The notes beneath the pieces are model-generated. The model had not been told where the DNA came from. It ran no database searches and saw nothing but the letters and a program-made list of their open reading frames with translations. Positions 1 through 64,000 of a stretch of 64,000 nucleotides of DNA are shown here, piece by piece; the first letter of the stretch is position 1; each line of letters opens with the position of its first letter. The translations under genes were made by a program, and so were the position numbers. The DNA is taken from positions 2,685,644-2,749,643 of the forward strand of contig BFEA01000046.1 of the NCBI GenBank assembly GCA_003427395.1. The letters run 5' to 3'. The DNA is from Chara braunii. Its lineage: Eukaryota; Plantae; Charophyceae.

Positions 1-2056
1 AACACAAACACAAACACAGACACGTTGTCGCGCGCGGCGGTCCCGCAACCCAATGAGACCGCTGAACCTCACGGTCGTGTCACGCAGGATTTATTTTCGT
101 AGAACAACTCGTCACCACTCCAACCGTGCGCGCGTGCTACACCTCTCACGACGCCCTGCGACAGATCGGGACGTCGCGAGGTACAACTTACCTCTACCCG
201 AGGGGCTGTCACCACCCTCAGGTAGGCGTATCCCTGCTGAGCTACAGACCCACGTATGAAGGTTTTTACATGCCTGAACAGAGGTAGGTCGGCCGAGGGC
301 GTTTGCTCGATCGCTGTAGCATGAAAATGGGGTACGCGCGGTAAGACGCCTAGGACTGACCCGTTAGATATTCAGGTCGAACTTTGAGATGGTCGTCTAT
401 TTCCGCTTCTGTTCCAAAAACACACTCCTTCTGATTACTATGTTCAACGTATCAAAACCCTATCACTACCAAAGATAAACTATTATACTCAATGTATGAC
501 TGATCATCAGATAATATATAAGACTTAATTATGAATAGTGAGGTATTACCGCTGAGAACCCTTCCCACTTTCACAAGTGTTGAGTGTCCAAACTCTTCAC
601 GGTGTCAATTCCAGTCCAACCCAAATCATGCACAAAACAGACCTGCACAACATAATGCAAAGACAGTTCACATGCCATGCATTAACGGCGTCAACCACCA
701 ACCACTGACATTGTCCCTCACTCCCCAAACCATGCATGACAGCTCTATCTTTCCTGGGATGCAAGCCCAACACCCTCACATTTATTCAAAGGACCCTTGA
801 GAGTGACCAGCACCATTTAGGCGATGACCACAGGTGACAGTTTTACTGACCATAGGGTTTGTTTTTGGATGTAGGTGCCAAGTCAAAGTGGAAAGAGTTG
901 AATCGGCAACGACCGACCTGTTATCGAGTGATAACAGAAAATTGAGTCCTTTATGTAGAACTCCTCCTTCAACTGCAGTAGACCAAAGCAAAGACCTACA
1001 CACACACAGGTCAACAATGATTCAACATCCCCACTTCATTCCCACATAATGATGTCTAAGGATCAAACCCTTAGATCCGGTTTGTGAACTCTGGGATCAA
1101 CATCCCAAAGTCTAACCAATAACTTCTATTTACTCTGAGCCGTCTGTCACACCTCCTCATTTTATTTTAAGAAGTTTCTTGCCTATGTCCTAAGTCCTCT
1201 TAGGGAAATTCATATTTCCCCTACTTTCAGTCCTTTCATTCTCTCTCTCGCGGATAAGCACACCCTTTGATGCTTTATGCGGTAGTCTGGCTGAGATCAA
1301 CTCAAACCAGTGGCGTATTCTACGATGAACTGCGGTTATACGGGGTGTCTTCTTTCTCTAATTCATTTTCCCCACGGTATTCACTTTCTTTTAGGTTCCT
1401 ATTAAAGGACTTTTGGAGTCGCTCCCGATGGAGCACTCCCTTTTTCCTTTCTCTTCTTCTTATCTTGGCATACGCAAGTAGTAGGCTGATTCACCTGGGA
1501 ATCTTTCACTACTTAATCGATTCCAGACAATCTGTTAGTCAGAAGAGTAGTCGAGTCGACCCACGAGAGCACTCAGTCTCCCCTCAATGTCCATGAAGTC
1601 CTCGTACAACCAAGCAGTTCAAGCATTATAGTGCGAGCGATCGGATAACTCACCCGGGAGTATCCCTTTATTAGTTAAACAGGTAGTTAGGAGGTCTATG
1701 TTGAGCCGTCTCAACACTTGACCCAACATTCAGAAAACACTCTAGATCCAAATGTCAATTCTAAATCAAAGTTAGTAACAGGCGGTCTTCACGGATGCCT
1801 CCTATTACTGCTTGATTCAGAGCTCAGTCTTTTCCTCAAAAGTGTAGTAGGACGACCCTACGGGAGTCACCCTACGACTTAATTAGAGTCAGACGAGCTG
1901 GGATTATGTTAATGGACTCAGGCAGACACCAGATCCTCCTTTAACAGGAGTATCTTACCCGGTCTGTTAAGGTGAGGTTAGAGAAATAGCGGGATGACCC
2001 CACGGAAGCCTCCCATGTCCTTCTTCAATGTTAATCAGGTGGATTGTTTATATCGT

Positions 2057-3360
2057 ACATTAGTCATACCTGAACAAGTCCTAAGGTTACTCACCCAGGA
2101 GTATCCCTCTACTTGTTCAACATAATCGCCTTACTTTTCCTTCCATTAGTTGACCTCCAAATCAAACAAGTGTTAGGATAACCCACCCGGGAGCCATACT
2201 ACCACCAGTTTGATGCATAGGAGATTAAAAACAAGTCTTAATTGAGTTGCCCTGACAGTTCACCTATCTGGCCTATGCGTTGTAAGTGAGCAAAAGGCAT
2301 GTTGACTCCCACGGGAAGTCGGATAGATCGACCCAGACTTAGGAGTTCGTACACTCACCCGGGAGTACTCGAATTCCTCCCCAGTCTGGTTCGATTAGTG
2401 ATAGGAGAGCTTCACGGAAGCCTCCTGCTACCTTTTGCCTTTGTTAGCTTTTGAAGACGAGTACCCTACGAGAGTACTGGATCAATTGACTTTCGTTAAG
2501 TTGAAAAAGTGTACCCCACGAGAGTACCGGATCAGTGGTTGTTGTTAAGCTAAAGAAGCGTACCCCACGAGAGTACCGGGTCACATGATTGTTGTTAAGT
2601 TTGAAGAAGTGTACTTCACGGAAGTACCGGATCACATGATTGTTGTTAAGTTTGAAGAAGTGTACTTCACGGAAGTACCGGATCAAATTGATTTCGTTAA
2701 ATTTAAGGAATGTACTTCACGAAAGTACCGGATCAGTTTGACTTTGTTAAACTGAAGGAATGTACTTCACGGAAGTACCGGATCAATTTGACTTTGTTAA
2801 ACTGAAGGAATGTACTTCTCGGAAGTACCGGATTAAAAAGACGGTTGTCAATGTAACTTGCTTGTTAATAGGGAAGATGCACGGCATCTTCCTGTTACCA
2901 ATGTCAGAGTCAACCAATCATTATACCAATTTGTTTACTTTAGTTAGGTCATTAGTATCAAACGATGCCAATCCATTAGTCCTACCAAAACAAGTAGCAG
3001 GGTTACTCACCCGGGAGTATCCCTTTTACTTGTCCAAGCACAATCAACTCATTCTTTTCTTGTTAGTTATTCCCCAGATCAAACGAAGTATTAGGATAAC
3101 TCTCCCGGGAGCCACCCTAATACCAGTTCGATGTGTGGGAGATCAAGACCACTTTTGGGTTAGTCGCCCTGATCGTTCATGTATTCGTTTATGTATTAAA
3201 TTGAGCAAACGATATTGTTGACTTACACGGAAGTCGCACAGATCGGCCTAGACTTTAGGAGTTCGTGCACTCACGCGGGAGTACTCAATTCCCATCCCAA
3301 GTCTAGTTGGATCAGTGATAGGAAAACCCCACGGGAGCCTCCAATTACCTCTGCTTTCGT
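2057..3360. repeat. Diverged ~390-bp direct duplication (2057-2440 and 2973-3360)
   Basis: Shared collinear blocks: cattagtc..ggttactcaccc.ggagtatccct..tacttgt, ttaggataac, tgttgact..cacgg, cagact.taggagttcgt.cactcac, agtgatagga. Confidence 0.85.
2455..2835. repeat. Tandem minisatellite, 8 units of ~50 bp, each carrying one GTAC..ACG..GTAC hairpin
   Basis: Cores at 2461, 2511, 2560, 2611, 2662, 2712, 2762, 2812. Confidence 0.95.
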
Positions 3361-4375
3361 TAGTTGCTTGAAAACGTGTACCCCACAGGAATACCGGACT
3401 AGTCATTGCTTTGATTAATCACATGAAGACATGTACTCCACGGGAGTAACGGATTAGTATTGGATTTAGCTGGTGAGTCAAGAGAGAAGATGCACGACAT
3501 CTTCCTGTCATCAATGTATGCATGTCAAAAGTTAACTAGTTAGGTAGATGGCTGGGTAGTTTGCACGACGAGTACCCTTTTAGTCATTCCATGCAGGCAG
3601 TTTGACGACCCCGATAGAGGCCTCCATTATACTGCCTTTGTTTTTCTTAAGACCATGCAGGCTAAGTTCCTTCTTGGTTCTTTCCTGGGTTCCTTTTCTG
3701 ACATCAGGCACATTCTAATTTCAATCATATAGCTCTTTTGCTTTTGGTGTTTTAGTCCTGAAGAAAGCCATAAACAATATATCGTACAATCATACAAGCA
3801 GACAATAGAAGGGTGTAGCCTTTAAGGGTATATGGGAAAAGAATGAAGCGTGCGTACCTTAAGGTTCCCTGCCTTCAGAGTTCCTCCTGAACTCTGACAG
3901 AGCTCCCACAATCGCCCTGTTGTCTGTTTGTTTGAGTATTTTTTTTCATAGAGTAGACTTCCCAAAAGATATCGTATCTTTTCATATAAGTGTGAAAGCA
4001 AAAGGAAGTAAGGGGATTAGTTTACAGGAAAATAGGGAAGGATGGAGGAGGTAGGTACCATCACACGGTGAAGAGACCCCTCTCCTCTCCATTACCCCTT
4101 ATCTCCTCAAATCTGATCTTTCCCACTTCCTTTGACATCAATCAATCAAGGAACCGCAAGATAGTGCTTACGAGTAAGAACGACAATAATGATCACAATA
4201 ATAACCTCGGATAAATATGGAGTAGTGAAGAAAAAGCGGTTCAGGTACAGGGAGATGAGAGAAGGATGGAGGAGGTAGACACCATCACACGGTGACGGTG
4301 TCCCTTTCCTTTACAGTGCCCTGCTTCCTCTCCTTCCCTGGCCCATGATGCTTAATATCAAGAATAAGCATAATC

Positions 4376-4448
<73 letters not shown>

Positions 4449-4719
4449 TAAAGAGTATATTCATAGAATGCCAACTGCGAAAATCAATAGATGCCTAATT
4501 AAGGCATGCATGAGTATAGGGTGCACATTCATCGAGTATCTATCCAAAAATAGAGCAATATAATTAAGTAATGAGCCAATGTTCACCCCCGTAGGCCATA
4601 TTGTCACAATATCTGGGGTCACTCCTTACTGTTGAGTGCCCGTAGGTTGTAATAGATCTGTCGTCGGAAGGACCTAGCGGTTCCTAAGATTCGTAGTTGT
4701 TACAACCCATGGAATATCA

Positions 4720-6155
4720 CGATCGTGGCTGCTATAGCATCGAAGGTGAAGTGCACAGACTTCCGGAACATCCGAAGGTGACCCTTCAACCGTTGTTCAC
4801 AGCAGACTAGAGGCAAGTGGGTAGTGGTAAGTTTATCCTTGCTGAGTCAGCGGTACCCAATCCCCGTCTCGGTTAGTCCAGTCAGCAAGTATCGCGCGGG
4901 ACAGTGTACACTTAGGGCCGGCGGGAATGAGGCAGACCAGCCACAAGCAGAGGTAAAATCAAGAGGCAGCGCTCAACCATTCATTCATTGCTGCGTGAGC
5001 CACACGAAAGTGCTGCCTCAACGACATATGCGAGGTGGTCTGCAGATCCCCGGGGATGAAGTGGGCTTGAAGGTGAAAGTGATGACTGTGGTAGCTGCTA
5101 TAGCCGTTAGTGATTGATAGTGGCCGTAACCATCTGCAGCGAGTTGACACTCGAATGGTGTTCTCAGTTGCCATATCTCTGAGTTTTGAGTGGACGCTTG
5201 TCGCCAGTTCGTTGTGCCACCGGTCTGCATGTGAGTGGTGTGAATACGAAAGCTAGGCTGATTGCAGAATAACAATAGTAATATTAATGATAACAATAAT
5301 AGTAATAATAATAATAAAAATATAATAATAATAACAACAATGATAATAATAATAGTACTAATGAAATGGTATTCACGAGTTCGCAACAGCTGATGTAGAT
5401 TCCAGGGCTTGACCCATAGTCCCCACCTTCCTTGTGTACAGTGTCTGTGTTGACCCTTAAAGTTGGATCCGTGACCTGTGTATTTGTAACAGTTGATAGG
5501 TCGTGGCTACTATAGTCCAGAAAGGTCAAAGTTGTAGCTGCTATAGTTCCGAAGGGCCCGAGTGGCAGACTTCGGGAAGATCCGGGAGCGGACCTTAGGC
5601 AAGCGGGCAAGTGGTGGGGTCTACCCGTGCTGATTTGACAGTCCCAGTCTCAGTCAGTCTTAGTTCAGTCAAGCAAGTACAACATGAGACTCTATGCACT
5701 ATGGGCATCGAAAAGGAGACCAACGAGCTGCAGTCGTACAAATCACGAGGCAATGCCCTGCCATTTCATCCAATCTCGCGTGAGCTGTTCGGAAGTGCTG
5801 CTACAACGACTTTGCGCAAGGAGGACTGCAGTGAACGCGGAGGACACAGTGGGCGAGAGAGAAGGAGCTCAGTGTATCGATAGGGTAGAGACACCGATAG
5901 CCATAGTTTGGAGTGAAATGTGCGAGTGCGTATGTGCGAGTGTTCAAAGCTGCGCTTGGGATACCCGGGGTGATCCGGTGTGTGAACAGGGAGTTGTTAG
6001 GGGGTTGAGCCGCCCCAGTCAATTGAAAGCGAACTTCTTATCTGGGTATCATATCTCTGAGTAATGACAAGGCGCATGCCGCCGTTTGCTGTGCTGCTGT
6101 ATACCCGTATGAAAAGTGTGAATGAGACGAGTCTGATCAAATAATAAAATAATAA

Positions 6156-6197
<42 letters not shown>

Positions 6198-7187
6198 TCA
6201 AACGAGCAATAGCGACCCTCGGCAATCAATCAGCATCATACAGATGCGACCAGTTAGTCTGGACCTCGAACCAACAACAGAGTTGCATCACAAGTTTCGC
6301 CAAATAAGAGCACAGCAAAGGCTCACCCGTGACAATGTTGGAATAACCTCGTCTCACCATAAACAAAGAACCAATGTCAATTTCCTTATCGGGCGTTCAG
6401 CGCCCAGACTTACAGATGGCAGATCCTATCTGGAATAATCTCAATGCCGTATGGTGACAACAGCGTTCCCTAAGTACGAGCTTACAGTGGCCAATGCCGC
6501 ACGCTTTGCTGCATTCTCAACCTCGTTCCCAAACACACTGATACCGCTAGTACCCAAGGACCCCCATGCCTCTAATAATAATAATAAAAATAAAAATTAT
6601 AATAGTAAAAATAATAATAATAATAATAATAATAATAAGAATAAGCAACAACAAGATGGCAACTCCAGACCACACCATCACACTGAAAGCCAGATAGTCA
6701 CATTGTGTCCAGAGAGTAACATTGGGCCAATAATACACCAATGGAGGTCCGTAGTACTGAAAAACCAAAGTCAAGGAGAGCATGCTCTCACGACACCGAC
6801 ACGAGAGCCCAGCCTCTTCGCCCTTACACTTGGCGTTCATCGCCCAGCCTACTTATCCTATGAATTGACAATGCGTGTGTCGACATCAGTAGCAGCCCGA
6901 AGTACTTGAAGATGTCGCCCATATTGCCAATACAAGGTAAGTGCCCTCACATCACCCTCATCATCATCACGCCGGACTAATGTCGACATCCTATCTGGCG
7001 TTCGGTGCGCAGTCCACAGGTGGCGGATCCTATCTAGCCTAGACTACTATGCCGCTGAGGATGTCAACAGATTCCTAAGTACGAGCGTGTTTCGGCCAAT
7101 GCCGCACGCAACAGACACCAGGTATGTTTCTCTCTTTTCTTACAACCTCCATCCCCAACTCATAAATAATAATAATAATAATAATCA

Positions 7188-7251
<64 letters not shown>

Positions 7252-7600
7252 GTAATAATAATAATAATAATGATTATGTACGGGAAAAAAAAAACAAAAA
7301 AAACGAGCAATAGCGAGCTTTAGAAACCAAGGAACATTATACTCACACTGCCGGATAGTCGTGACCAGCAGTAGAATGGCATCACGAGCTTCACCAAATA
7401 AGAGGACACCCAAAGCTCAAAATTAACTATGCTGGAATAGTCTCATCATCATCATCAACGAAGTATCAATGTTGATATCGTATCTGGCACTTGATACCCA
7501 GACTATGAATGGCAGATCCTATCTAGCCTAGGCTATAATGTTGCTGCTGATTTCAACAGCTTTCCGAAGCTCGAGCAGATCTCGACCAATACTGCATTCA
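4720..7600. repeat. Diverged duplicated modules separated by (AAT)n tracts
   Basis: 4720-5280 resembles 5530-6140 (gctgctatag..gaagg..cagactt, aaatca.gaggca). 6200-6570, 6980-7110 and 7300-7600 share ggc.gatcctatct; 6200-6570 and 7300-7600 also share gagcaatagcga and caaataagag. Confidence 0.7.
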
Positions 7601-7687
7601 TCATCATCAGGTACGTCTCTCGCATCACTCACGATCTTGATCCCAACACTGATGCCATGTGGACCCTTCCTTAGGTATGTGTCCTCA

Positions 7688-7718
<31 letters not shown>

Positions 7719-8580
7719 TCCCCCTTCTTTTCTCCTTTCTCTCATTTCTCTCTCCTTTCTTCGATCTCTCTCATTTCCTCCTTCTCTCTCCCTCTCCGAT
7801 TTTTCTCCTCTCCTTCTCCCTCTCTCTCTCTCTCCCTACATCCTGTTGCATACTATAAAGGTACAGACTAGAACAAGAACTGACTTCTCAATACAAAGTA
7901 CAAGATAGCGTGGCGGGAGACTTAAATACCAATGATCCGAACAATCAATATTGCGATGCATCCCTAACATACTTCATCATCGTTCCATAGTGTGAAGGGG
8001 CCTGACGCTCGTACACAAAGAATGCGCCAGTCCCCGCCATACACAGGCAAAGAGAAGGGGGGTCAGACGAAGGAGAGGAGAAGTTGGGAATGTCGTCAAC
8101 ACCAGATCCCCGTCCTAATGTCTGAATCCCAATGTCCAGTCCGGATCCAATGTCGTTGAGTCTCCGAGCCATAACTCTCTCTCTCTACTAACTCCTTCAC
8201 ATACATTCATACTCACACATTCAGGCGGTAGTGTATCTATACATGCTTTAGCGGTAGGTTCATACCATTTATTTTATTTAGTTATTTATTATTATATCTA
8301 TATATATTCATATATATGTATATCATACCTTTGATGGAGGTTGCGTGCAAATGCCTTGGTAGGAGCTCACATGCACGTATGCATATACACACTCCCACAT
8401 ACACACTCACACAAACACACTCAAACAAACACATCTTTGATAGGATGTGTAAAACGGAATGAATCTTCCGCTGAAACGTGGAAATATACACTATCACTTT
8501 TCTATTTGCAAGTTCTATCGATCCAAGGAGCGTGCGGCGAATCACGGTTAGCTGTTGGCCAAGGTCGGGGACTCCATCGT

Positions 8581-8650
<70 letters not shown>

Positions 8651-10271
8651 ACATTCCCGTTGGCGAGCCGGGGCAAAGACACGACAGCGGGTGAGCGCAA
8701 GTGGAGAGATTCATCGACTTTGTCTCTCCTCTCGGAGGGAAAGCGTGACAGCGGCCGGCGCAAGCGGCGGTGTACATTTCCAAGTTGTAACGGGAGTTTC
8801 ATTCGATTTTATCTCGGATCGATTCGCTCTCACACTATTCCTCTCTTTTTCCGCTTCTTTCCTACTCCCTTCATGCGATTCTTCCTTCTCTCTATGTCCA
8901 TGTTTCTTAGGTACGTTGCCCGATAGTCTTCCTTCTTGTGCGCATCCTCCCTATGGGAACACCATGAAGCCAAATCATGGAGTCGACACACTCACGCACT
9001 CCTTCCCCTCTAAGACGTGTTCAACCTACACATTTGATCATGCATCTCTCCCCTACAACGTTCAGTCTTTCTCATACGTACTTAGTTGAAATCGTAGTCG
9101 TGAATAAAAAATAACAAACAATAATAATGATAAATAATAATAATAATAATAGTAATAGTAATAATATAAGAAAATGAATATATACTTTGCATTTTCGTAA
9201 CCGGATTTATTCGGAACGAGGGGAGTGTTGTGTTTGATCCAATCCCCCATTCGAAGTAGCCCTTGCTCCTACTTATGCAAAGGTGACGTACATCCCCTTA
9301 TTTTGGGGAGGGGGAGAAGATTCATTCACTCCACCTTTCCGTTGGTGGAAGTGACCGAAAGTCGAAATGAGATCGACGCTGACTTGTTCATACACAGGTA
9401 CTCGCACACTCGTATATACATCTCCGCAGTGGTAGTAGTAGTAGTAGTAGTATAGACACCCAAGATCCCGAGACTTACCTGTCTTTTCTCTATTCCTCTT
9501 CTTCGTCGTTGCCGTAATCGCCGTCGTCGTCGTCGTCGATGTCACTATCGTTGGTCTTATGCTCGCTGTCTCGCAGGTAAGTGCTCCATCACCTTCGCTT
9601 TCTTTCTCCTTCCTCTTCTTCTCCTTTTTCTCCTCCTTCTCTCTCCTCTCCTCCTCCTTCCTTCTCTTCTTCTTCCTTTTATCTCCCCTTTTGGTGGTAC
9701 TTCGTCCGTCTCCCGCTTACCATCTCCTATGCATGCTACCACCGCGCATCCTAACGAGGCCGGGCCGATGACGAGGTTACCTTACGAGTTCAATGGCAGT
9801 GATACGGCTAGGTAAGCACCGTTTTCCCCACCTTCTCCTTTCTTCTCCCCCTCACCTCTTCATTTTTCTTCTTCTCTTCCCTCTTTTCCTCCTTTTTTCC
9901 TTCTCCTCCTCACGTTCTGCTATCTTTGCGCGATCTCCCGCTTCTCGGCTTACTCGCGATATCCCCTCTTCGCCTCCGAGCACTTTTTTTTTTTTTTTTT
10001 TTCCCTTTACTCCTAGTCCGTTGTCCCCCGAGTCGGATTTCCGCGGCGTCGTGCTGTAGCCTTACGTGGCTAGCTCGTCTGGGATCCCAACTCACTCCTT
10101 GACTGAACCTACTGTGATCTCAGCGGTAGATTCACTCAGGCGAGGTTATGTGGGATTTCTGACCACGGGGCCTAAAAACGAATTTCAAATCTAACTAAAA
10201 GAAAAAAATAAAAGAAGAGAAAAAAAAGAAAACAAAAAGGATCTAACTCCTAACTACCCCGTCGTGGCAAC

Positions 10272-11150
10272 TGTCACAATGGGGTATAGTCGTACCTAAT
10301 TTCAATTTCGAAGTCACGGGATCGAATCCCGCCTATCTGTGGACGGGCGAAAAAGGTAGGCCCCGCCCCCTTATGCTAGCAAAAGGAGCTAGCCTGGAGG
10401 CAGGTCGGGCTTGATACCGAGATTTTTTGCATATCAGTCAGTACCTATACCTACTGGGCTAGCTCCGTGTTTGGTTCTATTAAGAGCTAGTCTGCCCTAA
10501 GTAGAGTACAGGGCTTAGTTCAGCCAGTCCATAAGGCCTGCGGCCTACCGTAAGGGAAATCCAGACCATTGTAGGCCATCGCAGTCTGTTACAGCAGGTT
10601 GTGCCCCTTTTGCCTAGTCGCCCCGGCCACATGGTCACGGCTTTTACTAACTTTTACCTTTATTTTATCCTGCGGGGAGCGGTTTCCCGCCCCGCTTTTT
10701 CCGATATGCTCGACGTCTGTGGTCTTGAGCTGAAATGGTCATACTTTCCCAGTCGTTAGCTTGACTGAGGAAAATCGTCGCCCCGTCCCGCGCGATCTTT
10801 TCCGTTTTAACTAACCCTCCGTCCTTAATGGTCGGAGGTCTTACTTACTAACCATTTTGCAGTCTCCGTTCGTGTCGGAATGGCGTGCGGGGTCATTTCA
10901 TTTACTAACGATTGTCGTCTTTGCATGTTCTGCGAGTATTCGAAATTTTCAACCTCCGACTCTTGTCCGCGTGTGCCGTGTTTTGGCCTTTGCGGTTTCT
11001 AACTTTCATGACCATAATGGCCGAGGGTTTTACCCCAGTTTCTGTTTTTAGCCGACCCCATTCTAACAGTTGGTGTCGACATTGTATCGACTGTAAAATC
11101 ATGAGCGGATACCCTTGTAAGGGTATCAGCTCCGACAGTCTTCCAAGACC
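10272..11150. repeat. Candidate LTR or LTR fragment starting TGTCACA; right end undetermined
   Basis: TGTCACA terminus sits at an imperfect palindromic junction; no paired copy in the window. Confidence 0.3.
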
Positions 11151-12902
11151 TCATTAAGCGACGTCCCTGTCACTGGGGAATCTAAATGCAAACAAAGGCA
11201 TTCTGACGCGATAAGTTGTCAAAATCCGATTTCCTGGACAAAGTTGTGGCTTGAAGACCCTTACTATCTCCCTTGGCGCGTCCATACTGCCAGAATTTCA
11301 ACCTGGGTCTCCCACATACCAACAATTGCAATACCAAAGAAATATTATTCCATATGACTTAAAGTAGGGATACTGGATCTGTACTACAGTTACAAAGGTC
11401 ACCAAGGAAGATAATGATAGCCTCTCCCCTCCACTTTAGACTTTATTGCCAGGATTTCATTGGGTGTCCGAGGAGTTAGGAATCATAAATGCATCTCACT
11501 CTTTTGGACGAGGTTCTCAACCTAAGTCAATTTTTACCGTCCCACCCGAAGTCTAATGCGAGGGGATCGACAATCTTGGTCTCAACCCACCACAATCGAT
11601 TGATCAGGCCTGATCTGTGGCCCACCATGTTTGTTAATCTAATGGTGGTACCTGTATTGGTTACGCAATACAGGATGATTACCTCCTATCAAATATCTAC
11701 ACCTGACTCTCGATCCCCCCGATATCTACCTGAACTTGATACTATCATTAGGGAATCTTTCCCTTTAGGTTTAGTCCCATGCCGTAATCGGAAGGTCCGC
11801 TGCCTGGTTATACTTGGTCAGCAGCCCACGCTGGGAGTTACATCCCAACGATGCCAATTTTCCACCATAGGCTTGGTAATTTTAAGTCCCTCATACTAAC
11901 CTCCATAAATGGATGAACGATGATTATTTCAAAAATACACATATGAAATTCAAATTTGACCAGATAAAATTCATCTCCCCTGGTCAGTTGTCTTTGAATG
12001 GGTGAACAAACCCATTGAATATATATATACGAAAGAAGCAATATCAATAAGAATGATTCAACATGATTGAAAAACTTGTCTCTGATCGAGGGGCATTGTC
12101 AGAGTCACTTAGGGGCCGTGCCTACCAGACCTCGATCACAGGCTGGGTAGGCACACGTCCCGGGGATCTTTTTCAAATAGAAAAGCCAACCAAAATATCC
12201 ATAATGAAAACAAAAGTATGTGTTTGACCCTTTGTCTTGTCAGAAGGCAGAAAAAAAACATTCATTCCATTCATAACATACATCTCCCTGATTCACAAGG
12301 CTTTCTCAAATGTAAGATAACTTTGACTTTTCCATACCCCTTTTTGGGGTCTGCTTCAAAAATAAACATCAATGACTCATCATAGTGCAAAACAACTTTC
12401 AAACTTTGCAAATCTTATTTCAGTTACTCTTGTCACTCTTGAACACTTCGGCGCTTTTCTGAGCATCCTAGTTCAAGATTTGACAAGATAGACTGCACAT
12501 ACATCTAAAGTACACATTTTATCCACAAATATCAAACATTGGACCAACTCAATTGTGAAAGTGCAAAGTGTTCAAGTTCTCCATAGGTAAACCTCGCAAG
12601 TAACTTAGGATAGAGAAACTCAACTGAATACAAAAGTATATGTCCAAAATTGATCCAGACGGATGCACAGATCCTTAAGATAGAAAGAAAATCATACGTT
12701 TGACCTACCCTCAACTACTAGAGCACAAAAATGTCGAGTCAGAATAATATACATGATCCTCAAATCTTAGTACTATACCTAGACAAAAACACTCCATCCG
12801 ATGCTCGCAAGAGGAGTAAATACCAACCTCACCATACTGCCTTCTTCACCCTCAGTCCCTAATATACAATGCCTGTCTAAAAGGAATGAAAACTGTTTTA
12901 TT

Positions 12903-14981
12903 CTAATCCTCGAAAGTGAGTCCCAACTGCTCATACAACTGAACCCTGAACCCTTCCTTGGTTCTTTTAATCAGATTCTCCTTCCTATCGATGAGTCTGC
13001 TGTTCTCATCGAGACTAACTAACTCTTTTTCTCTATCTGTCCTAAAACCATGACAATCATCCCTCCTGTGAACTCCCTTCATACAATACCAACATAACTT
13101 CTTATCCTCTTCCTTTGATCTCTTTGCAAATGATGGGACATCTTGTGATGCAGCCCCAATTAATGTTTCAAGGTAAGACCTCTTCCTCTCCTGTCCCACT
13201 CTGTTATCTGTGAGTGACGTTTCCCCAGTATCTTTTTTAGGCAAGGTGACAACCCCTACCATCAACCCTTTGTTCTGATGGATACCCTTAAGTCCTTCTT
13301 CATCTCCTTCCATCCTTGGATTTTCCTTTTTGTCCTCAGTCTTCCCAGCATCCTCCACTTCAACCTTTTCCTGAATACCCTATTTTGATTGTTTCAAGGC
13401 CTCTTCCACCTTCTCCCACTTCTCATTTTCCAGCTTCTTCTTGCTTTCTTCAATTGCCTTTCCTTGTTCACTGGCATTTGCCTCCAACTTACCAACTTCT
13501 TTTTCCAACTTCTCTTTCTCCATCTTTTCTGTCTCCGCCTCTTTACTCTTGTTGTCAAGAGCAATGCTTAGAGCCTTCACCTTTACCTCCAGCTTTCCCT
13601 GTTCAATTTTTGCTTTTTTCACCTCAGCCTTCAAACCCTCCATTTCCTTTTCCACCTTTGCCCACTGCATGTCCCTTTTTTCTTCTCTTGCTCTCAACCT
13701 CTGAGTCTCCTTCAGGATCTCAGGGACATGGTTTGCTACTCCCTGCGTGAACAATTCTGTTTTTTTCCTTCATTCTGTCCTGAAGTTCCTGAAAGGGAAC
13801 TTCTAATGCTCTTCTTCTTTCTTCCTCCACTTTTCTCAACCTGCCGTCTACTTCTGCCTCCCCCTCAAGAATCCATTCACAATCGTCCCTGAGTAGCTCA
13901 TTCAATCGGATCAACCTGTCCATATCAGTAGCTAACTTGGAGCTGATCACGGTTTCAAAGAGTAGCATCCTTTCCAACTTTAAGGTCCAGTGTGCGTCTG
14001 TAGGCAACTCATTTTCTCTTAACGAGGCCACATCCCAATTCCTCCATTCCCTGTTTTCTTTCTCTTTTCTCTGCCTCTTTTCCTCTTTCCATCTCCTTGT
14101 GCCCCGTTCCTTTGGAGACTCATTGGAAATAGGCTCTTCTGTAGTTCCAGATGGTCCTACCACCTCATTCTTCTCACTGTCTTTCTCCTTTCCCTTCACC
14201 TTCTCGTCTCCTTTTTTCACCTCTCCTGCCTTGCCATTGCCTTCCTCTTCCTTACCATGATGCCCCTCCATTTGTGTCTTGTCTTCTTTTATTGAGTCAT
14301 TTCCACTGTGAGCTTTGTCCTCATCATTCCCCAGCTGAGGGACTCTGATATTTCTCCTATCTTCCTTCCGAGCTCTCCTTTCTATCTTCTCTCCTCCCTT
14401 GCCAATCCACAATCCCAGCTCCTGAAGTAACTGTTTCTTCTTTTGTCTCTGCACCTCCAAGGGATATGCCTTTCTCATCTTGACAAGGAAACTCCCCCTG
14501 CTGTCCGATTCCTCCTTGATCCTCTTCACTGCCTCATACTCCCTTGGTGCTATCCTCCTCATTACCTGCTCCATCATCTTCCGTTCACCCCATCTTCTTT
14601 TCTCTGAGCAAAGGTTGATGCTGTCCTCGAAATCTTCCAAGTTTGTGCCATCGAAGATGACATGATCTCATCCCTTGTCAAGTCCCCATATTTCGTCCAT
14701 ATACCAGCCTTGAAATCTATCCACCCCAGACATTCTAAGGCAATCTCATCTATCACCACATTGCACTTTCCCAGTCCTGTCACCTGTTCAAGCATGGTCC
14801 GAGTACTCCACTCTCTTCTGAAGGCATGCTCCTCAAATTCCCTCAGGAAGATCCTCAGATTGTCCCCTTCCTTGTAAATAGGCATTCCATGAGAATCCCT
14901 CGTTACCAGCTGCGCCTTTTTTTGTCCCTCTCTTCCAGGAGTTGTCCTGGAAGCACCCGCCATCCCTCTCTTCTGTGCCAT
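12903..14981 (-). pseudogene. ORF3 downstream of integrase: second Gag-like protein (2 capsid-NTD-like repeats, coiled coil, CCHC knuckle)
   Basis: ATG at 14981 (GCAGCCATGG). Motifs PIYKEGDNLRIFLREFEEHAFRREW and VIFDGTNLEDFEDSINLCSEKRRW; E/K heptad region 13380-13900; CWYCMKGVHRRDDC. Frameshifts at ~14660 and ~13750, in-frame stop at 13380. Confidence 0.75.
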
Positions 14982-15006
14982 GGCTGCCTGTTTTCCTGGG
15001 TCACGC

Positions 15007-15055
15007 CTGCACACAGGAAAAAAAAGGGAGTGACAGATAAAGGGAAAAGTCAACA
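15007..15055 (-). promoter_or_regulatory. Putative splice acceptor upstream of ORF3
   Basis: Minus strand reads TTGAC..ttttccctttatctgtcactcccttttttttcctgtgtgCAG|G, 25 nt before the ATG. Confidence 0.55.
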
Positions 15056-15137
15056 GCTGGTTAACAATAGTTTGTTCGCAAAGGAAATGCCACAGCAAAG
15101 TCTCCACAAGATCATCAGGCTTTTCTTTCATTTTTTA

Positions 15138-16526
15138 TCAACTCACCTCTTGCCTCATTTTGAACTTCTTCAGCCTAGATCTAGAAATCCAGTCTTTTCT
15201 TGGTGTTCCAACCATCTCTTCCAGTTCATAAGCTCCATAATTGCCTCTGCGTCTGACTCTGAAAGGTCCCAACCATCTCTTGTCCAACTTCCTTGACCAT
15301 TGCTTTTCGAGTGGGGGGTCATACAACAGTACTATCTCTCCAACTTCAAGTGGTTCATCCCTTACGCGAGGAGATTTATCCCACCTTTCTTTGTCCCGTC
15401 CACGGCTGTCAGCCACTCTTTCCACTGCTTCATGTATCCATTCTTCAGTAATACTGACCTGCCTGACCCTGATGTCAAGCAATTCTTCCAGAGGCATATC
15501 ATTCTCGAGATCCTGCCTTCGCCACGTCTTTAAGAAACTTTCTATAGAAAACGTGGCATGCCTTCCATACCACAGGGTTGCAGGGGCATATCCTGTGGTT
15601 CTTTTGACTGTGATGTTCTCGACAAAGAACACCGTTCTTAGGAACTTTGGCCACAGGTTTCGCTTCCCCGCTGTCCACTTCGCTAGCAAATTGGTGATCG
15701 TACTGTGCCTTCTTTCAACAGGTGCATTCGCCTGCGGATGTACTCTGGTCGTGTACTTGGGAATAACACCTAGGTCTGTCTCTTATACACATCTTGCATT
15801 CGCCTGCGGATGTACTCTGGTCGTGTACTTGGGAATAACACCTAGGTCGTCCAGCAACTCTTTCACTTCCCCACACGTAAATTCAGACCCCCTATCCATT
15901 GTAAACTCCACAACGAAAGGATACCGGAGGTAGTATTCCTTGATGCACTTTGCCAAGACTGCTCCTATCTTGGTTCGGATGGCCTTTCCATCAATATCTC
16001 GTGCATCAAAGATATAATTATAGCCTCCGAGTCCCAATGACATTGCTAGCAGATCCGGATGGATCACTGCCCCCACGTCCTTGATATATCTTGGATGTAG
16101 AGGTTCCTTGCACCTGATTGGAGATCTGATTTGGCAGGGAACGCACGATTCGCAGTACTTTCAGATCATTCCATACATACCCTCCCCAAAGAAGAGCTCG
16201 GTAGTGGCGAAACTCTTGTGACCTCCTACGGGTCCATCATGTAGCGCTGCTATCACATCGATATGTCGATTCCTGCCACAAATGACCGTCCTAGGAGGTC
16301 CCTTTTTGTTCCTGATGAAGAGATGGTCTCCCCTCACTATGTAATGATCTCTCATACGGAGAATTTTCTTACCAACATCTCTTTCACTTTTATCCCCTGA
16401 GAGAAGAAATCTCATTTCTAGGTGGAACCCATCATATTCTTCTTCCCGGAAATCCTCCGAGATCTCTCCTTGTTCAAACTCCTCTCCTTTCATCTCTTCA
16501 TCAAATTCGAAATCATCCTTCAACAA
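15138..16526 (-). pseudogene. Integrase (HHCC, DDE core, GPY/F), no chromodomain
   Basis: LHDGPVGGH...CESCVPCQ; MDRGSEFT; HPQANAPVER (after removing the adapter artefact); TTGYAP; WLGPFRV. Confidence 0.93.
15776..15794. other. Nextera/Tn5 mosaic-end adapter (assembly artefact) with 53-bp flanking duplication
   Basis: CTGTCTCTTATACACATCT lies between identical 15723-15775 and 15795-15847. Confidence 0.97.
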
Positions 16527-16571
16527 TATCTCGTTTGCCTTTACTATCTCTTCCTTATTGTCAGCCTGAAC

Positions 16572-18600
16572 TTATAGTAGTGAGTTGACGAGGTAGTGTA
16601 TTCTCCCTATTGTCAGCAGGTGCTGATCTACTTGCTTCGTTTCTGCCTCAATTGTTACTGGATCGTCAGTCAGTCTGTAGGTTTCAGCCCGAGCCAACCT
16701 TTCCATCCATTTTTCATTCCTTTCTCCCCATGCGTCTTCTTCAATAAAAGGTTTCAACACCAACTCATCAACCTTTACAAAAGTTGCTGGGGCGTACCAC
16801 ATGGACTTTCCTCTCCTTGCATCCCTATCATTAACACTCAGTCTCCATGAATTCACATGGAACTGCATATCATCTTCATCTAGGAATCCATCCACTGGTG
16901 GAGTCTCTTCCTTTGCATCCCCAGGTTTTTCCCACTCTATCTTACTTAATCCATCAGCCCTGTTCTTGTTCCCTGGGATATGTTCCAACTGAAAATCGAA
17001 CATCCAGATATACGTGAGCCATCTGGCGATAGTAGGATATGTGGGTTCGAAATTCTTGAGGGAATATACAAGGATTGTTGGATCTATCCTTAGGACAAAC
17101 CTCCTCCCATAGAGATAGTGCCTAAAGATACGTAGGCAGTGCACTACTGTTAAGGCTTCCTTTTTGAATTGAGAGTAGTTCCGGTCAGTAGCATTGAGGG
17201 TTCGACTCTCAAAACGCAAATGCTTTTCCTTCCCTTTCAGATCTGCCTATATTAGGACTCCTCCCAGAGCTGTGGGTCCAGCATCAGTCTCTATGATAAA
17301 GGGTCTTTCTGTTACAGCTTCATAATCAGGGACCCCCAACACAAGACCTCCTTCTTTAAATTTTTCCTTCAAACTCTTCACTACTTGTTCCTGCTTCTCT
17401 CCCCATTCCCATTCCTGGTTCTTCCTAACCAGTTTCCTCACATGTCCAGTCTTTGCAGCAAACCGTTCGATGACAATTCTCCAGAACCCGCACGTCCTAA
17501 GAAAACACCTTACTTCGCTAACGTTCCTGAATGGCGTAGGCCATTCAAGGATCTTATTCGTTTTCTTGGTGTCTGGACGACGTCCTTGCTTGTTGCACAC
17601 AAAGCCCAATATAGTAGCCTCACTCATGCAATGCCTGGACTTAGCTCCGTTAGCCCTAAGATCATATTCCTCTAACAAATCGAGTACCTTACTGGGATCA
17701 TTGACATGATCCCAGACAAACTTCCTTACGCCAGGCGCAACCTCTTGCTCATCTTTCACCATAGGGCCTTTTACTGCTAGATCATCGATGTACGGTTCAG
17801 TAATCTGTGGACTGATTGGCTGCATGACTCTTACCATACTCCTTTGCATCATGGCTACCGCATTCATTTATCCTTGGGGTGCCACGTTCATGTGAATTAG
17901 TCCTCTCGGAGTGTGCATTGTCGTGATCGGCCTATCTGCCGGATACACTGGGAATTGGTCATAACCGGAGTATAAATCTATAAGCGAGATAATGGACCTT
18001 CCAGCACAGGCTTCAGAGAGTTGGTCAGTGTTAGGGAGCCCTCCGGCATTCCTAACAGTTACCTCGTTCAACCTTTGCAAATATTGCACGCACCTGAGTA
18101 CTTCATTTGGCTTGATGAAGCAGAACCATGGCAAGGCATAAGGTCCGCTAGAGAATTCTGCTACGTGAGAACCAATCTTCCCGTCAAGGTACCCTACCAC
18201 CCTTCTCTGATCATCGGGATTTGGATACCTGACTCCTTTAACATTCCAAGGTTGATGCGGGACTGTGTGAATTCGGATCATCCCTATCTTGTCCACATCT
18301 AGCCTTCCCCTCTGCTCATCGTTGAAGGCATAGGTGTTGTGTTTTTCCTTCATTAAGTCAACTACTAACGCCCTTTCTTGCTTGGTTAAGAATTCAGGTT
18401 CACCAATGATCAGGTCTTTCTCAGTCTCCTCGTTGATACGACAGGATTCAGCTTCCCATTTCTCTCTCATTTGCCTAATCAATTATCGTTCCTGCTCATA
18501 GTACACTCCCTCCTCATGTGTCACTAAGACCGGAATAGGGTGGCTCTTTTTGTCTACCGTCTTGTACCTCCTCTTTCCCCCTTGCTTGAGCCCACCTCTA
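16572..18600 (-). pseudogene. Reverse transcriptase and RNase H
   Basis: YKTVDKK..P, IDLYSGYDQ, APQG, YIDD, LGFVC, IETDAGPTALGGVL, ESRTLNATDRNYSQFKKEAL, HIPGNKNRADGLS; in-frame stops. Confidence 0.95.
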
Positions 18601-19471
18601 AAAAATGCTGGCCGCATGCTTGAGCATAGGGTGCTTGCACTTTTTCTTCCCTAGGGGGTGGCCTGTACACCAACTCCATTCTCCCCCCTTCAGGGAAATC
18701 ATACAACTTATCAGCCAATGCTCGAATGACCTCTGGTTCCGCCATATCATACGCGGATACCATATACATGGCTTGGTCGATGTTGGCCAGACTCAAGGCT
18801 AATCCTCCACTCTCTTCCTCTTCCTCATCCTCATCAAACCCCCACTCTAATTCTCTTCTTCTATTCTCAGATTCCTCGAAGGTATATGACCGAGCATTGA
18901 GTCGGTTCTTCGAGCTATGAGGGTCTGTATTCTTACAGGTAATGACCTCGAAATTACCATAAGCGGGGTCACATAAAATTACGTACAAGGTCCCGTCATG
19001 CTTGTTCATGATAAGGGACTCTGTTCGCGACAAGAAGGACCTTCCCAATAATATAGGAAGATCCAAGGTAGTCATTATGTAAAAACAGGATCGGACCCTG
19101 ACGCTTCCTATTTCCACAACTACATTTGAGGCAATCCCTACTTAGCCTGATTTTCCACTAGCCCCATTGAGGTAACCTGGGCCCCTCCTATCGATCTCCA
19201 ACCCTAGCATCTCAGCCGTTTCAAGATTCATAATATTCATCTCTGCTCCCCTGTCCAACATCCCAGGGCATCCTTTCCCTCTGATATTGACATCTATGGA
19301 CCCTGTCCCCACAGATTTCCAATCCATCTTACTCCCAGCCGCAGTCCAGTTGGCTTCCTTGGGGATCAGGTCGCCCATCCTTACCGTCGCTACTCTCTTT
19401 CTTGCCAGTTTAGCTTTTACCAGTTCCCTGAGCTTAGGTGCAGTTGTCAAAATCTCTTTTAAATTTAACAA
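18554..19471 (-). pseudogene. Retropepsin-type aspartic protease
   Basis: MLDRGAEMNIM (degenerate DSG) and ILLGRSFL; in-frame stop at 19142. Confidence 0.85.
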
Positions 19472-19497
19472 CTCATTATGTCCCTCAAGAAGCTTAT

Positions 19498-21801
19498 TTA
19501 CCAGATTCTCCAGATCAAATCCTTCTTCAATCGACGTCTGGTACTTTCATTTCTTCTTTGACTTCTCCCCAACTTTTTCCTTTTCTTATCATCAATCTTC
19601 CGTTTTTTAGCCTTTAGCACAGCCTCTTTGTTCTCGTCCTCCTTAGGCAACTCATCATGTTCCTCCTCTTCTTCTTCCTCTATTTCAATAGAGGCTCCCC
19701 CTTGAGGTGGTACAAGAGCCTGCGCTGATTCCTTGGGCGCGTTCCCTCCTTTAGGTCTTCGTGTAGTATGAGGAACAAAGTTTCTCTGTGCTTGGTAAGC
19801 TGCTTCTGAACCAGCCGCTAGAGTAGCTCTTAATGCTCTGGGGTTAGGAGCTCTAGGCTCGTCATTTTCTCCTTCGCGACCCATTGTGAATACGTGCGGC
19901 ATCCTCATTTCCAAGTTCCTTACCTCCTCGCAGATATCAGACATTTTCACATTTAACCTACCCATCCTATCTATCATGTCTTTCATTCTTCCCAGGGTTT
20001 CCCTTGCTGACTCTCTAACTACAATGTCTTCGTCTGACTCAATTTCGACTAATGGCGTATTCTCTTCTTCCTGGCTAATTCTCGCTCCTTTCTTCAACTG
20101 GTCACTTAGTTCATCAACTTCCTTCACCCAGATAAAAGGGTCTTCCTTCTCCTACCATATACGAAACATGGCAGGGGCGCTAGGTCCAAGCCCTGCGACT
20201 CTAATGACTTCTTTTCTCGTGCCCCCCGGGATGTTTGGATCGATCTTATCTCCTCTCTTATCGAACACATCACCGTCGATACTTGATGTGATCAAGCCAT
20301 CTTGCTCATCCATTCTCCTAACATGACATCTCCTTACTGTATGTCCTTTTATCGTACAGTGCGTACATACGCACTCGCTGTAGTCTATCCATCCTCTTCC
20401 GGCCCCTTGACCATTTCATTGCTCGTCACTCCTTCCAAACCCTCTACCGTAATTCTGGTTATAGCCTTGACCGTAACCTTGGCCATAACCTTGGTTGTAA
20501 CCTTGTCCAATTTGATTAAAGTTTGACTGATTGAAATTCCCANNCNGATTTCCTCCTTGATTTCCCCAATTCCCACCTTGTCCACCGTTTCCTCTTCCTC
20601 CGAATCCTCTTCCTCCATTGCCATTTCCTCTTCCTCCATTTCTCCCTTTACCGTGTCCTTGACCGTGTCCCTGCTCTTGGAATTGTCCTTGGTTACCTTG
20701 TGGCGGCAAAGCCTGTTGTGGCAACCCTCCGTTTGCTCCTTGGACCTAGGATGGTCCCGCCCCAGCTCCTTGAAGCTGGGGTAAGTTTGGGTTCATCATA
20801 ATTTGTCCAAAACCCGGCCGTTGATTCCCGGGGTAATATCCCGGCCATGCCCCCATAGGAGTCACCACTGACCATGGTCCAAATGGAAGAACCGGGGCTG
20901 ATGTTCCTGCGACATTTGTTCCCCCAGTCTGTTGTGAACTTTGTCCCTTTCCTGCCCCCTATTTCTTTGGTGTCTGGTTCTGGTTCTGCTTTTGGGCCTT
21001 CTTGCCTTGCGTTACCGTTTCAGTTTTCGCTTCCCCTTTACTTCCATCACTCTCCTCCTCAGGTCTTCTCTTATTCGTCACTTTTTCAACTGCCATCACT
21101 TTTTCTGACTCCACTTTGTCCTTCAACTCTTTTAGCTGAGTGACCATACTACTCAACACTCCTCCTAGGGCTGAGTCAGCTCCTTGGACGATTCCTATTT
21201 CCTTCCTTCTCTTCCTCTCCATCTTCACTTGATGGTGGAACACTTGGTCTAGGTCCCCAGTTTCCAAATTCTTCTTTATGGTTTCCCATGAAGTCGTTTT
21301 CGCCGGTGCTCCTCCCCGGGTCAACTCCATAGTCTCGTATCCTGAGAACTTTCCCAGAAAAATGACACACTTCATTTCTTCTGAAAGCCCCGGTACTCGC
21401 TTCGCCATTTTCTCAAAAGTTGTTGCAAATTCCCTTATCGTGGTGAAGTCATTTCGGTTGATGTTATAAAGCTGGTCGATTGTCGACAACCGGTCTCCCA
21501 GCTTATATTTCCTTTGCATCTCCACTTTGAAATTATCCCAGTCCCCTTTGGCATCGGCCACAATTTGTTCAACGTCGGGGCGATATTCCCACCACACATA
21601 TTCGAATAACTGGGCGAACTTTTTCACCGACATCAATCGATTGAAGACCTGCTCTAGCAACTCATGTCAGTGCGACACTCTCTCTCCTTGGAATGAAAAG
21701 ATTTCTATCCGAGGAAGTTGAGACCTCCTGGCATTTCTGTTGTCCAGTAATCGTGCGATCTCGGCCGCCGTTATGGGGTCTGCCCCGTTTGCATTTCCCA
21801 T
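19498..21801 (-). pseudogene. gag: gag (capsid, Gly/Gln/Asn-rich linker, CCHC knuckle)
   Basis: Starts MGNANGADP at 21801; FSFQGERVS..WDNFKVEMQRKY; GGRG/QGY repeats; CTHCTIKGHTVRRC at ~20330-20380. Confidence 0.85.
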
Positions 21802-22072
21802 TTTTCCCGCTTGTTCTTAGTGAATCTGTGTTACATAGACAAAAACAATGGTGTTTCAGATTAAATTTTTGGCTGTCTCACTTTTTTTTCCCTTTTTAAA
21901 CTTTTCCCATTTTTATCCCACGTACCATTTAAGACTCTCTGCATCTACATTTCGAGTTCATGATCCCTTATCAACCGTCACTCATTGTCTTTCCTAACCA
22001 GTGTCCCTGTCTAGCTTCTAAATACCCAAGTCCGGCCTCTTGTGTCAAAATTGATTCAGGTCACCTTCTTTA

Positions 22073-22912
22073 TCATCCCATTCGTCCAACTTCTTCAACG
22101 GATACCGAGTCGCCCGTCCCGTAATCATATACCATTCTAAACATTATGGGGATGCTATCAACATACACCCTGATTTTTACTTCGACCTTGAGCTGTTTCC
22201 AATATGTTTGCCTTGGCTCCATGAAGTGGACGCGGACGTAAGCGTTAACTATTGACAAGATTTCCTTGAAATCCCTATCAGCCAATTCTGGCCTCATTTC
22301 CAAATATAGGCAATAGAGGGCTTCTGGTGTGAAAAATTCGCACCCTCCCTGGTCTGCCGCTCGAGCTGTTAGGGCTGCTTGCTCTACATTTATGTGCCCA
22401 TTAAAGACTTCATCAATGATGAAGTCCGGAAGAGTGGGGGCTATTATATAGTCGGAGGGATAAACGAAGTCGGCTGCCCATCTTGCTTCTATTATAGAAA
22501 TCACTGGTCTGAACTCCCCCCAACTTGTTTCTCGGATCTTTTCCTCGAGAATCGTTCCAATGATTAGGATGTATTGTGATAAAGGCCGACTGTATCCTAC
22601 TGCCAGATCTATCACATGCATCCTCCACAGATGTGACGAAAGATACAACGTTGCCCGCACTATTATACTCTCCCGATTGAGAGTGTGCCCCATTTCAACC
22701 CAAACAAATGCCTCATGTCCGATCGAGGTGCCCCACCATGCAGTGATCTCCTCCTCCCTTTCACTTAGGCTTCTAGGTAGAGACATTCTCAAACCCTGTG
22801 GCGTACGAACGGGGATTTCGATCCCAGCGACCCAGTGGAAGTCGTTGATGATGATGCCTCCGGTTCCGACCATGAGGCGGTGGGGGAGAACTATGTTTTC
22901 ATCATCGGTCAC
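22073..22912 (-). CDS. ORF0, accessory ORF upstream of gag, unknown function
   Basis: 279-codon open frame with globular-protein composition; the frame extends upstream past a single stop. Confidence 0.6.
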   Translation of the reverse strand: MTDDENIVLPHRLMVGTGGIIINDFHWVAGIEIPVRTPQGLRMSLPRSLSEREEEITAWWGTSIGHEAFVWVEMGHTLNRESIIVRATLYLSSHLWRMHVIDLAVGYSRPLSQYILIIGTILEEKIRETSWGEFRPVISIIEARWAADFVYPSDYIIAPTLPDFIIDEVFNGHINVEQAALTARAADQGGCEFFTPEALYCLYLEMRPELADRDFKEILSIVNAYVRVHFMEPRQTYWKQLKVEVKIRVYVDSIPIMFRMVYDYGTGDSVSVEEVGRMG

Positions 22913-23244
22913 GTGGAGGACGATGCGGTGCCTACATGCGATGATTGGGTCCAGACATCAAGCTCTGAATCTGACGGTGACGATATAGAGCTGTTCAGCG
23001 TGTGACTGGTTGAATGGCTTTATTGTTGGCCTGAGATTGGTCTGGTGATCCGAATTTCATTGAGCATGGCGTTATTAATACATATCTCATGGTGTCTTGT
23101 TTGTTACGCTACATTATGTCATATATATATATATATATATAATTCTACTTTGTCTGTCGCTTTGTCTGTATATATATCTATTTTTGCTCAGTTTGACTGC
23201 CAAGACTGATGGCGAGGCTGTATACTACCCCGTAGGGTTACATT

Positions 23245-23624
23245 TGTAATTTTGTTCGACTGAGGGCTAACCGTGAGACGAACCTATGAGGAAAATTCGT
23301 GAGGGCCATATTTGTAAATATGGAAAATATAGGCCCAACAGTGTTTCGAATTTCCTATACGTACCCTTGCTGCGAATAGCAGGGCCGGACTACCCCCAGG
23401 ACAGACAGGCCCTAATGGCCTAAGCTGATAGACGGTTCTATAGCCTATAGTCGGGTCCGGCAGAGGCCGAGAGGCCGAAACTGCTAGAGTGATTGGTCGG
23501 TTAGTCAGTCCAGTCTAGGTTTAGGTTAGAGTACTGTACTCTATTAGTAGAATGAGGGAAATTGATTGGGGAGCAAGGGACTCGAACAAACTCTGTTATG
23601 ATATTCGTTCGAGTTGGCTCATCA
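23245..23624 (-). repeat. Candidate 5' LTR (or LTR fragment) of the gypsy element
   Basis: TG..CA-type termini directly upstream of ORF0; no matching 3' copy found. Confidence 0.3.
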
Positions 23625-24338
23625 TCAGCATCATATCAATTGTGATCTTGCTGAGGTTCTTTATTGTGATTGTTTGTTGAGAGTCTGTCGGACCTCCCCC
23701 ATGTGTGCATGGTTGAATTTCGTTGCTTATCCTTGTCTGTGTGCAGTTTTGACTTTGTCACTCTTCTTATGCATGTGTGGGCGTGTTTGAGATTGTCTGT
23801 GTGTGAGTGTCGAAAATAATCGTCAGACAACCAAGTGGTATATATATATATATATATATATATTCACACATCTGATGGTGTCTTATGTCTTGTGCTTTTT
23901 TTTTTTTTTTTTTTTTTTTCCTGTGCGTATAAATATTATCGGACCAATGTCGAGTTACACATACATCCATACTTCATATGCTTACGCTCTTAGGCAATAG
24001 TTGTTTTACATTCTATAGCCGAACCAATTCAGATTTTCACGTTCATCCAATAATACAATGACATCCAGTTGCAACACTGAATGAATGAACTTGAGTGGCG
24101 AGAGCGAGGATTAGAATCGCTCAGACTCCATAGCTAATGGTAGAATGACATACAATTGCAAAAATAAATAAATTAACTTCAAATGAGAGATCGAGGATTA
24201 TAAGAAGAAGAAGATGATGTACACCACAGAAACCAAATTTTACATAATGCAATCCCTGCAAGTCACGACAATAGAAAATGTCAGTTTCAAGGCAAACACA
24301 CAGTCAGACTTACATACGTACTCACACTGAAGGCAAGC

Positions 24339-24417
<79 letters not shown>

Positions 24418-24497
24418 NNNNNNNNNNNNNNNNNNNNNNNNNNNNNNNNNNNNNNNNNNNNNNAACTGTATGGACCCCACTTCGTGAAATGTTGCAC

Positions 24498-24535
24498 CTG
24501 TCTCTTATACACATCTAGATGTGTATAAGAGACAG
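24498..24535. other. Full Nextera mate-pair junction adapter (assembly artefact)
   Basis: CTGTCTCTTATACACATCT+AGATGTGTATAAGAGACAG. Confidence 0.98.
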
Positions 24536-24577
24536 CCCTCCATCCATCCATTCATCCATCCATCCATCCATAAGCAT

Positions 24578-24994
24578 TTACTGCGGTGCACGTCGACGTG
24601 GGCGCTCGTTTTCAGGAGGATCACATTGTTGTAGTTCAAAACCTCGAATGATTGTATCTGGCCATTGTTCCTGCATTGCCGTTTGGAACTCATCTGACAA
24701 TCTCTGTCGGAAAACGACGAACCCGCACAACCGAGAAAAATCGACATATCCATTGTAACGATTCTGCTTTGGTTCGAGATTTGCACGACCAATAAGCAGA
24801 TTCATGCATTGTTGCAGATGCTCCTCCAGCCCAGCAAAAGTCACAGCCTCCTCCAAAAGCGCTGCGGGTTCCGGCCACCGATTCCTGATCTAGGCGACTG
24901 TCAGCTCCTCGTCGCGGAAATGATCTGTATCTGTCTCATTTCCAAACACGACTGCATCGGCCCGCACGCCAGTCCTGCGTCGTCGGCGGTCCAT
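24578..24994 (-). pseudogene. Orphan ORF with one internal stop
   Basis: MDRRRRRTGVRADAVVFGNE.. is in frame with ORF 24578-24856 across a TAG at ~24890. Confidence 0.4.
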
Positions 24995-38274: not shown

Positions 38275-39696
38275 GTGGTTCTCCTACCACGCAAAACAAC
38301 CCGAAAGCTAGATGCGATGATCTCACAATTGAGGAAGAGGAAGAGGAAGAGATGGAGCAAGCAATCGCTGCCATTACGACCACTATCCAGGACTTCCCCC
38401 CTCACGACTAACAGGGGAGGTGGTAATGCCTCTGAACGTGACCAGTACACACTGTTTGCACCCATAGCTTCCACGTACTGGGTGGAGCACACTTCCACGG
38501 GCTTTCAGCACGCGATCTGGAAGATGGATACCTTTAACCGTATCGCACAGATCTCCATCAGGGCAGTCCAGTTCCCCTGGGGAATATCACTGACGCACAA
38601 CTTAAGGAATGTAGGACACAAGTACTAAAGGGGAAGTTGAAGTTTTGCGGGAGGGTTGGCCCGCTGGACCCTCAGGACCTTAAATTCCCACCCATGCGCA
38701 CATTAGACCCGGATAAGTGTGAAAAGACGAGCTCTGGGATGTGGCATAAGGGTATCAGGCAGCAAGAAAAGTTGGACCTCAAAAACTTGATGAAGATATG
38801 GAGCGTGGGTAGGCCCTATCTCAAATGCAAGTGCAAGAAGGAAAGAAACAAGGGTTGTGGGGATAACCCGCTATGGTTCGACCACGCCATCTAGCATCTG
38901 CTAACACACCCGGACATCTTATTTCCAGACATGTCCTCGATCAAGGTCAGAACACACGTGGAGAGATGGGGTGCTTGCCGGTATCAGCTTTCACTTCCTT
39001 AGGGATTTGATGATGCGATACGTCAAGGAACTCGAGAGCGATGCGACGCTAAATGCTGAAAACATACTGAAAGAAGATCACCTCTGGAATTATCCGATCC
39101 GAGCGACACTTGCACGAATCATGCTCCCCGCACGGATCCCCGAAAAACCAACAAGGGTTCCGCTCAGTTCTCCACGGGCTGCGGCGTGGAAGAGGAGCAC
39201 GGGTATACAGGTACCCGGCCAGACTACACTCAACTTTCGGAGGACGACGTCGGCGGCCGATGCCCCTCCTCCTCCCCCTCCTCCTCCGCCTCCCCCTCCG
39301 CCTCCCCCTCCTCCGCCTCCTTCTTCTTTTTCCACTCATCCTCCTCCTCCTCCTCTCCCTCAGCAACCTGCGGTGGTAATCGTTGGGGGGGAGCGAGCAG
39401 AGAATGGACCTCGCCTTCACGACCGACATATTGCAAGCTCACTGGCAGAGGAGCACCGATCCGCACCACTGCAGGCGACTGGGGCTCCGGCCTTCCCCTC
39501 CCCGCTCCCAACCCCTCAGCGGCCAGTGATGGTAATGAGGGGCCTGACTCCTCCACCAGTCATCCTCCTTTCACCAGAAAACTCAGCGCAATCAACGCTT
39601 ACCCAGACTAGTAAGGAGAAGAGGAAGAACGTTGGGAACAGGAGTGGAGGGAGAGCGGGAGCCGCCTCCTCAAGCAGACGACTTACTCGGAAATAA
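38275..39696 (+). pseudogene. Decayed ORF of unknown repeat-associated gene (CKCK motif, poly-Pro tract)
   Basis: Consecutive ORF pieces 38275-38628, 38637-38894 and 38971-39696 with protein-like composition. Confidence 0.35.
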
Positions 39697-39949
39697 TCAG
39701 CCCCGTAAGCGGGCAGGAGTTACGACCTACGATTTCTCTCTTCTCCCTCCCCCATTCTCTGGGTCTGTTCTTCTTCCTTTTTCTGTTTTTTTAATCTTTT
39801 CTATGTTTTTTTCCCCCTATTTTCTTTCCTTTTTTTATTCCTTTTACCCCCTCCTTTCTCCCTTTCCTTGTTTCTTCGAAAATTCACTATCCCATCCGGC
39901 ACAACCCGTGTTTTGTGATTGTGACCTTTGAAGCGCGGGACCAGAGTAG

Positions 39950-40740
39950 CAGCATCAATGCCCCATGGCAAATGATCACGCTATCGAGTGACAGGAGGTC
40001 CTGGAAAAGGCAGAAGTTGGAATGCGGCGACTTTCTGCACTGAGATATACTAGGTGGGTGATGGAGCCGCTGTCCATCAGGAGGGTGGTGAATGAAGTCC
40101 TTGCGAGGGTGATTGGGGATGAGACAATGACATGGTTGGAACGTACCAGGATTGGGTGGACCTATGATAACAGTATCGCTTCTAGGTTGTGCAGACCGGC
40201 GGAGGTGTTCTGTGAGTTTGGCTTGACACAGTGGATGGAGAACTATGATCCGGAGCAGTGTCCGCGCAGATCTCGGAGGTACATGGACATGCGGAGCAAC
40301 TCATCGATCGAGCTGCTCCAAAGTGAGGGGTATACACACGTCATCACCCTGGACTCATCGATCACAAACAACCCGCTACTCCAAGGCATCATCAACTCCG
40401 GATTCAACGATATCCCATGCATGGCCTTGAATGTGGATGAGGCGAAGAAAGAAGTGGGGGACTTCTTAGGCAAGCACCTTGCGATGGTAATGGAGCTGTG
40501 AGAGCTCATGGCATCCACCCAGTCGTTCTTACAAAGGATTATCCTAAAGAAGGCGAGGGAGAGGATGACGAGGTATCAGGAGGCGCATAGTCACGTTGTC
40601 GGTGCGAATACCCTTACAAGGGTATCCGCCCTGGTTTTTGCAAGCGACATAAAATAGCTTGGTCTAAAGTTCAAGTATACCACGTTAGGCGCGACCGCGT
40701 CTGTGATTTACGTTGACTGGATGGTTGACTAGATTAAAGA
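39950..40740 (+). pseudogene. Penelope-like element (Naiad/Chlamys-type) N-terminal RT-associated fragment
   Basis: SIASRLC..YDPEQCP.RS..HVITLDSSITNNPLLQGIINSGFNDIP resembles the C-x-C..HVxTGDLxIxxNxxLRxLLxKGxxYR motif that precedes the RT of these elements; the RT core is absent. Confidence 0.55.
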
Positions 40741-43499
40741 GTGTGTGGGCGCGCAGGTTTGAGGCGCGCGTGATTCCGTTCTATCGTAGATTATAGAGCC
40801 GGCACCGACGCCGGTCGGTTCATTTCTATTTTTATCTCTATTTTTTTTTATTTTTCTTTTGGTTAGACTAGGATTAAGGATATTTTTCCTTGGTTGGTAT
40901 GTTTGATTGAGTTACGCGTGCGTACGGAGGGCGACCTCGACAGTGGCAACGACGGCGACAGTGGGACTGTGGTAGGTCTTGGCGCGCGGAGTGGCGCGAG
41001 TGGAGGCCGTGGTACAGCTTGGTAAGTTGGTGCAGATGCTGGACGGCCGCGCGCACGGTTGTAGGCAGAGATGAGGCTCAGGCCAGTTTCCCTGGCCCTG
41101 AGCGGTGTGCCGCACCACCTTATATGGCACTCCGTGGGTTTTGGTCTCAGGCTTGGGCTTAGCCCTATAGGTTACGGCATTGGGTTGACGATACAGATGT
41201 TCGGGGATCGTGGCCAGCGGGCGTCGGCGCAACAACTGCAACGGAGCGTCGTGGAAGGAACCGATGGGGTTGAGGGCCGCCAGGGTTATCCCCCTCGGTT
41301 TTGTTTGCGGGCGCGGCGGTGGAGCCGGCCTGAGGGGCTGGCGCGACGCCAGCAGCCCCGTTGTTCCCCGACCCTGCTACTACTTTATTTTATTTCCCCT
41401 ATCTGTTTTATTTGTCGCGTCCCGAGGACACGAGACTGCGGTAGGAGCGCGTGGGGGTGTGTTGTATTTGTAGGGTCGCCTGAAGTGCAGTTACAAACTG
41501 TTTTCGCAGATACGCCGGAGCCGCGCCCGACACCGTTTTGCTTGGGACGCGGTGCCGTGGGCGCGGCAGGCACCCAAGAGCCTGGCTCGGTGGGTACACC
41601 CCTGAACTGTAGATACGCAGACCAAGTTGGGCCCAGATGATGGGCCGGGTGGCTTTTTGGGAGCGCCATGGGGCACTGCCCAGGTCGGATCCCCCGGATA
41701 TCCATAAACTTGGGCGGGGTAGAGAAGACTAGCATGGCCCTTTGCATGAGGGACGCGCATATAACATAGGCGGGGCCGACAACTGTTTTTTTTTGGGGGG
41801 CGAAGTCGGACGCTGTCAGACCGCGCGGCGGTGAGATGTTGGGTGGCGGGGTCAGAAACAAAGGAAAAGGAGTCTGGCGCTGTTAGTAGGACCGGAGTGG
41901 GGAGTACCTACCTGGCCACGCCAGTCGGGGCAGCATTCAGTGACTGTGAGCGGAGTGATAGCGCCGTAGAAATAGCGCTAAGGCAGGTAGCGAGAAGATG
42001 GGGTGAGGAATGGATCTAACCCGGAACCGCGCCGGGTGCATGCGGAGATGGCAGAGAGCCGGGCGCGGTCGGGGGAGCCTAACTCGCCTGATCCTAGTCG
42101 GAATCAGACGCAAAAAGGAGGCGTTTCTGGGGTTTGCGGGCCCGACGAGTCAGATTATAGGCTTAGATTTGAGGGAAGGTTAGTAGATTAGAGGTTAGTA
42201 AGAAAAGTTGGAGCAGAGTTATGGCGGAGGAGGACGAAGGAGAAGGGAAAGTGTTGGATTCGGGCGTTTCTTGGCCAAGTTCAACAGGTGAAGGTGGTCT
42301 CCCAAGGCGTTGGGGTAGGGCGAACATGGTGGAGAAGACAGAACGACGCATGGTGGGGCGTAGTGGAAGATAGGAAGACGTGCGGGAGACTGTCGGAAAG
42401 AAAGGGAGAAAACAGTGGATGAATCCGGTCCTAGGGGGGCGCCACATGCATGCGTGGGAAGAGAAGGAGACGGGCGGTGTGGACAAAAGAATAGTGTGCC
42501 CGTTTCTCAACGAAAGCGGGCAAGTGAGGGGGCTATTCCATGGGTTCTGGGACTGGCGACCACGATTATGAGGTTAGTTATAGGTGAGAGTTAGTAGGTA
42601 GGGAAGTTAGCAGAAAGGTTGTGCGCCGGGGTATGGTGGAAGAGGCACCCGGCCACGATGTAGCGGCCGATTCATTCGATTTTGTCCCTTGCCATCGGTG
42701 AGGGTGGCACGAGGCCCACTACGGGCTGAAGGATTACCAGTTGGTCAGGAAGCCGGCCACTCAGTTAGCAGAGGCAGCTAAGTGGGGGATAAGAGGGAGT
42801 TGCCTGCAGTTGGGGGAGAGGAGTACTTACCTTGGGGAGCTAGCGATGCGGGACGGACGGATAGTCGAGCGACGTTGCCGAGTTGTGGTGTACCTGGCCA
42901 AGTCCCAGCGGTAGAGTCATTCGATTCCGTTCAACCAAATAGGGAAGCCAGCCACGGAGTCGGAGTGCTTACCTCACGCTACCTGCAGGCTGGGTACCAG
43001 CGGAAGGCCAGTTCGGGGTTAGTCAGCTATCGGCGGGGGTAGCGTGAGATGACTGAGAAGTGGGGGCCTGCCTATTGGTTGGGCATTGCGTTGGCTGCTA
43101 TGGGTGTTGCACATCAATGCTTGGATTGCGGTACTTCGTGTCGGGCATTGTGGCGCCAAGCAGCATAAACTTGTTAAGATTGGCAATGTTCGGTGTCGCG
43201 GCCAGCCGACCGTGAAGGTGCAGACCCGCTTATAACCCATGCACTTGGGCTACGGGCAGTGGAAGGGAAGAGTTGTGAGAAGGAAGGAGGATAGTGGGGA
43301 TATGTACCTGCTCAGCGAGAGGGCGGGGGCTGGCTTACCGGGGAAGGCGCTCGGTCTACCGATCGGAGCAGCAGCGAGAGGGCGGCACGCCTGAAGATTA
43401 CCAGTTGGCAAGGCATGACCATTCTGCGGCAGGGACATTATGAGCCAGTGAACATCATGGCTGCGTTCTGTCGGGAGTGTTTTGTGAGTTGAAGAACCT

Positions 43500-46400
43500 C
43501 ATGGATTAGAAGGATGTTTTTTTGTATGTTCCTATTTTCGATGAAGCTTGTTTGAGAAGGGTGGATGATGTCTTCCATGACCGGAATCATTCTATTAGCT
43601 AAGGCTTTAGACAACGTTTTGTATACTACTGTGAGAAGAGTGATCGGGCGGTAATTTATGATATCTATTTTGTCATTTTTTTTTATAAGACGGTCAGTAT
43701 CCTTTGCGCCACTCTTTCACCCATTTCCCCTGTGAGCCATACTTCTTTATAGAAGTCCATAACGTCGTGGCTCAGGAAATCCCATAACAATGGACTGGTG
43801 AAAACCAGAGAAACAGACCAAAACCAGAGAAATCTTATAGACAGAAAAACATAAACGAAATATAACGTATTTCGACACATAATGGTCGATTTTACACCGT
43901 TTTGTGTTTAAATGTCATTAAAAAAAACCCTCAAAACTAGTACATATTCGAGGTCGACAACGCAGTTGAAAAAACGAGCCCCTTTTCGAAGAGAACAGGC
44001 GACCCCTAGTCATGGTTGGCGAAAAGGTTTCCAATATATGAAGATTTGGGTGGATGTCGAAACGAACACTCAGTAGTGTACAGTGAATGCAGTTTTTTTT
44101 TGCAAACAGAAGAGTCTTTTCCGGAACCAAATCTAAGGACTAAAAAACTGAGCAAAAACTTTGTAAACCGAACAAATGGGTCGGTAATCCTCGTTTTTTT
44201 TCACTTTTAATATCAAGGAAATAGAAGTTTGAAAACGAAAGTAGTAAATTCACGGACTCCAGAGCAAAGCAAAAAACAAGCAATGAGAACTGATTTCAAA
44301 TCTCCAAAAGTCGAGTGCAAACGATTGAGCAAATTCGACCGACAAGAAAATTCAAAGAAATCCAAACATGACCTTATAGGCCTATAACACGAATTTTTGG
44401 ACATTGAAAAAAAAATCGAATTTCACAAGAATTTGAATTGACCCTTGTAATTCTCTTGAAATTCGAAAGTAATACTTTTCGAATTATAGGCATATAACGA
44501 GTGCTGGAAAATGAACGACTGGCATATGAATTTGAGTCGGTAATCTGTCAAGTGCTTGTAACCCTATAAATGCATGATACAACATTGAAAAATCGGACAT
44601 CCAAAATTGGGCAACTTATAGCCCTATAACTTAAAAACTAGGAGTTGGTTCGAAAACGTGAAACAATTGCTTTGTCAATCGACAGTTGAGATGAAGGCAC
44701 AAAAAAACGTTCCAAAAATGGTCACTATTTTCGCCTAAACGCAAGAAAACCGAAAGTCCAGAAATTTTTGAAAGGTAATATGTCAAGCGTTTGAAGCCCT
44801 GAAAACGCATACGACATCGTTGAAAATCTGTTAACAAAGCTCAATGAACTTAAAGCTCTAAAACTTTAATTGAGTAGTTGAAACTTGAACTGCAAATCTT
44901 TAGTCAATTTTTAAATTCTCAAAATCGAAAACTAAAAGTACGCAAAATGCAAAGAAAAAGATCACCAAAACAAGAAAGGTTGGCCACACATGCCTGGCTA
45001 AACGGGTCATGCGAACTACGACCTACGAATGTACAAAACTTTACAAGGGTTTAAAAACCAATAACGATTGAACTCATACAATCGGACGAACAACGACAAA
45101 ATGAAACCTGCTTTGATGCGGAACTAGAAATGACCTCAATCGCGATGACTCTCTGACAACCTCCTGAACAAACGGTTCCTGAAAGGTTTTCCTAGTCAAC
45201 ATCCTCCGTTGCCATTGAATTCAACATCTCGGTTATCTTTTGTCGGGTCAGCGAAAATAAGGTTTTGTCTGTCTTCAGTTGGAAGTTGTAATAAAGAACT
45301 CCTCATCTCCACTCGTAGACGTCCTCGGAAGGCTCTCTCGTAGTTTTTCCTTGAGGATTTGTCTTGAATCGAGGATAGTAACCTTCTCCTTTCTCACGTT
45401 GTGCAAACCAAGCAACTTTGAATCGTTTATCGACTAGCAGTTCGGCAACCTTGCCAATGTGGTAAGGTTTGCCTCTCTCTTCCTGCCCCGGACAAACTCG
45501 TAGTGCGATGAAAGTGTTGACCTCGAGATCGTCGTACTTTCCGTCTCTGTCCTCTCGGAACTATCTCTTGTGAGCACCGATGTAGACGGGTCTCTCCGGA
45601 GGGAAAAGATCATCCCAACGTTGATCGAAGCCAGCAGCGGTTGAAGAAACTTCTTTACCTGGTTTGCTGACATCAACTTCGATAGAGGGTCACACGAAAA
45701 ACTCTTTGAGACTTTTGTCCTCAAGGTCGAGTGTTTCCTGCGTTGCTATGAACTTATTCCGCCACTCATGTTGTGGGGTTGAGCATAATTCGACAAACCT
45801 TGAACGTTGGCTTTCAAGGCTGCGATGGAAAATACATCATCATCAACCTTAAATTTCGAAGACCCTCCTGTTTCTCAATTACGAACATGACCTTCGTTGC
45901 TGCCGACCTTGTCACGCCTCTTGTCCTCACCCCGACAAGTAAGCCGAAATATGGCTTCCAAAGATCGGATTGCATGTTTTGGCGAAGCTTGAACTTGTCC
46001 TGTTGGCTCTGACTTGAAGATGTTCAGATCTTCTCTATTGTTCGGCTGCCACTGCGAATTATGATATTGCTTGCTCCAAATGCGCACCTCTCCGTCGTCG
46101 TTGCGCCTTATTCGGAAATGTTGATTGAAACTAATATCATTGACATTTTGTAGATGATCCTGAATGTACAACTTCCAATCCATTGTTTTCGTCATCTCCT
46201 CAACGTAAACGCCATGATCTTGTTCTACCTTGTATGACTCCCTAATGATGTGTTGCAACTCAGGAAGATCGAACGCATCATGTACAGCCAGCTTTCTCGA
46301 GAAACAGTTGAACATCTGATCGATGTCCTCGTGTGTGTGACCCACAAGAAGAAAGTTTAACTGAACTTTACTAAACACTCTCATCTTTACTAAGAAAACA

Positions 46401-47431
46401 AGATACGCTAACACAAAGTTGTTCTTGTTCTCTTTCGAAGTGTTATCAAGTGTGAGATACAAGACTTTTGAAAATGGTCTAGGAAGTTGAGAAATCCACC
46501 GATGAAGAACAATCAGCATGCAATTAGAATCGGATTTGAAGTTGTCAAAGAACACAGTTGCAAAGGCAGACGATGAAAATCCTAACACCTTGGCACCGAC
46601 CACGTGAACTTTCACAAAGTTCCCTTCTTTCAGTTTCGAATCCTTTGGAATCCTTGTGAAGTGTGGCAGTATGGTCTTGCTCTGATCCATACCATCAATG
46701 ATCATTGCGATGTACTCTGTCGGTCGGCTGGAAGCCTTGTGGCGATGCTTACTAAGTTTTTGTCTCTCTTCTCCTTGCATTAACCGGTGCTTCTCTAGTG
46801 CCTTGCCGAACATTGCTGCGCAAAAAACGAAAACAAGTGAATACTTTGTCAAGACTCGTTCACAAAGAGAGACCAAACCCGAATAAGGACCCGAAAATCC
46901 AAGCCGAGTACCACACAATGTGTTATAGGGCTATAACTCATAATAAAATCCAAGCTGATTACCACACAACGTGTTAAAGGGCTTTAACTCAGAATAGTCA
47001 GTCGACAAGTGTCGTACATTAATAAATTCATTCTTTCACAAAATCTTTGTTTTAATTAACAGAAAGAGTATGGGCAGGACAACGAAGATGTCACTAATAA
47101 AGTTTTAGTCTCTTAGAGATAATCGGTTGCAAGGACGTAACCAAGAACACTCAGTCGCCTCAAAACAGAAAATTACAGAAGTTGTTCCTTAAAAAACTTT
47201 CTAGTTTCATGATAATTCTTTCTCGAATGCGCTAATTGCAATATCTACTTTTGTACAAATAGACAACATACAAGGTTGTAAGTCATAACAACCAGTCGTG
47301 CTGTGCCAAACGTTGAAGAATGAACACTGAGGTGTTTTCATGAGAAACGTCATTAACCATATCTTTTGCAACTAACTGTTTACGACGAAACACAAATTCT
47401 TCGTAAATAAACACAAATGTGAAAAAGGAAG

Positions 47432-47498
<67 letters not shown>

Positions 47499-47836
47499 AG
47501 AAGAAGAAGAAGAGGAAGATAAAGACTTAGGGAGAAAAGACGAAAATTTTTATGAGAATCTTTTCTTGAATGCACGAATCTCAGTTTCTTTTTTTCTGTA
47601 AAGAACAACTTATAGGGCTATAAGTCGGAACAGTCAGTCGATCTGTGTCACAAATTGAAGAATGAGTTAGAACAGCCGGTCGCGTTGTGCCGAACTTTGA
47701 AAAATGAACCCTATCGTGCTTTAATAAGATACATCATTTACCAGATTGTCTTTAACTTATTATTTGAAGCGAAACACAAATGATTCATTTGTCAATACAA
47801 ATGTTAAAAAGTCAAGTAAAGAGAGACAGATCAACT

Positions 47837-47897
<61 letters not shown>

Positions 47898-49287
47898 AGA
47901 AGAGATAGGAAAACAAGGAAAGAGAAAATAAGCATTGAGGTTCTGTCATCACCTCGTTCCAACGCACTGGTTACCTGTGAATGACCTGTCTTGAATTTCA
48001 GACTTGTGGAACAAACCGAGAACCTCTTCAATGCAGGAATGAGAACTTTGGGGCAGTGAACCCTCCAAATCGTCATAAATCTGGAACGGGAAGGAAGAGT
48101 CTTCTTCGTGTAAAGCGCTTTGCAGTCTCGCTTGAAGAAATCATACACGTCTCTTCGTTGGAGAGTATCTGAAAGATGAAACTGGTTGCTATTCGGCATA
48201 CTCTTAGTGTTAAATCGAAAATATTCATGCAACCAGGCCAGAATTTGTTGTGATGAAGCAGATAATCCGACTGAGACTTTGTTTGCATGCTCGTACAACA
48301 CTAGTCCATCTCTGAAGTCTTTGCGTAGCCTTGCAACACGTGTAGTCGAGCATCTGTACAACTTTCCCCACGCTTTTGTGCAAACCTTTATGCCGTTGAA
48401 TGTCACTTTTAACACCTGTAAATCTCCATCATCGGATAAATACGATGCAACCCTCATCTCTGCGAGAAGGAAGTTGACTTGCTTAGGTTGTTTCATCGCC
48501 CAAAATTTTTCTTGCTTGTAGAAAACATCTTCTACCATGAACTTCATGTAACATTTGGCCTTGCAGCAATTTTTCTTGAGAACTACTTCGACATTCTTCA
48601 TGTTCACGTGGTAGTTAGCTTTCTTGTTGTACACACGTACGTTTTTGCCGCGCTCTCCCAAGTTGTAAGGAGGTTTCTCGCTCTTGCTTGATTTGTTGTA
48701 CAATCCTCTTCTCACCTCTTGTGCCACTATCTGCTTCGCTTCTCCTAAAAGTTTTCCAGATAGACTCTTCGTGAACATGTCCACATCAACTTCTGACGCG
48801 TCCTTTACTTCATTGTCCTCATAGTCTGTGTCTTCTGATTCCTCATCCTCGCTCAATTCCTCCTCCTTGTCATCGTCGTTTGATTCCTCCTCCTTGTCAT
48901 CGTCATCGTTTGATTCCTCCTTCTCGTCATCGACGTCACTCGATTCCTCCTCCTCATTGTCGTTGTCACAGAATTCTTGCACAATACAATTGTCGCACAT
49001 TTCTTTCACAACAAAGTTTTTGCTCAAGTGGTGTACATTGTCGATCTCTCTAGATTGTTCGCCTTACGCGTTTGGGCACAAACGCTTCCTTGGGCGCTCT
49101 ATCTGGATTGTACTCCCACTTTTGCCAGTTGCGCAGACACCTTTCACCATGTTTGTCGCTCGCTCTGGCGCAATAACCGTTTTTGTTGTTGTCTTCGATC
49201 GTGGGCGCTGTCGAGCGCATCGGTCCGGCACTGCTCGTGGCAGCGCAGGACCCTCTCGGCCGCTTCACGCAGGAGTTGGACTAACCT
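43500..49287 (-). mobile_element. DNA transposon carrying the above transposase; 5' side interrupted by the insertion at 49288
   Basis: AT-rich 3' flank with palindromic TTATAG-NN-CTATAA repeats also present in the intron; TIR not identified, left boundary approximate. Confidence 0.6.
45875..49027 (-). pseudogene. Sola-like/DUF7869 DDE transposase, two exons (49027-47953, 46815-45875), decayed C-terminus continuing to ~45100
   Basis: IIDGMDQSKT.LPH, LYLTLDNTSKENKN, FLLVGHTHEDIDQMF; N-terminal CCKAKC, VCTKAW, MPN, RFSVC motifs. Phase-1 GT-AG intron 47952-46816 joins ALER|AMFGK in frame. Confidence 0.85.
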
Positions 49288-52200
49288 TGTCATGAACACG
49301 CAGATGGAGCTTCCTTAGGCCGCTCCGGCCTAGTGCGCCAGCCATACCTCTCGCGAGCCCCTACGACAGGATAGGGCCTACGCGAGGCAGAACTTACCTC
49401 CACCTTACGGGAGCTGTCACCTCCCTTCGGTGGGTGTATCCCCGCCGAGCTACCAGTCCACAGTACGAAAGCTACTTGGTTGCAACCGCAGAGGTGGACC
49501 AGCTGAGGGCGTTTCTCGTTCGCTGTAGTATAGGGGGTACGCGCGGTAGCATGCCCATCGGACCCGCACGCGAACCGACATCTTGGGGGTCTGAAGTTCC
49601 AAGCGTGGTTCGTCGTCTGTCGGCTAGGACGCATCCCACTCACCACGCATACAATGCTCTACGATACAAAAGGGAACACACACACACATATATGTGAGAC
49701 GACACAACGCAAACAACGCGACAACGCTCCTAGCCCCTAGTAGTCGTCCCATAACCTTTCGATGCGGAAATCGAATGGGCGTCACGTGCGAGGCTTAGTA
49801 TAAGTATCGCGCGGACACGGGGCTACTCATATTGACTCGCAATGCAAGTGTACACAAGCGGTCACAATGATAGCGTACTATGTAATATCCATACTCACGT
49901 GGCCCTCGTCAATCTTGAGGGTCGCGTTCGACACTCAGGTGTCGGCTGACAAGCGCCTTGAGGGACAATCTCTCGACGCCAGACAACCGCCATGTGCGGT
50001 TGGAGACCACACACTCTTCTGCACCTTGTCCAGAGGGGTTGAGTAGACAGCTTCAAGCTGTCGTGGCGGTCGAATATCAAGGGGTTTGACTTTGACGGCT
50101 GCCACGGACTATAACGTCCAATTAAAAAAGCTCAAAAAAAGAATTTACTCCAACTCACATTGGTTTAGTGGGGTCCAAAAATGAAATGGTTAGGCGGACT
50201 CAAACGGCGCGCGCGCGGGGGAGGCCCGCACCCAGACCCCCAGGCTACCCGATGTCCGAGGAAATGACAGTCCGTACACGGGTTTCCATAGGCCGACTGG
50301 GGCTAGTCCTTCACCCATGTGTCGCTTTGCGGTACCAGGAACCCGAGCCTATCAGCCATATCGCGTCTTTGATCTCGCCGCCTGACCCATAACTTTTAGT
50401 GCAAAAGTCGGCGAGTGCTGCGTGCAAGGGCTTAGTATAACATCGTGCGGGCGCAGCACCCACACATACCAATTCGCTATGCAGCTCTACGTGAGTATTT
50501 GCGATGACAACGCATTATATGGTGCCAATACCCAAATGGCCGGTTCTGAGCCTTGGGGTTATTTCCGACGCTCGGGCATTGGCTGAAGTGCGCGCAACAA
50601 GAGGGTNNNNNNNNNNNNNNNNNNNNNNNNNNNNNNNNNNNNNNNNNNNNNNNNNNNNNNNNNNNNNNNNNNNNNNNNNNNNNNNNNNNNNNNNNNNNNN
50701 NNNNNNNNNNNNNNNNNNNNNNNNNNNNNNNNNNNNNNNNNNNNNNNNNNNNNNNNNNNNNNNNNNNNNNNNNNNNNNNNNNNNNNNNNNNNNNNNNNNN
50801 NNNNNNNNNNNNNNNNNNNNNNNNNNNNNNNNNNNNNNNNNNNNNNNNNNNNNNNNNNNNNNNNNNNNNNNNNNNNNNNNNNNNNNNNNNNNNNNNNNNN
50901 NNNNNTTCCTGCCCTTTGTGCCCCCCCCCCCCCCCCCCCCCTTTTCTAGTCGCCCCAACCCTCGATTAGGCCCTTCGTACACGGGCACCCCAGGCCGCGC
51001 TAGTACCCCTATGTAGGTACACATACATACGTACATACATGTATAAAGGGAATAATTATGTGACGATCACTTCTCACAATCATAGTGGGTCCCCTCCTAG
51101 CCATACATATATGCACGACCGCAAGGCAGTCCAACCAAAACCCCAAGTCACTGAACATACCTGCAATCACATCAAAAGTCAAACAAGAGTCCACGCACTA
51201 CACGGAGTCAACCCCAACCAGTTCCTATACTTATACCCCTCCCTTAAGCCATGCAAGCCCCAACCTCCTGCCAACCAACCTTAGTTAAATACTCAGTACC
51301 TTTGTTAAATGACCATTCAATAAAAGTCTGGGTGAAACCTTAACGAAACAGAAAATCACCAGGGCTAAAGCCTTTTAAGGTTGAGTATTGGGAGCGAGTT
51401 GAGGTTGAGTCGAAGACCGACGAATCGGCAACCGACCTCTTATCAACGATAACAGCAGATGATCCTCAAGGGATCAGCTGGACTTAGTCCAAGTCCTGAA
51501 TCAGATCGATCAAGCTGGCCTGTAACACAAGACAGGTCAACGCCCAAGACTAAATCTGTAAGCCTTATGCGAACTATCTTCTATATAATGGTCTCATCTA
51601 ACCTTCTGGTAGCCAACTAGGTCCAATCCTAGTCCTAAGTCAGGGCTCAAAGAAAAGGTAGACCTTTGGCTGGGTTTCCCCTATACAGAGTGGACTGCCA
51701 ACTCTGCCACCTTTCATAATATAATCTAACTCCTCTAAACTAAGGAAATTTCAGCAGCGCTTCCCGTAGCAAAACTGCCTTTCCAGAATTTATATAAGCC
51801 TGAATATAAAAACAGGAATAGTCTTTGACTTTCTAAAACCCAATTTTGTCTAACTCCCTTAATTAACAAAATTTTGGGCTGGACTCCTTTTAGAAAGGGG
51901 GACTTCCCAGATTCTTACTAATCCATATATGATTCAGACAGTTGAACTTTTGGAAGGTCAGAGATTTGTCTAACTCCTTGGATTTGCACAAATTTCGGCA
52001 GCGCTTCCTGTAGAAAAAGTGGCTTACCAAGATTTATACAAGCCCAAGTATAAGAACATATATCAGAAAATGAAAAAATCGATCTAAGTAAAAAAAAGCT
52101 ATCACAGAAAATGCGGGAATTGAATCTAACTCCTACAACTCTAGCACGTGGCGAGCCTCTACAACAACTATGTATCAACTCAAACTCTGACTAGGTAGTG

Positions 52201-55200
52201 ATGCCACTCAGTCACATGCAGGTCAAACAACAAAGGTAAGTACTCTCACCATCCCAGGTTGGTTCAACAGTCATTAGTTCATAGTCTTTCAATTATTTAA
52301 CACTTTACACCCTGCTTACATAGGGCATTGGGATTGGCTATTCGTCTCAGAAACAATGTCAGCCTTCTGTCTTAATTATACACGAATAGGTTGCACAACT
52401 ACTTTTCTCTTCATTGGGCATATGACTAAGCCATTCATCTTAGAAACCATGCTTAGTCGCTCTGAACTGTTTAAATAGCCAAGTTATATATACCTTTCTG
52501 CACCTTAGTCTTCAAAAAGAGGGCGTAGGGTTGAGTCATTCATCTTAGAAACAATGCCCAGCTTGCCTAGGTTACCTTCAGTTATAACTCTTGATTATGC
52601 TCTCTTTGTTTGTGATAAGGCTATAGTCAGGCCATTCATCTTAGAAACAATGCCTGACTAGCCTTGTTTCTATATAAGTACATATATATACCACATTATA
52701 GAGAATCCTATTCCTTCATCCTCATTATGGTCGTGAGGCCTCAGACTCAGACCATTCATCTTAAAAACAATGTCTAGTCCTCTGGCCCTGAATCCTCCCT
52801 CAGCACAAAAAAACTATCAAGGAGAGATGAGTTATTCATCTTAGAAATAATGCTCAGCTCTCCCCTTTTCAACACACAAAAAAAACAGAGTACCCTAGGT
52901 CTGACCCAGAGACTGTTCAGAAACCACCCAAGTAAAACAGCGGCCAGATCATTCATCTTAGAAACAATGTCTGGCCCTCAAAAGTCAAGCAAGTAATACC
53001 CCTCAGAAATAAGTAGCCAGACCATTCATCTTAGAAACAATGCCTGGCACAATAAAAAAAAAAACACAGCAACCAAGTCATTCATCTTAGAAACAATGCT
53101 TGGTTCTTCAGAAAACAGAACAAAACACAGTGGTCAGGTCATTCATCTTAGAAACAATACCTGACCCTATAAGACCCGTTCAATTGCAAGCAAAACCGCC
53201 TTCCTCCCAACCTTCCCCATGATGCATCCCTTTGTGACAATCTGCTTTCCGACAAACAAGAAACTGAAACTACCATTATACAAGCATTCCTTTAGGTAGT
53301 CTGATTTGTGTCCTGAAAGTCAATCCCAAAAAGTCAAAGTAGAGGTTGCACTCAGCATAGTCAATCAATACATGGGGAGGAATGTAGATAGGGGTTATAC
53401 TGGTTTTACAGGGACAAGCAAAGGTTACCTCTGAGTTCTCTGCCTCCCGAACTCCTCTTGAGTTCCGGCAGGGCTCCCGCAATCGGTGGGGCAACCTCCC
53501 ACAGAGGCCTTGGCGCGGATTACGGGTTGCAATCCCGCCTGCCGCCTTCCTCTCCAAACTAATGGACTAGACTAAGAGTGAGAAGGGCAGAAGAAGAAAC
53601 ATTAAGTCTCTCAGATACAAGGGGGGTGCACCTCAGACTCGCATGAGAGGGCCTTGATGTCTTCTGCGCCTGAGGGCCCCGCAATAATGGCCAAATACAA
53701 CAGCTTGGTCAGCTCCCAAAGTCAAACAACAGACTCCGACTCTTCTGACAGACTCCCCTACCACAGTGGTAGCCCCCCCCTCTTGCGCTACCCCACTCTC
53801 CAACCAGCCTTCCGTTCAGCCCAACCTCAGTCATCCAACACTAAACAACCATATCCAAGTGTTGCAGCAATTTGAAGTGGGCTCAACAGCCACTACTGTG
53901 CAACAAGCCACAACGACCCTTTGTGCGCAGTCAACAAGGACAACAACCGTGCACAGTTGACACGGCTACTCCAGCAACGGCACCGCGGTCGGCAATAAGT
54001 GCGGCAGCTACGGTATCAGAAACCCAAACGCTGTAGGTAGCGGAGCAATCTGCAGATAGTAGTTCACAGCGCAGTTTTGACGGTCACAGGCCAACGCAGC
54101 AGAGGGCGCCTATCCTCCGCCTACTGTAACAACTCACCTTCCGGTGCCAACTCGCCGCCTCCAGCCCTCAGTAACGCAGTCCGCGGGACACAAATGTTGT
54201 CTGTAGCCAATGGTACCGCCGGTAGAAGCGTTTTGCCATAACCAAGGGCAGTTGGCAGTATCCCCTCCCTGCACGGTCTGGCTTCTTCCTTAAGTCTGGG
54301 CACCTCTCCTTAGACTGGTTGCTGCCGTACAGCAATCTGAACCGCAGGTAGCTTCGCGGAGCCTTGACATGACACTGTACCCATAGCACTTTGCACGCAG
54401 TCACAAGGTGTCGTGGCAGCCTATAGTAGCATCCCTCACCCGCCACCCATACCTTGTTTGTACAACAACTCAAAACCCCGTAGAACACCCAAGAAAACTC
54501 GGTTGCACAGAGGGCTGGTACAACCAGACCGTGCACACCGCAACCACTTCCGCAGCAAGGCACAACACAACCAACAGCACAATGCGGCTTCAGCGACCCC
54601 GGTAGTCAGTAACAAGCACAACAGCCATTGCAAGTAGAACTACCGCTGGCTCGCCAGTAACAGAACAACACCAGGTATCGTAGCCAGGATGCGCAGTGCG
54701 GAGCGACTTCTCAAACACACGGTGTTGGTAGTAGCCTCTCTCGCAACTCTACCACCGTTCAACTCTTGCAGTACCTCTTCCCGCAGCCCAAACACCTCCC
54801 TCACACTACACCATTTGCTACTCGACACAAAGCAACAATCCTCCCTTTTCAGGTGGCTTTCACTCTTTGACAACACAGTAACCCGCAATAGTGCTATAGC
54901 AGATTCCACAGTTAGAGACCAGCCGCAAGACACGCAGTCACAGAGCAATGATATGTTATATCACGATAGCATGCGGGAGCCACAGCTTGTAACAGTCTAA
55001 AGCACAGCCATCGAGACGGGCCCAGCCGCAGCCAGCGTGTCAATCACGATACTCAGGTGGCATAGCAACGTTGTTGCCTATACAGCGGTCGGTCAACAAC
55101 TGTAACAGCAAAGCACCGCTGCACTGTGCTTCAAAACCAACATCCCACGGATAGACTATTGCCACTACAATAACGGAGATCCAAACTACAATGCACCAGT

Positions 55201-56435
55201 TCGAGATCAGTCAGTAGGACTGACTCGAGGCTTAGTCGCAGGCAGCTCAGAGACCGAGCAACAGGGGTTCGGTCATCACACTTGCCATCAGCTATGGACA
55301 CGGCAACTTTGCGTAATAACGGAGCGCAACAGCGCCCTGTAACAGTGAGTGACGAATCGGTCAACCCGAAACCGTCGACTACAACCTCTTATTTTCCTTA
55401 CCCCCCTCTCTTTTTTCTGTATAGTAGTCACGCACTACTTCTTCTACTTACTCCTATGATAACTCCCGCATCTATCTCACAGTAGATTTGTATTCGGCCT
55501 GGCCTAAAACCCTCAAACCGCCTGTTCCCCCTCACCACCCTATCAAGGAACGAGTCGGGTTCACGTCCTCTGCCCCGCCACCTCCATTCTCTTCGACGTC
55601 TCTGCGCGCAGCCCCTCTGACTGCTAACTCACGTTCCGCCAATTCTCCAGCCGTTCAGAGTTCACTAACTGACTCGCCTAGACCAACACCCCCGGATCCA
55701 TCGCTTCACCTGCCCAACTTGACCAAGGGGCGGGCAAGTTATCTACCCACAACCACGCTCGACACATTCCCCGCCATCTCCATCCTCAGTTCTGCCTGCA
55801 TCAGCACCGCCTCGCGTCCGACTTCATCCCTCGCCCTGTCCCCTTACCTTTCCTTTGCCGCTCTCCTGCTGCGCCCCGCCCGCTGCCTCTCTTCGCCCGT
55901 CTCAGCGCCCGTCTCCATCGGGCTTGGCACTGCAATCAGCCCAGCCACGGCTCTCCTTCAACCTCGAAGGCACCTGGCGCGGTGTCGGAGGGCACGACTT
56001 CCCGGCCCTCGTCTGTGTACCAAGCCCTGCTTGGTACCAGTTCTTGTACCAGCTCCCCGTTTTGATGTTCCAGCCTGTAGATATATAATGGACCCCTGTT
56101 GTCCCTAGCACCCAAGCTGTGCCTTGGCATGGACCAGTCCCAGTGGCAGTACCCCCGACAAAAAGGGGTGCGCCACAGGACTTCCGTTGGTCCACGCAGG
56201 CTCGGCGCCCTGCTGTACAGCAGAGCACGATCGGCCTGTGGCCGTGGTGGCCGCCGGGCTCGCCCTGGGACGCGGAAGTGAAAGGACTGGCGCGGTCTTT
56301 TCTGTCGTATGCCGAAATCCCCTGTACAGGGTTATGGGTTAGGTGCACGAAATAAAGGTCGCTAAAAAGAGAGGAAGCAAAGCGCCGAATTTGAACTCAC
56401 TTTAGTTCTGGGAAAATCCAGCGGCTTCGGGCCAC
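49288..56435 (-). mobile_element. LTR-retroelement-derived segment B, related to segment A, no gag/pol visible
   Basis: TGTCA start interrupting the transposon; homology to 110-355; internal hairpin array. Confidence 0.5.
52334..53166 (-). repeat. Array of 10 bulged stem-loops with constant core CATTCATCTTAGAAACAATG
   Basis: Cores start at 52339, 52432, 52537, 52633, 52753, 52833, 52950, 53023, 53079, 53140; each has its own self-complementary flanks. Confidence 0.95.
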
Positions 56436-57447
56436 TGTGATGTTACGATCCCCTTTCCATTTTTGCTTACTGATTGTTATTATTATTATTATTATTAATG
56501 TTATTACTTAATTTCCCAAATTTTCAGTTTCCCACTTGTCGGTCTGTCACTTCGCAGGGGAGGCCATCGATTCGGGTTTTCGAACTGCAACTGCAGCCTT
56601 ATGGCCTGGGGCTCTACTTACCCTTGTATATCGCCTGTACTAGACTCGTTCGTCCAAACCCTGTAGCGGGACCCCGATGGCCAGGTAAAGAGGCAGATAC
56701 AGTAAGGACTAAAAGGAAAAAGAAAAAAAAAAAAAAAAAAAAAAATGGTAAAAAGAAAGAAAAGGAACGAGAAAAATTGAAAGTCGGGTGCAAGATTTGT
56801 GCGTGAACGTGGATCGCTGTTCAGGCAAGGGTGCTGCGCGGAGAAATTTTGGGACGCCACCCTTTCCTTTTCAGCGATTAATATTATTATTATTATTATT
56901 GGTATTATTATTATTACTTTATTACTATTTAGTTTTCTAAATTTGGTTTTCAACCTGTTGGCTTATCCTTTCGCGGGAAGCCAACGGTTCGAATTTCGAA
57001 GCCAACAGTTCGTAGCCTAAGTAGGCCGACCTTGCATATACTATCCGCGGGTGAGCCCTGATCTGGCTCTGTGCGATGAGACCCCAAAAGAAGGGTGACC
57101 CGCGGCCACATTCGTATGAGGCCTATCACCCCCCTGTGCAGGGTCATAAGCCACCTCCTTGCCATCGAACATGGGTACCCGATGAAGATGGGCATGCGCT
57201 GCTATTTAAGAACGGAGAAGTGACTTCTAGTACTCCGTTATGGGACCACGGCGCAAAACCTGCAGTGATATTGCTGGGGTCTGGGACTGACAAGTGAGAA
57301 TTTAATACGTGATCGACCGTTGGGTTCTGGGTTGAGTATTAGTTTTTGAAAGTTAATTATTTATCCATTGTTATAAAATTCTTGAGAAGCGGTGGAGTCT
57401 GAAAAGGACTAATGAAAGTTCCTCATTCAGAATGCAGAGGAAAGCCC

Positions 57448-57454
57448 TATAAAA
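57448..57454 (+). promoter_or_regulatory. Candidate LTR TATA box
   Basis: ccc-TATAAAA-gggagagggag context typical of LTR U3 promoters. Confidence 0.45.
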
Positions 57455-59564
57455 GGGAGAGGGAGTTGAGATATCGTCCGCGACCAGTCGCCTGGTGGTG
57501 TAGTCTGTACTGCGAGTTCTTGTGGGGAGTGGTCTACTATAGGAAGTCGACGATCTAGTGTTGTGTTGTCTATCAAACGGGGCAGGCTATTCTGAGTGGC
57601 AATGGCACTACACGACGATAGGCCTGGCTGCAGGCGGCACACGGTGCGCTGGGTTCCAATGTCGGGTGAAGGCCCTCTGATTACGACGGCCCTGAACTAT
57701 GATGGGGGAGAAAGAGTCCGACTGAAGGTCTGCATAGAAGGGGGGAGAGAGGAGGAGATGCGAGGTGATTAGAGGCTGCAGGCTGCCATTTCCGAAGCGC
57801 GCAACAGGGCGGAACGGAGGTGCAGACGAGATGGGGTGACCCTGGGCTTGAGAGTGACTGTCATCTATCATGAGACCGAGTCATCAACTGGGACCGAGAC
57901 AAGAGAGGAACAACATAATGAGAGAGACTCATTTGGAGAAAGCAAAATGAGTGAGGCGGACCGAGAAACGGATCTCTGGTCCTAGAACAGACCCGAGGAG
58001 ATCCAGAAACACCACCGAGCCGCGAAGCTGGTGGAGAAGGGACCCGAGGCCAGCTCACGACAGTTGACTCTCAGGGGCCGCGGGACTAGAGGCCGCGAGA
58101 CCGGAGGAAAACAGAGTAAAGGTAAGAGACGGGTGTGAGGTAAAGGGAGAAGGGGGATCGACACGCGTGGAGAGAGGGCGCGCAACAGGTCAACAAGAAG
58201 GGACGAGAGCTAAAAGTACGGGTGCGAGATGTTGACGTCAACTGGACAGCAGTGTGTGAAGTGAAGTAGGACATGAGCTTGCAGAGTGCGGGAATGTCAA
58301 CTGCTTCTTGCATGCTCGCGTAAAGTATCGACACTTGTGTGTCAGTTGTTGTCTGCACACTCAAGTGACATGGCTACAGCTGCCGCGAGGACGACAACAT
58401 AAGACTGAAGGGGGAGCCTGTCGGAACCACGTGAGAAGAGTCCATTAAGGGAAGTTGGTTTGCAGGGTGTGGAGTAGGCTGCAACTCGATCCGTTTGCCG
58501 CGTGCTGAGCGAGGTTACTCCCTGTCACGGATGCGGGTAAACAACTTTTCAGTAAGGCATGGGCTATAATCACCTGGTAATTAGTGCGTGACCAGTGAGA
58601 AGCCGAGTTGGTTCTTGCGTGAGCAGGGGGAGACTCGACTCATCTACTATGATTGGCGTATATGTGATATGTATGGTCGTGAGGAGGGAGTCGTGTGCGG
58701 ATTAACAAGAAAGAGGCTTGAGCGAGGGCTCGAGAGTACAGGTGACAAAACGAGTGGGATAAGTCAAGGAGGTCTACGCGTGTAAGCTCATCTTCACGCC
58801 AAAGGGTCCGAGCAAATGGCAGCCCATGACCGAGTCAAACGCTCAGTGAGATGAACATTGGGGTTCTTCACTAGAAAGGATGTCTGAGTTATAAAGACGT
58901 GTGAGAGAGGTTCTGCTTACCGGGCGTATTCGCGCTGATGATCATCTGCTTTCCATCACCCTCAAGTGGTTTCCAGGAGGCAACGGAGAAAGCAATCAAG
59001 GGTCGTTGACACGTCTTCTGATATGACTGTCATGGTCGAGCCTTCAGATAAGATGCAGCCTTTTACGAAAAATGATCCCTTTTGTTCTCACTAGTTTTTG
59101 TCCCCCTCTTAGTTCGAGTAAACGGTGCGATTGATTGTCATTGACAGATCATGTCGCATAGTGACAAAAGAAAATTGAGTTCCTCAGTAGACTGTATAAA
59201 TAAGCGATTAAGGGAGTAGCCTCGGTTTGTAACAACGTTTGAAATGAACTAGCCTCGGTTTGTAACAATGTTTGAAATGAACTTGCCTCAGAAGGAATTT
59301 AACGTATGGGAGGATGGTTTGAGATGTTAGTGACGCTGAAGTTGGATATTCACGGAGTTTAACACGTCCAAGCGCAGTTTATTTGGGAGCGTTATTCGTA
59401 CTGTATGATTTAATTGATATCATGGCAAGGTCAAAGAGATGTGCTGCCATTGCGATCGTGTGCTTAAATTCCACGAGAATGGAGATTACAAATGCAATAA
59501 GGAATTGAACTTCTTTTTCTTTTCCTCTCATTTGTGTGTGATTGCACAGTGTTGATTACTTCGT

Positions 59565-59765
59565 GTAACGACTTCGTGTGACCTCACTGTGTGACTACAC
59601 CTCGTGATTACGCTATATGACTACGCTATATGACTACGCTATATGACTACGCTATATGACTATGCGGCGTGTTTACATAGGGTGACTACGAGGCGTGATT
59701 ACATTGTGTGACGGTGCTGCGTGATCATAGTGTGACCGCTTTGTGTGGCTACTTCGTGTGACTGC
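59565..59765. repeat. 12-bp minisatellite (TGACTACGCTATA-like)
   Basis: Several near-perfect units at 59605-59665 with degenerate flanking units. Confidence 0.85.
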
Positions 59766-60200
59766 GTGAGCACATGACCGTCTGGGACTACATGTGCTCA
59801 TATGGTCAAAAGCTTGCCAATAATTGTAAGAGTTCACATGTGGCATGAAAAGGATCGAGTGCATGAAAACGCGATCATACACGTTCCCGTGTGAATACGA
59901 AAAGGCATGATTGAAGGTGTCGCAAGCCTGGTGAGCGCAGGTGGGTACGCGGGTCCATTTGGCTCGCTGGGCATGTTTTATATTTTCTTATCTCATCCCT
60001 GCCTCTTCTAAACGAGCCTAGATGAGCTTTGGAGGAATGTTCTGACCATCGATGCTGCTCGGCCTACCAAGAGAACTGAAAATAATGAGAACGACGGAGA
60101 GATCAGTAGCTTGGAGATTGGTCCCTTTTAGCCCTGTGATAACTTCTTGAAATAGGTCAGATTGAGCAAACATTGGTACATTGCCAATCCCGTCTTTCTC

Positions 60201-60218
60201 CTGTCTCTTATACACATC
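60201..60218. other. Nextera adapter remnant with 55-bp flanking duplication (artefact)
   Basis: CTGTCTCTTATACACATC between copies 60146-60200 and 60219-60273. Confidence 0.95.
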
Positions 60219-61214
60219 CTTGAAATAGGTCAGATTGAGCAAACATTGGTACATTGCCAATCCCGTCTTTCTCACTGATTTTGATTCTTCAGTTGTTCCA
60301 ATGGTCAACTGAAAANCGCTTTGGAGTAGAGCAGAGGATGGNAATCGCTGTCACTATNAGCGNGTGAGCAAGNNTGTTGAATCTGACCCNATAAGCAAGC
60401 TTGGTAATTTTGTGAGTGCAAATCATTGACTGAGGATAGGTGGTCAGCTGGTAGCGATATGATCAATCTAATCAGTTAAAAGAGAACTTACTCTCATTCA
60501 TTTAATTATTTATTTATTTAATTCCTTACTGTTATTGGATTTACAATTTCGTCCGAGCGAAAACCCGAAGCAGTGATTTCGATCATCTAGGGAATTAAAA
60601 TGTGGATTAAGTAAACGAGCTCAGAAAAGTAGCTTGCCTGTTCATATTCAGCCGCGCCTTAAGTGAACCTTTGGTGAGTAGTAGAGGTCATGATTTGAGA
60701 TTGTTCTCTGATGGGCAAAAAGCAGCGCATCTTGAGGGAAATTGTATATCTACTGGCCAAATTTTTTGTGGATGGTGACCAGTGACTACTCTTTTTGTTT
60801 TGTTTTTTTGAGTCGTTACTAATCCCGCCCTTCAGGGCCCGAATGGTGGTCTGTGACAGGCTGTCTGAGCAGACCCCCGTCATGGTGTCACGCCTATTTC
60901 GTCTGAGTCATATTTGAGACTTGGTCATAGCACTGGGGGACTGCGTGTCACCCTAGCCATGCTTACCCTTGTCTGGACCGTGGAGGTCAAGAATTGACCT
61001 TTGTGTGTTACTGTCTGTCGAAAGTTGAGTGGAGCCAGCAAAAGGGGGTAGTATCAGGCAAAGCCAGTATTAGTTGCGCTTTGATTACCGGGCAATTCAG
61101 GCTCGGATAATTAGTTTCAAACAATCTCGATTTGATTTCAGACGATCCAGACACAAACTGGACTTAAACGACCCCTTCTCAGACTCAAATGGGAGTCTGA
61201 AGGACTGACCAAAC

Positions 61215-61350
61215 AAACTCAGTAAACTTAAGCAAATACTTACTCAAGTGAAACTCGGACATTACTCAAGTGAAACTCAAGCATTACTCAAGCAAAACTT
61301 AGGCTCTACTCATGCAAGACTAGAAAGTTACTTTAGCGAAACTCAGATAA
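61215..61350. repeat. ~21-bp minisatellite (TTACTCAAGTGAAACTC..)
   Basis: About six degenerate units visible. Confidence 0.8.
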
Positions 61351-62654
61351 TTTTCGGAATATGTTCAGAAAGTGCTCAACAGTAATCAGTGCTCAGAAAA
61401 GGCTTCTTGACGAGAACTCGAACTCAGATAAAGCACTTGGATGTTCTCATCTGAATGGTCTGTTGTGTAGAAGCCGAGGCTTGAAACAGTGTGCTACCCT
61501 TTCCAGGTCGCTATCTGACTACTGCTCAATTGTTACCCCATCATCAATCAGTGGGAAAAACATCTTTTGAACAAGCGCTCAGAAGACTGTCCAGAACGAC
61601 AATCAACAGGGGACAATAGCAAGCAAACTACGTCGGCCAGTACGCACCAGTTGTCACTCAAAACGTCTGTGTCTACCTATTTAACGAAAAGTTGCCCAGA
61701 ACCTGGGGCTCATCATCTTGGGATCTGAATGTAATAAAGGAGACATGAGGGACGACGAGATCCTCATAGTGAAGAGCACGTTAGTCAGAGAAAAGAAAAA
61801 GGGAAGGGAAGGGGAGGCGACTCAGGACATGAATCTGTACCAGCAAACCCAGAGGGAACACGCTGTTCAGATCGTGGGTTAGAGGAGATTCATAGAGTAC
61901 GGACTTTATTTCGTCGACTGTCAGGGTAATCTGCACAACACTGGATCCTTAGTGGAGTCAGTGGAACAGGCAAAGGAGAGGCTCAAGTGAACACTATAAG
62001 TCTTTCTTTTTTTCTGTGATTCTCTTTTGCTTCTTCTCTGTTGCCACTTCCTAGATAGGGCGATCAATGGATAGATATGCAGAAAACTCATCTGAGCAGG
62101 CCGCCACTAGCGAATCGTCCACCAGTTTGTTGTAAACCTCTTACTGAGACCCTGCTGTAGTCTTTTGCTAGGGACTCTTATCTGCGGTTGACTGCTACGA
62201 GGCACAGAGTGCAGATCTTCTCGCTCGAGATTGACGACGGAAAACCAAAAAAAAAAAAGAGGGGGGAAATGGAGGACGATGATACAGTTAGAGTGACTTG
62301 TTCGTTGCATCAGGTCATAGCAAGGGACTGGAGGGAGACTGCAACCGATGACTATAATCACCAGACTACCATCATGATGGAGCATGCGTTGACACTCGTA
62401 AGAAACCATACGAAAATTGAATATACCTACTACTTGTGTGACAGAAGCAGAAGACTGTGTGCAACCATCTCCTCTGTGGGTTCTGTTGAGGAGGCAAGGA
62501 GAACCATTTGCAGATACAAGTAAAACGAAATTGCATTGGGCAGGAAGTGAGTAGAATAAGATTGGATCAAGTTGTAAACTAGTAGTTACCTGAAGTATTG
62601 CAAACCTGCAAGACACGAGGATAAATGACAAGTTGTTCTGACATGGTAATCACC

Positions 62655-62890
62655 GACAATTCAGCAACTCATAAAATAATCAGCATTTGGCTTAGCGACC
62701 AGTAATTTCAACAGTAATCAGTTTCTTCTTCAGTTTTTCAGCAATCAATTTTTCGAGTAATCAGTTTTTCAGCAATAATTTTTCAAGTAATCAGTTTTCC
62801 AGCAATCATTTTCCAGCAATCAGTCTTCAGCATTCGTCATCAGCGTTCAGTTTTCAGCTTTCAGTTTTTAGCAGACAGTTTTCTGCAATC
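62655..62890. repeat. Degenerate CAG(C/T)AATCAGTTTT repeat tract
   Basis: Directly visible short-period repeat. Confidence 0.75.
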
Positions 62891-62910
62891 TGTTCGGTAA
62901 CCTGTTCCCA

Positions 62911-63610
62911 GGGACCATCTGATCAACTTATACTGGCAAGGGTACTCATAAGAACAGTTGAGTCTACGTCCGTTAATGAGTCAGTACTGACCAACCTCAA
63001 TCGGATCTCATGCAAAGAGGCATTTCATTATCAGTATGTTAGTGCCATTGGTTTCAGACAGAGAGATCTGTCAATCTTCGTTGTCCAGACCCGTTTTGCT
63101 GATGGCACTATCCATGATCTGAGGCCTTACCTGAAGAAGGCCAAGGATACTCATCAGCTTTTCGATCCGGTCTGGATCTCAGCCACCGAATACCTTGAGT
63201 AGAGAGAGAGGGAGCTCGATGAGAGTGGCACTACATCGATTCGTAGCTTCGGGCCGATGCTTTATGTTGACTATCCTAGGCCTCCAGTTCCTTCTCTTCT
63301 CACAGATGGCACAAGTTGGCTGGATGTGATCGATTTGGCAAAAAGGTACATCTCCCCAGCGATTATCGACATTGAGGTGTTGAGTGAGCCCACTGAGTAT
63401 CCCTACCTCAGACGAGGAGTCTTTTCAGTGGACGGGCTGCCTACATTGTGGGAGGAGTTTTGCTCCATGGTTAACTACCGTGTGATGTGCCTCAGGTAGT
63501 CATGCTCAGAGCTTGCTGGCTACAAGTGGCATTTTGTCACGAAGCCTCAGTCTCAGATTGTACGTAGGCGTGGGTCTCGACACCAGAGAAGATCAGTAAA
63601 AAGAGATTGA
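62911..63610 (+). pseudogene. Decayed ~230-codon accessory ORF
   Basis: One frame reads VLTNLNRISCKEAFHYQY..ATEYLE*RERELDE..MLYVDYPRPP..MCLR*SCSELAGYKWHF..; single stops at ~63199 and 63497. Confidence 0.45.
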
Positions 63611-64000
63611 GAGAGACTGACCAGAGGGATGAGTGAGGACTCTTGAGAGGTGCTGACCATGCTCGTTTACATCTACTTTCTGAGATTATTATGAGTTCTC
63701 ATTTTTCCCTCATTCAATTGCCCTTGTCTTTGCTCGAGTCAGTCAGTCTTATTTTCTGCATTATTCTTGTCTGATGATTGCCTCTCTGGATGATTCTGTC
63801 TCAGTTCTCAAAATCAGGTTGATATAATTGATGCATGCAAAACATCCCATAATTTCTATGATTATTTATTTGCATGATGTTCAACTGTTCTGAATCAAAA
63901 TAAAAGATTCCTAAGACCGGGGACCGGCGAAGACCGCAATTGAAGGGTCTCGCTCGAAGCCGGACGCACACAACAGGAAGGGATTTGCATTATTTAATTT

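What the first reader, a model, noticed from the sequence alone, without database searches (positions are those of the whole stretch)
1550..4302. Second, independent hairpin array: ~30 C(ACG)G triloop hairpins with covarying stems
Seen: the loop and closing pair are held nearly constant while stems are unrelated (GTACTTC/GAAGTAC, GAAGATGC/GCATCTTC, AGGAG-A-GCTTC/GAAGC-CTCCT, GACACCATCAC/GTGACGGTGTC, GGAT-A-ACTC/GAGT-ATCC). Variants GTACCCC-ACG-AGAGTAC and GTACCCT-ACG-AGAGTAC mismatch on the plus strand but pair fully through G-U on the minus strand (GUACUCU-CGU-GGGGUAC), implying a minus-strand RNA with a CGU triloop. The array grew at three scales: dispersed old units, a 390-bp duplication and a young 50-bp tandem. 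Inference: a cis-acting RNA element amplified under selection.
Basis: partly seen in the sequence, partly recalled or inferred. Interest (0 to 1): 0.8.

Follow-up and report, generated by a model that had tools for sequence, protein, structure and literature searches.

The report
Covarying hairpin array in algal repeat
A very abundant, non-coding, LTR-like repeat of the stonewort alga Chara braunii carries about 29 small hairpins that all show the same tip (C-CGU-G or C-CGG-G) on stems that differ yet still pair, but only on the minus strand; this points to a selected folded RNA, most likely a row of docking sites for a partner that is still unknown.

Summary
Between 1554 and 3620, plus two outliers at 4064 and 4288, about 29 hairpins carry the motif CMCGR on the plus strand (YCGKG on the minus strand) at their tip. 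24 of 27 motif sites lie on a hairpin, against 13 of 140 elsewhere in the window and 0.5 per shuffle.

The stems are unrelated in sequence but paired. The covariation score is 0.785, against 0.296 when shuffled and 0.27 or less when slid. The working strand is the minus strand. The inner stems hold 19 G.U pairs there and none on the plus strand, and the consensus fold of the two duplicated units is -95.6 against -63.3 kcal/mol.

The stretch is a very high-copy repeat (E1, 26-3915, TG...CA ends). The family majority restores hairpins that are broken in this copy. A homologous element in the same window (E2, 49209-53486) carries a different constant-top array at the same relative place.

Best reading: a cis-acting structured RNA on the repeat's sense (minus) transcript that acts as a multi-site docking platform. 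The partner and the function are untested.

The scan found this before on other DNA of this genome: the same CCG(U/G)(G/A) loop in s1-535427, and many arrays with other loops. I found no paper describing it.

The parts
26..3915 (-). E1: one copy of a very high-copy, non-coding, LTR-like repeat unit (TGTCG... to ...CCCACAATCG) that contains the array
   Evidence: Homology with E2 begins at 26 and ends at 3915. The matching left end of E2 is fixed to the base by comparison with another Chara locus. About 3800 contigs at 80% likeness or more were laid on 1200-4360 in each of two DNA runs, and many contigs diverge behind 3921. The ORF 2760-3218 has no protein relatives.
26..363 (-). Block conserved between E1 and E2 (3' terminal block if the unit reads on the minus strand)
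   Evidence: 23-363 against 49206-49566: 66% identity over 369 nt, E = 8e-34. Also 75% identity to L003 9111-9357.
903..940 (-). Short middle block shared with E2 (GAATCGGCA...GATAACAG)
   Evidence: Pairwise alignment A5.
1554..3620 (-). Hairpin array of about 27 stem-loops with the tip C-CGK-G on the minus strand. Plus-strand motif starts, CGU type: 1562, 1790, 1860, 2001, 2310, 2413, 2467, 2517, 2566, 2617, 2668, 2718, 2768, 2818, 2880, 3226, 3330, 3385, 3439, 3493. CGG type with a bulged U: 1653, 2097, 2186, 2358, 3010, 3104, 3271.
   Evidence: Many are two-tier hairpins with an outer stem.
2058..2973 (-). Duplicated unit B (five distinct hairpin types, then the 50-bp tandem, then one further hairpin)
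   Evidence: 2058-2536 against 2974-3458 at 74% identity. Repeat families D5, D6, D8, D9 and D10.
2974..3540 (-). Duplicated unit C (same hairpin order, but only two 50-55-bp units)
   Evidence: Stem columns differ by 17-18% between B and C, other columns by 33%.
2451..2837 (-). 50-bp tandem sub-array, 7.3 units, each holding one 7-bp hairpin (GUACUNN CGU NNNGUAC on minus)
   Evidence: TRF period 50, 84% matches. The copy number of the unit varies between family copies: joints skip 50, 51, 54, 119, 124, 151 or 159 nt (table 5).
3877..3897 (-). Separate hairpin a few bases inside the right end of E1. Its stem covaries with its counterpart in E2.
   Evidence: Alignment A4 shows two compensated pairs. 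The piece 3864-3921 has 5-10 times the contig depth of its flanks.
4056..4300 (-). Two outlying hairpins with the same tip (4056-4076 and 4280-4300). They lie outside E1's end, inside an 88-nt direct repeat (4010-4097 and 4234-4321).
   Evidence: Roughly a quarter of the summed contig depth carries on past 3921 into this stretch (table 2).
49209..53486 (-). E2: a homologous repeat unit in the same window, carrying a different hairpin array (constant 19-20-nt top, 52334-53166) at the same relative place

Best explanation
The array is a cis-acting folded single strand carried by an abundant, non-coding, LTR-like repeat of Chara braunii (E1, 26-3915).

On the minus strand, about 29 stem-loops each present the same small tip on stems of unrelated sequence. 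The tip is a C-G closing pair around a CGU or CGG triloop. The hairpins come every 45-60 or 90-135 nt.

I take the folded molecule to be the element's sense RNA. I take the row of identical tips to be a multivalent docking platform for a protein that reads the tip and ignores the stem. That protein could be encoded by the element (Gag-like) or by the host. The likely purpose is packaging, export or stabilisation of the element's RNA.

Shown here: the hairpins, the constancy of the tip, compensated stems, the minus-strand wobble bias, slower change in stems, high copy number, and better hairpins in the family majority.

Inferred: that the strand is RNA, that the unit is an LTR read on the minus strand, that a protein binds, and what the binding does.
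For: 1. Enrichment. 24 of 27 motif sites are hairpins, against 13 of 140 outside and 0.54 per shuffle. The covariance model hits 22 times on the minus strand of the region and never on its plus strand.

2. Covariation among 16 hairpins. 82.5% of cells are paired. 35 cells are changed on both sides, against 10.8 when shuffled. The score is 0.785 against 0.296 (0 of 500 shuffles reach it), and slid partners give 0.27 or less.

3. Strand. The same pairs read on the plus strand give 68.8% paired. In the six pairs nearest the loop there are 19 G.U on minus and 0 on plus. A strand-neutral alignment gives 20 minus-type against 3 plus-type wobbles in inner stems. The consensus fold of units B and C is -95.6 kcal/mol on minus and -63.3 on plus.

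4. Not mutation bias. The private changes of this copy, polarised by the family majority, are C>T 11, G>A 8, A>G 8 and T>C 3 on the plus strand. That spectrum would favour plus-type wobbles. GC and AT skew in 2001-4000 are near zero.

5. Constraint. With stems called in one duplicated unit and read in the other, stem columns differ by 17-18% and other columns by 33%. Changed Watson-Crick pairs become two compensated doubles in each direction of the comparison (largely the same pairs read from both sides), 12 minus-G.U, 4 plus-G.U and 7 broken.

6. Family. Of the 14 listed majority differences that fall in hairpins, 10 restore a pair or the loop (1559, 1796, 1876, 1989, 2198, 2819, 3275, 3387, 3391, 3449). 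Three turn a Watson-Crick pair into a minus-strand G.U. One breaks an outer pair.

7. The relative E2 has another constant-top array in the same slot.

8. RNA reads exist at a low level. The first mate lies on the plus strand about 2.3-3 times as often as on minus. In the usual stranded libraries this means minus-strand RNA.
Against: - No orthologous family copies could be fetched. The covariation evidence therefore rests on paralogous hairpins within one copy, one internal duplication, and a partial list of family-majority letters.
- RNA support is thin: 139 mostly diverged reads in one run and 6 in another. The library's strandedness is unknown.
- LTR identity and orientation are not proven. 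There is no second LTR copy, no target-site duplication and no clear primer-binding site in the window.
- G.T wobble is also tolerated in DNA hairpins.
- All minus-strand G.U pairs could in principle come from strand-specific C-to-U change on that strand during retrotransposition.
- No binding partner is known.
Confidence: 0.55

Rival explanations
1. Neutral palindromic repeat DNA. The palindromes were made and kept perfect by mutational processes (slippage, template switching within quasi-palindromes, gene conversion). They spread only because the repeat spread, and the folded strand has no function.
For: The array clearly grows by duplication at several scales. The unit number varies between copies (table 5). 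This copy decays freely, with broken hairpins at 2097, 2818, 3271 and 3385.
Against: Templated correction would make Watson-Crick palindromes that are equal on both strands. It would not give 19 against 0 G.U on one strand. It does not explain a constant tip on unrelated stems, stems changing half as fast as spacers, or a different constant top at the same slot in E2.
Confidence: 0.12
2. The folded molecule is single-stranded DNA of the minus strand, for example a replication or reverse-transcription intermediate, rather than RNA.
For: Sequence alone cannot tell RNA from DNA. G.T is the most stable DNA mismatch. Expression in oligo-dT RNA runs is very low.
Against: Wobble pairs are frequent and sit next to the loop, where a DNA hairpin of 6-7 bp would be weakened. 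If the unit is read on the minus strand, as the other clues suggest, the minus strand is the RNA sense strand. No known eukaryotic element uses rows of about 30 DNA hairpins.
Confidence: 0.1
3. RNA-RNA contacts rather than protein docking. The CCGG in the CCGGGU loops is self-complementary and could form kissing contacts, giving dimerisation or condensation of the element's RNA in the manner of retroviral dimer-initiation loops.
For: Seven hairpins carry the palindromic CCGG in the loop: 1653, 2097, 2186, 2358, 3010, 3104 and 3271.
Against: About 20 of 29 tips are CGU triloops closed by C-G. These are too small and are not self-complementary. The E2 top is not palindromic.
Confidence: 0.08
4. 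Double-stranded DNA signal. CACGG/CCGTG is a repeated transcription-factor or methylation target in the regulatory part of the repeat, and the palindromic context is incidental.
For: The motif is repeated 26 times in one orientation, against 7 in the other. LTR U3 regions often hold repeated enhancer boxes (general knowledge).
Against: A DNA-binding site would conserve its flanks, not demand that unrelated flanks be mutually complementary. It would not create a one-strand wobble bias.
Confidence: 0.07
5. Hairpin RNAs serving as small-RNA precursors or as decoys for the silencing machinery.
For: Some units form two-tier hairpins of about 20 pairs, for example 3104 and 3010.
Against: Most stems are 6-12 bp with 3-6-nt loops, which is far from Dicer substrates. 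Rfam gives no miRNA match above noise.
Confidence: 0.05

Closest known systems
Dispersed packaging signals of single-stranded RNA viruses and hepatitis B virus (many stem-loops that share a short loop motif read by the coat or core protein; PMC6281560, PMC7612645, PMC8206606)
   Same: Many small stem-loops in one RNA. A short shared loop motif sits on stems of unrelated sequence. Recognition is thought to be multivalent.
   Different: Viral signals are degenerate and scattered through coding sequence. Here about 29 near-identical tips sit in a compact 2-kb non-coding array inside a cellular repeat, partly as a 50-bp tandem. No capsid contact is shown.
Smaug recognition element type hairpins (CNGGN loop) bound by SAM-domain proteins, as used by HBV, hCMV and HAV RNAs to recruit ZCCHC14/TENT4 (PMC9282228, PMC2275152)
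   Same: A stem-loop read by its loop and not by its stem sequence. The seven CCGGGU loops fit the written pattern CNGG followed by 0-3 letters (pattern recalled from the literature; only a pattern match was done here). A retro-element RNA uses it for RNA stability or export.
   Different: The majority tip, C-CGU-G, has U where the pattern needs G. SRE sites are single or few, not rows of 29. No SAM-domain partner was looked for in Chara.
Iron-responsive elements in the transferrin-receptor 3' UTR (five hairpins with a constant CAGUGN loop on variable stems; textbook knowledge)
   Same: A natural row of hairpins with a constant loop and covarying stems acts as a multi-site protein platform in a non-coding part of an RNA.
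   Different: There are five sites rather than about 29. The loop and bulge rules differ. It is a host gene, not a mobile repeat.
Retroviral and retrotransposon export or packaging elements (RRE, CTE, psi; textbook knowledge) and tandem repeats in plant Ty3/gypsy non-coding regions
   Same: Cis-acting structured RNA in non-coding parts of retro-elements. Tandem amplification inside LTRs or UTRs is common.
   Different: Those elements are single complex folds or a few repeats with fixed sequence. An array of constant-tip, free-stem hairpins has not been described for them in the papers I could search.
Other hairpin arrays noted by this scan in the same genome (for example s1-535427 with the same CCG(U/G)(G/A) loop, and s1-574087 in this window)
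   Same: Same design, and for s1-535427 the same tip. They sit in abundant LTR-like repeats of Chara.
   Different: Those are unchecked notes on other DNA.

Membership tests
Long terminal repeat of an LTR retrotransposon | Unit begins with TG and ends with CA | tested here: met
   TGTCG at 26 and 49209; CCCACA and CCCGCA at 3906-3911 and 53476-53481.
Long terminal repeat of an LTR retrotransposon | Two copies in direct orientation flank an internal coding region | tested here: not met
   No second E1 copy in the window. The Ty3/gypsy ORFs at 12.9-22.9 kb (minus strand) have no E1-like sequence on their other side. The copy may be a solo or 3' LTR, or lie beside assembly gaps.
Long terminal repeat of an LTR retrotransposon | Target-site duplication, or an adjacent primer-binding site or polypurine tract | tested here: inconclusive
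   The flanks CACGT and ATCGC do not match, and no TGG primer site follows either end. A moderately purine-rich tract (17 of 22 bases) adjoins 3916-3940 on the minus strand.
Long terminal repeat of an LTR retrotransposon | High copy number with sharp, shared ends | tested here: met
   Thousands of contigs were laid, and they diverge behind 3921. E2's left end is fixed to the base by comparison with L002.
Structured cis-acting RNA (covariation-supported) | Pairs kept through compensating changes, beyond shuffled and slid controls | tested here: met
   but on paralogous hairpins and one duplication, not on orthologous copies.
Structured cis-acting RNA (covariation-supported) | Transcribed on the strand that folds | tested here: inconclusive
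   139 reads in run X6. First mate on plus against minus is about 2.3-3 to 1. The library protocol is unknown.
Smaug recognition element hairpin | Loop CNGG followed by 0-3 letters on a stem of any sequence | tested here: not met
   Met by 7 CCGGGU loops. Not met by about 20 C-CGU-G tips.
Smaug recognition element hairpin | Bound by a SAM-domain protein | not testable with these tools
   Needs a binding assay. No Chara SAM-domain search was run.
microRNA or hairpin small-RNA precursor | Stem of about 20 bp or more with discrete small-RNA products; match to a known family | tested here: not met
   Inner stems are 6-12 bp with 3-6-nt loops. Rfam's best match is MIR408 at 16.7 bits against a gathering score of 64.
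Plain satellite or tandem repeat | One unit repeated head to tail | tested here: not met
   Only 2451-2837 is a simple 50-bp tandem. The other 20 or so hairpins sit in units of unrelated stem and spacer sequence.

The most novel reading that the evidence does not exclude
Each family of these Chara repeats carries its own hairpin 'barcode'. This is a row of identical tips (here C-CGK-G; in the related E2 a 20-nt top) that is read by that family's own protein. RNAs in a genome crowded with retro-elements would then be sorted to their own particles or export route. Tips would switch between families while the slot in the element stays the same.
Probability: 0.25. Interest if true: 0.85.

Novelty: new variant of a known kind. 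Interest (0 to 1): 0.62.

Why it matters
If the reading holds, this is a natural counterpart of the synthetic MS2/PP7 hairpin arrays: about 29 copies of one small tip on free stems, carried by a mobile repeat present in thousands of copies.

It would give a testable handle on how retro-element RNAs are recognised, whether for packaging, export or stabilisation, in an early-diverging relative of land plants. It would also help explain why related elements keep an array in the same slot but change the tip. And it could supply a new orthogonal pair of RNA tag and reader protein.

The strand call made here says which RNA to synthesise for pull-downs.

Tried and rejected
- ORF 2760-3218 as a handle to fetch other copies: no protein relatives.
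- Two metagenome pattern scans. The first found nothing. The second gave L001, a chance 19-nt match in a GC-rich prokaryote-like contig with no other similarity.
- Rfam at gathering and at permissive thresholds: nothing relevant. No tRNA genes.
- Looked for a second E1 copy or an LTR pair around the Ty3/gypsy ORFs: none.
- Used the DUF7869 gene next to E2 to fetch Chara loci.
  - L002 fixed E2's left end but holds no array.
  - L003 holds only the conserved block, with no array.
  - The gene is therefore a neighbour, not part of the repeat.
- Tested E2's stems for a wobble bias. They are almost all Watson-Crick, so they give no strand call.
- Whole-segment fold z-scores are significant on both strands, as expected for palindromes, and do not separate the strands well on their own.
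- Folding one 420-nt unit and testing it on the other with full MFE structures is noisy, with many spurious long-range pairs. The hairpin-centred version is cleaner.
- Findings look-ups by sequence were blank.
Full report
**What the window is**

The window is nuclear DNA of a eukaryote, rich in microsatellites and with assembly gaps. A DUF7869 ORF in the window has its best protein matches (55-79% identity) in Chara braunii hypothetical proteins. Its DNA is 85-87% identical to scaffold BFEA01000055 of assembly GCA_003427395.1. The organism is therefore Chara braunii or something very close, as earlier notes of this scan also say. A degenerate Ty3/gypsy element (gag, RT, RNase H, integrase SH3) lies on the minus strand at 12.9-22.9 kb.

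**The observation**

I counted the hairpins in four ways.

- Allowing G.U and one mismatch, 17 hairpins with a CGT triloop and at least 6 pairs lie on the minus strand between 2002 and 4289. The plus-strand reading gives 10.
- The tip is better described as five letters: CMCGR on plus, which is YCGKG on minus. This is a C-G closing pair around CGU or CGG. On minus these are the same C-CGG-G tip followed by a bulged U.
- In 1400-4400 there are 27 such motifs, and 24 sit on a hairpin in a strand-neutral alignment. In the other 60 kb it is 13 of 140. Dinucleotide shuffles of the region give 7.6 motifs and 0.54 hairpins on average, with a maximum of 4 in 200.
- A covariance model of 16 hairpins finds 22 minus-strand hits in the region, none on its plus strand, and only eight weak hits elsewhere.

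With the bulged type the total is about 29. Many are two-tier hairpins with an outer stem, for example 3104, 3010, 2186 and 2358. Spacing between tips is 45-62 nt or 89-137 nt.

**How the array is built**

- A block of about 490 bp (2058-2536) recurs at 2974-3458 with 74% identity, a 916-bp offset.
- Unit B holds a 50-bp tandem of 7.3 units. Unit C holds two such units.
- Older paralogy links different hairpin types at 61-79% identity in the flanks (families D5 and D6).

**Covariation**

In an ungapped alignment of 16 hairpins on the minus strand:

| Measure | Observed | Control |
|---|---|---|
| Cells paired | 82.5% | 59.6% shuffled; 44-52% with slid partners |
| Cells changed on both sides | 35 | 10.8 shuffled |
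| Covariation score | 0.785 | 0.296 shuffled (0 of 500 reach it); 0.27 or less slid |

The 50-bp units show the classic pattern. One pair alternates C-G and U-A. The closing-side pair runs U-A, U.G, C-G. Another alternates U.G and U-A. All of them stay paired on minus.

Between the duplicated units I called stems in one unit and read them in the other. Stem columns differ by 17-18% and other columns by 33%. Changed Watson-Crick pairs become 12 minus-type G.U, 4 plus-type G.U, 7 broken pairs, and two compensated doubles in each direction of the comparison; the two directions largely re-read the same pairs.

These are paralogous comparisons inside one copy. They show that the hairpins are not chance and that the stems were constrained after duplication. 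They are not the same as orthologous covariation across a family.

**Which strand**

- Read on plus, the same 16 hairpins give 68.8% paired.
- In the six pairs nearest the loop there are 19 G.U on minus and none on plus. After collapsing related units this is still roughly a dozen independent cases against none.
- The strand-neutral alignment gives 20 minus-type and 3 plus-type wobbles in inner stems. In outer stems it is about 14 to 17, which is no bias.
- The consensus fold of units B and C is -95.6 kcal/mol with clean local hairpins on minus. On plus it is -63.3 with scrambled long-range pairs.

I also asked whether mutation bias could fake this. Polarising the window copy's private changes by the family majority gives, on plus, C>T 11, G>A 8, A>G 8 and T>C 3. 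That spectrum would make more plus-type than minus-type wobbles. GC and AT skews in 2001-4000 are near zero.

One alternative remains open. Strand-specific C-to-U change during retrotransposition of ancestral copies could produce the same pattern.

**The repeat family**

Laid at 80% likeness, about 3800 contigs from each of two DNA runs cover 1200-4360, with summed depths in the thousands. The stretch is therefore a very high-copy repeat.

Of the 40 best-supported places where the family majority differs from this copy, 14 fall in hairpins:

- Ten restore a pair or the tip: 1559, 1796, 1876, 1989, 2198, 2819, 3275, 3387, 3391 and 3449.
- Three turn a Watson-Crick pair into a minus-strand G.U: 2375, 2866 and 3101.
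- One breaks a doubtful outer pair: 2022.

These counts come and from reading. The hairpins belong to the active or ancestral element, and this copy is decaying.

The number of 50-bp units varies between copies (table 5).

**Context**

E1 runs from TGTCG at 26 to CCCACAATCG at 3915. A second element, E2 (49209-53486), shares three pieces with it:

- the left block, 66% identity over 369 nt;
- a short middle block;
- the right terminal block, including a hairpin whose stem is compensated between the two elements.

Only these two places in the window carry both end motifs. E2's left end is fixed to the base, because homology of the neighbouring DUF7869 element with another Chara locus stops exactly there.

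Between the middle and right blocks, E2 carries a different array: ten hairpins with a constant 19-20-nt top. The two arrays of this window are therefore not independent. They fill the same slot in related elements with different tips.

E1 has the ends and the copy number of an LTR. However, the window shows no partner copy, no target-site duplication and no clear primer site, so 'LTR-like' is as far as I can go.

Orientation on the minus strand is favoured by five things:

- the wobble bias;
- the fact that the long conserved block would then be the 3' (R-U5-like) end;
- a purine-rich tract adjoining the 3916 end on minus;
- the first-reader notes on neighbouring DNA;
- the RNA reads.

**RNA**

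Two oligo-dT runs give 6 and 139 laid reads. Most are under 90% alike, so they come from other copies. Across the array the first mate lies on plus about 2.3 times as often as on minus, and about 3 times over the whole stretch outside 3850-3955. In the usual dUTP libraries this means minus-strand RNA. The protocol is unknown and the numbers are small, so this is weak support. The repeat is nearly silent in these samples, with a roughly 12-fold difference between the two runs.

**Mechanism**

A constant small tip on free stems, repeated about 29 times on one strand, is the signature of a reader that recognises the tip and needs only a helix below it. I commit to a multivalent protein-docking platform on the element's sense RNA (0.55).

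The rivals are:

- neutral palindromic repeats (0.12);
- a DNA single strand as the folded molecule (0.10);
- loop-loop RNA contacts through the self-complementary CCGG of seven loops (0.08);
- a duplex-DNA factor site (0.07);
- small-RNA precursors (0.05).

**Comparison with known systems**

- The design works like the dispersed packaging signals of RNA viruses and HBV (PMC6281560, PMC7612645) and like the five iron-responsive elements of the transferrin-receptor mRNA.
- The seven CCGGGU loops fit the written Smaug-element pattern that HBV, hCMV and HAV use to recruit ZCCHC14/TENT4 (PMC9282228). The majority C-CGU-G tip does not, so I do not file the array under that family.
- Rfam has no match.
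- Four literature searches found no description of such arrays in Chara or in LTR retrotransposons.

Within this scan the phenomenon has been noted repeatedly on other DNA of this genome. That includes an array with the same CCG(U/G)(G/A) loop (s1-535427). Those notes were leads. The tests reported here are my own.

**Limits**

No tool here can search the Chara assembly by DNA, so I could not collect orthologous copies. Read laying shows only 40 of 548 variable places. L001 is an unrelated chance hit and was not used.

Noticed in passing
window 45392-49208 (minus strand): A DUF7869 gene element (ORFs 45875-46918 and 47831-49027, the latter with an acidic N-terminus and no Pfam hit). Its DNA is 85-87% identical to another Chara braunii locus (CBR_g48331). 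The homology stops exactly at the left end of E2.
   Followed up: partly
window 3864-3921: This 58-nt piece has 5-10 times the contig depth of its flanks, so it is shared by more repeat families than the rest of E1. It holds a hairpin (3877-3897) whose stem is compensated in E2 (53446-53468). On the minus strand an AAG|GTACGC donor-like site follows it.
   Followed up: partly
window 4370-7300: Tandem units of about 490-900 bp, each ending in an (AAT)n microsatellite. Several AG|GTAAGT-like sites lie on the plus strand between 6900 and 9900. Nature unknown.
   Followed up: no
window 1-25 and 3917-3941: The left flank of E1 and the reverse complement of its right flank are both CAAAC/CAGACA-rich and look alike. 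Either low-complexity coincidence or an inverted flank; unexplained.
   Followed up: no
window 1200-4360, runs X5 and X6: Reads laid per million differ about 12-fold between two oligo-dT RNA runs of the same study. This hints at condition- or tissue-dependent expression of the repeat family.
   Followed up: no
window 12903-22912 (minus strand): A degenerate Ty3/gypsy element (gag, RT, RNase H, Tf2-type SH3) broken by stops. No LTR pair is recognisable in the window. About 9 kb of non-coding, repeat-rich DNA lies between its last ORF and E1.
   Followed up: partly
L003 9111-9357: Another Chara locus carries the conserved E1/E2 left block (75% identity) but no hairpin array, middle block or end motif within the 6 kb that follow.
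   Followed up: partly
window 1424-1450 and 3600-3625: Two further stable minus-strand hairpins with tetraloops (AUCG, UAUC) rather than the CGK tip flank the array.
   Followed up: no

Follow-up and report, generated by a model that had tools for sequence, protein, structure and literature searches.

A candidate multivalent hairpin array within a very abundant repeat of Chara braunii

In a stretch of 64,000 nucleotides of Chara braunii (contig BFEA01000046.1, positions 2,685,644 to 2,749,643 of the forward strand; hereafter the window, to whose first letter all coordinates refer), a repeat of high copy number carries a series of hairpins with a constant top on covarying stems, and the top has been exchanged between this copy and a second, diverged one (L001). 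The explanation that we favour, at about an even chance, is that the array constitutes a structured, cis-acting part of a mobile repeat present in very many copies, in which a folded single strand would display about ten identical motifs to a putative partner. The host repeat is probably a terminal repeat of a C. braunii retrotransposon, and the sequence pattern can reasonably be read as a multivalent binding platform. On this explanation, the folded strand would be RNA, something would bind it, and its role may lie in packaging, dimerisation, export or splicing control.

In the proposed mechanism, each unit would have a lower stem of its own (7-13 bp, two-tiered in some units), on which a constant 20-nt apical module stands. 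The array would work in the folded, single-stranded state, most likely as the RNA of the element and possibly as first-strand cDNA, with some ten identical motifs exposed at the hairpin tops to a sequence-specific partner, perhaps an element- or host-encoded protein. Since both stems and spacers differ between units, the hairpins would fold locally, and little direct repetition would be left for reverse transcriptase or recombination to delete. A constant, non-palindromic top placed on compensating stems, and kept collinear in diverged copies, is best explained by selection on the folded strand.

Layout, folding and covariation of the array

On the + strand, 52339-53159 contains ten occurrences of the core CATTCATCTTAGAAACAATG with at most three mismatches, in comparison with the 0.01 occurrences given by dinucleotide shuffles of the window. 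The cores start at 52339, 52432, 52537, 52633, 52753, 52833, 52950, 53023, 53079 and 53140, with start-to-start distances of 56-120 nt. The first-pass annotation had reported ten recurring cores at this spacing, and all of them were recovered with 0-3 mismatches. The units and their stems are as follows.

52331-53166, no strand assigned: whole array, ten hairpin units with non-homologous spacers
52331-52365: unit 1, degenerate; core TATTCGTCTCAGAAACAATG; stem with three G-U pairs and one A-C on the + strand; family contigs have C at 52339
52416-52462, no strand assigned: unit 2, GACTAAG/CTTAGTC with an outer tier GGGC/GCTC (GCCC in the family consensus)
52529-52568: unit 3, GGTTGAG/CCCAGCT, partly decayed; 20-nt core identical in the L001 match, unit b
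52617-52665, no strand assigned: unit 4, two-tier stem AAGGC-TA-TAGTCAGG / CCTGACTA-GCCTT
52744-52779, no strand assigned: unit 5, GACTCAGA/TCTAGTC with an additional bulged C; core with G12>A
52822-52863, no strand assigned: unit 6, 11-bp stem GGAGAGATGAG/CTCAGCTCTCC; core TATTCATCTTAGAAATAATG
52942-52976, no strand assigned: unit 7, GGCCAGA/TCTGGCC
53015-53049: unit 8, GCCAGA/CCTGGC; an A-C mismatch on the + strand that is G-U on the minus strand
53071-53105, no strand assigned: unit 9, AACCAAG/CTTGGTT
53132-53166: unit 10, GGTCAGG/CCTGACC; the final core base A is private to the window copy, the family having G

Every unit is predicted by ViennaRNA to form a hairpin on both strands, with stems of 11-17 bp, and the strongest is that of unit 4 (-24.6 kcal/mol on the + strand and -22.7 on the minus strand). 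A second outer tier is present in units 2-4 (GGGC...GCCC, AAGGC...GCCTT). The spacers showed no detectable similarity to one another, except for a 61-nt periodicity over units 8-10 (80% matches), and they are considered non-homologous because Tandem Repeats Finder called only the final 2.4 units of the array as a repeat.

The covariation was assessed on an alignment (A1) of the ten units with 12 nt on each side, for which no gaps were needed. Under a model composed of the 7-bp lower stem, one unpaired base and CATT/AATG, 90.9% of the stem cells were paired, in comparison with 24.5-39.1% when the 3' partner was slid by 1-3 columns. Two-sided changes occurred in seven of the 11 pairs, which are all seven pairs of the lower stem, and comprised 18 cells. 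The observed covariation score was reached in none of 500 column shuffles of A1, so that the covariation anticipated from the first reading was borne out beyond the whole set of shuffles. The earlier description of flanks that pair within each copy around a single 5' pyrimidine bulge stands in its essentials, since 91% of the cells are paired and a C or T lies directly 5' of the core in 10/10 units, with the amendments that units 1 and 3 are degenerate and that the single-bulge layout is broken by the extra bulge of unit 5.

The array stems are variants of one ancestral stem of approximately GGYCAGR/YCTGRCC, and the covariation is nearly all of the transition type (GC to AU and the reverse), with G-U intermediates. 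The array therefore grew by duplication followed by compensated divergence, and of the proposal that each copy carries a different but self-complementary stem, the pairing within units holds, while the stems proved to be related by descent. The claim of selection on structure was strengthened by the covariation within the array and by the paired substitutions and indels across the two copies described below, which support either selection or hairpin-templated maintenance. In this way, the sequence pattern supports a folded single strand that may be under selection or may be kept by such maintenance, and the paired indels in particular could stem from hairpin-templated mutation instead of selection.

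The diverged copy L001 and exchange of the apical module

The comparison between copies covers two of them, the window array and L001 (BFBZ01008522.1), the latter retrieved by an exact-core scan of metagenome contigs. L001 matched window positions 52400-52677 at 75% and 53237-53698 at 79%. When units were compared by their flanks only, the top scores fell on a collinear diagonal (u3/b, u4/c, u5/e, u6/f, u7/g and u10/k, with numbers for the window units and letters for those of L001), and the copies have retained about ten units collinearly though their flanks are just 65-85% identical. Changes between matching units were found to be paired: in u4/c the innermost G-C became A-T with the pairing kept, in u2/a a single base pair was lost from both arms, and in u7/g a T/A pair was gained in both arms.

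The tops behaved differently from the stems on which they stand. The core of L001 unit b is exactly the 20-nt core of the window, the top of unit c is intermediate (UCCA-AUCUUA-UGGA), and units d-k carry tops of the form CC..(T/A)(G/A)-AACTTA-.., of which the loops in units d-f read ACUUAC. Thus, the L001 array mixes units bearing the window core with AACTTA units (UAAGUU on the other strand), while the window lineage has a single top type in all ten units. In L001 unit a, the deletion of the core coincides exactly with the upper end of the lower stem (GACTAGA-CCAC-TCTAGTC), a boundary that would be expected of a polymerase skipping a formed hairpin. Since the tops of most matching units are wholly different and their unit-specific stems conserved, the top has been exchanged as a whole. 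A tentative extension, which we regard as possible but rather doubtful, is that the top acts as an exchangeable recognition cassette, with one module per subfamily, replaced blockwise between subfamilies, and a loop 'code' that would co-evolve with a putative binder. If this were so, related elements could tell self from competitor at the level of RNA or cDNA.

The folding of the top was also reconsidered. In the minimum-free-energy structures computed with ViennaRNA, the 'bulge' pyrimidine pairs with the final G of the core (Y-G20) across an asymmetric internal loop, above which stand a 3-bp UUC/GAA helix and an AUCUUA hexaloop (UAAGAU on the other strand). This fold was ranked above the CAUU/AAUG stem with a 12-nt loop. 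The L001 tops likewise form A(A/U)CUUA hexaloops on the covarying helices CUG/CAG, CUA/UAG, UCCA/UGGA and CCCCA/UGGGG, so this related copy supports the hexaloop version of the predicted top. The CATT/AATG stem with a 12-nt loop, as originally drawn, therefore stays as one possible fold, over which ViennaRNA and L001 both favour the hexaloop. All ten window units share one variant of the 20-nt top, AUCUUA/UAAGAU.

Searches for further arrays gave little beyond L001. The exact-core scan yielded one chance match besides L001 among metagenome contigs and two chance matches with non-pairing flanks among viral contigs, and a phage BLAST returned no match. The covariance model R1 matched the ten window units and L001 unit b, with no further array in the window or in L005, and a hexaloop-hairpin scan agreed with R1 in finding no other array. 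The open reading frames (ORFs) across the arrays had no database record, and a homology search with them was without a match. No array was present in the 26.7-kb locus of a C. braunii paralogue of the gag ORF mentioned below.

Host repeat, copy number and transcription

The copy number of the region was estimated from Logan contigs of one DNA run placed on 50906-56900, and the following features surround the array.

50906-53705, no strand assigned: high-copy repeat carrying the array, delimited by summed contig depth
52205-52256, + strand: most abundant block of the family, with a depth of 218,000 at 52229 and loose ends at 52205 and 52256
53262-53296, + strand: acceptor-like segment with CTGAAAC (branch-point-like), a pyrimidine run and TTTAG/G at 53296, conserved in L001

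The summed contig depth was 2,600-73,000 over 50906-53705 and 6-22 over 53706-55905, a profile that places the array in a very high-copy repeat beside single-copy DNA; the diverged copy L001 was obtained independently of it. Copy number falls abruptly at about 53705, and the left edge of the repeat is masked by an assembly gap (50607-50905). Depth over the array bins was 5,000-39,000, mostly below the flanking modules (30,000-73,000), and by this measure the window-type array is 3-10 times rarer than those modules, which fits the window core type being a minority within the family. The family majority carries 52339 T>C, 52461 T>C, 52568 T>C and 53159 A>G relative to the window copy, and all four restore Watson-Crick pairs. 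Contig joints such as 52408 to 53019 were rejected as deleted units, because short contigs, once matched to a spacer, can be placed on any one of the identical cores.

The first-pass annotation had placed the array in a retroelement UTR, an assignment that was not borne out directly, the window showing no gag/pol, partner LTR or primer-binding site adjacent to it. Self-BLAST detected no second copy of 49-64 kb within the window; such a lone copy could have its partner LTR beyond the window or represent an LTR that is truncated or solo. On the right, copy number drops at ...AATACA/ACAGC (53700), and a weak similarity to L001 runs past it. No convincing target-site duplication was found, the left side being hidden by the gap. 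No tRNA-iMet primer-binding site with two or fewer mismatches occurred near the array, and GGTATCAGA at 54011 was dismissed in that role, since its three mismatches are at chance level. Pfam retroelement domains were absent from the ORFs between 53.2 and 64 kb. The genes of a Ty3/gypsy element were found at 13-23 kb on the minus strand, 30 kb from the array; its gag ORF has one database relative, a C. braunii protein with 79% identity. A DUF7869 ORF on the minus strand (45875-46918; E = 3.5e-47) and an ORF of 398 aa are also nearby; the DUF7869 ORF is set apart from the repeat by the assembly gap and by GC-rich sequence that differs in composition.

Rfam gave no match over the whole window at the gathering score, nor over 50906-54200 at E <= 1, and a tRNA scan of 50906-54200 found none, the T-arm-like string near 53520 not belonging to one. 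A CRISPR array was discarded as well, as only the 20-nt centre is constant, the arms vary and the host is eukaryotic. Elsewhere in the window, at 2000-3600, there is a second, unrelated family of small covarying hairpins.

Around the array, a splice-like frame was noticed on the + strand. The motif AAG/GTAAGTA (52233-52243) lies within the most abundant family block and includes nine consecutive bases complementary to the conserved 5' end of U1 snRNA; such a 9-mer is expected about 0.02 times per 2.8 kb, counting both strands. Together with the acceptor-like segment, GT...AG, a branch-point-like motif and a pyrimidine tract are all present on the same strand. No RNA joint between 52235 and 53296, or any other RNA joint, was seen in three polyA runs, at a coverage so low that splicing could have escaped notice.

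The strand on which the array would work was approached through its mismatches. In L001, each of the ten hairpins gains 2.5-11 kcal/mol in stability when folded as the minus strand. The predicted pairs of L001 include 29 G-U on the minus strand versus 4 on the plus strand, and this skew favours the minus strand because symmetric decay after insertion would not yield it; the plus strand is, however, A+C-rich overall, and the shuffle z-scores are similar on both strands. The window copy has 8 G-U versus 6 A-C and gives no strand signal, in agreement with the mixed signals that had been described for it, and folding of the whole array displays most hairpins on either strand. Of the individual mismatches that had been taken to tell the strand, several proved to be private decay of the window copy, at which the family bases restore Watson-Crick pairs.

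The RNA data were divided in the same manner. X5 and X7, both clearly stranded, together gave only about nine reads over the array, all with the first mate on the + strand, which would correspond to minus-strand RNA if these are the usual dUTP libraries. In X6, 63% of the array reads had the first mate on the minus strand, a majority that would be + strand RNA in a dUTP-type library. X6 depth correlated with DNA contig depth (r = 0.95) at a near-constant ratio of about 1e-3, and since depth tracks DNA copy number in this way, the signal may be DNA carry-over; it may represent either carry-over plus some RNA or a pervasive low-level transcription of many copies. Coverage of X5 and X7 at 53306-53705 was not counted as array RNA, because it belongs to a separate 120-nt module (53434-53554) common to other, expressed repeats. 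No pile-up of read ends over the array was observed in the three polyA runs, which are blind to small RNAs. The odds between plus and minus as the working strand are about even. The splice signals on the plus strand and the G-U (G-T) pairs on the minus strand would both be accounted for if, as a sub-variant of the cassette reading above, the strand that folds were first-strand cDNA.

Alternative explanations and known systems

The splice-like frame admits an unlikely alternative, in which the array would be the body of a + strand intron, from the donor at 52236 to the acceptor-like site at 53296, and its loops would target U1 or the donor. AACUUAC loops, the commoner type, would copy the U1 5' end as the complement of GUAAGU, and the outcome would be to set the balance of spliced and unspliced RNA or to mark the unspliced RNA. 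This is favoured by the nine-base U1-complementary block, which exceeds every other part of the family in depth (218,000), by the branch-point-like motif, pyrimidine run and AG kept in L001, by the ACUUAC loops of its units d-f, and by the 63% of X6 array reads with the first mate on the minus strand. However, no run contained the joint from 52235 to 53296, and the upstream 'exon' was uncovered in X5 and X7. Moreover, the window loop AUCUUAG complements just four donor bases although the donor is unchanged, and the G-U pairs of L001 point to the opposite strand. Improbable to a similar degree is the view that the array is a functionless by-product of mutation, that is, short quasi-palindromes from tandem duplication in which hairpin-templated copying of one arm onto the other (template switching), in the course of replication or reverse transcription, would keep the pairing perfect. 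A single template switch would produce paired one-base indels such as those of u2/a and u7/g, the window copy has no strand asymmetry (8 G-U versus 6 A-C), the polyA RNA signal is very low, and the second hairpin family at 2000-3600 suggests that hairpin-making may be general in the repeats of this genome. Such a process leaves unexplained, however, why a constant non-palindromic 20-nt top persists across ten units, why tops are replaced blockwise in matching units, why about ten units are kept collinear at 65-85% flank identity, and why the family has succeeded at a very high copy number.

Two further readings appear much weaker. A regular alternation of hairpins and unique spacers recalls polycistronic precursors, from which cutting of the hairpins would release small RNAs or the unique spacers, as had been suggested at first; this proposal found no support and is highly improbable, given that stems of 11-17 bp are too short for Dicer-type precursors, that the polyA libraries, blind as they are to small RNAs, showed no discrete read ends, and that Rfam returned no snoRNA or miRNA match even at E <= 1. 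It is barely credible, in turn, that the units are duplex-DNA sites for a transposase or another DNA-binding protein, for instance the DUF7869 protein, whose gene lies 3-6 kb leftwards. DNA transposons are known to have subterminal repeat arrays, and both the DUF7869 ORF and the 398-aa ORF are nearby, but a reader of duplex DNA would conserve the sequence of the arms and not a compensated variation of them, and the gap and the differing GC-rich stretch separate that gene from the repeat.

The preferred explanation, a folded docking element of a mobile repeat, has counterparts among known systems. Engineered MS2/PP7 operator arrays have been redesigned with low repetition so as to survive reverse transcription in lentiviral vectors. 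The Chara array resembles them in presenting serial hairpins with one putative recognition motif on varied stems and linkers, a layout that would keep folding local and counter deletion by template switching; it differs in being natural, in its AUCUUA/UAAGAU top within a 20-nt module unrelated to their operators, and in a junction base that is a pyrimidine on the + strand (a purine on the minus strand) instead of a defined bulged A. The bacterial sponge RNAs of the CsrB/RsmZ type bind many copies of one protein through many hairpins with a conserved loop and differing stems. The Chara array shares this conserved loop motif on differing stems, whereas CsrB/RsmZ are bacterial, have GGA loops, are single-copy genes free of mobile elements and bear no sequence relation to it.

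Among retroelements, structured RNAs include the MPMV CTE, the HIV RRE and the Psi packaging stem-loops, which follow the major splice donor. As with Psi, the Chara array is located just downstream of a strong splice-donor motif and is structured, covarying and non-coding. Kissing-loop dimerisation hairpins also act in cis in the RNA of Ty1 (PMC5454406). Unlike kissing loops, the Chara loop is not self-complementary, and in contrast to Psi, Ty1, CTE and RRE, which have one to few distinct hairpins, the array contains at least ten repeats of one motif. Those elements sit in retroelements, whereas the Chara array is known from a high-copy repeat whose membership in a retroelement we infer. The iron-responsive element is a single hairpin in the UTR of mRNAs. 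Its architecture of a lower stem, a single 5' bulged C/U, a short upper stem and a hexaloop is similar to that of the Chara units; the Chara loop sequence is different, with no relation and no Rfam match.

No published description of such hairpin arrays was found in the literature. To the picture of these elements, the window array adds a distinct top variant, evidence from collinear copies for block exchange, and a copy-number profile. If hairpin-templated mutation is responsible instead, the array would be a striking natural example of it at genome scale. If it is a true docking platform, it would be a natural counterpart of the MS2/PP7 tagging arrays, and evolution would have reached the same design, identical motifs on differing stems, that avoids deletion in a reverse-transcribed element. 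The Chara loop could then seed new orthogonal RNA-tagging pairs, and the blockwise exchange of apical modules between subfamilies would make it possible to test how RNA-protein specificity co-evolves. Chara being a streptophyte alga closely related to land plants, such a platform would also give a tractable handle on the selection, packaging or processing of RNA by its very abundant retroelements.

An expressed module to the right of the hairpin array

In the two stranded polyA RNA runs, X5 and X7, the sole clearly expressed part of the array-bearing stretch was a 120-nt module at 53434-53554, over which RNA depth reached 20-50, with all first mates on the plus strand. The flanks of the expressed copies differed from those in the window and were consistent among themselves on both sides; therefore, the module is common to another repeat, and it is this second repeat that is transcribed. 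The module contains a tRNA T-arm-like string, GGTTGCAATCCCGCC, despite which neither ARAGORN nor Rfam returned a match for it.

Reads of X5 also piled on a poly-C run at 50953. These ran on into Illumina adapter sequence (…AGACGGCATACGAGAT…); the pile is an artefact of the library rather than expression.

To the left of the array, a second UAAGUA block, GATCTAAGTAAAA, was found at 52081-52093 (plus strand), with the U1-complementary GTAAGT block 150 nt downstream. The UCUAAG of GATCTAAGTAAAA is complementary to six bases (CUUAGA) of the window-type loop of the array hairpins. This complementarity was given no weight, since chance alone would yield one 6-mer match of this kind.

Hairpins and repeats elsewhere in the window

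A further family of short hairpins, unrelated to the array, occupies 2000-3600 (plus strand), at lower coordinates than the minus-strand Ty3/gypsy element, and combines a constant apex (C-ACG-G or CCCGGG) with variable self-complementary stems.

Features of the 2000-3600 region
2468-2833, plus strand: 50-nt tandem repeat
Hairpin example, about seven repeats: GTACTTC-ACG-GAAGTAC
Hairpin example: GAAGATGC-ACG-GCATCTTC
Hairpin example: AGTACTCA-CCCGGG-AGTACT

Between the Ty3/gypsy element and the rest of the window, at 26.6-37 kb, stand satellite-like AT-rich blocks with periodic repeats of 8-12 nt. The assembly is interrupted there by several long gaps, with runs of N at 27181, 29431, 32824 and 35822. 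A common 222-nt segment (73% identity) is present at the window start (130-343) and in the GC-rich stretch immediately left of the array-bearing repeat (49335-49548).

The DUF7869 gene region

45875-49027, minus strand: DUF7869 ORF of 347 aa (match E = 3.5e-47) and adjoining ORF of 398 aa

A Pfam search with the 398-aa ORF gave no match, and its Atlas look-alikes were eukaryotic hypothetical proteins, DUF7869 being present in some of them. The two ORFs probably constitute one transposon-type gene.
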